A stretch of 64,000 nt of DNA. Origin: Acidobacteriota bacterium. Lineage in GTDB: Bacteria; Acidobacteriota; UBA890; WLXD01. Positions 1-64,000 of the stretch are shown piece after piece (the stretch's first letter is position 1; each line of letters starts with the position of its first letter). The stretch covers positions 512,001-576,000 of the forward strand of contig CAXWPH010000014.1 in assembly GCA_963666055.2 (NCBI GenBank), given 5' to 3'. The translations under genes were made by a program, and so were the position numbers. The notes beneath the pieces were generated by a model, which was given only the letters and a program-made list of their open reading frames with translations, had not been told where the DNA came from and ran no database searches.

Positions 1-929
1 AGCATGAAGTCGAACTCGCGCGACGGAAAGGCGTCGTTGGAGAGCGTAGAGTGTTCCGGTCCCCCGACGATGTTGTCGGCCGCTTCTCCCTCGCCCTTGA
101 GCAGGAGATCCGCCTTGGCGATGGCATAGGTCTCGGAATTGATCTCCTGACCGTAGAGATGGGTGGCGACCTGCTTGCCGCGCTGCTGGGCGATCTGCGT
201 CAACGTCTCCTCGGCCACTGTCAACATGCCCCCCGTGCCGCAGGCGCCGTCGTACACCAGGTAGGTTCCGGAGGCGATCTGGTCGGCGACAGGCAGCAGC
301 ACGAGCTTCGCCATGAGCTTCACGGCATCGCGCGGGGTCCAGTGCTCGCCGGCCTCTTCGTTGTTTTCCTCGTTGAAGCGGCGGACCAGCTCCTCGAAGA
401 TCGTGCCTATCGCGTGGTTGTCCAGGCCGGGATGCTTGACCGACCCGTCGCCATGAAGCACCGGGTGAGGACTCAGGTTCACGTCCGGCGACAGGAACTT
501 CTCGATCAGCGTGCCGAGGGCGTCGGCCTTGGACAGGCGGGGGATCTGGTTACGGAACTCGAACTTCTCCAGGATGTCCTGGACGTTGGGCGAGAAGCCG
601 TCGAGATAGGCTTCGAAGTCGGCCTTGAGCTGCTGTTGGCTGGCGCGGGCCTTGAGGTCGCGCAACGTGAACTTCGAGGTGTTGTAGAACGCTTGGCCTG
701 CGGCCTGACGCAGTGCCTGGTCCTGGTGGATAATCTCTGCTTCATCGAGCGAACTCCTCATATCCAGCACGGCCGGCTTGCTCGGCTCCAGGAGCGAGTC
801 AAGCCGCCGCAGCACGGTCATGGGCAAGATCACATCCCGATACTTGCCACGGACGTAGAGGTCGCGCAGCACGTCGTCCGCGATGCCCCAGATGAAGTTG
901 GCGATCCAGCCGAGTTGAGGTTGGTCCAC
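1..929 (-). CDS. hsdM: Type I restriction-modification methyltransferase subunit M (3' part lies outside the window)
   Basis: Manual translation of the - strand from GTG at 929 (GGAGGA RBS upstream): MDQPQLGWIANFIWGIADDVLRDLYVRGKYRDVILPMTVLRRLD...GEHWTPRDAV...YDGACGTGGML...REFDFML. These are typical HsdM N-terminal and SAM-binding motifs. Absent from the ORF track because there is no stop in the window. Confidence 0.93.
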   Translation of the reverse strand, partial: MDQPQLGWIANFIWGIADDVLRDLYVRGKYRDVILPMTVLRRLDSLLEPSKPAVLDMRSSLDEAEIIHQDQALRQAAGQAFYNTSKFTLRDLKARASQQQLKADFEAYLDGFSPNVQDILEKFEFRNQIPRLSKADALGTLIEKFLSPDVNLSPHPVLHGDGSVKHPGLDNHAIGTIFEELVRRFNEENNEEAGEHWTPRDAVKLMAKLVLLPVADQIASGTYLVYDGACGTGGMLTVAEETLTQIAQQRGKQVATHLYGQEINSETYAIAKADLLLKGEGEAADNIVGGPEHSTLSNDAFPSREFDFM

Positions 930-1886
930 GGATCCTCCTCCAAGGACCTGCCAGGGTTTCTTAGCGTCCAGCGGTGGCGGTAGTGAGGCGCTGTCGAGCT
1001 CGTGGTGAAACGCGAGTACACGATACGGCGTGGTTCGTCGATGAGCGCCAGCATGGTCGCCAGTTTGGCGATGCGTGCCGTGGTTGGAACCACGGCGGCG
1101 CGAACTCGTCAAGGTAGGCGAGCAACAAACGGACCTACATCGTGACCGGCGATATCTCCAACAGCTGCCGATGGCACCGCATCTTCAAGGCCATGAACGG
1201 TTTCGGCGAGGATCATATCTTGTTGATTGATGTAGGGACAGCGTCGCGCCGTGCCCCCCGGTTAGCCGCTGGTAGAAGATCGCGGCGTTGCCTGAGGGGA
1301 GGATCCCACAGGGACCGAAGGGTGGGTCTTCACCACGAGCCGATGAGAGCTCGCAGGATCGCCCAGGACGCGCGCCGAGCACCCGACACGTGGGTCCCCC
1401 CCCCGCCCCCCGGGTCCCCGTACCTTTGCCGGCGCGACGGCACGTCCCCGCCACGGCCGACGTGCACGCACGCCTGCATCGAGGCTATACCCGCCACCTA
1501 CGGCGTACAGCTACCATCGGACGCCTGCGACCTGACCGCGCCGCAAGTCGGCGAGCTCGCCGGGACCCGTATCCGCAACACCGCGACAAGCCTTTGTTTC
1601 CAATGACTTACGGCCATTCGTATCCGCTACGGCAGTGGGGTTTGTAGCGGATAGACCCTGCGTGCATGCATGCGCGATGTTCTCTGGCGTATCCGGTATA
1701 GGTTCCGGCAGGGGCTTCTCGACTGGCCGGCGGCTTCGGGTGATCCTCTCTTCTGACCCTTGGGGGCGGCTTCAGGACCCTGTGCCTTGCCGGGCGTTGG
1801 TCAATCAATCCAACCAACCATATTGACCCTCCAGGTTAACTTAAGTTTTGTACATACTCGTTCAATTTTCTGGTACGCTTGGAGTA

Positions 1887-2750
1887 ATGAGCGCGGAAGA
1901 TCAGACGGCTCGCTCTGACGAGCAGTACACGGCCAAGGACGTTCGTGAGATGGCGGACCTCAGCTATCGCCAGCTTAACGATTGGGATGGAAAGGGTCTG
2001 CTGCCTGGGGCGATTCGCGCAGAGGGCAAATGGCGTCGCTTCACGCCACGGGACCTGTTCACGATCATGGTCTGCTCCAAGCTGCGTGACAAATTCGGTG
2101 CCTCGTTGGAGTCGATCAGGTTCGTTCGGGATTGCATGTTGCAGGAAGATGCCGATCACTTTCAGGCTGCCGCAGAGATGATGGGCGAACTCGGAGTGCC
2201 GGTGTTGCTCATCACAGATCTCAAGGAGATGTTTGTGATGGACTCTGTCCTTGAGTGGATCGATCTCATGAAGCACGGGTATTTCAGCGGAGAGGCCGAC
2301 GGAAGCGATGGCGGAGCGTATGCAGTCGTGGTTGTGAACCCCATCGTGAACCGGATTCTCGGCTGCCTTAAGGAGCCGATCTCGATTCCGTACCACGGAC
2401 GAGGCTACAAGATCCTCCGACTTGTCAATGAGACGCTCGCAGTCCGGAATGAAGCTGAGCTGAAGATCCTCGACCTAGCGCGGAGCCGGGACTTTCAACG
2501 AATCGAAGTGGTGCTCAAAGGTGGTCAAGTGCAACTGATCCGAGCAGAACAGGACCTCGTTGACTTGACCGTTGAGGGCATTCAAGCAGTGGTTGAGGAA
2601 AGAAAGTACGAAACGATTACGTTGAAGAAACGGGATGGTGAGGTTGTCCGCGCCGTCCGTGAGATCGCATTCAAACCGAATAGCGAGGACCTGTACGCGA
2701 CGAAGCAGAAAGACCCTGCGCGTCGTAAGAAACGAAACAGCTCGCAATGA
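1887..2750 (+). CDS. MerR-type HTH DNA-binding protein with uncharacterised C-terminal region
   Basis: YTAKDVREMADLSYRQLNDWDGKGLLP...WRRFTPRDL is a MerR-like HTH; GGAG precedes ATG 1887. Confidence 0.8.
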   Translation: MSAEDQTARSDEQYTAKDVREMADLSYRQLNDWDGKGLLPGAIRAEGKWRRFTPRDLFTIMVCSKLRDKFGASLESIRFVRDCMLQEDADHFQAAAEMMGELGVPVLLITDLKEMFVMDSVLEWIDLMKHGYFSGEADGSDGGAYAVVVVNPIVNRILGCLKEPISIPYHGRGYKILRLVNETLAVRNEAELKILDLARSRDFQRIEVVLKGGQVQLIRAEQDLVDLTVEGIQAVVEERKYETITLKKRDGEVVRAVREIAFKPNSEDLYATKQKDPARRKKRNSSQ

Positions 2751-2834
2751 ACCAACAACCCACCTGGCACAGCGGAAGGAACCCGAGGGCTGGGCAGCTT
2801 AGCGTCCTACTGAGAGGACGTTGGGGATGCGCCA

Positions 2835-3105
2835 GTGCTCACGGTGGACCGTTGCCGGCAGCTGCTCGAAGCAACTGATCTCTCCGAACAAGCGATCGAG
2901 GAGATCCCGCGATGCCCTTTACAGCGTCGCCCGACTCACGATGGCCGAGGTTCAGCGAGCCCATGCGCGGATTCGTATCTGTGACATCGAGGTGTTGGAG
3001 GAACGTGCCGCGATCTGCGAGTTCGAGGGTGAAATGCAGCGTGACCAAGCGGAGGACGCGGCTTTGATCCAGCTCGACGCGTGGAAGGCGCGGAAACAGC
3101 AATGA
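2835..3105 (+). CDS. Small element-associated protein upstream of the recombinase (one +1 frameshift near 2906)
   Basis: Removing one C from ATCCCGCGAT joins MLTVDRCRQLLEATDLSEQAIEEI to RDALYSVARL...LEERAAICEFEGEMQRDQAEDAA. The EERAAIxEF motif is common in mobile-element proteins. The stop overlaps the recombinase ATG (ATGA). Confidence 0.6.
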
Positions 3106-4608
3106 AGAACGCTGTCATCTATTGCAGAGTTTCCACCGAGGATCAGGTGAAGAATCTGAGCCTCACGACTCAAGAGGAGTTCTGCCGACGCCATTGCGAA
3201 CGGGCTGACTTCGCGGTTCGAGAGATATTTGTCGACCGAGGGGCATCAGCGAAGACAGCGAACCGGCCGAGTTTCCAGGCGATGCTTGTATATTGCCGTC
3301 GGCACGCCCGGAGTATCGACTTCGTCGTTGTCTACCGGCTTGATCGCTTCGCCCGGAACGTCTACGACCACGTCGACGTGATCGGGCAGTTGGGCGAATG
3401 GGGGATTCTTCTCCGGTCAGTGACGGAGAGAATCGATGAAACCCCTACCGGCAAGTTCATGGCTACCATGGTCGCCGCGGTAAGCCAGTTGGACAATGAT
3501 GTTCGCCGGGAAAGGACCATCGACGGCATGCGTGCCGCACTCAAGCGAGGAAGATGGACGTTTCCGCCGCCGCTGGGGTACCTGCCGGGGAACAGGAGTC
3601 GTGGTGAAGCAAGCCTAATCTTTGACCCCGAACGGGCCGACTTGGTGCGCAGGGGCTTCGAGCTGATGGCAAAAGGTGCGCAGTCGCAGGCAGCGGTACT
3701 GGAAACCCTTACGGCTTTGGGGCTGCGAACAAAGCGTGGAAAGCTATTGCGGCCGCAAGAATTCGCGAAGTCGCTCCGGAAGCCTGTGTACGGTGGCCGG
3801 GTTGTATGCGAGAAGTTGGGCGTTGACGAACAGGGCGACTTCGAACCATTGGTCGACCAGAAGACGTACCAGCAGGTGCAGCGCCGTCTCGATGGGGGTA
3901 GACCGCGCATGAGGGACAACCCGGACTTTCCGCTTCGGCGGTTTGTTCGCTGTGAGAGATGCGAGCAGCCGGCTTACTGCCGGATGGTCACGGGGGCGCA
4001 GCGCGAGCTACGCCTACTACCGATGCCCGAAGTGCAGCCGTCCCGGCGTTAGCGCCCGTAGGCACGTTCTTGAAGAGGCTTTCATTGAGGAACTCACTTG
4101 TGTGCAACCGGACCCGCGTGTGTTGCCGCTATTCGCGGAGATTGTGCGCGACTTGTGGACCGAAGAGCGAAGCCTTGAAGACGCAGAGGCTCGCCAGCTC
4201 GCGAGGCGCATAGAAGATCGAGAGAAGGTTCGTGAGCGGCTCCTGAATGCGCTCTTGCGCGGCGCGGTCGACGACGAGACATATCGGCAGCACGACGAGA
4301 AATTGCGAAAGGAGACCGCCGAGGCGGAGTCACAGCGGATTGGTATCCGCTCTGACGAACCAGATGTTGAGGTGGTGATCGCGTTTGCTGCCGAGGTGAT
4401 GTCGGACCTTGCCGGATATTGGAACCGGGCTGAACCCTCGGCGAAGACTGCCTTGCAGAGAGTTGTGTATCCCGGAGGTTTGACTTTCGACGGCGAACGA
4501 CTTGGAACCGCCGTAACTAGCCCTGTTTTCAGCTACTTGCAGGGATTCACGGACCAGAAAAACAAATTGGCAGCCCTAACGGGATTTGAACCCGTGTCTC
4601 CGCCTTGA
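3102..4608 (+). CDS. Large serine recombinase/integrase (resolvase, recombinase and Zn-ribbon domains), +1 frameshift near 3971
   Basis: AVIYCRVSTEDQ catalytic motif, VVYRLDRFARN, PPLGY, RCERCEQP|LTAGWSRGRSASYAYYRC Zn ribbon, then a coiled coil. ORFs 3081..4052 and 3943..4608 join if one G is removed. Confidence 0.9.
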
Positions 4609-4645
4609 GAGGGCGGTGTCCTGGGCCAGGCTAGACGATAGGGCC
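4568..4645 (-). tRNA. tRNA-Glu (anticodon CTC)
   Basis: GGCCCTATCGTCTAGCCTGGCCCAGGACACCGCCCTCTCAAGGCGGAGACACGGGTTCAAATCCCGTTAGGGCTGCCA folds as a cloverleaf with encoded CCA. Confidence 0.95.
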
Positions 4646-4735
4646 GCCAGAGGTCATAGCTACTTGAATGCCCAGGGACCCAGAGACTTTAACGAGGCTC
4701 TTTGACCGGGGCAAGCTTGCTGAGAGGCGGTGAAT

Positions 4736-5899
4736 TCAGCCCTTCAAGGTCTTGCCGAGCACTTCGGTGAGAATCTTGCGCGCCGAGGCGGCCAGCGGTA
4801 GCTCGGCGGCCTCTTGGGGCCGGAACCAGCCGGATTCCGTGGCGACGGTGCTGTCGAGCTCGGGCTCCCGTACGGTGATCTCGCCGCTCCCTTCGGGAGG
4901 TTGGCGCAAACCGTTGCTGCGCCCTTCCTGCTGATCGCAGAGCCGACCCGAGTAAACGCGACACTCAATGCGCCGGTTGGTCATTCCGTGCTTGATCTCG
5001 CCCAACTTGTCGCCGAGATCGATGTGCCAACCGAGCTCGGCGAGATGGCGGCTGAAGGCCGACTTGGTGGCGCGCGACGCGCCGAGGCGCGAGTCGAGCG
5101 TCGGGAACTCCCACATGTCCTGAACGAGGGTAGGCCGCTGGCCGCGCAGCAGCAGCACCCGCCCGTCGCGCTCGACTACGGTGGCGAGCTCGGTGACGGC
5201 GCGGACGGTTTGGCGCTTGATCGGCAGGATCAGCTCCTCGATTCCGAGGGCGTGGGCCGCGCACCAGCTTGCCACCGGGCACTCGTCGCAACCCGGCGAG
5301 CGCGGCGTGCAGACGCGGGCGCCGAGCTCCATGATCGCCTGATTGAGGTCGCCCGGCTCGTGTTTCTGCATTGCCTCGGCGACCAGCCCCTCGAGCTGCC
5401 GCCGCACGGGCCCGCGGCGTGGGTCGTCGACGATGCCCCCGATACGGCACAGGGCGCGACCGACGTTGCCGTCCACCGACAGCGCCGCGATGCCGAACGA
5501 GATAGAGCCAACCGCGGCAGCGGTGTAGGGGCCGAGCCCGGGCAGGGCGCGCAACGCGGCAAGATCCTCAGGGATCCGGCCGTCGTGGTCGGCAACGACG
5601 ACTCGAGCGAGTTGGTGCAATGATCGCGCCCGGCGGTAGTAGCCGAGGCCCGACCACTCGGTGAGAACCTCTCCGACCTCGGCGTCGGCCAGCGCGGCGA
5701 TCGTCCGAAACCGCTCGAGAAAAGAGGCGTAGCGCCCGAGCACGGTTTCGACGCGCGTTTGCTGCAGCATGATCTCCGATACCAGAATCGCGTAGGGATC
5801 GCGGGTGCGGCGCCACGGCAAGTCGCGACCGACCTCCCGGTACCAGTGGACGAGCTCGGCGGCTAGCTCGAGCGGCAGCGAGTTTGGTTGATTTGCCAC
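4736..5899 (-). CDS. mutY: A/G-specific adenine DNA glycosylase
   Basis: RDLPWRRTRDPYAILVSEIMLQQTRV, WSGLGYYRRAR, LPGLGPYTA, VDGNV and the CTPRSPGCDECPVASWC Fe-S motif. Start reassigned to GTG 5899. Confidence 0.95.
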   Translation of the reverse strand: MANQPNSLPLELAAELVHWYREVGRDLPWRRTRDPYAILVSEIMLQQTRVETVLGRYASFLERFRTIAALADAEVGEVLTEWSGLGYYRRARSLHQLARVVVADHDGRIPEDLAALRALPGLGPYTAAAVGSISFGIAALSVDGNVGRALCRIGGIVDDPRRGPVRRQLEGLVAEAMQKHEPGDLNQAIMELGARVCTPRSPGCDECPVASWCAAHALGIEELILPIKRQTVRAVTELATVVERDGRVLLLRGQRPTLVQDMWEFPTLDSRLGASRATKSAFSRHLAELGWHIDLGDKLGEIKHGMTNRRIECRVYSGRLCDQQEGRSNGLRQPPEGSGEITVREPELDSTVATESGWFRPQEAAELPLAASARKILTEVLGKTLKG

Positions 5900-5937
5900 T
5901 CTGGTGGCGTGGTCGTCGGGCAGCGCTCCGCGCCGGC

Positions 5938-6750
5938 TCACGCCGCCTCCGCCGCTGCGTCGCGCAGCAGCTGCTCGATCAGATTGCGGGCGCAGAGCTC
6001 GCCGCGGCTGGTGAGCTTCCACCAATGCTTTTCGATCTTCAGCTCGCGGACGATCTCGGCGACGGTGCGGCCCTCGTCGTGCATCACCACGACCTGCTGC
6101 TGCAGGCCGAGCAGGAAGTCGAGCTTCTTGCCGATCCTGTCCTGGTGGCTCTCGTGCATACCCGAGTGCTGGCAGAACAGCGTGCAATCCGGCAGCTCCA
6201 TGAGGGTACGGAGTGATTGGATGATCTCGGTGATGTTCTCGTCGGAGCGCAGCACCTTGAGCCGTGTGGCAAGGAACACGTCGCCGCCGAACAGCCAGCG
6301 CTGATCGGGCTCGTACAGGACGATGTGATCGGGGGCGTGCCCTGGGGTGTGCAGCACCTGAAACGAGTATTGCGCTGTGCTGAGCCCGGCGCCGAGCGGC
6401 TTGGTCTCGAACGGTTCGGGTGTGCCCCACACGACCCTTCTATAGAGGGGCACGTTCCCAGGATTGCGCACCAGCGGCAGCGTCAACGGGTGGGCGAGGG
6501 GAGGGCGATCGATGTGCCGCGAGGCGAACGCGGCGTTGCCGGTGTGGTCCTCGTGGTGGTGTGTCAGCACGATCTGATCGGCGTCGACCTGGCCCATGAT
6601 CGAGGCGAACTCGACGGGCGCGTTCGGCGGCCCGGTATCGATCAGTAGGCCATCAACGAAATAGACACCGGCCGACAAGTAGTAACGACCGGCGACGGAG
6701 CGCGCCAGCGAAAAGAAGCGTACGGGGCCGTATTCTGCGGAGCGCAGCAC
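5938..6750 (-). CDS. Metallo-beta-lactamase-fold hydrolase
   Basis: LIDTG, THHHEDH, HTPGHAPDH and FGGD motifs. Confidence 0.9.
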   Translation of the reverse strand: MLRSAEYGPVRFFSLARSVAGRYYLSAGVYFVDGLLIDTGPPNAPVEFASIMGQVDADQIVLTHHHEDHTGNAAFASRHIDRPPLAHPLTLPLVRNPGNVPLYRRVVWGTPEPFETKPLGAGLSTAQYSFQVLHTPGHAPDHIVLYEPDQRWLFGGDVFLATRLKVLRSDENITEIIQSLRTLMELPDCTLFCQHSGMHESHQDRIGKKLDFLLGLQQQVVVMHDEGRTVAEIVRELKIEKHWWKLTSRGELCARNLIEQLLRDAAAEAA

Positions 6751-6753
6751 GAT

Positions 6754-7575
6754 TCAGTCGTCGCCGGAGGTCGCGGCGGCCGCCGCATCGACACCCTTCG
6801 CGGATGGATCGTCGGCAATCCGGGGGACCCCGGGCTCACGGGCCAGCCGTGACTGAATGTCCTGCAGATGGCGCATCAGCTGGGCGCGCGTGCCGGCGGC
6901 GTGCGGGTTGAGGTTCTGGATGGCGGTGAACAGCTCCCAGGTATCCTCGCCCACGGTTTCGGCGACCTCGCGGAACAGGTTGTAGCCGGGCGTGCGAATC
7001 AGCGACTCGCTCTTCTCGAGCTGCGCCAGGGCGCGGCCGACGAACTGGGCCAGAGCCTGCGTTTGGGCGATGTCGCGGTCGTGCGTCTCGGCGTCACACA
7101 CGATGACCTCGAGGCCGAGCTCCTCGAGAAAGGCACGAGCCTTGTCGAGCCGCTCGGTGCGCGCCGGACACAGCACGATGCGATGGCCGTCGAGGCCGTC
7201 GCCGGCGCTTTGCGGGCCGAACATCGGATGGGTGCCGAGGATCTCGACGTCCTCTGGCAATATGCGCAGCATCTGCTCTACCGGCACCAGCTTCACCGAG
7301 CCCACGTCGATAATGAGGGCGCCGGGCCGCACGTGGTCGCGCATGGCGTTGAGCGCTGCCGAAAGCTCCTGCACGGGGACAGCGACGATGACATACGGGC
7401 AGGCCGCAGCCTCTTGGACCGTGCCCCAATCGATGTCGAGCTGCGCGGCGGCCGCCGAGCGATCGAGCTCGTCGGCGGCGACGATATCGAAGGTATCGCG
7501 CAGGTGTTTGGCCACCAGGCGGCCGAAGCTGCCGAGTCCGATCAGCCCCAGCTTTCTCGTGTCGGTGTGTGCCAT
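6754..7575 (-). CDS. tyrA: Prephenate/arogenate dehydrogenase
   Basis: GLIGLGSFG Rossmann motif, DVGSVK, THPMFGP, HDRDIAQTQAL. Start could instead be 7599. Confidence 0.88.
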   Translation of the reverse strand: MAHTDTRKLGLIGLGSFGRLVAKHLRDTFDIVAADELDRSAAAAQLDIDWGTVQEAAACPYVIVAVPVQELSAALNAMRDHVRPGALIIDVGSVKLVPVEQMLRILPEDVEILGTHPMFGPQSAGDGLDGHRIVLCPARTERLDKARAFLEELGLEVIVCDAETHDRDIAQTQALAQFVGRALAQLEKSESLIRTPGYNLFREVAETVGEDTWELFTAIQNLNPHAAGTRAQLMRHLQDIQSRLAREPGVPRIADDPSAKGVDAAAAATSGDD

Positions 7576-7747
7576 CGCCGCAAGAGTGTACAGGCGCATG
7601 TCGTCCCCTGCGTGCCTGTCCGTGGGAGTTTGTCCTCGGCCGGTTACCGTGCGACACTGCCGTTCGGCGAGCCGTCCCCGTTGTGCGTGGCTCCCGATCC
7701 CCTCCTGGTCTGTTCCGCCTTTCTTGTCTACATTCAGGCTTGTCGAG

Positions 7748-9145
7748 ATGAGATCGATCGTCTGCGCAACCCTCGCGTTCTGGGCGCTGGCTGTACCAGC
7801 GGCGTCGGCCCAAGGCCTCGACCGTGCTGCGGTGCCGCGGCAACAGTTGCCGGGCAGTCAAGCGGCCCAGCAACAGCAGCAGACATCCACCGGCGGCGAC
7901 ACCCAGGCATCGCAGCAGCCCCAGCAGGAAGAAGAAGAGCAAGGTCCCGCCGGCTTGCTCGTGTTCCTCGATTGCGATCGCCGCAATTGTGACCTCGACT
8001 ACCTGCGCCGCGAGATCACGTTCATCAACTACATGCGCGATCGCCAGGATGCCCAGATCCATGTACTCGTAACCACGCAGCGCGCCGGGGCCGGCGAGGA
8101 ATTTACCTTCGACTTCATCGGCCTGCGGGAGTTCGAGGGCGACGACCACAGCTTCACGTACACGTCGAGCAGCACGGACACCGACGACGAAACTCGCGCC
8201 GGCGTCGCGCAAATGCTCCGTGTCGGCATACTCCACTACCTGGCCAAGACGCCGCTGATCAACGACATTGAGATCCGCGCGGCAGTTGAAACCATGGAGC
8301 GGCGGTTCCTGGTGGTGGACCCGGCCGACGATCCGTGGAATTTCTGGGTGTTTCGCTTCGGCGTCGACGGCCGCATCGGCGGCGAGGACAGACGCTCCAA
8401 CCGCAACGTCAACTTCAACGCCTCGGCCAACCGCACCACCGAGGAATGGAAGTTGCGTTTCAACGCCAACCTGCGCTACGACGACCGCAAGTTCATCTTC
8501 GACGATGGCAGCGAATCGTTTTCGTTCAACCACATCTGGTGGCTCAACCACCAGACTGTGAAGAGCCTCGGCGAGCATTGGGGGGCATCGTTCGAGGTAT
8601 CGACAATGCACGCGACGTTCGTCAACACCGATCTGGTCGCTACCATCGCCCCCGGCATCGAGTACAACATCTTTCCCTTTTCGGAATCGTCGCGCCGGTC
8701 GTTCACGATCACGTATCAAGTCGGCGGCAGCTACAACCAGTACATTGAACCAACGATCTTCGGGGTGACGGAAGAGACCCTCTTCGACCACTCGCTGCTG
8801 GTGAACCTCGACGCGGTGCAGCCCTGGGGTGAGCTGGAGGTCGGAATGGACGCGGCGCAGTACTTCACCGATCCGAGCCAGTGGCGCTTGGTATTCCAAG
8901 GCCGATTGGAGTTCCGCATCGTCAGAGGGTTGAACTTCAACGTCAGGGGCAATTGGGCGGCCATCCACGACCAGCGTTTTATCGCCGCCGGCGGCCAAAC
9001 CGACGAGGAGATTCTTCTCCAGCGCCGGGCGTTGGCAACCAATTCGCGCTACAGCTTCAGGGTGGGCTTCAATTACACCTTCGGGTCGATCTTCAACAAC
9101 GTGGTGAATCCGCGATTCACCAACGATTTCAACCGCTTCTTCTAA
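7748..9145 (+). CDS. Secreted, probable outer-membrane beta-barrel protein of unknown function
   Basis: Signal peptide MRSIVCATLAFWALAVPAASAQ, Q/E-rich linker, VFLDCDRRNC, amphipathic beta strands, C-terminal YTFGSIFNNVVNPRF...FF. Confidence 0.8.
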   Translation: MRSIVCATLAFWALAVPAASAQGLDRAAVPRQQLPGSQAAQQQQQTSTGGDTQASQQPQQEEEEQGPAGLLVFLDCDRRNCDLDYLRREITFINYMRDRQDAQIHVLVTTQRAGAGEEFTFDFIGLREFEGDDHSFTYTSSSTDTDDETRAGVAQMLRVGILHYLAKTPLINDIEIRAAVETMERRFLVVDPADDPWNFWVFRFGVDGRIGGEDRRSNRNVNFNASANRTTEEWKLRFNANLRYDDRKFIFDDGSESFSFNHIWWLNHQTVKSLGEHWGASFEVSTMHATFVNTDLVATIAPGIEYNIFPFSESSRRSFTITYQVGGSYNQYIEPTIFGVTEETLFDHSLLVNLDAVQPWGELEVGMDAAQYFTDPSQWRLVFQGRLEFRIVRGLNFNVRGNWAAIHDQRFIAAGGQTDEEILLQRRALATNSRYSFRVGFNYTFGSIFNNVVNPRFTNDFNRFF

Positions 9146-9212
9146 CAGAGTGCTCAAAGACTCCCGAGGGTGCCCGTAACGGCACCCCCGGGGGGCTCTC
9201 AGCACCCTGCTG
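9143..9212. repeat. Short palindromic repeat, family 2 (copy 1)
   Basis: TAACAGAGTGCTCAAAGACTCCCGAGGGTGCC-CGTAAC-GGCACCCCCGGGGGGCTCTCAGCACCCTGCTG; related copies at 34935 and 35317. Confidence 0.7.
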
Positions 9213-9291
9213 AGCGTTTCTTGGTTGCCTCTGGGCCGCCGCCCGCGCACACTGCCCGGAAGTTCGCCATTCATCGGCAACCGAGGCGCCC

Positions 9292-9732
9292 ATGGCCAAG
9301 AAAGGCCAAATCCCGGACCAGCTGCCCGCCGCGTTCGATTTCGGCCGCGTTCCCGTAAACCGCCACTTCGGGTTCTCGCTGCAGTCGGTCCGGCGCGGCA
9401 AGGCAGAGGTGGCCATGCCGCTGAAACGGTCCTTCTGGCAGGAAGAAGGCGTGGTGCACGGCGGCGTCCTTACGACACTCGCCGATACCGCGGCGGTGTA
9501 TACGATCTCCCCGTTTCTCGACGACGACCAAACGATGACGAGCATCGAGTTCAAGATGAACTTCTTGCGCCCGGCTTCGATCGATGCGGGTTCGGTTACC
9601 GCCAAGGCCAGCCTCGTACGGCAGGGCAAAACGATTGCCCTCTGCGAGGTCGACGTCATGCAGACTCGTCGACTCGTCGCCACGGGGTTGTTCACCTACT
9701 TGATCTATTCGAAGGACGAAGCCGGCAACTAG
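9292..9732 (+). CDS. PaaI-family (hotdog-fold) thioesterase
   Basis: VVHGGVLTTLADTA and TSIEFKMNFLRP motifs. Confidence 0.92.
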   Translation: MAKKGQIPDQLPAAFDFGRVPVNRHFGFSLQSVRRGKAEVAMPLKRSFWQEEGVVHGGVLTTLADTAAVYTISPFLDDDQTMTSIEFKMNFLRPASIDAGSVTAKASLVRQGKTIALCEVDVMQTRRLVATGLFTYLIYSKDEAGN

Positions 9733-9736
9733 CCTG

Positions 9737-10399
9737 ATGGGACCGCGACCGTTCGAGCCGACATTCGAGAGCTTACCGGGGGTGCTTCCGGTTTTTCCGT
9801 TGTCCGGTGCCCTCCTACTGCCGCGCTGCCGTCTCCCCCTCAACATCTTCGAGCCGCGCTACTTGCAGATGACCGAAGATGCGCTGGCCGGCGATCGTTT
9901 CATCGGCATGGTGCAGCCGCGCGATCCTGAACCGTTCGACCATCGCCCCGATATCTTCCCCACAGGCTGTGCGGGGCGCATCAGCTCCTTCAGCAAAACC
10001 GACGACGGCCGCATGCTGATTATCCTGACCGGGGTCAGCCGCTTCGACGTCGAGTCAGAGCTCGGTACCGACTCGCCGTATCGTCAGATAGTGCCGCGTT
10101 GGGACAGATATCGCTCGGATCTGATCGAGCAAGCCGACGGCGCCATCGATCGAGAGCGGCTCTACGCCTCGCTGCGTGTGTACTTCGAGTCGCGCGATCT
10201 CGACACCGATTGGGAGATGCTCGAGGAGGCCACCGACGAGCACCTGATCAACTCGTTGGCGATGTCTTGTCCTTTCGGCCCTTCCGAAAGGCAGGCTCTG
10301 CTCGAGGCCGGTGATGTGACCGAGCGTGGCCGCCTGATGCTCGCGCTCCTCGACATGGCAACCCTCGATCAGGTGGGCGGCGAGCTGCCGCTGCAGTAG
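9737..10399 (+). CDS. LON peptidase substrate-binding (N-terminal) domain protein
   Basis: LPVFPLSGALLLPRCRLPLNIFEPRYLQM...ERQALLEA. Confidence 0.92.
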   Translation: MGPRPFEPTFESLPGVLPVFPLSGALLLPRCRLPLNIFEPRYLQMTEDALAGDRFIGMVQPRDPEPFDHRPDIFPTGCAGRISSFSKTDDGRMLIILTGVSRFDVESELGTDSPYRQIVPRWDRYRSDLIEQADGAIDRERLYASLRVYFESRDLDTDWEMLEEATDEHLINSLAMSCPFGPSERQALLEAGDVTERGRLMLALLDMATLDQVGGELPLQ

Positions 10400-10417
10400 T
10401 TCAGGGCTCCAAACTTC

Positions 10418-11938
10418 TTACCGGCGGACGTTTTGGCGTTTTCGCAAAACCTGCCCCGGCCGCGCCCCGGTTGGCGCGCCGTCACGCCACACCAGCTCAC
10501 CGCCGACCCAGACGTACTCGATCCCGGTCGACAACAGCTCGGGCTCCTCGAACGTGCTGCGATCGCCTACCGTTCCGGGGTCGAAAGCCACCAGGTCGGC
10601 AATCGCGCCGCGCCGTACCACGCCGCGCTGCTCGAGCCCAAGGCGCTGCGCCGGCATGGAGGTCATCTTGTGCACGGCTAGCTCCAGCGACATCACCTGC
10701 TCGTCGCGGACGTAGCGCCCCAAGACGCGGGGGAAGGTGCCGGCGCCACGCGGATGGGCGCTGCCGATGCCGCCATCGCTGCACACCATGACCAACGGAC
10801 TGGCGGCGAACCGGTCGACGTCTTCGAGCTTCATGGTGTGGCCGATCACGCCGCCGCCGCCGGCCTCCATCATCTCGATGTACATTTCGACCGGGGTCTT
10901 GTTCTTAAGCTCGGCGATCTCGTCGAGCCGCAATCCTTCTACTGACGGGTCGGGTTCGTAGCGCGTTACCTGTATCCGGTTGGCACCGCCCAGCGCCGCG
11001 AGCCCTTCGGCAACGGCTTCCGGATCGCTGAAGCGGCGCGAGCGCACGACGATCGACAGCGACGAGGCCCAGGCCGGGTAGGGATACCAATCGGCCGTGA
11101 TGTCAAGGCCGCTCTGGCGCGCCGCGGCGAGCTTGTCGAGCGCCTCCTCCGATCGATCCCAAACGCTGGCGTTGCCCATCTTGATGTGTGAGATCTGCAC
11201 CGGCAGGCCGCCTTCAAACCCGATCCGAATGACTTCGTCGATGGCGTCCATGACGGTCTCTTCCTCGTCGCGCATGTGAGACATGTAAAAGCCGCCGAAG
11301 CCTGCGGCTACCTCGGCCAGTGCGATCAGCTCTTCGGTGCTCGAGTAGAAGCCGGGGTCGTATTCCAGGCCGCTCGACAGGCCGAAGGCGCCTTCTTCCA
11401 TGCCGGTACGGATGAGCTCGGCCATCTGCGTTACTTCCTGCGCCGTGGCCTGGCGCTTGAAGTCGTCGCCCATTACCTGACGGCGCGCCGTGCCGTGTCC
11501 GACCAAGGTGGCCACGTTGACCACCGGCTGCGCCGCCTCGACCTGGCGCAAGTATTCACCGACCGGCCACTGCGAGCCGCCGTCGGCGCCGCCGACGATG
11601 GTGGTGAGCCCCTGGGAGATCAGCGCCTCGGCTTGAGGTTGCCGAATGATGGCGCGGTCCGAGTGGTTGTGAATGTCGATGAATCCGGGCGCCAGCACGA
11701 GGCCGTCGAGGTCGATGACGCTCGGATTGTCACCCGGTTCCATGCGCCTGCCTTCCTCGACGCTGACGATGCGCCCGTTCTCGATCACCACGTGGCCGGT
11801 GAACGGGCGACTGTTCAGGCCGTCGACGATCGTCGCGTTGATCAGCAGCACACGGCCCTGCTGCGCGGCGCCGGAGCCGGTGATCGTGAGCACCGCGATG
11901 AACAGGCCGATGAGAATTCTGACGCTGTTAGGTCGCAT
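10418..11938 (-). CDS. Secreted N-acyl-D-amino-acid deacylase (amidohydrolase)
   Basis: Signal peptide, APGFIDIHNHSD, GLSSGLEY, SHMRDE, CSDG, HPRGAGTFPRVLG. Confidence 0.92.
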   Translation of the reverse strand: MRPNSVRILIGLFIAVLTITGSGAAQQGRVLLINATIVDGLNSRPFTGHVVIENGRIVSVEEGRRMEPGDNPSVIDLDGLVLAPGFIDIHNHSDRAIIRQPQAEALISQGLTTIVGGADGGSQWPVGEYLRQVEAAQPVVNVATLVGHGTARRQVMGDDFKRQATAQEVTQMAELIRTGMEEGAFGLSSGLEYDPGFYSSTEELIALAEVAAGFGGFYMSHMRDEEETVMDAIDEVIRIGFEGGLPVQISHIKMGNASVWDRSEEALDKLAAARQSGLDITADWYPYPAWASSLSIVVRSRRFSDPEAVAEGLAALGGANRIQVTRYEPDPSVEGLRLDEIAELKNKTPVEMYIEMMEAGGGGVIGHTMKLEDVDRFAASPLVMVCSDGGIGSAHPRGAGTFPRVLGRYVRDEQVMSLELAVHKMTSMPAQRLGLEQRGVVRRGAIADLVAFDPGTVGDRSTFEEPELLSTGIEYVWVGGELVWRDGAPTGARPGQVLRKRQNVRR

Positions 11939-12190
11939 CGAGATTGTCTCCCGGGTAATTCGATTGTTGCTCGGGCACGAGTCTGCGTGGCGTTGGAGGC
12001 TTGCGCAAGGGGGGCGCGGCGCGCCGCGGAAAGGTCGTCGGCTACCGCACCGGGCGGCAGCCCGATATCCTTGTAAAAAGCAGCCTCAAGCGCCCGTCCG
12101 CCGAGGCCCCACCCTTTATATTCGAGCCGTACTTCATACGTCCCGGGCGATTTGGACACGCGTTTCTCATGATGGCTGGAGTTCTTCATT

Positions 12191-15100
12191 TTGGAGCAGA
12201 ACCGCTTTGACGTCATCGTCGTAGGCGGTGGCCCTGCCGGTATCACCGCTGCAACCGCACTCGGCCGCGCCGGGTTCTCGGTACTCGTTTGCGAGGCGGC
12301 GGTGTATCCAGGAGCCGAGAACTGGTCCGGCGCCGTTTATTTCGCCGAGAACATCGAGGCTCCGGAGGCCTTCGGCCGGGCGGCGATCGAAAGCGGTCCC
12401 ATTGAGCGCCCGCTCGTCGAGCGTGGCTTCTACTCCTACAACGGCCACTCGATGTTGGGCGCGGCACTGCGCGACCCGAAGGTGTTCCGCTCCTGCTACA
12501 CGGTTCTGCGGCCGGTTTTTGACCGCTACCTCGCTGAGCTTGCCCGCGAGCACGGCGTCGTGTTGCTGTGCGAGACCACCGTCCAGAGCCTGATCCGCCA
12601 CCAGGGCCGCATCATCGGCGTGCACACCGAGCGCGGTCCGGCCTATGCCGATGTCGTGTTCCTGGCCGAGGGCGACGCCTCGCACCTGGTGACGCAGGAG
12701 GGCTACGAGCGCGTCGGTCCGGACGCCGGCGAGGGGGGATCGGAGAGCGGCCCGCACTTCCTGCAGGGCGTGAAGGAAGTCGTTTCGCTGTCGCCCGAGA
12801 TCATCGAGGAGCGTTTCGGGCTGCCGGCCGGGGGCGGCGGCGCCTACGAAATACTGCTGCGCAACGGCACACGCCATGGCCGCACCGTGCGCCTCAACAT
12901 GGGTGGCTTCATCTACACCAATCGCGACAGCTTGTCACTGGGATTCGTGCTGCCTGTCGATAACCTGGCGGAGAATTTCGACGGCGACCACAACCTGCTG
13001 ATGGAGTGGTTCAAGGGGCTGCCGGAGATCGAGCGCTGGATTGACGGCGGCGAAGTAACTTCCTACGGCGCGAAGATCATCCGCGGCGGCGGCTTGCGTG
13101 AGATCCCGCGGCTGATCGACGATGGCCTGGCGATCGGCGGCGCCGCCAGCGGCATCGGCCTCGACTTTCCGTACCCCAACTTCACCGGCCCGGCGACGGC
13201 GATGGGCCTCTTGTTCGCCGCCGCTGTGCAGAAGATCGCCGCCGACAACGGCGGTCCGGGCGGCGGTTCCGGCGACTGTCCGTTCAGCGCCGCGGCGCTC
13301 GAGCAGACCTACGTCAGGCCGCTGCAGCGAACCCACTACTACCGCAACGTCGAGCGCCTCGCCGACTGGCCCGGGTACATCGAGCGCACCCGTTTCTTCT
13401 TCGATCAGCAGGTCGATCTCGCCAATAGCGTGGCGTTCATCGTGTCGCGTCCCGACATCTCCGCGCCGCGTCGCTGGTGGGAGGCGCTGCGCCTCGAGCG
13501 CCGGCTCATCGTGACCAAGCACTTCAAGAGCGTGCTTGCTGACTTGCGGGAGAATTCCGGGGCCCTCGGCCTCGGGCGGGCCGCCCGGGAGGGTTTTGGT
13601 ATCGGCACACCCGTGCGCTGGTTGTTCAACACCGTCTCAGCCTTGTTGCCGAGCCGCCGCACATCCATTGGCGGCGACAAGTCAACGGGTGTTGCGATCG
13701 CCACCACGCCCGGTGGCGGCGAGTTTCGTGTGACGTATCGGGTCCTGGCGGGCGCCGAGGTGCCCGGTCGTTTGCCGCTCGTTGCCCGGTGGTACTGGAA
13801 ACGCTTCGGCCCGGCGATGGGCGATGCCTTCGCCGACGTCTACACGAACGACGACGAGCCGCTGGATACCAAGTTGCCGCGTGCCTTGGGTCGTTTGATC
13901 GACCAGTTTTCCGCGTGGGATGCGGTGCTGTCCGTCGTCTCCTTGGTGGCGGGAGCCCTGACCTTGCTGGCCCAGTCTTCGATCGAGTGGTTCCAGTACG
14001 CCGTGCTGAAGAAGGATCTGTCGGCGTTTCGCGAGCAGTTCGTCGCCCGGTTGCTCGATGACAATCGCCGCCGTATCCGCCTCGATGACGACGCCGTGGA
14101 GATCAGGACGTCCTACGAGCACAAGCTCGGCACGATTCGCTATCGCGTGGGGCAGCATTCGCACATCAAAGTGCTGTGGCCCGACGATCTTGCGGCGCGT
14201 GGTGAGCTGGTCGACTCGCCGCTGTGGAACGTCTGCCCCGCCAAGGTCTACGAAGTCGATCGGAATCCGCGCGGCATGCCCGGCGTCGTCGTCAACTTCG
14301 ACAACTGTGTCAAGTGTGAGACTTGCTGGCGCGCCACCCCCGACGTGCACTGGAGTCGGGCAACGCAGCAGCGGCTGATCTACGAGACCTATACGCCGAC
14401 CCATGCCGAGCTGCGCAACTACTTGCTGACGCGGACCGAGCCGGTGGCACGTTTGCGACGGCTGCCGAGCTACTGGGAGGCGTACTGGTCGGGATCTTCC
14501 GACTTGTCGACGAGCTCCGAACAAGCGGCGCTTCTGACGGGTGTCGAGGCCGAGCTGCGTCGCTTTAGCGCGGCGCTGGACGGCTACTCACAGGCGCTCG
14601 GCGATTCGCCGCCGGCGCTGGAGCAAGGCGAGCGCTACTACCTGGAGGAACTGCTGGCCTCGGCGACGCGGCGCTTCGAAGCCGCGCGGGCGCTGTGGCA
14701 GACGGAGGCGCTGGAATCGCTGCGCGCAGCAGCCGACGGTGCGGCGGCAGTGTGGGCCGACGCCGCCGAAAGGGTGGAGGAATTGGCGCGGCACGCTGCT
14801 GCCAAGCGCTATTTCTGGTCGGACGTGGTGGGCAAGCAACTTCGCGAGCACCATGTCGAGGGACTTCTCGTTTTACTGCGGCGTGAAGCTGCCGGTGTCG
14901 ATCAACTCGCTCCGCAGCACGGGTTGCCTTCCGAACCGTGCGAGGCATGGTCGTGGATCGCCGGTTGGCCGGCCGTCGAATGCCGGCCGCTGGCATTCGA
15001 AACGCACCGCAAAACGATTCGTGACTGGTGCGACGCGCACGTCGACTCCGCCGTTCTCAACCGGCTCGAGGAGGGGCTGCCGATCAGCACGGAACTTCGC

Positions 15101-18100
15101 GACTGGCTTGCCGCGGAGCTCAGGACGGCGGTTGCGTCGGGGCGCGATGGCGAAACCTGGTCGGACCCGGCAAACCGCGCCACGCCGGCGACGCCCCGCT
15201 ACGGGCAGCGAGACGTATTGCTCGAGGAGCTCTCTGCGTGTGATCCGTCGTTGGCGGCACTGGCCGCCCAGCATCTGCTCGCCTGTGATCTGCTCGACGG
15301 TGTTGCGGCAGCCGATCCGACACTGATTGACAACCTGCGCGCCGGACGGCAGCTGGCGACTGTCGTATCGCAGGGAGCCATTTGCAACGAGCTGATCGTC
15401 TCGGGCAAGGCGGCGGAGGGTGTTGCCGCTGTGGCAGCCGAAGCGGGTGTCGAGCTTCACGGCGTAGCACCGTTGGTTGCTACGGCGTTGGCCGATTGGT
15501 TGCTCGTGGTGCGTGACAATCGCGGCTACCTAGTGCCGATCGATGACCCGGGAGTGAAGCTCGAGGACGTGGGTTGCATCGGGCTGGTCGGCGCCGCCGT
15601 GCGGCGGGTGATCTTCGACGGTTGCGTTGTACCGCCGGAACACCTCTTCGATGTTCCTTCGATCGACGAAAGGTCTGCCTTTACGGCGCCGGCCGTCGGC
15701 GAGCCGTTTGCTGATCTTCTGCGAATCGGCGTGCTCGATCACCTGGCAATCGTGCGGGGCGCGGGCACCTACTTGACGCAGCGTGCGCGTGAGCATGCCG
15801 CCACTCGGGTTCAGTTCCCCGATTCTTTCCAGGACGAGGCCGGCCGGGACACGATCGCCAAGTTCGGCGCCGTGAAGCGACTCATGGCCGAGATGGAAGC
15901 GCAGCGCATCCTGGTGGAGTCGCTCAGTATCATCGATCCGGGACCGACCGACGACCCGTGGATTGGTGCCGCGGTGCGCAAGGTCCTCGCCGCCGACGCC
16001 TTCGGGCCGAATCGAGGCTCGTTGGGCTACAACTGCGGCCAGGTGTTCGCTGGCACGGCATTTTCCGAAGACGACTGCATCGCCAAGTACTACCGCGACA
16101 GCAGTCCGTTCCGCTTCTTGCTCGCCCACGACGACGCGCTGCGTGTCGAGATCGGCCGCCGCCGACTTGCAGCAGTACGGCAGGGCAACTCTTTGGTCCC
16201 GCTGTCGCCGGGCGAGGCGGCGTGGCTCGGTGCCCTGGGTGACGAAGCTCCTTTGGCCGCCGCGGTGCCGCGCTGGGAGGCAGCCTGCGCCAAGATCGAC
16301 GGGTGGGCCGATAGCGTCGCGGCGGCCGACGAACCAATGGCCGAGCTCCTGTGCTTTCAAGCCGGCGGCGTGGTTGCGTCGGCGTTGGCTGTCAAGGTCT
16401 GTCTGTTGCGCACCGGTTGGCGTCTCGAGTCCGGTTTGCCTGCCCAGGCGACGCGCGCAGCGACCAACCTTCTCAACGACGAGTTCTGTGCCGCCGTTCC
16501 GGGGGTCATCGACGATGCTCAACTTCTTGCTGAAACTCTCGAAGTCGGTGACGAGACGATCATCCACGGCGATTTCGAGCCCGCCGCCGACATCGCCGAC
16601 GCGGAGCCCTATCGCGCCGTGCTCGAGACCGATCACGGTGCCGATTCCGGAGAATGGCTGGTCGGAGGTTTCGACGGCGAGCGACTCCGCTACGTGCCCG
16701 AGATCCTGTGGAACGACCCGGAGCTAGGCGCGTTTCGCGACAGGGTGGAGGCGGAGCAGCGACGGCGCTACGTCGAGCCACGCTTCGACGGGCTGACGTA
16801 CAACCGGTATCTCGAGAAGCTGCACATCGTGCCGCGCGATGATCTCGACTACCTGGTTGACGAAGGCTTCCTGCGCATGCCGATCCCGACGTCGCTCGGC
16901 GGTGAAGGGGTACTGAAGGCGCTCTACTACATCGTCTGCGAGATGACGGGTCGCTACGGCGACGCGGCGCTGTCGCTGGCCATAATGGCCAACACGAGTA
17001 TCGGCACGACGCCCATGCTCCTCGGTCTCAAACAGGACCTGCCGCGCGCCCGCGCCGAGCTCGAGAGGGTCAAGGGCGACCCGACGCTGCTCGGCGAGAT
17101 ACACGACGGCCTCGACAAGCTGATCGCCGGCATGGCGCGTCCCGATCTCGAGGCGCTGCAGCGTGACTACCTGGCGCTGATGGAGCTGGTCAAGGCGCGC
17201 ATCGTCAAGTCGAGCGTGCTCAAGTACATCGGCGGCGGCTTCCTGCGCGCTTTCTTCGCCGCCGGACAGGCCGGCGAGCAGCGTGACCTCGACAGCTTTG
17301 CCGACAACCTGCGGCAAGCCCGCGAGCGTCTCGACGAGATCCTCGAAGGTGTCGAGGACCGGCTCATCGAGTACCCGCGCCGCGAGCGGGCGCACGAGCT
17401 GTTCTTGAAGATGATCTCGGCCGGCTACATCTCGGCCTTCGCGCTCACCGAGCCGACTGCAGGATCCGACTCGGGCGGCGTGAAGACATCGGCGCGCCTT
17501 GATCGGCGGCGCGTCTATTGCGACGACGACGGCGTCCTGTACTTCTGGCTCGACGATAAGGCCGAAAGCGAACGGCGCAACCTCCTCGACGCCGACCGGG
17601 TTGGGTTCGACTTCGATCGCCACAAGATGCTCTATCGCTTCTCAGAAGACGCCGAAGCTGCGGAGATCAACCACGACGCCTTCGACTACGACAGCCGGGA
17701 GCTGCCGAGCAAGTGGCGCACCTATCGTCACGGTGATCGCGACGTTGCGTTCACCGACATCGCGCAGATTCGTGAGGATGAGGCCGGTGACCTCTGGTAC
17801 GAGTACTGGGAGCTCAACGGCGTCAAGATGTGGATCACCAACGGGCGCTTCGCCCATTGCTTCGCGCTGTACGCCACGACCGAGCCGGAGGGCGTTACCG
17901 GTTTCATGGTCGACCGCCACGCCGAGGGCATGGTGGTCGGCGCCGACGAAGAGAAGCTCGGCCAGCGTGCCTCGCCCACCAACGAGTTGTCGCTCACCGG
18001 AGTGCGCGTGCCGCGCGAGTGCATCATCGGTTTCCGCGGCCGCGGCCAGGTCAACGCCCTCGAAACGCTGAATACCGGGCGTACCGGCTTGGCGGTGACG

Positions 18101-20941
18101 GCGCGCTCCGGTATCCAGGAAATACTCGAGGACGCAGTGGCGTTCTTCAGCGAGACGCGACCCAGCGCGTACCCGAAGCAGGGAGCGCCGGCGACCGCGC
18201 TGCAGACCTACTGGATGGGACGCCTTACCGAGGAGCTCATCGGCACCGCCGCCGTTGCCAACGAGCTGATCGGCCTGTTCGACCATCCACTAACCAAGAA
18301 CGTGCGCATGGAGTCAGCGATCGGCAAGTACTACGGCAGCGAGGCGCTGCACGACGGCATCGAGTGGATGGAGCGATTGCGTGGGCTCGATGGCTTGACC
18401 CACCGCCATCGCATCGAGAAGACGCGCCGTGACGCGCGGGTGCTCAACATCTACGAAGGCACCAACGAAGTTCAGCGCTACCTGTTGTTGCGCGACCTGG
18501 CGCAGCGCGTGCTGCCGGCGTGGAAGGCGGCTCAGAAAGATAGCGACGGCGCGGAAGTAGACACGGCCGGCGCGCATCCCGATCTGCGCCGGCAGCTAGA
18601 GGACGTCAAGCAGCGCCTGATGTCACGGCTGCAGGACGCCGACGCGGCGTTCGGCCAACTCATCTGGTCGAACGTCAATCTACAGCCGTGCTTCTTTTGG
18701 CTGGCCGAGATTTCCGGCCTCATCAAGGTGATGGACGCGGTGCTGTATCGCCTCGAATGGCTGGCCGCCCACGACGTGGCCGCCGTGTACCGCGAGCGCC
18801 TCGAGCGCGCTTCGCGCCTGGCATTTCGCCGTTGCGGGGTGCGCATCGACACGCTCGAGCGTTTGTTCACTGCTGCCCACGCCTATCTGCAGGACGGGCG
18901 CTACCCGCCGGATGTGCAGCTCGGGTTCCTGGCTCTCGACGAGGCCGGCGTCATCGCCGAGGCGTGGGGGGTCATGCCCGCGTCGCGTCGCCCGCAGCCG
19001 GAACTACCGCCGCTGGCCGACGATGTGCGCATCGTCGTACTCATCAAGTCGGTGCCCTCGGTTGCCCCGCGGCCGCGGGTCGGCCATGAGTCGTTCGAGG
19101 AATCGCTGCACTCAATCGACCAGGTCGACGTCCGATCGCTGCAGATGGCGCTCGATCTCAAGCGCCGAGATCCGGCGCGGGTAACCGTGGCCGCTTATAC
19201 GCTGGCTGGGGCCACCGGCAACGAGGCACTCCGCCAGGCATTGGCGATGGGAGCCGACGAAGCGCAGATTCTGGTGGGTGGCGAGACGGTACCGGTTCAA
19301 GACCCCGCCCGGGTGGCGCGCATTGTCGGAGGTTGGCTGCAGGACAAGCCGGCCGACATCGTGTTCTGCGGCGCCGCCGCTTCGGACACCTCGCAAGGTA
19401 TCGTCGGCCCCGCACTCGCCGGTGCTCTGGGCCGTGAGTTTCTCGCCGGCGTTACGGAAGTGCGCTGGAGTCCGGCGCCGGAGCCGCTGTTGCACGTCGG
19501 CGCAAGCGGTTGGCAAGGTCACCACATCGATGTGCCGGTGCCCTGCGTCATCGCGACGGCGGCGCACGCCGAGCACGCCGAGGCCGAATACCGGGTCGGT
19601 GGTTTCGTGGCCGCGTTAGCGGCAGCAATCGGCAGGCTCGAGGCCCGCGATTCGGAAGTCGGTGCTTTGCGTGTTGCCCACGTGCCTCGTGCCATTGCCG
19701 GCGGCGGCACTACGGTTCAGATCGCCCGCACGCCGGAGGATGCCGCCGATGTGTTGTTGCGCACGTCCGGGCTGACCGATGCGGTGTCGAGTTCCGAGGC
19801 CGATTCCTACGCCGGCGATCCGGCCGGCTTCGGCCAGCAGCCGGAAGACCCGTCTCCTGTCTGCCTGTTCGTTTGCGCGCCTGTGGCCGCCACCGACATG
19901 GAATCGTCCACGCAGGCGTCCCTGGAATCGGCTGCTCGTCTGGCGGCCGGCGTCGACTTGCCGCTGGACGTGGTGTTGCCGGTGACGGGTCCCGAGGCTC
20001 TCGCTGCGGGAGTGGGGCAGGTGATTGCCGATGTCGGGCCACGGCGCATCTATGTGCTGGAGCAGGCCGACATCGATCGGCTCGGCTACCGAGGTCACAT
20101 CGAGTGGCTCGAGGAGTTCTGGGGCATGTACCGTGGCCAGCCCGAATGGCTGCTCGGGCCGGAATGGGCACGCACGCTGTTCGCCTACTTCGGCGGCCAG
20201 GGACCGCCCGCCGTAGAAAGGAGCTGGTCCTGGTTCGGTGTCGAGCGGGTGAGCAATGGTGGACCGGAGATCCGACTCGGCACATCCATTCTCGACGGTG
20301 CGGCTCGCGCCGTCGCGACGGTGCCGAAAACAGGCGGCTTGCGCATCGTCACGTTTGCCGGCGCCGCCGCAATCGATCTGCCGGACATCGCGAGCTCCGC
20401 TGATGCGACGCAAGTGTTTGCCTACCAACCGCGGCTCGACTACGACCTCGCGTCCGATCCGGCGGCGGCTCTGATGAGTCGCCTGGGCGGCGGAGAGCTG
20501 ACGCTGCAGGCGGCCGAATACATCGTCGATTTCGGCTATGGCGCCGGGGGTCGGGAGGGCCTCGCGGAACTCGCCGAGCCGCTCTTGAGCATCCTGGCAG
20601 ACGAGCTCGGGCTGCCCAACGCGATGATCGGCGCGACGCGCAAGGTCACGCAAGATCTCGAAGTGCTGCCCATGGATCGCCAGATCGGACAGACCGGTGT
20701 GCGTGTACACCCCAAGGTGCTGGTAGCGCTGGCAGTTTCAGGCGCCCCGCAACACGTCGACTGGATCGACGACGAGACTGTCATCCTCGCCTTCAACGTC
20801 GACCCCGACGCGCCCCTGATGAGGCTCAACGAGCAGCGCCCGAATCCGGTGGTTCATCCGATCGTGGGTGACGTTTGGGAAACCATCCCGCGGTTTATGG
20901 CCGCCCTGCGCGCGGGCGAGCGGGCGCAAGGATCGCGATGA
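12191..20941 (+). CDS. 2916-aa multidomain flavoprotein: FixC-like oxidoreductase, FixX ferredoxin, two acyl-CoA dehydrogenase modules, ETF beta, ETF alpha
   Basis: GGGPAG/GGFIYTNRDSLSLG (FixC); CPAKVY...CVKCETC (FixX); ACAD-like module 1; FALTEPTAGSD, GVKMWITNG, IYEGTNEVQR (ACAD module 2); LIKSVP, ALAMGAD, GAAASDTSQG (EtfB); IGATR, QIGQTG, AVSGAPQH (EtfA). Confidence 0.9.
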   Translation: MEQNRFDVIVVGGGPAGITAATALGRAGFSVLVCEAAVYPGAENWSGAVYFAENIEAPEAFGRAAIESGPIERPLVERGFYSYNGHSMLGAALRDPKVFRSCYTVLRPVFDRYLAELAREHGVVLLCETTVQSLIRHQGRIIGVHTERGPAYADVVFLAEGDASHLVTQEGYERVGPDAGEGGSESGPHFLQGVKEVVSLSPEIIEERFGLPAGGGGAYEILLRNGTRHGRTVRLNMGGFIYTNRDSLSLGFVLPVDNLAENFDGDHNLLMEWFKGLPEIERWIDGGEVTSYGAKIIRGGGLREIPRLIDDGLAIGGAASGIGLDFPYPNFTGPATAMGLLFAAAVQKIAADNGGPGGGSGDCPFSAAALEQTYVRPLQRTHYYRNVERLADWPGYIERTRFFFDQQVDLANSVAFIVSRPDISAPRRWWEALRLERRLIVTKHFKSVLADLRENSGALGLGRAAREGFGIGTPVRWLFNTVSALLPSRRTSIGGDKSTGVAIATTPGGGEFRVTYRVLAGAEVPGRLPLVARWYWKRFGPAMGDAFADVYTNDDEPLDTKLPRALGRLIDQFSAWDAVLSVVSLVAGALTLLAQSSIEWFQYAVLKKDLSAFREQFVARLLDDNRRRIRLDDDAVEIRTSYEHKLGTIRYRVGQHSHIKVLWPDDLAARGELVDSPLWNVCPAKVYEVDRNPRGMPGVVVNFDNCVKCETCWRATPDVHWSRATQQRLIYETYTPTHAELRNYLLTRTEPVARLRRLPSYWEAYWSGSSDLSTSSEQAALLTGVEAELRRFSAALDGYSQALGDSPPALEQGERYYLEELLASATRRFEAARALWQTEALESLRAAADGAAAVWADAAERVEELARHAAAKRYFWSDVVGKQLREHHVEGLLVLLRREAAGVDQLAPQHGLPSEPCEAWSWIAGWPAVECRPLAFETHRKTIRDWCDAHVDSAVLNRLEEGLPISTELRDWLAAELRTAVASGRDGETWSDPANRATPATPRYGQRDVLLEELSACDPSLAALAAQHLLACDLLDGVAAADPTLIDNLRAGRQLATVVSQGAICNELIVSGKAAEGVAAVAAEAGVELHGVAPLVATALADWLLVVRDNRGYLVPIDDPGVKLEDVGCIGLVGAAVRRVIFDGCVVPPEHLFDVPSIDERSAFTAPAVGEPFADLLRIGVLDHLAIVRGAGTYLTQRAREHAATRVQFPDSFQDEAGRDTIAKFGAVKRLMAEMEAQRILVESLSIIDPGPTDDPWIGAAVRKVLAADAFGPNRGSLGYNCGQVFAGTAFSEDDCIAKYYRDSSPFRFLLAHDDALRVEIGRRRLAAVRQGNSLVPLSPGEAAWLGALGDEAPLAAAVPRWEAACAKIDGWADSVAAADEPMAELLCFQAGGVVASALAVKVCLLRTGWRLESGLPAQATRAATNLLNDEFCAAVPGVIDDAQLLAETLEVGDETIIHGDFEPAADIADAEPYRAVLETDHGADSGEWLVGGFDGERLRYVPEILWNDPELGAFRDRVEAEQRRRYVEPRFDGLTYNRYLEKLHIVPRDDLDYLVDEGFLRMPIPTSLGGEGVLKALYYIVCEMTGRYGDAALSLAIMANTSIGTTPMLLGLKQDLPRARAELERVKGDPTLLGEIHDGLDKLIAGMARPDLEALQRDYLALMELVKARIVKSSVLKYIGGGFLRAFFAAGQAGEQRDLDSFADNLRQARERLDEILEGVEDRLIEYPRRERAHELFLKMISAGYISAFALTEPTAGSDSGGVKTSARLDRRRVYCDDDGVLYFWLDDKAESERRNLLDADRVGFDFDRHKMLYRFSEDAEAAEINHDAFDYDSRELPSKWRTYRHGDRDVAFTDIAQIREDEAGDLWYEYWELNGVKMWITNGRFAHCFALYATTEPEGVTGFMVDRHAEGMVVGADEEKLGQRASPTNELSLTGVRVPRECIIGFRGRGQVNALETLNTGRTGLAVTARSGIQEILEDAVAFFSETRPSAYPKQGAPATALQTYWMGRLTEELIGTAAVANELIGLFDHPLTKNVRMESAIGKYYGSEALHDGIEWMERLRGLDGLTHRHRIEKTRRDARVLNIYEGTNEVQRYLLLRDLAQRVLPAWKAAQKDSDGAEVDTAGAHPDLRRQLEDVKQRLMSRLQDADAAFGQLIWSNVNLQPCFFWLAEISGLIKVMDAVLYRLEWLAAHDVAAVYRERLERASRLAFRRCGVRIDTLERLFTAAHAYLQDGRYPPDVQLGFLALDEAGVIAEAWGVMPASRRPQPELPPLADDVRIVVLIKSVPSVAPRPRVGHESFEESLHSIDQVDVRSLQMALDLKRRDPARVTVAAYTLAGATGNEALRQALAMGADEAQILVGGETVPVQDPARVARIVGGWLQDKPADIVFCGAAASDTSQGIVGPALAGALGREFLAGVTEVRWSPAPEPLLHVGASGWQGHHIDVPVPCVIATAAHAEHAEAEYRVGGFVAALAAAIGRLEARDSEVGALRVAHVPRAIAGGGTTVQIARTPEDAADVLLRTSGLTDAVSSSEADSYAGDPAGFGQQPEDPSPVCLFVCAPVAATDMESSTQASLESAARLAAGVDLPLDVVLPVTGPEALAAGVGQVIADVGPRRIYVLEQADIDRLGYRGHIEWLEEFWGMYRGQPEWLLGPEWARTLFAYFGGQGPPAVERSWSWFGVERVSNGGPEIRLGTSILDGAARAVATVPKTGGLRIVTFAGAAAIDLPDIASSADATQVFAYQPRLDYDLASDPAAALMSRLGGGELTLQAAEYIVDFGYGAGGREGLAELAEPLLSILADELGLPNAMIGATRKVTQDLEVLPMDRQIGQTGVRVHPKVLVALAVSGAPQHVDWIDDETVILAFNVDPDAPLMRLNEQRPNPVVHPIVGDVWETIPRFMAALRAGERAQGSR

Positions 20942-21040
20942 CTGCGTTGCGCTTGATTCGAGTGCTCGACGTACATTAAGTACGCCTGCGCGCTCGAATC
21001 TGCGCGCGCCTTGTCCTCGCGAGCCTTGCGCCCGCTCGCC
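20915..21040 (+). repeat. Palindromic repeat, family 1 (copy A)
   Basis: 24-bp inverted arms GGCGAGCGGGCGCAAGGATCGCGA / TCGCGAGCCTTGCGCCCGCTCGCC around the core TGACTGCGTTGCGCTTG...TCGACGTAC...GTACGCCTGCG...GCGCGCGCCTTGTCC. Confidence 0.85.
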
Positions 21041-21091
21041 TCTACCGGCGCTTGGCTACGACCCGGCCGTGCCTGCTCGCTTCACGACCCT

Positions 21092-21322
21092 TTAGCGGCG
21101 CTTGGCTACCACCCATAGCGAGTTGTGCTCGCCGGTGTCGAAGTTCGCGCCCTTTGATTCGAGCTCCTCGACGGTGAGGTTGTAGGTGGCGCCGTCGGCG
21201 TAGGCGAGCAGCAGACGCCCGCACTCATCACAGGTGGCGATGTCGCGGTGCTTCGCCAGATTCTTCTCAGCTTCTTGCTCGCAGCAGTGCTTCAGGGGCA
21301 TGTCGGGTGATGGCGCTTCCAC
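21092..21322 (-). CDS. Small hypothetical Cys-containing protein (CC and CxxC; possible Zn binder)
   Basis: MPLKHCCEQEAEKNLAKHRDIATCDECGRLLLAY...; protein-like composition. Start is 21322 or 21301. Confidence 0.6.
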   Translation of the reverse strand: MEAPSPDMPLKHCCEQEAEKNLAKHRDIATCDECGRLLLAYADGATYNLTVEELESKGANFDTGEHNSLWVVAKRR

Positions 21323-21402
21323 CAGTCTGTGAAACGAGGGCTCGAACCATTGTAGTCTGTATCCAGAGCTGCGGTTTCCAGCTGACTAAGAGTCAATCTG
21401 TG

Positions 21403-21746
21403 ATGCGCAATCTCAAGGCAGCCACGGCGGTTTGCGGCGTCATCGGGGCGTTGGCGGTCGCAATTGTTACTCCGCTGGCCATCGCCGCGGCCAGTGGGCC
21501 ATCTTGCAGCGCGACCGGCTCGCCAGCCTGCGCCGCTATTACGACCAGAGCACCGTGCGCATCGGTGAGTCGATGCAGCTGGAGATCGGCGGCCGTACGC
21601 TCAACGTGCGACGTCTCCACATCAGTGGGCCGATTCGTACCGGTTACGTCAACGAGTTCGGCCACGTGGTTCGCCTCGATCTCGATCCCGACCCGTGGAC
21701 GCGGAACGACCGCCACATTCGGATGCTCTTTCCGTCGGAGTACTAG
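21403..21746 (+). pseudogene. Internally deleted paralog of the downstream 341-aa protein
   Basis: Signal peptide MRNLKAATAVCGVIGALAVAIVTPLAIAA in one frame; a C-terminal fragment ending IRMLFPSEY in another, matching IRMLYPSEY of 21787..22812. Confidence 0.65.
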
Positions 21747-21786
21747 CCGGCCATGGTGCTGAAAAACTGCGTACGGCAGTAGCCTC

Positions 21787-22812
21787 ATGTTTCTCGCCCG
21801 CCCGACGCCGATCCTGACTCTCGTCATCTGGTCGCTGGTCACCGGTGGCGCGACGCCGCCGGCCGCGCCGGTGACCAAGGCGCAGTACAGCGAGGTGTTC
21901 GGGTATCAACTCGGGGAGGAGCGCCATTACATCCTCGAGCCCGACAAGGCGCTGCGCCCGGGGGAGCACGGCATGTGGAGCATTCGCTTCGCAGACGTCG
22001 CCGGTGAAGGCGAGGACCTGAGGTTCATCTTCAATCTGGAGCACGAGCGCAGCGAGCTGATTCGGGACATGTTCGGCGGCCTTTCCGGCCGCCTTCAGAC
22101 AATCCGCGTCGAGTCCGTCCTTACGCTCAACGCTTTCGGGTTCCCGCTGCGTGTGGTGATGAGCGAGCAGCACGAAGTCGCCGGCGAACGCCGCACCGAG
22201 AGCGACATGCGAACCACGATCTTCACGTTCGACGGCGAGCGCTACACCAAGGCCGTGCGCATCGAAGGCCGCGAGTGGCGCTTTCCGATCAGCATCGCCA
22301 AGAACAAGGATCTCAACCTCGAAAGCCGAACCGGTCTGTACACGTTTCTGCCCTCGGCGCTGCGCTGTATGGGCCAGCCGGCGATGATCGGCAGGCCGCG
22401 GCGCTGTGAAGAGGGCGACATCACGTTCGCCAACCCGGGGTTGTTGAGCATCGTGATTCCGGTTCTGCGGGAGGAGAAGGTCAACAAGCGCGAGTTCCTG
22501 TTCTTCAAGCCGGCGGGCGTGGGCACGATGCCGGCCGGGCTGATGGACATGAGCGGCTGGGTGCGACGCGAACGCGACACGCAGCGCAGCATCTCGCGCT
22601 ACTTCGACAAGATGACCATCGAGTTCGAAGCGTACGAAGAGGGCGTCGAGATGGGCGTGCGCACGGTGAGCGCGTGGCGAGTCGAAGCCAGCGGCTCGAT
22701 GCGCAAGTTCTGGGTCGACGCCGAAGACCGGGTCATCAAGGTCGAGCTCGACCCGCACCCGCGCACCAACCAGAAGCGCTGGATCCGCATGCTGTACCCT
22801 TCGGAGTACTGA
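21787..22812 (+). CDS. Secreted hypothetical protein
   Basis: Signal-like N-terminus; 341 aa, beta-rich; paralogous C-terminal fragment immediately upstream. Confidence 0.8.
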   Translation: MFLARPTPILTLVIWSLVTGGATPPAAPVTKAQYSEVFGYQLGEERHYILEPDKALRPGEHGMWSIRFADVAGEGEDLRFIFNLEHERSELIRDMFGGLSGRLQTIRVESVLTLNAFGFPLRVVMSEQHEVAGERRTESDMRTTIFTFDGERYTKAVRIEGREWRFPISIAKNKDLNLESRTGLYTFLPSALRCMGQPAMIGRPRRCEEGDITFANPGLLSIVIPVLREEKVNKREFLFFKPAGVGTMPAGLMDMSGWVRRERDTQRSISRYFDKMTIEFEAYEEGVEMGVRTVSAWRVEASGSMRKFWVDAEDRVIKVELDPHPRTNQKRWIRMLYPSEY

Positions 22813-22887
22813 CGAGCCCGACCAAGCGCAATGCCCCAGAGGCGGGCTTCTCGGTGCCCGTAGCAGGAGAGCGTTGAGATGTGCGGG

Positions 22888-23892
22888 CTAGCGTTCGATC
22901 GGCCGGGCGCGGCGCGGGCCCTCTGATTGGCCGTTGAGCGTCCAGTCGTAGTCGATGAAGCGGACGCGTAGCGAGTCGCGATTCTCGCGGATCCAGACGG
23001 CCTCGTCGGCCGGGGCGTATTGCAACACCCAGTCCACGACGTCGTTCTTCTCGGCCTCGAAATCACCGCCGTACCAGTCGAAGTAGCTCGACAGGTACAG
23101 GATGTTCTCTTCTCGATCGATCTGCAGGGCGCGCGGGCTGCTCAAGAACTCGAGCGATAGCTCTGTCATCAGCGGGTCGAGGTCCTCGGCGACATAGGGC
23201 CGGCGCAATAGCCGTGGGCAGCCGAAAGCGCCGCACACCAGCGTCCAGTGGAGCCGAGCGTCGGGAAAATCAGCGCGCAGGATGTCGTGCTCGATGTTGT
23301 CGAGCGTGCGGTCGACACCGCCGACGCGGTTCTCCTGCTTGAAGAAACCGGCGACCAGGCCGAACAGCCGATCCAGATCGCGAACGCTGTCGAGCGGGTA
23401 ACGCTCGACCACCTGCCACACGACGACCGCGTTGTAGGCGTTCATCCAGAACGCCATCTTCTCGTTGTCGCTCGCCAGCCTGTCGGGGTCGACGTTGCCG
23501 ATGGCCTCGATGAACGTTTGCAGGTCGGCGCGCCCGGGGCCGGTGAGCCCCTCGTAGTCGACCAAACCCTCACCGTCGACGTAGTCCTCGAGCACACGCG
23601 CCCACGGGTCGTAAAGCGGGTTGTCGGTGCCGATCTCTGCCCAGGTCTGGCGGGAGAGTTGTGCCTCGGCGCCGGCGCTCTCATCCTCACTCGGGGTCAT
23701 CTGCGCGCCCGCCGCGTCCGCCGTGGGCTTTTCGCCGGCCGCAGCAGTGGCGGAACCCGCGTTCGGTGTCGAGGCGTCGGCCCTTTGTGCGGCGGGGGGA
23801 GCGGGAGTGTCCCCTTGGCATGCAGCCGCCACAAGAATCAGGCCCGGCACCAGCACTGCAAGCGCGGCGATCGAAAGTCGTCGTCGGAACAT
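22888..23892 (-). CDS. DUF547-domain lipoprotein
   Basis: Lipobox VAAAC; AFWMNAYNA, TLDNIEHDILR, RLHWTLVCGAFGCP, FDWYGGDF, YDWTLN. Confidence 0.9.
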   Translation of the reverse strand: MFRRRLSIAALAVLVPGLILVAAACQGDTPAPPAAQRADASTPNAGSATAAAGEKPTADAAGAQMTPSEDESAGAEAQLSRQTWAEIGTDNPLYDPWARVLEDYVDGEGLVDYEGLTGPGRADLQTFIEAIGNVDPDRLASDNEKMAFWMNAYNAVVVWQVVERYPLDSVRDLDRLFGLVAGFFKQENRVGGVDRTLDNIEHDILRADFPDARLHWTLVCGAFGCPRLLRRPYVAEDLDPLMTELSLEFLSSPRALQIDREENILYLSSYFDWYGGDFEAEKNDVVDWVLQYAPADEAVWIRENRDSLRVRFIDYDWTLNGQSEGPRRARPIER

Positions 23893-23974
23893 CGCGGAGT
23901 CCTTAATTCGTGGGGTGCAGGCGGTGGCCTGCGGAGATCCTACAGGCTAGTTGGCGCCGCGAGGAGTTTCGGTT

Positions 23975-24211
23975 TCAGTCGATTCCGAGTCGCTCGCCCA
24001 GCCAATCAGCGTCGAAGCCGACGATCACCTCACCGTCGACAACTACGGTCGGGGTGGCGGCCGGCCCGCCGGTGACGGCGCGTAGCTCACCCATCGGATC
24101 GTCGAAATCTTCGATGTGGATCTCCTCGAATGCGACGTCGTGCCGGCGAAGGAACTCCTTCGCTTGCTCGCACGGCATTCAGTAACGGCTCGTGTAAACC
24201 TGGATATCCAT
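23975..24211 (-). CDS. Selenocysteine-containing glutaredoxin/NrdH-like redoxin (U-M-P-C)
   Basis: ATG at 24211 gives MDIQVYTSRY-TGA-MPCEQAKEFL...ATPTVVVDGEVIVGFD. The TGA (24179-24181) occupies the first Cys position of CxxC. Confidence 0.85.
24139..24174 (-). promoter_or_regulatory. Putative bacterial SECIS hairpin
   Basis: GCGAAGG-AGTT-CCTTCGC stem-loop starts 15 nt after the TGA, has G in the loop, and a lower CGTGC/GCACG stem. Confidence 0.65.
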
Positions 24212-24339
24212 TGAAACGAGTATCAGCCCAATTGTGTGGAGGGGCAACGTGTGGACACAGAGACCCTTCGAGTCTGCGGCGGCGACGCGCTAAGATTCGC
24301 TTCGCCAACGCTCGCCGCTACCGCAGACAAGGAAGTGCG

Positions 24340-25083
24340 ATGTTTTTCCGCCAATACTTGGACCAAGACCCGGTGGTGGCCGTGTCATATTTGTTCGGCT
24401 GCCCGACGCAGGAAATCGGCGCCGTCGTGGATCCCATCGGGGACATCGAGCGCTACCTGAAGGAGTCGGAGGCGGGGAACGTGCCCATCCGCTACGTGAT
24501 CGAAACGCACATGCACGCCGATCACATCTCGAGCGGGCGCGAGCTCGCAAAGGCGGTCGGAGCGGAGTATGTGCTCTTCGCCGGCACCGAGGCCAGCTAT
24601 TCGTTCCGCGGCGTGGAAGACGGTGAGGTCTTGGACATCGGCAACACGCAGGCCGAGGTTCTCCACACCCCGGGGCATACGCCAGAGCACATTTCCCTGG
24701 TCGTGACAGATCACAGCAGAGGCGACGAGCCGTGGTTCGTGCTCACCGGCCACACGCTCATGGTGGGCGACATGGGACGAACGGAGCTCGCGACATCGGC
24801 CGAAGAAGGGGCCGAGGCTCTCTTCGAGAGCGCCACGCGGCTGCGTGGCCTGCCGGACCATCTGGAGGTGATGCCGGGGGCCTTCTCCGGCTCCGTTTGT
24901 GGGCGCGGACTCAGTGGGAGGCCGAGCTCGACGATCGGTTTCGAGCGCCGCCACAACCGTGCGTTCTCTCTGGAGAATCAAGAGGAGTTCATCCGCCTGA
25001 TGCTCGCCGAGATCCCGGCTCGGCCGCTCCAGGCCGAGCGGATCCGCGCCACGAACCTCGGACTCGATTCCGCTACCGCCTAG
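24340..25083 (+). CDS. MBL-fold protein, persulfide dioxygenase (ETHE1/Blh)-like
   Basis: ETHMHADHISS, HTPGHTPEH, GSVCG, STIGFERRHN; start MFFRQY at 24340. Confidence 0.85.
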   Translation: MFFRQYLDQDPVVAVSYLFGCPTQEIGAVVDPIGDIERYLKESEAGNVPIRYVIETHMHADHISSGRELAKAVGAEYVLFAGTEASYSFRGVEDGEVLDIGNTQAEVLHTPGHTPEHISLVVTDHSRGDEPWFVLTGHTLMVGDMGRTELATSAEEGAEALFESATRLRGLPDHLEVMPGAFSGSVCGRGLSGRPSSTIGFERRHNRAFSLENQEEFIRLMLAEIPARPLQAERIRATNLGLDSATA

Positions 25084-25183
25084 TGGGTGAGGGGGCCGGA
25101 GCGGATTGTCAGCTACTCCTTGACGCTTGCGGTGCTCTGCGCCTAGCCTGACGTACAAGAATGGCAGCGTTCGACGATAGCCT

Positions 25184-26578
25184 TTGCCGGCAGGAGACCT
25201 GACTAGGGGAAACAATTCCGCAGGCACGATTCATCAACTTCTACGGTCGGGGGCGCTCGTGCTAGCGGTCCTTGCGCTGCTGGCTTTCGAGGGCGCAGCG
25301 CTCGCGGCGCAGCAGTCGCATGAGCCGGCAGCGGGTGGCCCGGCCGCCGTCACGTTCACCCGGGACGTTGCGCCGATCCTGCAGGAGAACTGCCAGATCT
25401 GCCATCGGCCGGGCTCGGTCGGGCCGATGTCGCTGCTCACCTATCGACAGGTCAGGCCCTACGCACGAACCATCAAGGACAAAGTGGCGGCGCAGGAAAT
25501 GCCTCCGTATCACCTCGATACGGGTGTCGGGATCCAGGCGATCAAGAATGACTGGAGGTTGAGCGAGCAGGAGATCGCGACCATCGTCGCTTGGGTCGAT
25601 ACGGGAGCCGCGGAGGGCGACCCGGCGGACATGCCAGCCGCGGTGGAATGGCCGGACTTCAGAAAATGGCAGCTCGAAGACCGGTTGGGCAAGCCGGATC
25701 ACGTGATCAAGTCGAAGCCCTTTATGGTGCCGGCCGAGGGGGGCGACTTGTGGTGGCGTCCGCGGGTGGAGACGGGGCTCACCGAGGATCGACTGATTCG
25801 GGCCTTTGAAACCCGGCCCTCCTTCCCCGCCGGCCGTCAAGCGGTGCACCACGCCATCCCTCGACTGTTGACGCAAAACGACGAAGGCGAGTGGGTCCGT
25901 ACCGGGAGCCTTTCGGAATATGCCATGGGCAAGATCGGGGAGATCCTCCCGGCCGACGCCGCCCGTCTGCTGCCGGCGAACGCGATGATCGAATGGGACG
26001 CCCACTACTACCCGATGGGCTATGTCGTTGAGGACGATCAGCTCGAGCTTGGCCTCTGGTTCTATCCCGACGGCTACGAGGCGGATTTCATGCAGAATCT
26101 GAACCTTTATCCGCTGCAGGGTGACATCGCCCTGGCGCCGGGTGGGACCGCGATGACCCAGGGCTTCCACCGGTGGAATCATCCGGTTCGCCTCGATAGC
26201 TTCCAGCCGCACGGGCATGTGCACCTCCATGCGATGTCCATGGAAGCGATTTATCCCGATGGTTCCCGGGAGCTCCTCAGTATGGTGAGCAACTTCGACG
26301 CGAGATGGCACCACAGCTACATCTATGAGGACGATACGGCTCCTATGTTGCCGACGGGCACTGTCCTGGTTCTCACCGCGTGGTACGACAACACGGAGGC
26401 CAACCCACTGACTCCCGATGCGGAAGTGTGGTACGCGCGAGGCAGCCGTACGACGGACGAGATGTCACACGCCTGGCTCGCCATAACCCACCTCGACGAA
26501 GACGGCTACGAGCGACTGGTTACCGAGAGGGAACGGAAGAAAGAAGCGGCCGCCCAAGACAGCGACGGGAGAAACTGA
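25184..26578 (+). CDS. Secreted cytochrome c fused to a copper type II monooxygenase-like domain
   Basis: TFTRDVAPILQENCQICH...EMPPY (c-type heme); VHH, AHY, PHGH and DEMSH match PHM-like Cu ligands. Start uncertain. Confidence 0.8.
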   Translation: MPAGDLTRGNNSAGTIHQLLRSGALVLAVLALLAFEGAALAAQQSHEPAAGGPAAVTFTRDVAPILQENCQICHRPGSVGPMSLLTYRQVRPYARTIKDKVAAQEMPPYHLDTGVGIQAIKNDWRLSEQEIATIVAWVDTGAAEGDPADMPAAVEWPDFRKWQLEDRLGKPDHVIKSKPFMVPAEGGDLWWRPRVETGLTEDRLIRAFETRPSFPAGRQAVHHAIPRLLTQNDEGEWVRTGSLSEYAMGKIGEILPADAARLLPANAMIEWDAHYYPMGYVVEDDQLELGLWFYPDGYEADFMQNLNLYPLQGDIALAPGGTAMTQGFHRWNHPVRLDSFQPHGHVHLHAMSMEAIYPDGSRELLSMVSNFDARWHHSYIYEDDTAPMLPTGTVLVLTAWYDNTEANPLTPDAEVWYARGSRTTDEMSHAWLAITHLDEDGYERLVTERERKKEAAAQDSDGRN

Positions 26579-26592
26579 CAAGGAAACAGACG

Positions 26593-27033
26593 ATGAAGAG
26601 TCGCATGCTCTTGGGCAGTCTCGTCTTTGCGCTTTCGGCGCTGAGCGTGGCACTCCTCGAGGCCCAGCAGGTGCAGAGGCTTCCCCTGGCGCCGCGACCA
26701 CCCAGCGGCGAGCCGGTAGCGCCGTTTTTCGAAGGCTGGTATGCGAACCCGGACGGCACATACACCTTCTCGTTCGGTTACTTCAATTTGAACACAGAGG
26801 AGACGCTCGATATTCCCCTTGGGGAGGACAACTTCATTGAACCAGCCGAGTTCGATGGGAACCAGCCAACGTACTTCCCCGTCGATCCACGTCGAGACCG
26901 GGGTATCTTCACGGTGACTGTGCCGGCGTCTTTTGCAGATGGAGAGCAACGGGTTGTCTGGACCATCCGTAGTAACGGCGTGACCTATTCGGTTCCGATT
27001 GTGACTTTGGGATATAATTCCCTTTGTCAATGA
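26593..27033 (+). CDS. Secreted hypothetical protein, possibly C-terminally truncated
   Basis: Signal peptide, then PFFEGWYANPDGTYTFSFGYFNLN...QPTYF...VWTIRSNG; ends abruptly in an AT-rich patch. Confidence 0.7.
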   Translation: MKSRMLLGSLVFALSALSVALLEAQQVQRLPLAPRPPSGEPVAPFFEGWYANPDGTYTFSFGYFNLNTEETLDIPLGEDNFIEPAEFDGNQPTYFPVDPRRDRGIFTVTVPASFADGEQRVVWTIRSNGVTYSVPIVTLGYNSLCQ

Positions 27034-28628
27034 CTCGCGTGCCGTCCGGAAGGAGGTCGTTCTTGAAGCTCCGTATAGCCATTCTCGTGATCCTCGGTGT
27101 GGTGGTGGCCGCAGGTGCAGCGGCGAACGCCCAGTTCGAGAGTGTGGGGGTTATCGACTTCCCCACCTCCGCGACGGGGGAAGTGCAACAGCACTTCCTG
27201 CGCGGCGTCTCGATCTTGCACAGCTTCGGCTGGAAGCAGGCGATCGGGCAGTTCCAAGCAGCGCAAGAGCTGGACCCGAACTTCGCGATGGCCTACTGGG
27301 GCGAGACGCTCTGCTACAACCATCCGCTGATGGGCGAGGCGGACGTGGAATCGCCGCGGGCGGTGCTGGCGCGGCTAGCGCCGACGCGTGCCGAGCGCCT
27401 CGCCAAGGCCCCAACCGATCGCGAGAAGGGTCTGCTGAACGCGGTCGAGATTCTCTGGGGCGATGGCGACTGGCGCGATCGGCGCGTCGGTTACATGGAG
27501 GCGATGGGCGAGCTCCGTGAGCAGTACCCGGACGACGACGAGATCGCGACGTTTTATGCCGTGTCGATGCTGAGTGCGGCGCGGGCGCGCGGTGACCAGA
27601 GTCTCAGGTTGGAGGTGAGAGCAGGCACGATCGCGCTCGATGTATTCAACAGAAACCGAAAGCACCCCGGCGCGGCGCACTACACGATCCACTCGTTCGA
27701 TGACCCGATCCACGCGCCGCTCGCGCTGCCGGCCGCGCTGGCGTTCGCAGAGATCGCACCGTTGGTCTCCCATGCTCGTCACATGCCGACCCACATCTTC
27801 ATCCAACACGGCATGTGGAATTACGTGGGCGATCACAACCAGTCGGCATACGAAGCCGCGAGAGAGCTATGGATGCCGGGTGACAGCGTCTCGGCCACGG
27901 TCCATGCCCTCGACTGGGGCCAGTACGGCGATCTACAGCGTGGCGACTACGCCAAGGCGAGCGAGTGGATCGACCGCTTGACAATGGTGAACGAAGAGGC
28001 CGCCGGCGCCGGCCGCGCCGCGCGCAGTCTTCCCCTCCTCAAAGCCCGCTACATCGTCGAAACCGAAGAATGGAAAACGGCGCCGATCACCGAAGAGTCC
28101 TCGGCCCCCGAGCTCTTGGCAACCGGACTGAGCGCGGTAAGAACGGCCGACCTCGTCATCGCCGAGAAGGCGGCGGCGGCGCTGAAGAAGCTCGTGGAGT
28201 CCGGGGGTGGTGCCGGTGGCGGCGCGCCGCCGACGCGCATCATGTACCGGGAAGTCATGGCTTCCATCCACGCCGCGAAGGGCGAGGCCGAACAGGCGAT
28301 CGAGCTGATGGACGAAGCCGTCGAGATCATGCGCCCGATGCGCGCCCCGAACGGCGCAGCGAATCCCGTGAAGCCGGCGTACGAGCTCTACGGCGAGATC
28401 CTGCTCGAGCTCGACCGGCCGGAAGAGGCGATAGAGAAACTCGAGATGTCCCTGCTGCGGATGCCCAACCGGCCGCGATCGCTGCTGGGTCTCGCCCGCG
28501 CCTATGTACGCACGGGTGACCGCAAACGCGCCGCCGAGCAGTACCGGAAACTGACCGAGGTCTGGGAGGGTCGTGACGCGTTCCCGGGCTTGCAGGAGGC
28601 AAAACGATTCCTGCACGAGATCGCGTAA
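27030..28628 (+). CDS. Secreted TPR-repeat protein
   Basis: Signal peptide; LDPNFAMAYWG, HPGAAHYTIHSFD, HARHMPTHIF; C-terminal TPRs. Confidence 0.88.
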   Translation: MTRVPSGRRSFLKLRIAILVILGVVVAAGAAANAQFESVGVIDFPTSATGEVQQHFLRGVSILHSFGWKQAIGQFQAAQELDPNFAMAYWGETLCYNHPLMGEADVESPRAVLARLAPTRAERLAKAPTDREKGLLNAVEILWGDGDWRDRRVGYMEAMGELREQYPDDDEIATFYAVSMLSAARARGDQSLRLEVRAGTIALDVFNRNRKHPGAAHYTIHSFDDPIHAPLALPAALAFAEIAPLVSHARHMPTHIFIQHGMWNYVGDHNQSAYEAARELWMPGDSVSATVHALDWGQYGDLQRGDYAKASEWIDRLTMVNEEAAGAGRAARSLPLLKARYIVETEEWKTAPITEESSAPELLATGLSAVRTADLVIAEKAAAALKKLVESGGGAGGGAPPTRIMYREVMASIHAAKGEAEQAIELMDEAVEIMRPMRAPNGAANPVKPAYELYGEILLELDRPEEAIEKLEMSLLRMPNRPRSLLGLARAYVRTGDRKRAAEQYRKLTEVWEGRDAFPGLQEAKRFLHEIA

Positions 28629-28644
28629 TCAAAGGAGATCGACG

Positions 28645-29808
28645 ATGGCGAACAAGATGACGCGCCGAGAGGTGGTCGGAGGAGGCGCAGTGATCGCCGG
28701 GGCGGCGACGTTCGGCGCCCCGGAATGGGCGCTTGCGTTGTTGGCCCAGGAGGAAACCCTCGTCCCGTTCACGGACATGCCCGACGAGTACAACACGAAT
28801 CCCTCCCCGATCGTTCGATTCGTCGACATCCGCAATATCAACGACTTTTTCACGCCGGCGGACGAGTTCTTCACGATCCAGCACTACGGCCAGCCGGAGG
28901 TCAACGCTTCGAGCCACCAGCTCGAGATCAGCGGGCTCGTTTCGCGTCCTCAGAAGGTCTCAATGGCCGATATTCGGCGCCGACCGCGAATCGAATTGGC
29001 CTGCGCCTACGAGTGCTCGGGCAACAGCGGGCGCCGCTTCCACGGCTTGGTCAGCAACGGCCTGTGGGGCGGCACCAGCCTGAAGGCGCTGTTGGAGGAC
29101 ATCGGCCTGGAGCCCCCCGGACGGGAGGTCGTTTTCTTCGGTGCCGACCGCGCCGAGGAGACGATCACGATCCGCGGCAGGAGCTGGGATGTGGAGCAGC
29201 AATTCGCCCGCAGCCTGTCGCTCGAAGACGCCCTGAGCGATGACACGATGCTCGCCTACGAGCTCAACGGCGAGCCGCTGACGGTCAACCAAGGGGCGCC
29301 GTTGCGGCTCATCGTCCCCGGTTGGTACGGCGTCGCGCAGGTGAAGTGGTTGGAGCAGATCCACGTGCAGAGAGACCGGTTCATGGGCAAGTTCATGGCC
29401 AGGGAGTACGTGACTCTGCGTGACGAAGCGGTCGGGGACAATTTCAAGGCCACCGAGACTTCAATCACCCGCATCAAGCTCAAGTCGGTCATCTCTCGTG
29501 TGACGCGCGCCCCGGCCCATCACACGATCCACGGCTTCGCACTCACCGACGGCACGCCGCTCGACAGGATTGAAGTGCAAATCGACGACGGGCTGTGGAA
29601 CCGTGCCACTCTCGATGAGCGCAACACGCGGTATTCGTGGCAGCTCTTTACCTACCGGTGGGAAGGAGCGACCTCTGGGGAGCACACCATGACCTCCCGC
29701 GCGATCGACACCGACGGCAGGGTCCAGCCAGCACAAACCGATCTCGAGGCAAAGAAAACGACGTGGGAAAATAACGGTCAGTTTCCGCGCCGCGTGATGA
29801 TTTCCTAG
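28645..29808 (+). CDS. Tat-exported sulfite-oxidase-family molybdopterin oxidoreductase
   Basis: AAGGAG RBS; MTRREVV twin-arginine signal; ECSGN Mo-ligand Cys; GAPLRLIVPGWYG..VKWL; Mo-co dimerisation domain. Confidence 0.92.
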   Translation: MANKMTRREVVGGGAVIAGAATFGAPEWALALLAQEETLVPFTDMPDEYNTNPSPIVRFVDIRNINDFFTPADEFFTIQHYGQPEVNASSHQLEISGLVSRPQKVSMADIRRRPRIELACAYECSGNSGRRFHGLVSNGLWGGTSLKALLEDIGLEPPGREVVFFGADRAEETITIRGRSWDVEQQFARSLSLEDALSDDTMLAYELNGEPLTVNQGAPLRLIVPGWYGVAQVKWLEQIHVQRDRFMGKFMAREYVTLRDEAVGDNFKATETSITRIKLKSVISRVTRAPAHHTIHGFALTDGTPLDRIEVQIDDGLWNRATLDERNTRYSWQLFTYRWEGATSGEHTMTSRAIDTDGRVQPAQTDLEAKKTTWENNGQFPRRVMIS

Positions 29809-29835
29809 CCCGGCGGAAGACCAAGACAAAGAAAT

Positions 29836-29910
29836 TGGCTGGGACGCAGGGATTCGAACCCCGATTCTACGGTCCAGAGCCGTATGTCCTGCCTATTGGA
29901 CGACGTCCCA
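29836..29910 (-). tRNA. tRNA-Gln (anticodon CTG)
   Basis: TGGGACGTCGTCCAATAGGCAGGACATACGGCTCTGGACCGTAGAATCGGGGTTCGAATCCCTGCGTCCCAGCCA. Confidence 0.95.
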
Positions 29911-29962
29911 GCCGGCAAACGGAAGTCTAGGCCGCCAAAAGCACGGTCGCAATCACACGGAA

Positions 29963-32585
29963 ATGCGCCTTCGTGTGGCGCCGACAATCGATTTTCGCCA
30001 TCATCTGGGCGTGCGCACCCCGAAAGTACCATTCGATACCGGCACCCCGCGTCTCGAGCTGTGCCTGCTGTACGTCTTGTTCGTCGCCGCCGGGCTATTG
30101 CAGGCTGAAGGCGCCGCGGTGCAGGCCCGCCCGGGCGAGGTGGCCGGTCGCGTCGTGGACTTCGACGGCACACCGCTTCCCGGGCTCGCCGTGCGGCTGG
30201 AAGGGCCGTTTCCACAAAACACCACACGCGAGCTGGTTGCCGACGCCAACGCCCGCTTCGTGTTTCGCGACACGCCGCCGGGACGCTACCGACTGGCGAT
30301 CGAGCTCACCGGTGTGGACGCCGGCAGCGATCTCGACGTCATCGTGACGGCAGGAACGCGCGTCGAAACAACGCTGGTGCTGAACCTGCGGGGTACAGAT
30401 ATCAACGTCATCGTGCAGGCTCGGGCGCTGCGCGTTGAAGACGCCGATCTCGTCGACCCGGAGTCGACCGCAGGGCGGCGCATCGTACCAGGAACGACGA
30501 TCAACTGGCTGCCCTTGCCGGCGGAGCAGGCCCTAGAGGTGCTCCCGCTGATGCCCACGGTGATCCGCTCCGACAGCGGCCAACTAGCGATCGACGGCAC
30601 GTTGGTGACCGATTCGGTGATGCTCTTCAACGGCATCGACCTGATGGATCCCTACTCGGGTGAGTACCGGGTTCGCCTGCCGCTCGAGTCCATCGATCGC
30701 GTCGACCTGTATACCGGTGTGGTGCCAGCACAATACGGCGACACGGTGGGCGCCGTCGTCGATATCAGTACGTTGCCCGGCGCCGAGAGCTGGGGGTGGG
30801 GTGTTGCCAGTTTCGTTCCGAGGCCGCGGTTTCGGGACGGCACAATACAGGGCATCGGCAATGCATCTCCCCGCCTGTGGGTTTCCGGTCCGATCAAGCC
30901 GGGCGAAACGTACATGGCCATTTCCGCCGAGTATCACTTCGATCGCATCGACGTGCAGGACGTGCCGGGCGATCCGGCGCAAGATCACGTCAAGGTAGAG
31001 GGGTGGGACGCCACGGCGCAGGTGGATTGGCGACCCAACGACCAGCACAGCTTCATGGTTTCGGGCCTGGCGTTTCCGCAGCACGACAAGTTCGTCGGCC
31101 TCGACGGGCTTACACCACCGGAGGCGACCTTCAACGTCGAGCGCGATGCCGAGGCGCTGTTCGCCAAGCACACGTATCGAGGCGACCGTAACCGGTCGCT
31201 CGAGACCATGATCCAGTACAACCGCATCGGCATTCGCTCGGAGCCGCAGGGAGCGGCGCCGTACGAAGTCCTGACCGACGGGTTCGGCGGCAACCAGTTT
31301 CACCGTGAGGACCGGCAGACGACCCACACACAGATTCAGGTGAACTACTCGCGACGGCCGGAGCGGTGGCGGCGAAAGGTCGCACCTGGTCCAGATCGGC
31401 GCCGACTTTCATCGTCTCCACCTGAGCGGCCAGTTTGCCAACGATACGATTCTGGTGCGGGGCGTGGATGGCCGACTGCTGCAGAGGGTCGATTTCACCG
31501 ACTCGCCTGACCTCTCGTACAGCAAGTACGAGTGGGCCGGTTACTTCCAAGACCGCTGGACCCACAGCGACAGATTCTGGTGGGATATCGGAGTGCGTCT
31601 TTCGGGGGACTCGTTTACCGATACGGTGGTTCGCATCGGGCCGCGGATCGGCGTCGCATGGGATCCCGTGGGCGACCGGCGCACGCTGCTGAAGGCCGGC
31701 GCCGGGATCATGTATCGACGGGTTTACCTGGGGAAGATTCTCTGGGAAGATCTGCCGGTTCGCCTGGAGACGACGTTCGCAGAAGACGGCAGCGCAACCT
31801 TGGTTCCCCTCGTAGCTGCGCGCGACGAGAAGCTCTCGGCGCCCCGCACGCTCTTGTTCACCGGCGACTTCAGCCATCGGCTCGAGTCGGGCTGGCTTTT
31901 TCGCACCAAGCTCTCGCATCGCAGTGGCAGCGACAACATCATTGCCGAACGCGTCGAGCCACCCGGTGTCGCCCTCGAAGACGACGATCCATTGCCGTTC
32001 TTCACGCAGAATCCGACCATCGAGGCGGGGTCGCTGTTGCTGTCGAATGCCGGCGAGTCGACCTCCTGGAGCCTCGAGGTTACCGCCGCCAAGCGGATTA
32101 CCTCCGGCGGCGAGTTGGTGGTGTCGTACGTACGTTCCTCCAGCTTCGGCGACCTGAACGACTTCACGATCATGTCCGCCGCTGCCCCGGACCCCATCAT
32201 TCGGGAAAACCGCCGGGCGCAGCGCGCCCTCGACGTACCCCACCGGATCCTGGCGTGGGCGACGATCAACCTGCCGGCCGACGTGCAGCTCGCCCCGGTG
32301 TTCGAGTGGAGGTCGGGCTTCCCCTATAGCGCGTTGGCTGAAGACCAGTCGTACTTCGGCGAGCCCAACACCGAGCGCCTCCCGAACTTCTTCTCGCTCG
32401 ACCTGCAGGCGACGAAGGGCTTCACGGTGGGCGGTGTCTACGTGATTGCCGGCGTGAAGTTGACGAACCTCACGAGCCACGACAATCCCCGTCAGGTGAT
32501 AGCCAACCTCGCCGATCCGGCCTTCGGGGAGTTCCGCAACAGCGTCCCCTTCAGGCTGCGTACAAAGTTCTCATTCAATTTCTGA
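29963..32585 (+). CDS. TonB-dependent receptor with N-terminal carboxypeptidase-regulatory-like domain (+1 frameshift near 31361)
   Basis: GRVVDFDGTPLPG..PGRYRL, plug region, YFQDRW, PRIGVAWDP, terminal FSFNF. ORFs 29963..31510 and 31455..32585 join by removing one base. Start uncertain. Confidence 0.85.
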
Positions 32586-32586
32586 C

Positions 32587-32707
32587 CGCGAGCGCTAGGG
32601 GGCGCGATGACTGCGTTGCGCTTGCTCGGCCTCCTTCGCAGTACGCCAAGTACTACTCAGTCGGCCTCGCGGCGCGCGCCTTGTCCTCGCGCCCCCTAGC
32701 GCTCGCG
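32587..32707 (+). repeat. Palindromic repeat, family 1 (copy B)
   Basis: Perfect 21-bp arms CGCGAGCGCTAGGGGGCGCGA / TCGCGCCCCCTAGCGCTCGCG; same core ends as copy A; lies between convergent genes. Confidence 0.85.
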
Positions 32708-32726
32708 CGCGACGTAATTCTTTGGC

Positions 32727-34214
32727 TTATCCGGCGGTCTGACTGGTGGCCGGCTGAGCGGCCTGGACCTTGCCCAGATAGCGGAGCATCCGGTCGAGGC
32801 GCGCGTCGGTGCTATTACGCCCCATGAGCTCGAGGACCTCGAAGATACCCGGCGAGGATGCCTTGCCGATTACCGCGACGCGGCTGGCATGAATCAAGTC
32901 GGCGGCATCCATCTCAAGGCTTTCCGCCAGTTGCCGGAGCGTCGCCTCGAGCTCTTCCTGGCTCCACGGGTCGACCTTGCCGAAAGCCTCGCGAACAGCC
33001 TGCAGCGGGCCAAGTAGCTCTTTGCCCTTGATGTGGGCGTTGACGGCATCCGGCAGATACGGGAACGCCTCGGTGAGAAACGGCGCGATGTTGTCGGCTA
33101 GCTCGTTGATCGTGCGCGAGCGCGACTGCCACAGGTCGATGAGCGCGAAGATGTAGTCGCGCCGCTCCATATCGAGCTCTTCCCGCCAGCAGCCGCGGTT
33201 GCTCAGGGCGTCGCGGACGGAGTTGAGCAATTCGCCAGCCGGGACCTCGGAGATGTACTTGCCGTTGAGCCAGGCGAGCTTCTCGGGGTCGAAAACGGCG
33301 TTCGACGAGTTGACACGCTCGAGGCTGAACTCCTTGGTCAGCTCGTGGAGCGTGAAGACCTCGCGGTCGTCTCCCGGCGACCAGCCCAGCAGCGCCAGGT
33401 AGTTGACAACGGCGCCGGGCAGGTAGCCCTTGTCGCGGAAATGTGTCACCGACGTCGCACCGTGCCGCTTCGACAGGCGCTTCTTGTCCTCGCCGAGGAT
33501 GAGCGGCGGGTGCGCGAAAACCGGCAGCTTGGCGTCGAGAGCCTCATACACAAGGATTTGCTTCGGCGTGTTGGGCAGGTGATCAGCGCCACGGATGACG
33601 TGGGTGATGCCCATCTCGATGTCGTCGACCACGTTCGACAGGTGATACGTCGGCTTCTCGTCGGAGCGCAACAACACGAAGTCCTCGAGGTTGTCGCGCT
33701 CGAAGCTGACGTCACCGTGAACCTGGTCTTTGACGACCGTCGTGCCCTCCGTAGGCACCTTGAAACGAACCACTTTGGGGGCATCGGCGTCGAGTTTGGC
33801 TTGAACCTCATCGGCCGACAGGTCGCGGCACGTGCCGTCGTAGCGCCAGCCGTCGCCCTGCTCCTGAGCCTCTTGGCGCTTGGCTTCGATTTCCTCGGCG
33901 CTGCAGAAGCAGTAGTAAGCGTGGCCGGAGTTCATCAGCAGCGACACGTAGTCGCGGTACAGATCGAGGCGTTCGGACTGGTATAGCGGGCCTTCGTCCC
34001 AGTCGAGCCCCAGCCAGCTCAGCGCGTCGAAGATTCCCTGCACCGACTCTTCGCTGGAGCGACCTTTGTCGGTGTCCTCGATCCGCAGGATGAACGCGCC
34101 TCCGTGATGCTTCGCATACAACCAGTTGAACAGCGCCGTGCGGGCGCCGCCGACGTGAAGCTCGCCGGTGGGGCTGGGCGCGAAGCGTACGCGCACCTCA
34201 GAAGAATCGGCCAT
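32727..34214 (-). CDS. gltX: Glutamate--tRNA ligase
   Basis: RFAPSPTGELHVGG (HIGH-like), LRIEDTD, RLSKRHG (KMSKS-like). Confidence 0.97.
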   Translation of the reverse strand: MADSSEVRVRFAPSPTGELHVGGARTALFNWLYAKHHGGAFILRIEDTDKGRSSEESVQGIFDALSWLGLDWDEGPLYQSERLDLYRDYVSLLMNSGHAYYCFCSAEEIEAKRQEAQEQGDGWRYDGTCRDLSADEVQAKLDADAPKVVRFKVPTEGTTVVKDQVHGDVSFERDNLEDFVLLRSDEKPTYHLSNVVDDIEMGITHVIRGADHLPNTPKQILVYEALDAKLPVFAHPPLILGEDKKRLSKRHGATSVTHFRDKGYLPGAVVNYLALLGWSPGDDREVFTLHELTKEFSLERVNSSNAVFDPEKLAWLNGKYISEVPAGELLNSVRDALSNRGCWREELDMERRDYIFALIDLWQSRSRTINELADNIAPFLTEAFPYLPDAVNAHIKGKELLGPLQAVREAFGKVDPWSQEELEATLRQLAESLEMDAADLIHASRVAVIGKASSPGIFEVLELMGRNSTDARLDRMLRYLGKVQAAQPATSQTAG

Positions 34215-34401
34215 TTCAAACCTCGTTCAGGTAAGTCGCGAATTCAGTGGCCGCGAGCCGGAGAAGGGGAATTGGCCGGCGGCGCCTCCCTGCAGCCGCA
34301 AGAGCTACTGAACCTAGATGGTAGCCCAGCCCCCATATGCCCGCCAGCCGGTGCCCGAGCAAGCACAACGCCGCGAACGCCGCGTTCCCTGGTGTTCTAG
34401 T

Positions 34402-34529
34402 GCTGAGGGTGCGGGAAACGGTGTGGTCTCAAGGCGCGCGCCACGAGGGCCCCGGAGACGTATTTGTCATACGTCGAGGAGCCCGAGCAAGCGCAACGCC
34501 GCGAACGCGCCGTTTCCCGCATCCTCAGC
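34402..34529 (-). repeat. Palindromic repeat, family 1 (copy D, reverse orientation; partial extra copy at ~34354-34380)
   Basis: Arms GCTGAGGGTGCGGGAAACGG / CCGTTTCCCGCATCCTCAGC; reverse-complement core GCGTTGCGCTTGCTCGGGCTCCTCGACGTA...TACGTC...GCGCGCGCCTTG. Confidence 0.8.
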
Positions 34530-34899
34530 GCCGTTGGCGGCGGACGTAGCCACAGGCCTCGCAGATTTCCGCCTTGCGAGTCGCCAGGGAAATGAGTACA
34601 GCAGCTCCAAACAGGGTCCAGGCCGGCACGTAGCCGAAGCCGAAGAGCCACGAAAAAACCGCGCTCCAGAAGGCAACGACGGCCAGTAGCACCGAACCGA
34701 AAGGACTGAATCGGTGCCGACGGCTCACCTGCCACGCGGCTCGAGTGTCGCACGACGGACAGCGGTCCTCGTCGTCCGCTGTTTCTTGTTCGTCACGGGC
34801 GAGCACGTCCGCGGCAGATCGGATGGCGCGCTGTCGGTCGCTGTGGGCCGACTCCGGTGAGTCGATCGGCGGTGCGGCTTGGCTGGGGCTATTGCTCAT
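34525..34899 (-). CDS. Small membrane protein, CxxC-hydrophobic hairpin-CxxC (LITAF-like)
   Basis: RCPSCDT...two hydrophobic segments...ICEACGY. Confidence 0.7.
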   Translation of the reverse strand: MSNSPSQAAPPIDSPESAHSDRQRAIRSAADVLARDEQETADDEDRCPSCDTRAAWQVSRRHRFSPFGSVLLAVVAFWSAVFSWLFGFGYVPAWTLFGAAVLISLATRKAEICEACGYVRRQRR

Positions 34900-34934
34900 G
34901 AGTACAGGCAGGTTACATCAGGCCCGTGATGCAT

Positions 34935-34987
34935 TAACAGGGTGCTGAAGAACACCCATGCGCGGTACCCGGGGAGTTCTCAAGCGC
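34935..34987. repeat. Short palindromic repeat, family 2 (copy 2, degenerate)
   Basis: TAACAGGGTGCTGAAGAACACCC...GGGGAGTTCTCAAGC. Confidence 0.6.
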
Positions 34988-35045
34988 AACGCAATCATCG
35001 TGCGCCATTGCGTTCCCGCAGCCGCGACCCGTTGCAAAATGCGGG

Positions 35046-35303
35046 CTAAAGCGAGTCGCCGACGGACGTTACGTTGTGGCAACCCTCGCATCGTACGTGT
35101 TTCTTGTGCGGCCAGGCGAAGTAGGCGCTCATCGGAAAAACAATGGCGGCGAGCACCCACGAGGTCCAGTGGATCGAATCGCGGCTCAGCATCCAAGCGA
35201 GCATGATCGCTGCAATCACCCCAGCGGAGGTTTGTTCTCCCCACGCCGACGTCGGGCGCATGCGTTTGTACGCCATGCAGTGCGGACAGAACTGGAATTC
35301 CAC
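35046..35303 (-). CDS. Small membrane protein, CxxC-hydrophobic hairpin-CxxC (LITAF-like)
   Basis: GGAGG RBS before GTG; FCPHCMA...two hydrophobic segments...RCEGCHN. Confidence 0.7.
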   Translation of the reverse strand: MEFQFCPHCMAYKRMRPTSAWGEQTSAGVIAAIMLAWMLSRDSIHWTSWVLAAIVFPMSAYFAWPHKKHVRCEGCHNVTSVGDSL

Positions 35304-35316
35304 GGGGTCCTCCCGC

Positions 35317-35376
35317 TAACAGGGTGGCTGAAAACTCCCCGGTGTGGCACCCCCGGGAGTTCTTCAGCATCTGCTA
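35317..35376. repeat. Short palindromic repeat, family 2 (copy 3)
   Basis: TAACAGGGTGGCTGAAAACTCCCCGG...CCCGGGAGTTCTTCAGCATCTGCTA. Confidence 0.7.
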
Positions 35377-35453
35377 CGCCGCGCCGGTGGAGAACGGGAC
35401 TTCGCCCTCGTTGGAGGGGAGCTACGGCGCATCACAGGCGTGCCGAAACAGAA

Positions 35454-35545
35454 TGGCGGAGGGGGTGGGATTCGAACCCACGGCACCAGTTACCCAGTGC
35501 AACGGCTTAGCAGGCCGCCCTATTCGTCCACTCTAGCACCCCTCC
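35454..35545 (-). tRNA. tRNA-Ser (anticodon GCT)
   Basis: GGAGGGGTGCTAGAGTGGACGAATAGGGCGGCCTGCTAAGCCGTT...GGTTCGAATCCCACCCCCTCCGCCA, with long variable arm. Confidence 0.95.
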
Positions 35546-35547
35546 TT

Positions 35548-35728
35548 TAGCCTGCAATTCTCGACAGGATGCTACTACGGGGGCGGGAAGGGGCGCGTTT
35601 ACAGCGTTGCGCTCTGTCGGGCTCCTCGACGTACTTAACGAGTACGCCTGCGGGGCCCTCGGTCGCGCGCCTCGTATCCGCGCCCCTTCCCGCCCCTCGT
35701 TACGCATCCCGTTGAGAAATGCAGGCTA
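35548..35728 (+). repeat. Palindromic repeat, family 1 (copy C) with ~50-bp arms, between two tRNA-Ser genes
   Basis: TAGCCTGCAATTCTCGACAGGATGC...GGGCGGGAAGGGGCGCG / CGCGCCCCTTCCCGCCC...GCATCCCGTTGAGAAATGCAGGCTA; core GCGTTGCGCT...CTCGACGTAC...GTACGCCTGCG...CGCGCGCCT. Confidence 0.85.
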
Positions 35729-35732
35729 GCTA

Positions 35733-35823
35733 GGCGGAGGGAGAAGGATTCGAACCTTCGGACCGCGAACGCGGTCAGCGGTTTTCAAGACCGCCGCCTT
35801 AAGCCAGACTCGGCCATCCCTCC
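35733..35823 (-). tRNA. tRNA-Ser (anticodon TGA)
   Basis: GGAGGGATGGCCGAGTCTGGCTTAAGGCGGCGGTCTTGAAAACCGCT...GGTTCGAATCCTTCTCCCTCCGCC; ends CC(T), so CCA is not fully encoded. Confidence 0.95.
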
Positions 35824-35833
35824 CGCGCCTGAG

Positions 35834-35839
35834 ATTGTA
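35834..35839 (-). promoter_or_regulatory. Possible -10 box for the tRNA-Ser pair
   Basis: TACAAT 10 nt upstream of the tRNA 5' end; no clear -35. Confidence 0.35.
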
Positions 35840-36043
35840 CCGCGGCGACTAGTGCTCCTGATCATAAGTATGTTGACGTTTGTCCTGAGTCAGGAGTTCG
35901 TTGCATTTCGTGGTGGCGTGAGCGAGGCGGGATCGAATGCGACGTGCTGGTACACTTCGATTTCCCTGCCGACGTCGGCGACTGAGAGCAGGCGATGGTA
36001 AGACCCCGACGGGTCTTACCCGGCCTGCCTCGAGGAGGCTTCC

Positions 36044-36598
36044 ATGGGCATCGCGGCTGTTGTGATTGTTGGTCTCGCGGCGATCCTCGGCGTCTGGCTG
36101 ATGATCACGTACAACGCGTTCGTGCGCCGTCGCGTCGCAGTTCGCAACGGATACAGCGGCATCGACGTACAGTTGAAGCGCCGTTACGATCTGATTCCCA
36201 ACCTTGTCGAGACCGTCAAGGGTTACGCCGGCCACGAGCGCGAAACTCTGGATGCCGTAGTCAAAGCCCGGCAGGCCGGCATCGACGCCAGCACTGCGGA
36301 GCAGCAGATGCAGGCCGAGAACATGATCACCGGCGCGCTGCGCAAACTGTTCGCCTTATCCGAGGCTTATCCGGACCTGAAGGCCAGCCAGAATTTCCTC
36401 GAATTGCAAGAGGCGATCAGCGAAACGGAAGATCAAATCGCCGCCGCGCGCCGCATTTACAACGCCAACGTTGCCGACTACAACCAGGGCATCGAGCAGT
36501 TTCCCGGCGTCCTGGTGGCCGGCTGGTTCAGCTTCGCCAAAGAGCCGTTCTTCGAGATGCAAGAGGCAGAGCGCGCCGTCCCGAGCGTCGAGCTTTAG
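36044..36598 (+). CDS. lemA: LemA family protein
   Basis: N-terminal TM; IDVQLKRRYDLIPNLVETVKGYA, EAYPDLKASQNF; GAGGAGG RBS. Confidence 0.96.
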   Translation: MGIAAVVIVGLAAILGVWLMITYNAFVRRRVAVRNGYSGIDVQLKRRYDLIPNLVETVKGYAGHERETLDAVVKARQAGIDASTAEQQMQAENMITGALRKLFALSEAYPDLKASQNFLELQEAISETEDQIAAARRIYNANVADYNQGIEQFPGVLVAGWFSFAKEPFFEMQEAERAVPSVEL

Positions 36599-36646
36599 CA
36601 AGTTCCGGTGCTCTCGATTCGTCCCCACCTTTGATCCGTCTGTGAC

Positions 36647-38182
36647 ATGAGCTCCCCCCGGACCGCGCCGCGCGAGTGCGATGTTGCCGTCATCGGCGGC
36701 GGGCCTGCCGGCGCCGCGGCGGCGCGCCTGCTGGCACACTGGACGCGTAGCGTCGTCGTGCTCACCCGTCCGGAGCCACGCCACACGTTGGCGGTGTCGC
36801 TGCCACCGAGCTGTCGAAAATTGTTCGAGACCATCGGGGTCCTGCGGCAGGTCGATGCCGCCGGATTCTTCCCGAGTACCGGCAACACCGTTTGGTGGGG
36901 CGGCGAGGCGCGTTCGGAGACGTTTGCCGACGGGCTGACCGGCTACCAAGTGGTGCACCGCGATTTCGACCGGCTGCTGCTCGAGGCCGCGGAAGAAGAA
37001 GGGGCCCGGGTACGCCGCAACGCGAAGGTGCGCGAGGTGAGTCGGCCGAGCGCCGACGGGCTGGCGTGCATCTCATTCGACGAGGAAGGAGAGTCGCGCC
37101 GTCTTCAGGCTCGGATGGTGCTGGATTGCTCCGGCAGGGCCGGGGTCATAGCGCGCCACGGCCTGCGCGTTTACGAAAAGAACTCAACGACCGTTGCGCT
37201 GGTTGGCGTGTGGCGCAAGGCCGGCGGCTGGGGCCTCGACGAGGAAAGCCACACGCTCGTGGAGAGCTACGAGGATGGCTGGGTGTGGTCGATTCCGGTG
37301 TCGCCGGACACCCGTTATTTCACGCCGATGGTGGATCCTCGGGTAACCGGGCTGAGGCGCGACGAATCGGCGTCCGGCCCGCAAATCGAGTCCGTCTATC
37401 GCGCCGAGCTGAGCAAGGCGCCGCACCTCAATGCGCTGCTCGAAGGCGCCGAGGCCGTCGACCAGCCGTTCGGGTGTGACGCCTCGCTGTATTCGGCGGA
37501 ACACTTTACCGGCCCCGGCTTCTTGCTGGTCGGCGACGCCGCCTCGTGCCTTGATCCGCTGTCGTCGTACGGCGTCAAGAAGGCGTTGGCATCGGGCTGG
37601 ATGGCGGCGATTGTTGCCAACACGTGCGTTTCCAATGCCGCGCTGGAGGCACCGGCCCTCGAGCTGTATGAAAGCCGTGAGCGCGCCGTGTGGGAGGCCT
37701 GCAGGCAGCAGTCGGTAGGTTTCTTCGAATCTGCGGCGGCCGATCACGGCCACCCGTTCTGGACCGGTCGCGCCGACGCGGCGGATGCCGCGACGCAGGA
37801 TCCCGCAGACGATGCCGATCTCGACATCGATGTGTTGCGCCGCGATCCCGCGGTTCTCGCGGCCTTCGAGAGACTCAAGAGCACTGCCGCCATTTGCCTG
37901 ATCCACGGGGAGCGGCTCGAACGCGTGCAACGGCCGGCGATTCGCGCCAATCAGGTGGTGTTGCAGACGCAGTTGCAAACCCCGAGCTTGCCGGCGGTGC
38001 GCTTCCTGCGCGGCGTGGACCTCGCCGAGCTGGTCGACCTTGCCGGCGGCCACGACCAGGTGCCTGATCTGTTCGAGGCCTACAATCGCCGCTGCCCGCA
38101 GGTGATCCTGCCCGATTTTCTGGGTGCTCTGTCGGTGTTGCTGGCCCGCGAGGCGCTCGTGAACACGATTTCGCGGGACTGA
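36647..38182 (+). CDS. qhpG: FAD-dependent monooxygenase (halogenase-like), QhpG-type
   Basis: GGGPAG, GWVWSIP, VGDAASCLDPLSSYG; lies directly upstream of qhpA. Confidence 0.78.
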   Translation: MSSPRTAPRECDVAVIGGGPAGAAAARLLAHWTRSVVVLTRPEPRHTLAVSLPPSCRKLFETIGVLRQVDAAGFFPSTGNTVWWGGEARSETFADGLTGYQVVHRDFDRLLLEAAEEEGARVRRNAKVREVSRPSADGLACISFDEEGESRRLQARMVLDCSGRAGVIARHGLRVYEKNSTTVALVGVWRKAGGWGLDEESHTLVESYEDGWVWSIPVSPDTRYFTPMVDPRVTGLRRDESASGPQIESVYRAELSKAPHLNALLEGAEAVDQPFGCDASLYSAEHFTGPGFLLVGDAASCLDPLSSYGVKKALASGWMAAIVANTCVSNAALEAPALELYESRERAVWEACRQQSVGFFESAAADHGHPFWTGRADAADAATQDPADDADLDIDVLRRDPAVLAAFERLKSTAAICLIHGERLERVQRPAIRANQVVLQTQLQTPSLPAVRFLRGVDLAELVDLAGGHDQVPDLFEAYNRRCPQVILPDFLGALSVLLAREALVNTISRD

Positions 38183-38235
38183 GCCCTGCCGGGGGTCGTT
38201 GTTTCCCGCACCCGAGCGTGCTAAAAGCCGTGTTC

Positions 38236-40020
38236 ATGAAGGTCCGTGTTTTCGTCGCCGTCGTCGGTATCGCTGTATCGTGCCTGGTTGCCGCCGGAAT
38301 CGCCGCCGCCCTCGAGTCGCCCGCCTCGGTGCAGACCGCGGCTCAGCAAGCGACGGAAGCAGACGAAGCGGACACCCAGTTCGACTTCGAAGACGGCTTC
38401 CCGGTCGACAACGCCACCCTCGTTACCCGGTGCGTGCGCTGTCACGCCATGAACGACGACGGCTACATGACGCGGATTTCGTACCTACGCAAGACGCCCG
38501 AGGGTTGGCAGCAGTCGGTGCGTCGCATGGTGCTGCTGCAAGACGTCGAGCTCGATCCGGCCGCCGCCCGTGAGATCGTCAAATACCTGGCAAACAACCT
38601 GGGGCTGGCGCCCGAGGAAGCGGCGCCGGGTGATTTCGAGGTCCAACGCCGGCTCATCGATTATCGCTACACCGCCGACGCGGACACCGAGGATACCTGC
38701 ATTCGGTGCCACTCGATGGGCCGGGTGATCACGCAACGGCGCAGCAAGCAGGAGTGGGACCTGCTGATGGCGACGCATCGTTACTATTACCCGCTCATCG
38801 ATTTTCAGGCGTTCATTCGCTCTGGCCCAGGGAGTACCGAGCCGGGCCCCGACGGCAGCCCGCCCGACAATCGCCATCCGATGGACAAGGCCGTGTCGCA
38901 CCTGTCGCAAGCTTTCCCCTTGGACACCGCCGCGTGGGCGTCGTGGTCGGCAAACATGCGCCAACCACGCCTCGCCGGCACTTGGGCCATGAGCGGCTAC
39001 GAACCGGGCAAGGGGCCGATTTACGGACACGTCACGATTACCGCCGATCCCCCCGCCGAAGACGAGTTCACCACCGAGGCCGTATACACCTATGCCCGCA
39101 GCGGCCAGCAGGTGCGGCGGCAAGGGCGGTCGATTGTGTACACCGGCTTCCAGTGGCGCGGGCGCTCCTATGAAGACGGCGACGAGACCGGGTTGCGTGA
39201 GGTCATGTCGGCCGACCGCGATCGGCGATCGATAACGGGACGCTGGTACACTGGCGGATACGATGAAATCGGCCTCGACGTTACGTTGCAGCGCGTCACC
39301 GCGGATCCTCTTGTCTCCGGCGTGTTTCCGTCGATCATCCGCCGCGGCGAATCGCCGCTGGAGATCACCATTTACGGTGCCACCCTGCCGGTTTCGATTG
39401 CCGCCGGTGACCTGGATTTCGGCGGCGGCATCGTGGTGACCGAAGTGGTCAGCGCCGGCGCCGACGCCATTACGGTGCAGGTGAGCGCCACCGCCGATGC
39501 CGACGTCGGCGGCCGCGACCTCTTCGTTGCCGGCACCTCGCATCGCGATGCGCTGACCGTGTACGATACGGTTGACGCCATCGAGGTGATGCCGCGCGCC
39601 GGCATGGCACGCGTCGGTGGCATTGTGTTCCCCAAGGGCTTCCAACAGTTCGAGGCGACCGCCCGCAGCAACGGCGCCGACGGCGAGGCCGGTACCGACG
39701 ATGATCTGGAGCTCGGCACCGCCAACGTCGTTTGGAGTCTCGAGGAATACGCTGCGGTGCTCGACGACGACGACTTGGCTTTCGTGGGCGGCATCGATGA
39801 CGGCGGGTTGTTTACCCCCGCCGAAGACGGGCCGAATCCAAACCGCAGCGGCGATCGTAACAACATCGGCGACGTCTGGGTGGTGGGAACGTTCATTCCG
39901 GACGACGCGATGCGCGCGGCCGGCGCGAAGGAACTGCGCGCCCGGGCGCATCTGTTGGTTACTGTGCCGCTTTACATGCGCTGGGAGCCGTGGGCGACCG
40001 GCGGGGTGGAGGGTAGATGA
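38236..40020 (+). CDS. qhpA: Quinohemoprotein amine dehydrogenase alpha subunit (diheme)
   Basis: CVRCH and CIRCH, RISYLRKTPEGW, GPNPNR...NNIG; signal peptide. Confidence 0.93.
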   Translation: MKVRVFVAVVGIAVSCLVAAGIAAALESPASVQTAAQQATEADEADTQFDFEDGFPVDNATLVTRCVRCHAMNDDGYMTRISYLRKTPEGWQQSVRRMVLLQDVELDPAAAREIVKYLANNLGLAPEEAAPGDFEVQRRLIDYRYTADADTEDTCIRCHSMGRVITQRRSKQEWDLLMATHRYYYPLIDFQAFIRSGPGSTEPGPDGSPPDNRHPMDKAVSHLSQAFPLDTAAWASWSANMRQPRLAGTWAMSGYEPGKGPIYGHVTITADPPAEDEFTTEAVYTYARSGQQVRRQGRSIVYTGFQWRGRSYEDGDETGLREVMSADRDRRSITGRWYTGGYDEIGLDVTLQRVTADPLVSGVFPSIIRRGESPLEITIYGATLPVSIAAGDLDFGGGIVVTEVVSAGADAITVQVSATADADVGGRDLFVAGTSHRDALTVYDTVDAIEVMPRAGMARVGGIVFPKGFQQFEATARSNGADGEAGTDDDLELGTANVVWSLEEYAAVLDDDDLAFVGGIDDGGLFTPAEDGPNPNRSGDRNNIGDVWVVGTFIPDDAMRAAGAKELRARAHLLVTVPLYMRWEPWATGGVEGR

Positions 40021-41412
40021 GCACGCTGGCGTTGCGCGAGTTCCACAAGTTCGAGGCGGCCGGGCGAAGTTTCGTGTACCTGGTGCCCAGCGCCGCGGTG
40101 TTCGCGCTCGACGACACGGCTGATGCCGTGATCGGCGAGTTGGCCGGCGGGGCCATGACGCCCTCCGAGATCGTCGAGTCGCTGGCCAATCGGTTCGCGA
40201 CCGAGGAAGTCGGCGCAACCATCGGCGAGCTGCTGCAGCTGCGCGCCATCGGTGACCGAGACGTCCTGCAGGAACCGATCCCGAAGGCCGTACCGCCGGA
40301 AGACTTTCCACTCTCGACGATGGTCTTGAATGTCACCAACAAGTGCAACTTGAGTTGTACGTACTGCTACGAGTACGGCGAGGACAAGATCGTCGACACC
40401 GAAAACGGCGCCCAACCCAAGTTCATGAGCAGCGAGACGGCGCGCGAAAGCGTCGAGTTCATGCTGAGCCAATCGACCTCCAACGAGGTCGTGCACTTGA
40501 CGTTTTTCGGCGGCGAGACGCTGCTCAACTTCCCGATTCTTCAGGAGACGGTCGAGTACGCGCGGCGGCGCGGCGACGAGGTCGGCAAGCGCGTCGAGTT
40601 CAGCCTCACGACCAACGCCACGCTGCTGCGTCCGGAGATCATCGAAGTGGTTGGCCGACAACGACATCGGCGTGACCGTGTCGATCGACGGTCCCAAGGA
40701 GATGCAGGACGAGTTCCGTGTCTACAAGAGCGGCTCGGGCAGCTACGACGTTCTCATACCCAAGGTTCGCGAGCTGCTCAAACGCCACACGAGTCGACCT
40801 ATCGGCGCCCGGGTCACGCTCACCAAGCAGACCCTCGATGTGAAGCGAATCTTCACGCATCTCACCGAGGAGATCGGCTTCTGGGAGGTCGGGTTCGCGC
40901 CGGTGACCACGGCGAACGGGCGCGACTACGCTATCGAGGACGACGGCTTCGACGACATGTTGGATCAGTTTCGCGCTCTGGCGTGGGACTTTCTCGAAGC
41001 GTCCGTGGAGAATCGCCACCACGGCTTTTCGAACGTCAAAGACACGCTCGAGGAGATCCACAAGGGGTTCAGCAAGGCGTACCCGTGTGGCGCCGGGCTG
41101 GGGCTCATGGGCGTCTCGACGGCCGGCGACGTGGCGCTCTGTCACCGCTTCGCCGGCTCGGAAGAGCATACCCTCGGATCGGTTACCGAGGGCATCGACC
41201 GTGACCTCCAGAGGGACTTCTTCGACAAGCACCACATCTCGAACAAGACGGATTGTCATACCTGTTGGGCCCGGCCGCTGTGTGCGGGCGGCTGCTACCA
41301 TGAGGCCCACACGCGCTACGGCACCACCACGGGTCCCAACTTGCATTATTGCGAGTGGATCCGCGGTTGGACCGACACCTGCTTGCAAATTTACGGTGAG
41401 CTCGCGACCCGG
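40017..41412 (+). CDS. qhpD: QHNDH maturation radical SAM/SPASM enzyme (+1 frameshift near 40647; 3' end apparently deleted)
   Basis: CNLSCTYC, FFGGETLLNF, YPCGAG, CHTCWARPLCAGGCYHE. Confidence 0.9.
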
Positions 41413-41581
41413 CGGAACTGCGGGGCTCTGTCAGCCGGTCGAGCGCGATCTGTTCGATTGTCACCTCGGGTGTTTCTGGCCGGCGCAAGTGCCCGACCAA
41501 CTCAACCATGCCGAGGATTGGACCGACAAGTGTGCGGCGGCGCAGAAGGACTGGCGCAAGTTGGACCTGATCTTCCCGTAG
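41411..41581 (+). pseudogene. qhpC: QHNDH gamma subunit (CTQ precursor), N-terminal part missing
   Basis: GGTAGLCQPVERDLFDCHLGCFWPAQVPDQLN...DWRKLDLIFP matches the QhpC C-terminal two thirds; no start or leader. Confidence 0.88.
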
Positions 41582-41589
41582 GCGACTCC

Positions 41590-42774
41590 GTGACCCGGCA
41601 CAGCACATGTCATCCTGACGCATCGTTGCACCCGGGCTGGCGACGCGACGCGCCGACCGGTAGGCGCTGCGGCCGCAATGCGGCCGTCCTGATGGTGGCG
41701 ATTGTCGCCTTGATGATCGCTCCGTTGGTTCCCGCCGCCCCAGCAGCCGAACAGCAGAGCGGTGGCAACGCGACGATCTTCGTGGCGGCGTACGACAACT
41801 CGGTGCACGTCATCGACGAGGCGACGCTGCAGGTTGTCGACAAGATCGCGACGACCACGGGCATCCCGAGGAATTTGTTGCTGTCACACGACCGCAAGCG
41901 CCTTTATGTGCTGGAGGTCCAGGCCGAGATCATCGAAGTGCTCGACATCGAGACCCGGCGGTCAATCGACTCGTTCACGCTGAGCGAGGGCGACCTGAGG
42001 GTGCGGATCAACGGGCTCGTGGTACATCCCGACCAGACCTATGCGTTGATGACCGTGCAGGAGTACGTCAACCGCACAGATCGCTTCGAGGTCAGCGAGT
42101 CGAAGTTGCTGCAATACGATCTGCAAAACCACGCGGTCATGCGCGAGATTCCGTGGCCCGATGAACGCCCGCGCCGTGGCGCTGCGATGATCTTCTCTCC
42201 CGACGGCAGCCACGTGTACTTCTTCTCCCGCGACATCTTGGTCCTCGAGACCGAAGACTTCACCGAGGTCGACAAGTGGGAGATCTCGCAGCCGCTGGAG
42301 CCCGGCCTCGGGCGGTTCACGCCGCCGCTCAACGCCAGCTTGTACGAAGAAGAGGGTTTCTTCACCGGGTTGTTTCGTATGACCGACCCGGTACAAGGGC
42401 GACGCATGATGGGAATCGCCCGCGTGAACCTGGCGGCGCGCGACGTCGATTTCTATATGCTCGGGCCGAACGAGCCCGTAGGGTTTTCCATCGCCCCGGA
42501 CCGTACGAAGGCCTATGGTCTTTATTCCTCGGGCATCGGCAAGCACGAGTTCTGGACCTTCGATCTCGTGAACCGCGGCGTCGCGAGCAAGCAACCTTTC
42601 GACGGCCGGCCGCGCATGTCTCTGGCAGTCAGCTCCAACGGCGAGCAGCTCTACATTTACAACGCCGGCAACACGATCGACGCCTACGACGCTTCGACGT
42701 ATCGGTTTATCCGGCGGTTGGAGCTCGACGCCGACACGACGTCGAACCTGCTGGTCCTGCCGCCGCAAGACTGA
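41590..42774 (+). CDS. qhpB: Secreted beta-propeller, probable QHNDH beta subunit
   Basis: Signal peptide, YVTN-like repeats (VHVIDEATLQVVDKI, SSNGEQLYIYNAGNTID), position after qhpC. Start is 41590 or 41692. Confidence 0.78.
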   Translation: MTRHSTCHPDASLHPGWRRDAPTGRRCGRNAAVLMVAIVALMIAPLVPAAPAAEQQSGGNATIFVAAYDNSVHVIDEATLQVVDKIATTTGIPRNLLLSHDRKRLYVLEVQAEIIEVLDIETRRSIDSFTLSEGDLRVRINGLVVHPDQTYALMTVQEYVNRTDRFEVSESKLLQYDLQNHAVMREIPWPDERPRRGAAMIFSPDGSHVYFFSRDILVLETEDFTEVDKWEISQPLEPGLGRFTPPLNASLYEEEGFFTGLFRMTDPVQGRRMMGIARVNLAARDVDFYMLGPNEPVGFSIAPDRTKAYGLYSSGIGKHEFWTFDLVNRGVASKQPFDGRPRMSLAVSSNGEQLYIYNAGNTIDAYDASTYRFIRRLELDADTTSNLLVLPPQD

Positions 42775-42786
42775 CCCGGCCCGTCG

Positions 42787-44511
42787 ATGGCCGTCGACCG
42801 CGAGCTCCGCTGGGCTGGACGCTTCATTGTTCCGTATTGGCGGCGGCTGACTCTCGTTCTGGCCATCAGCCTGGCGAGCACCGGCCTGTCGCTGTACGTG
42901 CCGTACCTGTCGAAGTCGCTCGTCGACGACGCCATGCTGGGCCGCGACATGGCGGTGTTGGTGCGTATCGTGGCGCTGTTCGCCGGCATCACGTTGCTGA
43001 GCTTCGTGCTCAACGTCGTCAGCGGCCTGCGTTACACGAGGGTGTCGGCGGAGATCCTGTTCGACATGCGCCTGGCTTTGTACCGGCACCTGCAGGCGCT
43101 CTCCCCGCGCTTCTACGCGCGCACCAAGCTCGGCGACATCGTGTCACGCATCAACAACGACATCGGCGAGATCCAGCGGGTCGCCGCCGAGATGGCCCTG
43201 GCATGAGTCGGCAACGTGCTGTTTCTCATCGGCACGGTGGCCATCCTGCTGATGCTCGACTGGCGGTTGTTTCTCGTAGGCGTGGCAGTGATGCCGCTGA
43301 GCTTGTGGGCTCTGGTGCACTATCGAAGACGGCTCGAAGGGCGGATCCAGCTTCTACGCGAGTGCAGCGCCGACATCGGCAACTTCCTGATCGAAACAAT
43401 CCAGGGTGTGAAGCTCATTGTCACGAGCAACGCCCAGGAGCGGGAGGTCGATCGTTTCCGCGCCAAGAACGACGCCTTCATCGACGCCCTCATGCGGATG
43501 CGATGGCTCGGCTACATGTCGGGAGGATTGCCGGGTCTCCTCATCTCGGCGGGGACCGCAGTGGTGTTTCTGTACGGCGGCAGCCAGGTGATCAACGGCG
43601 CGATAACGCTGGGCACGCTCGTCACCTTCATGGCATATCAGATGCGCTTGCCGGCCCCCGTGCAAGGGCTGATGGGGCTGTACACCAACCTGGCCACGGC
43701 GCGCGTGTCGCTGCGTCGCGTCCACGAGATCCTCGACGCGGAGGTGGAGATTGTCGAAGCGCCCGACGCGGTGGCGCTCACCGAGGTGGCGGGGAGCATA
43801 CGCTTCGACGACGTCAGCTTCGCGTTCGACCGCGGCCCCGTGCTCGACGATGTTTCGTTCCACGTGCCGGCCGGATCTACCTTGGCCGTCGTCGGGCCGA
43901 GCGGCGCCGGCAAGTCGACGATCGTCGACCTGCTGTTGCGTCACCTCGATCCGGATGCCGGCGCCATCTCTCTGGACGGGCACGACCTGCGGGGCCTGTC
44001 GCTTGCCGACCTGCGGCGTCACGTCGTCGTGGTCGAGCAGGAGCCGTTCGTTTTCCACGCCACGATTGCCGAGAACGTGCGCTATGGACGTCCCGAGGCA
44101 TCCGACGACGAGGTTGCTGCCGCGGCCCGCTCGGCCGGCCTCGACTCCTTTATCGAGCAGCTTCCCGAAGGCTTCGACACCGAAGTCGGGGAGAGGGGAA
44201 TGGCCGTGTCGGCCGGCGAACGCCAGCGCATCGCGGTGGCGCGGGCGTTTCTCGCCGACCCGGCGGTGCTTCTCCTCGATGAAGCCACGGCCTCCCTCGA
44301 TCCCGTATCCGAGCAGCAGGTGATCGCCGGATACGAGGCCATCATGCAGGGTCGAACGACGATCCTGATTTCGCACCGACTGGACATGGCGCGCCAGGCG
44401 GATCGGGTGATCGTTCTCGACGACGCACGGATCGTCGAGCAAGGAGCGCCGAGCCAGCTGTGGGACGCGGGCGGGGCGTTTCCGCGCCTGTTTGTCGGCG
44501 CCGCGCAATGA
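42787..44511 (+). CDS. qhpF: ABC exporter (TMD+NBD), QhpF-type, with in-frame TGA at 43204-43206
   Basis: ORFs 42787..43206 and 43216..44511 are in the same frame; GPSGAGKS, VSAGERQR, LLLDEAT. Confidence 0.85.
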
Positions 44512-45314
44512 GCGCTTCGGCACCGGAGCTTCGAGGTCACGGCGATCGAAGCGATGAGCATACCGCCGCCGGCGATCGACTCGTCGGACTCGACCATCCC
44601 GAGCTTGCTGCGGCCACCGGTCGGGGCGTGCGGGTGGCGGTGATCGACAGCGGCGTGCACGCCGATCATGACCATATCCATGGCATCGTCGGTGGTGTCG
44701 GCATTGGGGTCGATCGGACACCGCACGGTGACTACGTGGACCGGCTCGGACACGGAACCGCGGTAAGCGCCGCCATCCTCGAGAAGGCTCCGGACGTCGA
44801 GCTGTTGGGGGTGAGGGTTTTCGATCGCTCGCTGTCGGCCCCCGCGCCGGTTCTGGTCGAGGCGATCGATTGGGCGGCGCAACGCGCCGTCCAGCTGATC
44901 AACTTGAGCCTCGGCACCGAGAAGCCCGAGCACGAGGAGATCCTGCGCGATGCCGTGAGGCGTGCGGGGGAGCGTGGTGCGGTGGTCGTGTCGGCCGCCG
45001 AATCCCATGGCCACGTCTGGTTGCCCGGAAGCCTCCCCGAAACCATCGGCGTGCGGCTCGACTGGGAGTGTCCGCGTGATGCGCTGCGCCTCGACGCGGG
45101 CTCAGCGGATATCTTCGCCTCTGGTTACCCACGACCGATCGATGGCGTGCCGCCCGAGCGCAACCTCAAGGGAATCAGCTTCGCGGTGGCCAATGTAACC
45201 GGCATTCTGGCGCGTTTGCTCGGTGCCCGACCAGGCGTCGACTCCGCAGCCGTAGACTCCGCGGTCCCGCCGGCCGGCCTTGTCGAGCGTCTTGCCGAGC
45301 TTGCGAGTACTTGA
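44508..45314 (+). CDS. qhpE: S8 subtilisin-like protease, QhpE-type
   Basis: VAVIDSG, GHGT and GISFA catalytic motifs; last gene of the qhp cluster. Confidence 0.85.
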   Translation: MSASAPELRGHGDRSDEHTAAGDRLVGLDHPELAAATGRGVRVAVIDSGVHADHDHIHGIVGGVGIGVDRTPHGDYVDRLGHGTAVSAAILEKAPDVELLGVRVFDRSLSAPAPVLVEAIDWAAQRAVQLINLSLGTEKPEHEEILRDAVRRAGERGAVVVSAAESHGHVWLPGSLPETIGVRLDWECPRDALRLDAGSADIFASGYPRPIDGVPPERNLKGISFAVANVTGILARLLGARPGVDSAAVDSAVPPAGLVERLAELAST

Positions 45315-45491
45315 GCCGCGATCGGTTCGTCGAAGGTGTAGGCGTCGCTCTCGCTCGCGACGTCACACGTCGAGGGGTACGGATCAGCTTATTAAACAAC
45401 TACAATCGTAGTAACTTTCCGGTGGCGGTCTCCCGAGACGGGCACCGATGCGGCATCAGCCGCGGACCGGGAGGAAGCGGGCGACCGGCGG

Positions 45492-46202
45492 CTATTCGAG
45501 CAGCGGCTTGAGGATCGCCCACACTTGTTCGGCGACGATCCGGTGGCCCTCGGCGTTGGGATGGATGCCGTCGGCGAGGTTGAGTTCCGGGCGCGCCGCA
45601 ACGCCCTCCAACAGGAAGGGAATCAGCGCGGCGTCGTTGGCTCGCGCCAGCTCCGGAAACAGGTTGCGGAACTCCGCGGTGTATTCGGGGCCGAGATTGG
45701 GTGGCGCCAGCATTCCGGCGACGACGACCTTGACCTCCGGGTACTTCGCGCGGGTCTTGTCGATGATGGCTTGCAGGTTGTCGCGCGTCAGCCCGAGCGG
45801 CAGGCCGCGGAGCATGTCGTTGGCGCCGAGCTCGAGCACCAAAACATCGATGCGACGACGCAGCAGCCAGTCGATGCGGCGCGAGCCGCCGGCCGAGGTA
45901 TCGCCGGGGACACCCGCGTTGAGAACCTCGACACCTGACCCTTGGTGCTCGAGACGCCGGGCGATCAGGTTGGGGAAGGACTCCTCTACCGGCAGCCCGT
46001 AGCCCGCCGTCAGGCTGTCGCCGAGAAAGAGGATCGTCTTGGCTTCCTGCCGGAGCCCGGTGGTGGTGGGCGGCGAGCCGCTGTTGGAGATCGACCCCCC
46101 CGCAGGAGTGCCTACGACTGCCGCGGTCGCCATACCGACGGCAACGATTGCCGCCAGCGCAGCTCCAGAGTGCCGCCCTCGATTATCGTGCGTTCGGTTC
46201 AT
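45492..46202 (-). CDS. tesA: GDSL arylesterase / acyl-CoA thioesterase I
   Basis: FLGDSLTAG, NAGVPGDT, LGAND, DGIHP. Confidence 0.93.
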   Translation of the reverse strand: MNRTHDNRGRHSGAALAAIVAVGMATAAVVGTPAGGSISNSGSPPTTTGLRQEAKTILFLGDSLTAGYGLPVEESFPNLIARRLEHQGSGVEVLNAGVPGDTSAGGSRRIDWLLRRRIDVLVLELGANDMLRGLPLGLTRDNLQAIIDKTRAKYPEVKVVVAGMLAPPNLGPEYTAEFRNLFPELARANDAALIPFLLEGVAARPELNLADGIHPNAEGHRIVAEQVWAILKPLLE

Positions 46203-46278
46203 CGGTTGGTCATCGCCGCGACATACAGGTCGGCCGCGGACAGCACCACCTCCCTGACACTCATACTATAGAGGTGCC

Positions 46279-46975
46279 ATGAGCCAAGGTGCCGTCCTGA
46301 GAGTCGACAAGCTGACCAAGCGCTACCCCAGCGCCGGGGGTGAGCTGACCGTGCTCGAGGATGTGAGCTTCACGCTCGAGGAGGGCGCCTCCTGCGCTTT
46401 GGTCGGCCCGTCGGGCAGCGGCAAGACAACGCTGCTCGGGCTGTGCGCCGGGCTCGACCGTCCGAGCACGGGTTCCGTCCGGCTCGTCGGGATCCCGCTC
46501 GAGGAAGCAGTCCGAGGATCGACTGGCGGAGATTCGCAATCAGCACGTCGGTTTCGTTTTCCAGACATTCCAGCTCATACCGACGCTCACGGCTGTGGAG
46601 AACGTGATGGTGCCGGCCGAGCTGCATGGCACCAACAACGCCGAGCGCCGGGCCCGCGAGTTGCTGAAGGTAACGGGACTCGAAGACCGCCTCGATCACT
46701 ATCCGGGGCAGCTCTCCGGCGGCGAGCAACAGCGCGTGTCGCTGGCGCGCGCTTTCATCAACCAACCCAAGATGCTGTTCGCCGACGAGCCCACCGGCAA
46801 CCTCGACATCGAGACCAGCGACCTGGTGGTCGAGCTGCTCTTCGACCTCAACCGCAAGGCCGGCACGACGTTGCTGCTGGTAACCCACGATCTCGAGCTC
46901 GCCGGCAAGGCCGAACGCATTATCCGGTTGCGTGGCGGTCGGGTGGCATCTGACCCCGAGGGCGGCGGGCGCTGA
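46279..46975 (+). CDS. ybbA: ABC transporter ATP-binding protein (+1 frameshift near 46510)
   Basis: GPSGSGKT, LSGGEQQRV, FADEPTGNLD; divergent from tesA as in tesA-ybbAP. Confidence 0.88.
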
Positions 46976-46976
46976 T

Positions 46977-49505
46977 ATGCGAGGCATCGCTTCACGGTGG
47001 GCCTGGCGGATGGCCTGGCGCGACAGCCGCGGCAGCCGGCGTCGCCTCCTTCTGTACGTCTCATCGATCGTCGCCGGAGTGGCGGCGCTCGTTGCTATCG
47101 GTAGTTTCCAGGCCAACCTGAACGCGGCGATCGAGGATCGCGCCAAGACGTTGCTCGGCGCCGATCTGCGCATCGACAGCCAGCGCGCCTTCTCCGCCGA
47201 GGCCGAGGAGTTGTTGCGATCATTGTCCCCCCTGCAGTCGCGGCAGGTCGAATTCGCCTCGATGGCCTACTTTCCGGGGCCCGACACGTCGCGGCTGGTA
47301 TCGGTACGCGCTCTCGAAGGCGGGTTTCCCTACTACGGCGAGCTCGAAACGGATCCGATCGAGGCCGCCGCCGCGTTTCGCAACGGTCGCGAGGCCCTGG
47401 TCGACGACGGCCTGATGTTGCAGTTCGAGCTCCAGGTCGGCGACGAGGTGCGACTCGGGCAAACGACGTTCCGGATCGCCGGCCGCTTGCTGAACGTGGC
47501 CGGTGAGATCCCGACCCGGGCTCTGATCAGCCCGCGCGTTTACATTCCGATGGCAGAGCTCGTCGCGACCGAGCTGATCCAGCTCGGCAGTCGCGCCGGA
47601 TACACGGCGTACATCGCCTTCGACGATCCGCTGCTCGACCCCGACGTGCTGGTTGAAGAGCTCCGCCCGCGCCTTCGCGACCTGCGATTGCGCGCCGATA
47701 CGGTGCAGCGTCGCAAAAAAAACGTCGGCACCGCGCTGTCGAACCTCAACGCGTTCTTGACCTTGGTGGGTTTCAGCGCGCTGCTGCTCGGCTCGGTCGG
47801 GGTAGCCAGCTCGATCCATCTGTACGTCAGCGGCAAGCTCGAGACGGTAGCGGTGTTGCGTTGCCTGGGGGCCAAGCCCTCCAGCGCGGTGAGCATTTTC
47901 GTCATCCAAATCATGGTTCTCGGCCTGGTCGGCGCCGGCTTCGGGGCGGCTACCGGCGTCGCCGTGCAAATGGCCCTGCCGCTCGTCCTGGCCGGCTTCC
48001 TGCCCACCGACATCCCCTTCTTCATCGCGCCGCTGGCAATTCTCGAGGGCGTTGCCGTGGGCACCAGCGTGGCCCTGCTTTTCGGCTCGTTTCCGTTGCT
48101 GGCGGTGCGTGACGTCAGCCCGCTGCTCGCCCTCCGGGCGCTCGGCGAAGAGAAGGCCGCGGCGCGCAAGGACCCGCGCCGCTGGTTCCTGGCGGCTTTG
48201 ATCGTGGCCGCGGGCGCCGCGTATCTGATGCTCACCAGCCCATCGCCACGTACCGGCGCGATCCTCTTCGGCGGCATGCTGGGTGTGTTCGCGCTGTTGT
48301 TCATCGTCGCGCAGCTGATCATGCGGTTGGCCCGTGCTCTGCCCACCGCGGGGCTGAGGTACGAGACGCGGCAGGGCCTTGCCAATTTGTACCGGCCGCG
48401 CAACCAGACCTCGCTGCTGATGCTGTCGCTCGGCCTCGGAACCTTCTTGATCCTCACACTGATCCTTATCCAGGCGTCGTTGGTGGCGGGGGTCGGCGAG
48501 GTGCTCGACGAGAACGAGCTCGATCTGATCGTTTGGGACATCCAGGCCGATCAGATCGACGGGGTGCGGGCCGCCTTCGACACCGAGAACCTACCTGTGG
48601 AACGGACTTTCCCGGTCGTTCCGATGCGCATTTCCCACGTCGAAGGCACGTCCGTCACCGCCGAGGACCGGCGGTCCTGGGCGACGCGCTGGGACTACTC
48701 GGCTACCTATCGGCGCGAGCTGCGCGGGTCCGAGCGGGTCGTCGCGGGCGAATGGATCGGGCGCGTCGATCCCGACATTGATCCCGTGCCGATCTCGATC
48801 GACCGCCAGGTGGCCGAAGATCTCGGTGTGGAGGTCGGCGGCGAGCTTGTTTTCGACGTGCAGGGGATTTCGCTCAACACCGTCGTGGCCAGCATCCGTG
48901 GCGTCGAGTGGGAGCAGGAGCCGCCCAACTTCTTGGTCGTCTTTCCCGAAGGCGCGCTCGAGGCAGCGCCGCAGTTTCACGTCATCGTTTCGAGCACCAG
49001 CACACCGACTGAATCAGCGGCGATCCAGCGGCGGCTGGTGCGCGAGTTTCCCAACGTGGCGATCATCGACTTGAACTTCGTAATGCAAACCGTCGAGGAG
49101 GTCCTCGACGAGATCTCTTTCGTGATCCGCTTCATGGCGCTGTTCACGGTGGCCACCGGCATCGTCGTGCTCGTTGCGGCCGTTGTCACGAGTCGATTGC
49201 AGCGCGTTCGCGAGGGCGTTCTGTTGCGCACGCTCGGTGCCTCGCGCGCCCAGATCAACCGCATCCTGCGCGCCGAGTACTTGTTTCTCGGCGCCTTCGC
49301 GGCGCTGACCGGATTGTCTCTGTCGATCGTCGCCGCCTGGCTGCTGGCCCGCTACCTCTTCGATGTCACCTTCGTGGCGCCACTCGGTGCACTGGTGGGC
49401 GCCGCCACACTGGTCGTGCTCGCGACACTGATGGTCGGCATGATCAGCAGTCGCGGCATCTGCAATCGGCCGCCGCTCGAGGTACTGCGTTCCGACGTTG
49501 GTTAA
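46977..49505 (+). CDS. ybbP: ABC transporter permease (double FtsX-like)
   Basis: MAWRDSRGSRRRLLL, LLGADL, FPYYG, LRCLGA, LRTLGAS. Confidence 0.9.
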   Translation: MRGIASRWAWRMAWRDSRGSRRRLLLYVSSIVAGVAALVAIGSFQANLNAAIEDRAKTLLGADLRIDSQRAFSAEAEELLRSLSPLQSRQVEFASMAYFPGPDTSRLVSVRALEGGFPYYGELETDPIEAAAAFRNGREALVDDGLMLQFELQVGDEVRLGQTTFRIAGRLLNVAGEIPTRALISPRVYIPMAELVATELIQLGSRAGYTAYIAFDDPLLDPDVLVEELRPRLRDLRLRADTVQRRKKNVGTALSNLNAFLTLVGFSALLLGSVGVASSIHLYVSGKLETVAVLRCLGAKPSSAVSIFVIQIMVLGLVGAGFGAATGVAVQMALPLVLAGFLPTDIPFFIAPLAILEGVAVGTSVALLFGSFPLLAVRDVSPLLALRALGEEKAAARKDPRRWFLAALIVAAGAAYLMLTSPSPRTGAILFGGMLGVFALLFIVAQLIMRLARALPTAGLRYETRQGLANLYRPRNQTSLLMLSLGLGTFLILTLILIQASLVAGVGEVLDENELDLIVWDIQADQIDGVRAAFDTENLPVERTFPVVPMRISHVEGTSVTAEDRRSWATRWDYSATYRRELRGSERVVAGEWIGRVDPDIDPVPISIDRQVAEDLGVEVGGELVFDVQGISLNTVVASIRGVEWEQEPPNFLVVFPEGALEAAPQFHVIVSSTSTPTESAAIQRRLVREFPNVAIIDLNFVMQTVEEVLDEISFVIRFMALFTVATGIVVLVAAVVTSRLQRVREGVLLRTLGASRAQINRILRAEYLFLGAFAALTGLSLSIVAAWLLARYLFDVTFVAPLGALVGAATLVVLATLMVGMISSRGICNRPPLEVLRSDVG

Positions 49506-49632
49506 ATTAGGCTGGTTCCCCCGGTTGACTACTTCCAGAAACAGGAACGGCGGCGACCCTCGGACGCGCGTTTGAACTGCGGACCTGTTGATTACGAATC
49601 GTCGTTGGCGCCGCCATCCTCTCATGCCCGAC

Positions 49633-50379
49633 TCATCCGGAAGGAGGGCTCTTGCCGGCGGCCAATCTCATCCGCAGCAGCACCCAGGCGACGCGCAGCG
49701 TTTCACTCAAGGTGACCTTCGATTCGCCGCCGGCGCGGACGCGATAGTGAATCGGCACCTCGGTGATGCCGACACCCGACCGGTGTAGACGGAAGAGGAG
49801 CTCGAGATGGGTCGCGTGGCCGCCGCTGCGGATAGCATCGAGATCGACCGCACCGAGCGCCTCGCGCCTATAGCATCGATACCCTGTGCTGCAGTCGGCG
49901 TACGGCAGACTGAGGACCGTTGCGGCGAAACCGTTCGCCAACCTCGACAACAGGCGGCGCTTGCCGCTGAGGTCGGCCGCTCCGCCAGCGATATAGCGGG
50001 AGCCGATCACGACCTCGGCGTCGGCAGCGGCGGCAAGAATCGGCGTCAAGCTGGCGGCCTCGTGAGAGCCGTCACCGTCCATCTCGACGATGAGATCGGG
50101 GGGGTCCGGTGACTCCAGAAGCCGCCCGAAAGCATCGACGACCGCATCTCCCCTGCCCTTCGAGCGTTGGCGCGACATCAGATGCAAGCGGTCGAACCGC
50201 TGCATCAACTCCTCGACGACCGCGGCGGTTCCGTCAGGCGAGTTGTCGTCGACGACCCATACCTCGAGCTCCACATCGCCATCCTGCCGGAAGATTTCGT
50301 CGACGAGCTGCGGGAGCGTCGCCCTCTCGCAGTAAACGGGGATGACGACCGTGGCCCGCTGGCGCGGCGTTGCGCTCAC
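49633..50379 (-). CDS. GT2 polyprenol-phosphate glycosyltransferase (PPM synthase-like)
   Basis: VVIPVYCE, VVDDNSPDGT, EMDGDGSH, VIGSRY, DCSTGYR. Confidence 0.92.
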   Translation of the reverse strand: MSATPRQRATVVIPVYCERATLPQLVDEIFRQDGDVELEVWVVDDNSPDGTAAVVEELMQRFDRLHLMSRQRSKGRGDAVVDAFGRLLESPDPPDLIVEMDGDGSHEAASLTPILAAAADAEVVIGSRYIAGGAADLSGKRRLLSRLANGFAATVLSLPYADCSTGYRCYRREALGAVDLDAIRSGGHATHLELLFRLHRSGVGITEVPIHYRVRAGGESKVTLSETLRVAWVLLRMRLAAGKSPPSG

Positions 50380-50433
50380 GATTGGGTGGTGACGAAAGCT
50401 TGCATGCGCGTGAAAGGTTATCGTATTGATCGC

Positions 50434-52531
50434 ATGAAGACGCCAACCACAGTCCAGCGAGTGCTCCACGTGGCGCGGCTGATCGCCGCCGCCGCGTTAC
50501 TCTTGAGGGTCGGCGGCTACGGTGCGGCCATGATTCCCTCGGCGTATGTGTGCCTGGCCATCCTCGTGGCCCTTCTAGCGGCCGGACGCTGGGCCGCCGC
50601 CGTTCATTCTCATGGCCGCGCGCAGGTCGTCGCGGACCTGCGCGTCTGGGCTTCCGCCAACAGCTTCTGGCTCGGGCTGTCGGCCGTGGCCCTGCTTGCC
50701 ACGGTCGTGCGGTTGGCCGCGATCACCCAGGACCTTGGCCACGTGGCGCCCGGTATCGACGAGAATCGGCTCAACTCGAGCATCCTCGGTTTCTTCCGCA
50801 CCGGTGAGATCGACCACCGCACGGTCGAGCACTATCCCGGCATTCATTACTGGCTGCTGACGGGCAGCTACCTCCTCGCCTATTTGCGCGGACTGATGGA
50901 TGGTCTGGCTGAAACGTTTGCGAGGATGCCGCGCGAAATCTTTTTTGCGGCCGGCCGGCTGGTGAGCGCCGCCGAAAGCGTCGCCACCGTCGTCCTTGTC
51001 GGGCTGTTGGGCCGGCGTCTGGCCGGAGCCACGACCGGGCTGTGGGCGGCTGGCTTGCTCGCGATCGCGCCTCTCTCGATCAGCCTCGGCCGTCAGCTGC
51101 GCAACGACGCGGCCCAGACGATGGTTCATCGTCGCCGCCGTCTATGTCGCCCTCGGCGTGCATCGGCGCGGCCACGCGGGGTACGCACCGGCGTTGGCGG
51201 GCGCTCTCGCCGGGTTGGCCGCCGGCGTCAAATACACCGGTGTTTTCGTGCTCGTACCCGTGCTGCTCGCCGCGGTGAGCACGGAAGACACGGCGCGCTG
51301 CGGCCGGGCCTTCGTTCTCGCCGGAAGCGGGTTCATCGCCGCGGCGCTGATCTCGAACCACTTCGTCGTCACCGATCTGCCGAGACTTGTCTACCAGCTC
51401 TCCGCGCAGGTGGCGATCACCGGCCCGGCGCACTGGGCGGCCCAGGACAACCCCGCCACGTTCCACGTCATGGTCCTCGTCAACCGTGTCGTTGGCTGGC
51501 CGCTGCTCATTCTCGGCGCCGTCACCGTCGCCTCTCACCTCGCGGCGGGCAGATGGCGCTGGTGGCTGTTCGCGGTGTATCCGCTCGTCTACATCGGGTT
51601 CGTCTCCAGTCGCCCTTCGCAGCTGCCACGCTGGGTGTACCCGGCGGCGCCGTTCGCCGCGATCGCGGCCGCGGCGGGGCTCGTGGCGGTGACGGCGTAC
51701 CTGGGCCGGCGCGCCGATGCTGTCGCCCGGCCCGCCCCCCGGTTCGCCTGGGCTGCGGGTCCAATCGTGGCGCTCATGCTCGTGTCGCCTGTCGTCTGGC
51801 GCACGGCCACGGAGTTGAACCGCCGCTTCGGGACGCCGACCTACCGGATCGCCGAGGAATGGCTCGAGCACAACACGTCGGTCGGTGACAGCCTTCTCAT
51901 CCAGAGACGGTGGCTCGATCTCGACCGTCGACGGTTTGACCTGAATCGTGTCGTCTCGCTGCAGAAATGGCTCGATGGCGGTCTTCATGCGCTCGGCGCA
52001 CACGACTGGATCGTCGTCCAGGAGACGCTTCTCCGTCATCCGATTCTCGAGGAGCTGACTCGGGTCGAATACATTACCGTCGACGCCTTCCTCGGTGGCA
52101 ACCAGGGCCCCGACTTCGCGGTCTTCGAGGCGCCAAGAATCCCCGCTGCCGATGTACCCCTCGAGCTGCGCTTGGACGGCAACGAGGCTCTTGACTTCCT
52201 CGGCCCCGAATGGTCCAAAAAACCCGATCCGCGGCCTGGTCTGGCGCTCCCACCGACCGGTGCGAGCTTGTTCCTACCACCACTCGGCACCTTCGACCGC
52301 ACACTCGACGTCGTCGTTGCCCCGGCCGATGAGGGCGCGCCGCTCGTCCTCGAATTCGAGTCGACAGGGCGGGAGCTGGTCGCGACCCGCATGCCCGCGG
52401 CACCGGGCGGCGTGCAGACGTTCACTATAGAGCTTTCGATTCGTCGCTTCGGTGCGGGCGTCGTTGGTGTTTTCATCCGCCCGCGCGTCAGTGGCGCTCC
52501 AATGCGCGTGCTACGAATCCGCATGTACTGA
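50434..52531 (+). CDS. GT-C fold (GT39/ArnT-like) membrane glycosyltransferase (+1 frameshift near 51124)
   Basis: GIDE first-loop motif, HYPG, GRLVSA, GLAAGVKY, many TMs. ORFs 50167..51888 and 50996..52531 join by removing one G. Confidence 0.8.
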
Positions 52532-52653
52532 TCCGCCCGCGGCGGCGCGCGGCTCGAGATGCGCTTGCGCGACCCCCTGAGCGGATACTTTCAAACCGGG
52601 ACATGCTGATCGTCCTGGCCAATCCCGATCCAAACGTTCGGGCGCCACGAGAC

Positions 52654-54474
52654 CTAGCGGCCCAGGTCGGCTCGGTACGAGCTCAGGAATCTCCGCAGCG
52701 CCTCCTTGCGACGTTCGAAGCCGTCAATTCGGTGGTACTCACGGAAGCCGGTCAATGCAGACTGCACGTCGAAGCTCGCGACGTACGCATAGTTGCGGTC
52801 TGGGATATCTCCCTCGGCGAGTCGATTCTCCGTGTTGAGAGCCAGCCGCCCAAACAAAACGGTGCCCATCAAGAACGCCAAGGTGATCGACAAGCGTGCC
52901 AACGACCGTGCGAGCTCGTCTGACGCAGAGACGCGGTCTTGACCTTGGCGGCGATAGCGATCGATCAAACCTGCAGCCAGCCGCGTCAGAACGAAGATCG
53001 AGCCGGTGAGAATGAGGATCAGCGCGGCCGGAAGAAAGAGCTTGGAGTTCCCCGAGCGCCACCCCCGAAGGGCCGACGCCAGCCCGTATTCCAGCGACAG
53101 CAACCACAGTAGGCTGGCAGACAAAACGACCAGAAGATCTGCCCCCACAAGCCGGTCGTGCGAGCGGGCCCAGAGCCAGACACCGGCAAGCATGGCGACG
53201 GCCAAGACCCATGCGGCCCTTTCTACGTCCAGCAGCCCGGCAATCGCGGCCCTCTGGCCGGCGAATACAGCACTCCAGGTGTAAAACTGACTCGGACCTT
53301 GGAGGAGCATGAGAAACGACCAAAGGCACGACAGCGCCGTTGCCACGACCCAGACCCTGCGTTTCGCCACCTGTGCGATTCCGTCAGTAGATCGGGCGTC
53401 AGCGATGACGCGCACGACCGCGGGGACGAGAACCACCGCTGCCGGAGCCATGCCACGCACGCCGTACGTGCGGGTACCCAGCCACCACACGTGCCAGGCA
53501 GCCTGTATCCAAAGGTTGATGGCTACAGCGACTATCGCGCCCGCCCACAAGATCCGTTCGCGGCGCGAGGTGGAGCGAATCAAGCAGATCACGGCGGCGA
53601 CGAAGCCGAGTGCGTAGAGCGGATGGTAAACAAGCAGGCCGTGCCATGGGTGCGCCACAACCGGAAAGAACAGCGGATCAAGCCAATTGATGCTGCGGAA
53701 CACTGAATCTCCGAAGACATACGGCGACGATGCAACCGAGCCCGTCATCCAACGATTCACGATCCCTTGCTGAAAGACTGCGATCAGCAACGGAGCCAAC
53801 AGCAGAAGCGCAGCCACCAACCTGTGGCGCGCTCCCTCGTTGGAGTCTCTGCCGATGCCGGAGCGTGCGAAACCGACGTCGAAGATTCTCCCGGCAGCGA
53901 GTAGCAGCGCGGGCAACGCGTAGACGGCATAGTGGGACCGAATCGCGACGAGCAGCGCCGTTGAACAGCCAACGGTCCAGCTCGATGCGACGAGCCCTTC
54001 GTCCGGGTCGACGGCACTTGCTACGAGCAACGCTACAAAGGCAATCGCTAGCGATTCCGAGGCGTGAGAGCGGCTAAGGAAGCCGGCGTGCGTTCCCAGA
54101 AACGCCGCGCCTGCTCCCAGGGCTGTGAGAGCGAAGGTGCCGCGCGACGCCCAGGCAAGTATGCGGAAGTAGGCCCACCAAAACAGCAGCGTGGAGAGCC
54201 ATCCGGCGACAAGGGGTGCAAGGTTGGCGTCGACGACATTTCCGAGCACCAACCAAGGCACGACAAACAACATCCCTGGACCGGGCGACCAGTGCGTCAA
54301 GGGGAGCCCCAGCGGGGAGCCAACGCTACTCTGGATCAAAAAGATGTCGCCGCCACGGAGCGCGACAACCCATGCCCGATAGCGGCCGATGTCAGATCCG
54401 CCGATCGATCCGGCCAGCAGGCACGCCGCGAGGATCACGAGCACGACTGACGGATGTATGCTGATTCGGCGCAT
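52654..54474 (-). CDS. Polytopic membrane protein, probable GT-C glycosyltransferase-like
   Basis: More than 12 hydrophobic segments; HGLLVYHP and WWLGTRTYGVR motifs. Confidence 0.7.
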   Translation of the reverse strand: MRRISIHPSVVLVILAACLLAGSIGGSDIGRYRAWVVALRGGDIFLIQSSVGSPLGLPLTHWSPGPGMLFVVPWLVLGNVVDANLAPLVAGWLSTLLFWWAYFRILAWASRGTFALTALGAGAAFLGTHAGFLSRSHASESLAIAFVALLVASAVDPDEGLVASSWTVGCSTALLVAIRSHYAVYALPALLLAAGRIFDVGFARSGIGRDSNEGARHRLVAALLLLAPLLIAVFQQGIVNRWMTGSVASSPYVFGDSVFRSINWLDPLFFPVVAHPWHGLLVYHPLYALGFVAAVICLIRSTSRRERILWAGAIVAVAINLWIQAAWHVWWLGTRTYGVRGMAPAAVVLVPAVVRVIADARSTDGIAQVAKRRVWVVATALSCLWSFLMLLQGPSQFYTWSAVFAGQRAAIAGLLDVERAAWVLAVAMLAGVWLWARSHDRLVGADLLVVLSASLLWLLSLEYGLASALRGWRSGNSKLFLPAALILILTGSIFVLTRLAAGLIDRYRRQGQDRVSASDELARSLARLSITLAFLMGTVLFGRLALNTENRLAEGDIPDRNYAYVASFDVQSALTGFREYHRIDGFERRKEALRRFLSSYRADLGR

Positions 54475-54543
54475 GGCAGTGTCTGAGGATACGCTCCCGC
54501 CGGGCAACGACATACCGCGAGAGCAACAGATTGGAGAAAAATC

Positions 54544-55020
54544 ATGGGTACCGACGTCGAATCCCTCGAAGAGCTCCGATTGAGCGTTGGACGCCTGCAA
54601 CGGCACAATCGATGGCTGGCCCTCTTCAGCGCACTAGTCGGGCTCGGACTCGTTCTGAGCGTCATCTCGCCAGTGAGCATTGTGCGATCACGCCGCTACG
54701 CGTTGCATGACGACCGCGATCGTCAGCGAGGAATGTGGCGAGTCCGAAACAACGCGCCGGCGATGATCCTGCAGGACGACCGAGGCGTCTGGCGCGCCGT
54801 CATCACGATCGCCGCCGAGGGTCCCCGTCTGACTTTCAATAGTCCTCTCGGTGAGCCGTTGATCACGCTCAGCACGCCGGGGCCGCAAGCTTTCTTCGCG
54901 ATGCACGATCAGCAAGGTCGGCCCCGTCTCCAGATGACGGTCTCGGACGACGGCGGCAGACTCGTGTTCCTTGATGCGGATGGGCAGACAATGGCGGCGT
55001 TCTCGGAGCCACCCCATTGA
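54544..55020 (+). CDS. Hypothetical single-TM protein with beta-strand repeats
   Basis: GGAG RBS; coiled coil, TM, repeated LxDxxGxxR units. Confidence 0.75.
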   Translation: MGTDVESLEELRLSVGRLQRHNRWLALFSALVGLGLVLSVISPVSIVRSRRYALHDDRDRQRGMWRVRNNAPAMILQDDRGVWRAVITIAAEGPRLTFNSPLGEPLITLSTPGPQAFFAMHDQQGRPRLQMTVSDDGGRLVFLDADGQTMAAFSEPPH

Positions 55021-55159
55021 CTCACGGCTCAGGGGCGAGACGATCCTGTTTTTGTCACGCACAATGGACCTGTCGACGGCAGTACGCCTGTCGAGGAGCT
55101 CTACTATCGCGATCCGGACGGCTCCTTGACGGTCGTCGAGGTGGGGCGGCTCACCCGCC

Positions 55160-55399
55160 CAGACGATCGAGATCGAGGTCGACGGTGAGGTCGTCACTCG
55201 GCTCGAGCTGGAAAAGGAAATGCGCGAGTACTCGGTGCGTATTCGCGCCGAGAGCGTGCGACGTACCTTCAGCGAGATCCGCTTCCGCTACGGCTATTCG
55301 ATCGCTCCTCGCGATGTAGACGGGGCGCGAGACGATCCCCGCAGTCCGGCGGTGCTGTTCGACTGGGTCGAGATTGCCCGAGACGATCAGCGCAGATAG
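55160..55399 (+). pseudogene. Orphan C-terminal gene fragment (beta-sandwich-like)
   Basis: QTIEIEVDGEVVTRLELEKEMREYSVRI...DDPRSPAVLFDWVEIARDDQRR* reads as protein but has no proper start. Confidence 0.5.
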
Positions 55400-56790
55400 C
55401 CGAGACTGCGAAGCGTCTCGGCTAATTCCGCCTCGTATTCGAACTCTCCGGTGCCCAGCTTCGCCGCCAAGGCCTGGCTCGTGATGATCCAGCGATCGAG
55501 CAGGGTCGCGAGGGCGTCGAAGTCCTCAGCTCTCTCCTGGGCGAGGTTGTTCATCTCGTCGACGTCGGCGTGCGTGTCGAACAGGGCGATGGTCTCGGTT
55601 CCCCGCGAGACGCCGCGGATGAGCTTGAGCGGATCCGATATCACGGCGCCGAGCCTGCCGCGCAGGTCGGCGAAGTAGACCGTCGGCTCGGCTCCGCCGG
55701 TCATCTCGGGCAGCAGGCTCCAACCGTTGGACTCGGGCAGCGCCTCGAGGCCGGCAACTTCCAGCATCGTCGGGGCGACATCCACCACCCCGCTGAGCGC
55801 CGAAACACGGTCACCGCCCCAGCGGGATGCAGGGAACTTGATGACCAGCGGGATCTGCAGGGTCTCGCGGTACAGGCTCTTGCGGTGTCCCTTGTTGCCG
55901 TGTTCGAAAAACTCGTCGCCGTGGTCGGCGGTCACGATCACCATCGTTTCGTCCCACAAGCCGCGGCGTTTCAACTGCTGAAAAAGCCGCCCGAGGAACA
56001 TGTCGACCAGAGCGATCTCGCCGTCGTACAGCGCCACGACGTGCTCGAGGTCCAGCCGATCCATATCGGGGTTGATCACCGCCGAGCGCTCGAAGCGGCG
56101 GCTGCTGATGTCGCCCTCGTAGTCGGGATCGAACATCAACTGGAAGGGATAGGGCGGGATGTAGTCGTAATGGACGTCCCAGTAGTGGAGGAACAGAAAA
56201 AAGGGTTCGGTGCCGGAGTCGTCGAGCAGCTCGAGCGCCCGCTGGTGTGTTTTGAGAGACGTTCTTCCGACGTGCGAGGCGCTGTTGTTGGCGAAAAAGA
56301 GCGTCTCGTCGTCGTAGACGTCGAACCCCTGGGCGAAGCCGAACTGGTGGTTCAGGTAGGGGGCGGCAACCACCGCCGCGGTGCGCCAGCCGTTGCGTTG
56401 AAAAACCTCCGAGACCAGCGTCGCGGCGTCAGTGAGCTTCTTGCGGTCATTGATGACGCCGTGGACGCGGGAATTCAGCGAGCTCAGCATCGACATGTGC
56501 GCCGGCAAGGTCCAGGTCGAGCTGCTCACGGTATTCTCGAAGACCACACCCTCGGCTGCCAGGGCATCGATGTTCGGGCTCGTCTCGCGCTCGTAACCGT
56601 AGGTACCGAGATGATCGGCGCGGAGGCTGTCGATGGAGATTAAGACCACGTTCGGCCGCGCCACTCCGAAATCGACGGGCGCCACCGTGTCGCTGCTCGA
56701 GCAGGCGGCGGTCGCCGAGACCACGGCGACAGCGGCAACAGTGAACGTGCGCGCGGCGGATCGAGGCTTCGACGGCTGAAGGTGATTCAT
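55387..56790 (-). CDS. Sulfatase-like (alkaline phosphatase superfamily) lipoprotein
   Basis: Lipobox TAAC; PNVVLISIDSLRADHLG, WTLPAH, HYWDVH, TADHGDEFFEHG. Confidence 0.9.
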   Translation of the reverse strand: MNHLQPSKPRSAARTFTVAAVAVVSATAACSSSDTVAPVDFGVARPNVVLISIDSLRADHLGTYGYERETSPNIDALAAEGVVFENTVSSSTWTLPAHMSMLSSLNSRVHGVINDRKKLTDAATLVSEVFQRNGWRTAAVVAAPYLNHQFGFAQGFDVYDDETLFFANNSASHVGRTSLKTHQRALELLDDSGTEPFFLFLHYWDVHYDYIPPYPFQLMFDPDYEGDISSRRFERSAVINPDMDRLDLEHVVALYDGEIALVDMFLGRLFQQLKRRGLWDETMVIVTADHGDEFFEHGNKGHRKSLYRETLQIPLVIKFPASRWGGDRVSALSGVVDVAPTMLEVAGLEALPESNGWSLLPEMTGGAEPTVYFADLRGRLGAVISDPLKLIRGVSRGTETIALFDTHADVDEMNNLAQERAEDFDALATLLDRWIITSQALAAKLGTGEFEYEAELAETLRSLGYLR

Positions 56791-57013
56791 CGAGTCGTTC
56801 CGGGAAGGCGGAACCGCAAGGCGCGAAGGGCACACACCCATGAACTTGCAGTGTATTGCCGCGATGGTGGCATGGAAAGGGGCGGCTGGGACCAGGATTC
56901 GGGCCCGTGTGTTGCGCGGGTCCCTCTCGATGAAGATTTGCCAGCTTCCATCGCGATGATCTCGGGCAATTTGTCGCTCTCCAAAGCCTGCCGCAGCCCA
57001 CCGGTCGCGGGGA

Positions 57014-57547
57014 CTATGAACCCGAGGGTCGTGCGGCCAAACCTACTTCGCGGCAACGCTCCAAACCGGCCTCGGCGTGCAGCCGCAGCTTGCGATCGGT
57101 TTCGTTGCGCAGTACCGACTCCAGCACCGGCACGACGCGGGCGTCGGGCTCGCCGCACCCCAGCATGATGACGGCCATGCGCCGGACGCGGATGCTCTCG
57201 TCGAGTTCGACGCGCTCGATAAGCAGCGGCACGTAGTCGACCGGGTTCTCTTGGCTCTTGCAGCGGTCACACGCAACCGAGTGCACCGCCCACAGGCGCA
57301 CGGCGGCCTTCGGGTCGCGCACCAACGGCACCAGGTGCTCGATCGACTCGAGGTCGGCATGGTGGTCGAGGTACATGGCGCACCATCGGCGCACCTGCCA
57401 GTTGCCGTTACCCAACCCCTCGCGGACGGCGGGAAGGGCGTCGTCGCCGATCTCGCCGAGGGCCAGGTACGAGGGGAAGCGTTGGGGGCCGTCGGCGAAC
57501 CGGTCGACCAGCTCTCGGGCCTGTTGAAATGTTTCGCTGTTGCTCAT
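57014..57547 (-). CDS. HEAT-repeat protein
   Basis: Repeated units NWQVRRWCA, DPKAAVRLWAV, SIRVRRMAV; GAGG RBS. Confidence 0.8.
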   Translation of the reverse strand: MSNSETFQQARELVDRFADGPQRFPSYLALGEIGDDALPAVREGLGNGNWQVRRWCAMYLDHHADLESIEHLVPLVRDPKAAVRLWAVHSVACDRCKSQENPVDYVPLLIERVELDESIRVRRMAVIMLGCGEPDARVVPVLESVLRNETDRKLRLHAEAGLERCREVGLAARPSGS

Positions 57548-57862
57548 GATGTTCCTCTTAGCGCTAGCGGCCGTCCAGGAGCGCGAAACTACTTTTGTTC
57601 ATCGCAAAAGGCCTCGCGCTCGCTCCATGCATCGACACCCGCCGCGACGGTCGCGGACCGAAATGTCGATGGAGTGAGCGCGGGGCCTGACCCCGCGCGC
57701 ACAAATTGTGAAACAAAGATCACCCGGGTACAGGGTATTGGTCAAGGCCCTACGACGAGGAGTGTAAGCAAGCTCGCGGCGCCCCCACCGCTTTCCCTTG
57801 AAGCTCGGGGCCGCGAGGCCAATAATATGGCCTCACTAAAATCTTCTCCAGGGAGGTGTGGA

Positions 57863-58234
57863 GTGAAGCGTTCCTACTACGTATCGATCTTCGTAATCGC
57901 CGTGATGATCGCCATGGCGTTGCCGACGATGGCGACACAACAGGTCACGGCAACCGGCCAAGTCATCGATTCAGCTTGCTTCATCAAGATGGGCGCCAGT
58001 GGCGCAGGCCATCGGGAGTGCGCCCAGACGTGCGCCGACAATGGCATTCCGCTGGCTCTGTTGGAGGCTGAGACCGAGCAGGTCATCTGGCTTGCTTCGA
58101 GCCAGAGCATGCAGTCGCCGAACGCGGATCTCAGAGCCCATGCCAGCCACACCGTGCGGATTACCGGCGAGTGGGCCGAGCGCGGTGGCGTGAAGATCCT
58201 GGTGATCGACGAGATCGAGCACATCAGTAGCTAA
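57863..58234 (+). CDS. Small secreted protein with C...H..CxxxC motif (OB-fold-like)
   Basis: GGAGG RBS; signal peptide; TGQVIDSAC...GHRECAQTCADNGIP...VRITG. Confidence 0.8.
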   Translation: MKRSYYVSIFVIAVMIAMALPTMATQQVTATGQVIDSACFIKMGASGAGHRECAQTCADNGIPLALLEAETEQVIWLASSQSMQSPNADLRAHASHTVRITGEWAERGGVKILVIDEIEHISS

Positions 58235-58246
58235 AATCCGTATTCG

Positions 58247-58284
58247 CGCGAACGCACCCCTTTTCACTTCGGGGTGCGTTCGTG
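58247..58284. terminator. Stem-loop between convergent genes
   Basis: CGAACGCACCCC-TTTTCACTTC-GGGGTGCGTTCG. Confidence 0.55.
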
Positions 58285-58304
58285 CGTTCGGCGTCTGCGG
58301 CGGG

Positions 58305-59722
58305 CTAACGTTTGACGTCGAGCGTCAACGTGACGTCTTGGCGGCGATACAGGCACACGCCGTTGACGTCTTCGCAGACGTAATAGAGCGCGTGTGCGGA
58401 GAAAACGATGCCGGCCGCGCGCGTCGTCCGGCGCCTTGATCTCCAGCTCCACCTTGCGCGTCTCTGTACTCACCACCTCGGGCGGGTTGGGCACCCGCAC
58501 GGCGCGCCGGTCGACCTGCCACCCTGCGGGCACATCGATCCAGAACACCAGGCCGTCGACCTCGTTGTTCCAGTGCGCCTTGATGGCTTCGTTGGGGACG
58601 AAGCTGACGTGCGCCCGGCTGCTGCCGCCGGCTGAGATCACGCTCGGGACCATCGTCGCGGTGGCCGAGACGAACTCTCCGTTGTCGCGGTAGATACGCT
58701 CGTCGACGGTGGGGGGATTGATTTCTTCGGTATCAGCGGTGAAAGAGCGTTGCGGGCTCGCGAACTCGGCGCCGCCGGGTTCCACAACCAGCGCTGCCGG
58801 CGTCTCGCCGCGTGCCGCGATCTCCTGGCGCGCCGTCGACACCCAGTCGTAGAACGGGTAAGGCTTCTCCAGCCGCGGGCCGTACTGTTGGATGCGCCGG
58901 CGCCAGATGTAGTTGTTGGGATCGACATCGAGAGCCCGTTCCCAGTAGCGCACGGCCTCTTGGAAGTCCTCCGGCTTCGAGCTCGGCGAGTCGTACCGCC
59001 AGCGGTAGGCAACGCCGGTGCGAAAGAGTGTGTAGCCGTGGCCTGAATCGGCGGTGACGGCACGCTCGAACGCCGCGATCAGCGCGTCGGGATCGGCAGT
59101 GCGTTCCCACAGATACATCGACACGGCGTCGGTCGCCGGTCGGCTCATCTGAGGAAGCGAGGTCGTCATGTCTCCGGGCGGCTCGAACTCGGCGTCGACG
59201 AACTCGGCACGGAACGTCTCGAGATCGTCACGCGGTGGTTGAATCTCGCGGATCACACCGTGCTCGTCGATGGCCAACGTCAGCGGCACGACCGTTGTTT
59301 CAAGCAGATTCAGGGAGTCGACGAGGATCGGCCAGTCCATTTGTTTCCACTGCATGAAGAGACGGGCGCGGTCGGGATGCTGCTCCTGGATGATGCCGAC
59401 CATCGTCAGGTCACCGGCGTCCTGCCACTCCTTTGTCGCTTCGTGCCACCCGGGCACGTGCACGCGGCAGCCCGCTCACCAGGAGGCGAACACATGTAGC
59501 ATCACCTTGCGGCCGCGAAAGTCCGACAGCCGCGTCAGCGTGCCGTCCTCGAGCGATGGTAGCGCCAGGTCGGGGAACACGTCGCCGACGCCGAAGCGCG
59601 GGTCGAGGTGCTGAGCGGGAGTTGCCGGGGCGTTTGTCACGACGAGCGTTACGGCCGTGAACACCGATCACCGTTGCTAACAGGCCATCGCGGCCTGCTA
59701 GGGACAGGCGTCGATTGTGCAT
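58305..59722 (-). CDS. Secreted selenoprotein: TlpA/ResA-like thioredoxin (U-A-G-C), TPR and DsbD-N-like domain (+1 frameshifts near 59665 and 58412)
   Basis: GAGGAGG RBS before ATG 59722; GDVFPDLALPSL...LSDFRGRKVMLHVFASW-TGA-AGCRVHVPGW in frame; TPR WERALDVDPNNY; shifted C-terminus ALYYVCEDVNGVCLYRRQD. Confidence 0.82.
59442..59458 (-). promoter_or_regulatory. Putative bacterial SECIS hairpin
   Basis: CGTGCC-CGGGT-GGCACG starts 17 nt after the TGA at 59476-59478. Confidence 0.65.
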
Positions 59723-59855
59723 GTGATTCCTCCTCGATTCGGCAGCGTGACCGAAACGCGGCGAGAAATCCAGCGCTCCGGGCGCATCGCGTTGCCGCGC
59801 CTACAGGATCGCTGTCGGCGCCCCCCGGCGGGCCGACTTTGCCCGCGTGAGCGCC

Positions 59856-61145
59856 TCAGTCGCCCGGTCGCTCCAGCCGCTCGATGCGCTCGGCGCCCAT
59901 GTAGGGGCGCAGCACGTCGGGGATCGTGACGCTGCCGTCGGCCTCTTGGTAGTTCTCCAGCAGGGCGACGATGGTGCGGCCGATGGCGACGCCGGAACCG
60001 TTGAGCGTGTGCACGAGGCGTGGTTTCTTGCTTTCCTCGGGTCGGTAGCGGATCTCGGCGCGACGTGCCTGGAAGTCCTCGCAGTTGCTGCACGATGAAA
60101 TCTCGCGGTAACGGTTTTGCGACGGCAGCCACACCTCGATGTCGTAGGTCTTGGCGGCGGCGAATCCGAGGTCTCCGGTCGCCAGGCTGACAACTTGGTA
60201 CGGCAGCTCGAGACGCTGCAGGACGCGCTCGGCGTCACCGGTGAGCGTCTCGAGCATCTCGTATGACTGCTCGGGGGTCGTGTAGGCGACCAACTCGACC
60301 TTGGTGAACTGGTGTACGCGGATCATGCCGCGCGTGTCCTTGCCGTACGATCCGGCCTCGCGGCGGAAGCACGGCGTGTAGGCGCAGTAGCGGATCGGCA
60401 GCTCGCTTTCCGCCAATATCTCGCCGCGGTGCAGGTTCACCAGCGGCACCTCGGACGTCGGAATCAAGTAGAAGTCGTCGCGCTCCAGATAGAAAGCTTC
60501 ATCAGCGAACTTGGGTAGTTGCCCAGAGGCCTCCATCGACTCCGGCGACACCAAAAACGGCGTCAGCACTTCCAGGTAGCCACCCTCGTCGCGTGCCAGA
60601 TCGAGCATGAACGCCGCCAGCGCCCATTCAAGCCGGGCGCCGGCACCGAACTGCGTCGGAAAGCGTGCGCCGGCAACCTTGGCGGCGCGCCCCAGATCGA
60701 TGATCCTGAGGTTCTCGCCGACGTCCACATGATCGAGAACCTTGAAGTCGAACTCACGCGGCTCACCCCAGGTACGCTCGACCAGGTTGGCGCTTTCGTC
60801 GACGCCCACCGGGACGCTGTCGTGCGGCAGGTTGGGCAGCCCCAGAAGATCGGTGCGGATTCCGCGCTCGAGCCCGCCGAGCTCGTCATCGAGCACTTCG
60901 ACTTGCTCGCTTACCGCCGCCATCTCGGCAATGATCTCGTCGGCGTTCTCACCGCGTTTCTTGAGCTCGCCGATTTTCTTGCCCGCCTCATTACGCTCCG
61001 ACTTGAGCCCGTCGACGTGCCGGATCAGCTCGCGGCGCCGTTCGTCACGGCGCAACAGGTCGGAAAGATCGAAGTCGACGTTGCGATGCGCCAGGCCCGC
61101 GGCCGCCGTCTCGGGATCTTTGCGCAGTTTGGCGAGGTCATGCAT
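59856..61145 (-). CDS. serS: Serine--tRNA ligase
   Basis: [47 protein letters not shown]; start MHDLAKLR at 61145. Confidence 0.97.
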
Positions 61146-61162
61146 AGGGGGCCGTGGTGAAG

Positions 61163-61438
61163 CTACGAGGCCTTCTTTTCTTTTTTGGTTTCGGTCTTCT
61201 TGTCGGTTTTCTTGGACTCCCCCTCGGAGCTCTCGGATTCGGCGCGCTTGCCCTTGTTCTTGTCGGCGTAGTCGGTGACGTACCAACCGGTGCCCTTGAA
61301 GCGGATGGCCGGCGGGCTGATCAGGCGGTCGACCCTGCCGGAACACTCCGGGCAACGCTGCCGCGGCTTGTCGGAGAATTTCTGGATGAGCTCGAAGCGG
61401 TGACCACAACGACGACACTCATACTCATAGATGGGCAT
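61163..61438 (-). CDS. FmdB-family zinc-ribbon protein
   Basis: [16 protein letters not shown]...CPECSG...[11 protein letters not shown]. Confidence 0.93.
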
Positions 61439-61635
61439 TTCAGAACTCTTGGAATATCGAACGAAAAAGCGCGCCGGAACGGGGATAACTCAGTGAACTC
61501 GGATTATAACGTGGCGTCGGGCTGGCGCCGACCTACCACCTGTGCGCATCGCGGGCAGCGAGCTGCCGGAGGCAGCGAGAGGTCGGGGGTGGGTGGTGGG
61601 AATAGAAAAAAACGGGTGGCGGGAAATCAAGAAGA

Positions 61636-64000
61636 CTATTTTGCCTCCATCCAGTTCGGTCCGACGCCGACGTTGACGACCAGCGGCACGTCGAGCTCAA
61701 TCGCACCCTCCATCTCCTCGACGACCGCAGCGGTAGCTGCCTCGATCTGGTCTTCGGGAACCTCGAGCACCAGCTCGTCGTGCACCTGAATGATGATCGC
61801 CGCGTCGCGGTTCTCATCCGCGAACCGCCGGTGAAGATTGACCATGGCGCGCTTGATCATGTCGGCGGCCGTGCCCTGCAACGGCGTGTTCACCGCAACG
61901 CGCTCGCCGAACGATTGCACCGAGCGCTGGTGGCTGTGTAGCTCCGGCAAATAGCGGATGCGCCCGAGCAGCGTTGTCACGTAGCCGTCGGTTTTGGCCT
62001 GCTCGACGGTCGCCTCGAGAAAGCGGGCTACTCCGGAGTAGATTTCGAAGTAATTGTCGATGAACGCTCGGGCCTCCTTGAGGGAGATTTCGAACTCACG
62101 CGCCAGGCGCTGTGGGCCCATTCCGTACATGATCCCGAAGTTGATGACCTTGGCCCTGTCGCGTTGCTGCGAGGTGATCTCCTCGGGCTCGACGCCGAAG
62201 ATGTCCGCCGCCGTGGCGCGGTGGATGTCCGCGCCTTCTTTGAAGGCTGTAAGCAACCGCGGGTCGCCCGACAAGTGGGCCATGATGCGGAGCTCGATCT
62301 GGGAGTAGTCGGCCACGAGCAGCAAACAGCCATCGGCGGGGATGAAGGCCTTGCGGATCTGGCGCCCGAGCTCCGAGCGTACCGGGATGTTCTGCAGATT
62401 CGGGTCGCTGCTCGACAGCCGTCCGGTAGCCGCCACCGTCTGGTTGAACGACGCGTGCAGGCGCCCGGTGTCCGGGTTCACAAGCGCCGGGAGGGCGTCG
62501 ATATACGTTCCCTTGAGCTTGGCGAGCTCACGATACTCGATTACCTGACCGGCGATCGGGTACTCCAGCGCCAGCTTCTCGAGGACCTCCGCCTTGGTGG
62601 AGCGCGATCCGGTCTTGGCAGTGCGTCCGCCCGACGGTAACTCCAACTTGTCGAACAGCACGCCGGCCAGTTGTTTGGGTGAATTGATGTTGAACTCCTC
62701 GCCCGCCGCCTCGTAGATGTCGCTTTGCCGTGCATCGAGCTGAGCACCGACTTCGGCCCCCATCTTGGCGAGGTAGTCGGAGTCGATCCGCACGCCTTTG
62801 AGCTCCATGTCGGCGAGAACATGCATGAGAGGCAGCTCGACGTCGCGGTACAGCTCGGCGACTTTGATCGCCTCGAGCTCCGGTTCGAAAATCTCGCTCA
62901 AGCGCAGCGCCACGTCCGTGTCTTCGGCGGCATAGATCGTCGCGGCGTCGACGGGCACCTCGTCGAAGGTCGCACCCTTCTTCGGGATGATCTCTTTGAA
63001 CGGCGTCATCTTGATGCCGAGATAGTCGATTGCTAGACCATCGAGGCCGTGCCCGGTGCGTGTCGGATGCAGCAAGTACGAGGCGATCATCGTGTCGAAC
63101 CATGGCTCGATGCCCTCGAGTCCGTGGCGCTTCAGCACGATCAGGTCGTACTTGAGGTTCTGGCCGATGAGCTTGAGCGACGGATCGCTCAGCACGGGTC
63201 CGAGCTCGTCGAGCGCCTCGGCGACGGTCATGGCGTTACCGGCGCCGAGGGTGGTGTGCGCCAGCGGCAGGTACACGCCCTGGCCGGGCTCCCAGCTCAA
63301 CGCCACACCGACGAGATCGGCGCGCACCGGTTGTTCGCTCGTCGTCTCGAGGTCGAACGACAGGCGCCCGGCGGCGCGCGCCTGATCGAGCGCCTCGGCG
63401 AGCTGGTCGACGTTCTCCAAGGTCCGGTAGTCGACATCGTCGATGCCGCTTTCGGTGAACTCCTCCAGAATGGACCGGAACTCGAGCTCCGCAAACAGCT
63501 CGCGCGCCAACTTGCGGTCGGGTTCCCGGGCGCGGAACGACTCCAGGTCGAGCTTGAGCGGCAGGTCTTTGCGAACCGTCGCCAATTCCTTCGACAGGCG
63601 CGCCATCTCGGCGCCCGCCTCGAGCTTCTCCCCGTATTTCATCTTGGTGATCTCGGCGGCGTGCTCGATGGCTTCCTCGATGGTTCCGTACTCCTGCAGG
63701 ATCATTTGCGCGCCCTTGGCACCGATTCCCTTGACGCCCGGGATGTCGTCGACGCTGTCGCCCATGAGGGCGAGCAAATCGGGAATGCTCTCCGGCGGAA
63801 CTCCGTATTTGTCCTCGACGCGGGCGCGGTCGTAGATGACGCGTCCTTGCCGCTCGGCGAACATCGTGACGCCGTCGTCGACAAGCTGCAGCAGGTCCTT
63901 GTCTTCGGACGCTATGGACCACTTCGATGCCGGCTTCGCGGGCCTTGCGTGTCAGGGTGCCGATGACGTCGTCGGCTTCGTAGCCTGGGAATTTCTCGAA
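61636..64000 (-). CDS. polA: DNA polymerase I (5' part outside the window; +1 frameshift near 63916)
   Basis: YEADDVIG, DKDLLQLV, FDLETT, TGRLSSSDPNLQNIP, DYSQIELR, QVHDEL. Confidence 0.97.

Follow-up and report, generated by a model that had tools for sequence, protein, structure and literature searches.

Background

Dehydrogenases and ETF-quinone oxidoreductase (ETF-QO) share ETF as a diffusing hub, whose mobile flavin domain binds each of them only briefly. The chemistry of acyl-CoA dehydrogenases (ACADs) and ETF is reversible. The ChsE heteromers of Mycobacterium tuberculosis divide FAD-binding and catalytic residues between subunits, and FadE34 is a two-domain fusion. The steroid ACADs of this organism are described as alpha2beta2 assemblies of non-identical subunits (PMC6678751, excerpt). 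In human SCAD, one monomer contributes F152, L154, S155, T187, G160, S161, E392 and E396, and its neighbour contributes R297, Q365 and G369 (PMC13027082, excerpt). According to PMC5798300 (excerpt), a duplicated ACAD helical domain imitates a missing neighbour subunit in methylsuccinyl-CoA dehydrogenase and in VLCAD extensions; these are dimer-dimer interface mimics, and the enzymes are still homodimers. The excerpted text of PMC10734219 gives the order of carriers in EtfABCX of Thermotoga maritima (7koe) as ET-FAD, Fe-S, FixC-FAD and quinone, and SaETF is a monomeric, bifurcating EtfB-EtfA fusion whose ACAD and FixCX partners are separate adjacent genes (PMC12042025, excerpt).

We analysed a 64,000-nucleotide stretch of an Acidobacteriota contig (the window), in which a lone gene at 12191..20941 (+ strand), with neighbours on the opposite strand, encodes a protein of 2916 aa (~318 kDa). 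The module order first proposed for it (FixC, hydrophobic segment, FixX, two ACAD modules, EtfB and EtfA) was confirmed, with boundaries ~100 nt or less from the initial estimates. The fusion is predicted to hold the same three activities as the canonical ACAD, EtfAB and ETF-QO chain (VLCAD 3b96/8ca1, ETF 1efv/1efp, porcine ETF-QO 2gmh), and shares with it a VLCAD-type ACAD fold, the Arg, Ser and His of the ETF FAD site and a 2gmh-like arrangement of FAD domain and one-cluster ferredoxin. It differs in being a single polypeptide where the canonical chain uses four or five, in having one ACAD site per pseudo-dimer and an apparently decayed AMP site, and in adding a helical insertion, a bundle and a hydrophobic helix. 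Its FixC and FixX-like domains resemble FixABCX/EtfABCX as excerpted in PMC10734219, but it lacks the bifurcating-FAD signatures, has one cluster rather than two, and its donor would be the fused ACAD rather than NADH. Like ChsE1-ChsE2, ChsE4-ChsE5 and ChsE3/FadE34 as described above, it contains non-identical ACAD halves; unlike them, these halves are VLCAD-type and share one chain with ETF and a predicted quinone reductase. Whereas the extensions excerpted in PMC5798300 mimic an interface, ACAD1 appears to replace the FAD-sharing partner itself. EtfB lies ahead of EtfA, as in SaETF.

Integrity and distribution of the fused gene

The reading frame starts at a TTG codon, preceded by an in-frame TGA (12170-12172) and by GGAG (12178-12181), and contains zero internal stops. 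Two Logan contigs from sequencing run X1, which may be the source sample of the assembly, covered 9546-13012 and 12987-20963 and matched the gene region there without a single difference or gap. In run X3, from a separate study, the gene was covered by four overlapping Logan contigs with 0 gaps; support from both runs takes the form of overlapping contigs, with the whole gene spanned by no single piece. Among 86 fetched loci, the match lay within one ORF in 82 (43 of them full length), and the four split loci carried single frameshifts inside a module rather than at a junction. An artefactual fusion was ruled out by these single-ORF loci and by the gap-free contigs of two studies, which reproduce the frame; the original prediction of a genuine, uninterrupted 8.75-kb frame therefore stands. 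The window copy sits in a contig segment that is probably chimeric, and a reading as two paralogs in one genome was judged unsafe. A promoter and terminator scan gave 0 promoter-like sites and 4 terminator-like sites against 6.1 expected, and a search of a plasmid collection gave no match at E 1e-40. No sequencing run containing the gene was listed as RNA; one run guessed to be RNA held short pieces alone, ~85-93% alike to the gene.

Long proteins of the same composition, proposed at the outset as a check, were found in number: this set of module motifs occurs in 246 proteins 2,285-3,036 aa long, from Acidobacteriota, Verrucomicrobiota, Planctomycetota and Gemmatimonadota. Linker lengths vary among homologues, and an ACAD-stripped sister group retains the helical scaffold. 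A length-free profile search returned fused forms, fragments and ordinary ACADs, and the carrier names seen included no cultured organism. Tandem two-ACAD proteins of ~770 aa (P0226, P0239, P0241, P0284) were considered as possible ancestors and set aside: each half resembles an ordinary short ACAD, and no connection to the fusion emerged. Pipeline labels for the gene are "FAD-binding protein", "ETF-quinone oxidoreductase" and "AidB-like".

Two ACAD modules with one predicted active site

ACAD1 (14981..16585, +) is a pseudo-subunit that is predicted to be catalytically dead. It has no Pfam match; its C-terminal profile matched solved ACADs (1buc, E 1e-9; VLCAD, E 9e-9), and its N-terminal and middle domains are decayed and mostly deleted in ~2,480-aa forms. 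TEPxxGSD, WITN and the catalytic Glu were sought in ACAD1 and are absent, and the RIFEG position reads RFLLA and is variable. The C domain retains R1206-x-Q-F, K-F-G, Q1284-x-x-x-G1288-x-x-x-S-E and R-D, and the module has a VLCAD-like helical extension. ACAD2 (16628..18970, +), the predicted catalytic module of VLCAD/ACAD9/FadE type, carries F1750-x-L-T-E-P-x-x-G-S-D, K-x-W-I-T-N and I-Y-E2089-G-T-N-E, also seen in alignments to 2z1q and 1jqi, and lacks partner-side RxQFG and QxxGGxG motifs of its own, both of which are present in ACAD1. The flavin-ring motifs and catalytic Glu of ACAD2 and the partner-side FAD residues of ACAD1 are each conserved in 113-116 of 116 aligned rows, and none of TEPxxGSD, KxWITN, IYEGTNE and QxxGG..SE occurs twice in any of the 246 long proteins. 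Because the first set of human SCAD residues listed above maps to ACAD2 and the second to ACAD1, the modules are likely, judging from motifs, to complement each other within one predicted active site. Two working ACAD sites were ruled out, each motif set being present in one module only; both ACAD modules originally proposed are thus present, but they are not two enzymes.

AlphaFold folded aa 1170-2262 (ACAD1-C, linker and ACAD2) as one body (pTM 0.91), nearest to dimeric VLCAD/ACAD9/FadE folds (3owa, 8phf, 2z1q, 8ca1; Z 28-30, rmsd 2.7-3.1, 477-537 aligned) and with the dimeric-type C-terminal helical extension. Complex prediction docked ACAD1 onto ACAD2 with a score of 0.83 against 0.00 for the best of three controls; the docking mark is reached by 116/157 solved and 2/215 mismatched pairs, and this pair may pass because it resembles ACAD dimers of known structure. 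Separate runs shared at least 96% of contacts, partner pLDDT was at least 84, and Q1284 touches I2087-E2093 in the docked model. ACAD2 contains two conserved insertions, one helical (aa 1626-1740, ~115 aa) and one beta (aa 1776-1865, ~90 aa); a helix-E alignment did not separate VLCAD from short-chain enzymes.

Predicted quinone-reductase and ETF modules

The FixC/ETF-QO-type FAD domain (aa 1-420; 12191..13450, +), a predicted quinone-reducing flavoprotein, has conserved GxGxxG and ENWSG motifs and 124 columns at least 95% identical. It matched 7koe_C by profile (E 9e-29), and the model of aa 1-460 superposed on the same chain (Z 35.5, rmsd 2.2, 426 aligned), making FixC its nearest solved relative. 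A helical insertion of poorly conserved sequence (aa 421-650; 13451..14140, +) follows, and includes a hydrophobic helix (aa 575-604; 13913..14002, +) that is helical in the model. A 19-residue Kyte-Doolittle value of at least 1.6 was found in 145 of 161 rows, and this helix is the top hydrophobic stretch in 130 of 161 (near-duplicates included in both). The helix is likely a monotopic membrane anchor as judged from hydrophobicity, in line with the membrane association first suggested; a spanning helix is unlikely because it would part FixC from FixX, which are packed together in the model.

The FixX-like ferredoxin (CPAKVY...CVKCETC; 14141..14410, +) has Cys 682, 706, 709 and 712 in 116/116 rows, and CxxCxxC occurs once per protein in 246/246, with four Cys in the region in 194 and a maximum of six; two [4Fe-4S] clusters of the FixX/EtfX type are thus not found. 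The domain matched 7koe_D (E 9e-4). The predicted model of aa 1-734 superposes on porcine ETF-QO (2gmh_A 31-584; Z 30.8, rmsd 3.3, 486 aligned) with the same geometry of FAD domain and C-terminal [4Fe-4S] domain, and the ferredoxin is predicted to hold one [4Fe-4S] cluster placed as in ETF-QO. A helical bundle (aa 775-900; 14513..14890, +), packed against the FixC-FixX unit in the model of aa 1-900 (pTM 0.91), is likely a scaffold. Scores fell below curated cut-offs (PRK10015, 158.8/466 bits; FixC, 122.9/610; Fer4_ETF_QO, 23.7/24), NCBIfam scores were all far below theirs, and the sole ESM Atlas match was an ETF-QO cluster (0.75), which is a lead only.

Domain matching and alignment placed an EtfB-like domain at 19022..19690 (+), with bifurcating CarD among its best matches; its apparently decayed AMP/beta-FAD loop is present in the window copy and deleted in 47/116 rows. 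The EtfA N-terminal domain (19838..20440, +) is strongly diverged, and the EtfA C-terminal FAD domain (domain II; 20483..20920, +), with conserved R2817, QIGQTG, SGAPQH and N-x-D, forms the chain end. R2817, Q2831, G2833, Q2834, G2836, S2850-H2855, N2869 and D2871 occur in 114-116 of 116 rows. The canonical alpha-FAD site (Arg, Ser, His and QxGQTG) is thus found, with its key columns kept in 115-116 of 116 rows and its Arg, Ser and His being those named in PMC12630350. Bifurcation is marked by Gly at the position of A. fermentans Gly123 (PMC12630350) and by the RPxFGG arginine at the bifurcating FAD (PMC10734219, excerpt). The first position is Thr2400 in the window copy and Gly in 6/116 rows, and an RPxFGG-like motif was found by pattern in 3/246 proteins, not including this one, with no Arg at the aligned column. 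Together with the cluster number, these signatures led us to reject the bifurcating mode that had been offered as one option.

Gene neighbourhood and substrate

Flanks of 5 kb or more were available for 40 loci. Seven of these carry fadI and/or fadJ on the strand of the fusion and no more than 10 kb away, and fad genes abut or overlap the fusion at four (L049, L063, L065, L074); the other 33, including the window locus, have no fad neighbour. Operons of the fusion with fadD, fadI and fadJ fall in three separate clades of a FastTree tree built on a 73-row subset of the homologues, which holds six of the seven loci. In carrier genomes, no other ACAD lies beside fadJ in 11 regions, three of which end at a contig edge. 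The fusion is present in 26 of 40 genomes of one Verrucomicrobiota order, where a full FadJ-type match (E ≤ 1e-100) occurs in 26/26 carriers vs 1/14 non-carriers; these genomes are kin and incomplete, and the co-occurrence therefore does not amount to 40 independent tests. In the same sample, the fusion is the only ETF-alpha match in 25/26 carriers. ACAD middle-domain matches occur in 25 genomes, in 24 of which the fusion is the sole one, and in none of the 14 non-carriers. Genome G000 additionally holds standalone etfBA, standalone fixC-fixX and ~10 other ACAD-like loci, and the fusion therefore need not be the sole FadE there. Of the single dedicated substrate originally envisaged, the acyl-CoA stands, but it is probably an ordinary fatty acyl-CoA of beta-oxidation, given the fad operons, the FadJ co-occurrence and the sole-ACAD genomes, and not an exotic one.

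Proposed electron path and alternative explanations

The protein is quite probably a non-bifurcating, membrane-bound FadE-ETF-ETF-QO of beta-oxidation. With Glu2089 as base, ACAD2 would turn acyl-CoA into enoyl-CoA, as its observed motifs suggest. ACAD1 would complete the ACAD2 FAD site in cis by lending the Arg, Gln and Gly of a second ACAD subunit, so that a single chain would form a pseudo-dimer with one active site, as the motifs and predicted docking indicate. By analogy with canonical ETFs, the tethered domain II may then take single electrons from the ACAD FAD and swing to the ferredoxin, from whose cluster they would pass through the FixC FAD to quinone at the monotopic anchor, a direction consistent with the predicted fold. 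The decayed EtfB and EtfA-N domains would likely serve as a structural base, with no NADH site and no bifurcation. This order of carriers follows that of EtfABCX in the excerpt of PMC10734219, and the acyl-CoA to quinone direction first suggested is supported as a predicted reading, with channelling within one chain as our inference.

The same wiring might instead serve a special acyl-CoA (branched, aromatic, dicarboxylic or carrier-bound) chosen by the ACAD2 insertions. The conservation of these insertions, the many loci without fad neighbours, the other ACADs of G000 and a CoA-transferase III and acyl-CoA ligase near locus L073 would fit, but the sole-ACAD Verrucomicrobiota genomes with their tight FadJ co-occurrence and the three clades in which the fusion shares operons with long-chain-type FadD, FadI and FadJ make this unlikely. 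It is more doubtful still that fusion merely co-expresses the parts, with electrons crossing between oligomer chains or after proteolysis and ACAD1 completing the site of another chain. EtfABCX does dimerise via EtfC (PMC10734219, excerpt), linker lengths vary, and the sister group keeps the scaffold as an oligomer partner might; against this stand the confident single-chain ACAD model and the lack of any natural junction split in 86 loci.

A chain run backwards, as a quinol-driven enoyl-CoA reductase or for reverse electron transfer in anaerobes, would agree with the reversible chemistry and with a FixC domain nearer in sequence to FixC and YdiS than to ETF-QO, but its partners are the degradative FadD, FadI and FadJ and its fold is of the VLCAD/FadE type, and we regard it as highly improbable. 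Least credible is a FixABCX-like bifurcating enzyme with NADH as electron donor and ferredoxin as acceptor: the FixC and FixX similarity and the CarD match are outweighed by the missing Gly, the deleted loop, the rarity of RPxFGG and the single cluster.

Implications

In searches of open full-text articles, without their supplements, we found no account of this six-module fusion, in agreement with the initial reading; a supplementary network figure or table might still include one. The novelty is architectural, because the chemistry of each part is already known. Beyond a beta-oxidation FadE-ETF-ETF-QO, we lean towards the broader view of an acyl-CoA:quinone oxidoreductase complete in one chain, comparable to a "complex II for fatty acids", in which a one-site pseudo-dimeric dehydrogenase, a tethered ETF flavin domain swinging like an assembly-line carrier domain and a membrane quinone reductase would have taken the place of all free ACADs and ETFs in some lineages, and which would be the first object with both ETF docking states trappable in one molecule. 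This natural tether of donor, shuttle and acceptor opens the ETF docking cycle to direct tests with cryo-EM and kinetics, and the predicted ACAD dimer folded into one chain shows divided labour. One gene predicted to couple acyl-CoA oxidation to quinone is also a candidate portable engineering module. The fusion would explain the FadE-less fadD-fadI-fadJ operons of uncultured marine, sediment and peat bacteria.

A conserved single-gene fusion

The fusion occupies a single open frame of 2916 aa in the window (12191-20941, + strand), with a TTG start codon nine bases 3' of GGAG and an in-frame stop at 12170 bounding the frame. Both flanks, an amidohydrolase gene upstream and unknown genes plus DUF547 downstream, are on the opposite strand, and the fusion is therefore a lone gene in the window. 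Pfam, NCBIfam and PDB searches gave the order FixC-type FAD domain, ETF-QO-type ferredoxin, ACAD (N, middle, C), ETF-beta and ETF-alpha, bearing out the original prediction of an intact 8.75-kb ORF with FixC, FixX, ACAD, EtfB and EtfA in that order. The first acyl-CoA dehydrogenase-like module (ACAD1) had no match in the Pfam search and matched solved ACADs in a profile search. Downstream, a secreted-looking protein of 341 aa (21790-22812, - strand), matched by neither Pfam nor NCBIfam, is kept across the order, and a shorter ORF on the other strand (21307-21745, +) has a C-terminal motif resembling that of the 341-aa protein. Short intergenic repeats at ~9140-9215 and 20915-21040, with many matches on both strands of the genomes G012 and G024, look REP-like.

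The fusion is real. Contigs from sequencing run X1 matched the gene with 0 differences and 0 gaps, and those from X3 (another study) showed a few substitutions and no gap. A length-limited protein search gave 432 matches at E 0.001 among 7,979 scored, of which 120 were listed; pooled with later searches, it provided 246 long proteins (2,285-3,036 aa), with each key motif present in 233-246 of them. The match lay in one ORF at 82 of 86 loci (43 full length), and the split frames at the other four are frameshifts within modules, not breaks at the domain junctions. Among same-order genomes, 22/25 had a best match at E 0, several ended by contig edges; the G004 copy is broken by a frameshift and the G008 copy has one stop, while the three genomes without such a match have completeness of 72-83%.

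The distribution across phyla is patchy. Source names, all metagenome-derived, included Acidobacteriota, Verrucomicrobiota, Planctomycetota (Gemmataceae) and Gemmatimonadota. Among sampled genomes, the fusion was found in 14/14 from the window genome's order and 0/286 others of its phylum, in 1/201 Verrucomicrobiota sampled (the centre genome), in 2/201 Gemmatimonadota sampled, and in 26/40 genomes of one Verrucomicrobiota order.

Origin of the window copy

The window copy probably lies in a segment that was either mis-joined (chimeric) at a tRNA or transferred as a large block. From the tRNA-Glu (4568-4645) as far as 40000 or beyond, the window runs colinear with G012, a genome of another family, mostly at 86-97% DNA identity (noted over 4537-40000), and the tree places the fusion protein in a group with that of G012. 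The first 269 bases, by contrast, match a genome of the window's own genus at 98% identity. The X1 and X3 contigs start at 4610. A second fusion copy with the same gene order on contig C15 of the same genome (986000-1015000) shows 53-56% identity, the level of own-genus fusion copies. Neither origin affects the integrity of the fusion gene.

Two ACAD modules forming a putative composite site

The FAD of ACADs sits between two subunits (PMC13027082; PMC5798300); in human SCAD, ring contacts and catalytic Glu392 come from one monomer and R297, Q365 and G369 from its neighbour (PMC13027082). Both modules of the fusion are ACAD-like as predicted, but neither carries the full motif set. The second (ACAD2) has F1750-x-L-T-E-P-x-x-G-S-D, K-x-W-I-T-N and I-Y-E2089-G-T-N-E, with a variable stretch at the expected place of RxQFG and QxxGGxG. 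ACAD1 has R1206, Q1208, F1209, Q1284 and G1288; ring motifs and catalytic Glu are absent from it in the aligned fusion rows. By these motifs, the residue set is divided between ACAD1 (partner side) and ACAD2 (ring and Glu), and the conserved columns of both modules hold in 113-116 of 116 rows. Forms of ~2,480 aa have lost the ACAD1 middle domain and kept the C-terminal part with the partner-side residues.

Residues 1170-2262 were modelled as one body (pTM 0.91) resembling dimeric VLCAD, ACAD9 and FadE in a fold search. A two-chain, protein-only prediction of the ACAD1 C-terminal part with ACAD2 scored 0.83, whereas the best of three controls scored 0.00; the docking mark is reached by 116/157 solved and 2/215 mismatched pairs, and a pass can stem from likeness to solved dimers. 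Contact agreement between runs was 96% or higher and partner pLDDT 84 or higher; in the predicted interface Q1284 touches I2087-E2093, with 1207-1210 and 1756-1760 included. The divided conservation is stronger evidence for a composite site than the docking score. In ChsE enzymes half-sites are reportedly shared between subunits, and FadE34 is said to be a fusion. Two insertions in ACAD2 (17066-17785) were barely covered by fold searches.

Quinone-reductase and ETF ends

The AlphaFold model of residues 1-900 (42 rows; pLDDT 89, pTM 0.91) aligned with T. maritima FixC (7koe_C; Z 35.5, rmsd 2.2, 426 aligned). Because the model also aligns over 1-734 to porcine ETF-QO (2gmh_A; Z 30.8, rmsd 3.3, 486 aligned), the ferredoxin is predicted to take the position it has in ETF-QO, even though 230 residues are inserted. 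Its four cysteines are invariant in the fusion alignment; no second cluster motif occurs in the 246 long proteins, unlike EtfX, which has two clusters (PMC10734219). Helix 575-604 is hydrophobic in 145/161 rows and probably lies in the membrane surface rather than crossing it, since FixC and FixX pack together. A helical bundle 3' of the ferredoxin (14513-14890), with conserved HA...FFWA...RQL, was barely covered by fold searches.

At the other end, the alpha FAD domain retains R2817, QIGQTG, SGAPQH and N-x-D, among them the Arg, Ser and His that PMC12630350 names. A deletion removes the beta nucleotide loop in 47/116 rows; bifurcating ETFs share an invariant glycine that is Thr in the window copy and Gly in 6/116 rows; and the window copy lacks the arginine of RPxFGG, a requirement for bifurcation, the pattern occurring in 3/246 long proteins. 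Given the lack of these signatures, the bifurcating mode raised as a possibility in the original prediction was set aside.

Relatives and proposed role

We likened the fusion to the canonical ACAD-ETF-ETF-QO chain and judged it not to be a FixABCX. A full-text literature search, with other papers judged by listing or abstract start, turned up no description of the fusion as a whole; the EtfB-EtfA fusion SaETF (PMC12042025), heteromeric ChsE enzymes (PMC6678751) and subunit-mimicking ACAD extensions (PMC5798300) are partial precedents. An "ACAD-stripped" sister group, mostly 1,650-1,710 aa (P0231, P0297, P0298, P0255, P0265, P0390, P0287, P0228), contains FixC, the insertion, a four-Cys ferredoxin, the helical bundle, both ACAD C-domain remnants and part of EtfB; a catalytic ACAD core and the EtfA FAD domain are missing. 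These proteins are 46-49% identical to Gemmataceae-type fusions, some on 18-58 kb contigs; they are possibly an ETF-QO with the scaffold kept or a partner to the complete enzyme, and may be split genes. Other ACAD fusions recovered (P0226, P0239, P0241, P0284, P0290) were tandem two-ACAD proteins of ~740-770 aa and one protein of 638 aa that joins an ACAD to an ETF-alpha FAD domain.

Of the 40 loci flanked by 5 kb or more of sequence, 7 had same-strand fadI and/or fadJ within 10 kb of the fusion, in many cases together with a long-chain-type fadD and with frames that abut; six of the seven entered the tree (FastTree, 73 rows) and fall in three starred clades. Neighbours at the other 33 were unrelated. 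A FadJ-type gene was present in all 10 carrier genomes probed, and no ACAD adjoined fadJ in the 11 fadJ regions of carrier genomes, that of the window's genome included. The window's genome has a fadD-fadI-fadJ operon without an adjoining acyl-CoA dehydrogenase (L104:8730-14075, contig C3), a layout shared by related genomes. In the Verrucomicrobiota order (40 genomes), a full FadJ-type match occurred in 26/26 carriers and 1/14 non-carriers, with weak partial matches in two further non-carriers. The fusion was the sole ETF-alpha match in 25/26 carriers and the sole ACAD middle-domain match in 24/25 genomes with any; the 14 non-carriers had none. As the 40 genomes are related and incomplete, this co-occurrence counts as strong context rather than as a statistical test. 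Counting against exclusivity, the window's genome carries etfBA and fixC-fixX as free genes, as well as further ACAD-like loci. On its contig C12 are a standalone etfB-etfA pair and, 29 kb off, a standalone fixC-like gene (L107:4063-5789 and L108:6510-8200).

Overall, we consider it likely that the fusion passes electrons from acyl-CoA through the composite ACAD site, the ETF flavin, the [4Fe-4S] cluster and the FixC FAD to quinone. This reading builds on the observed frame, module order, motifs, conservation and gene context and on predicted folds and ACAD1-ACAD2 docking, from which activity, direction, the class of substrate, binding to the membrane and transfer in cis are inferred. In this scheme, the putative acyl-CoA substrate would be oxidised at the composite site, the C-terminal ETF flavin domain would ferry single electrons in cis to the cluster, and the FixC FAD would reduce quinone at the membrane.
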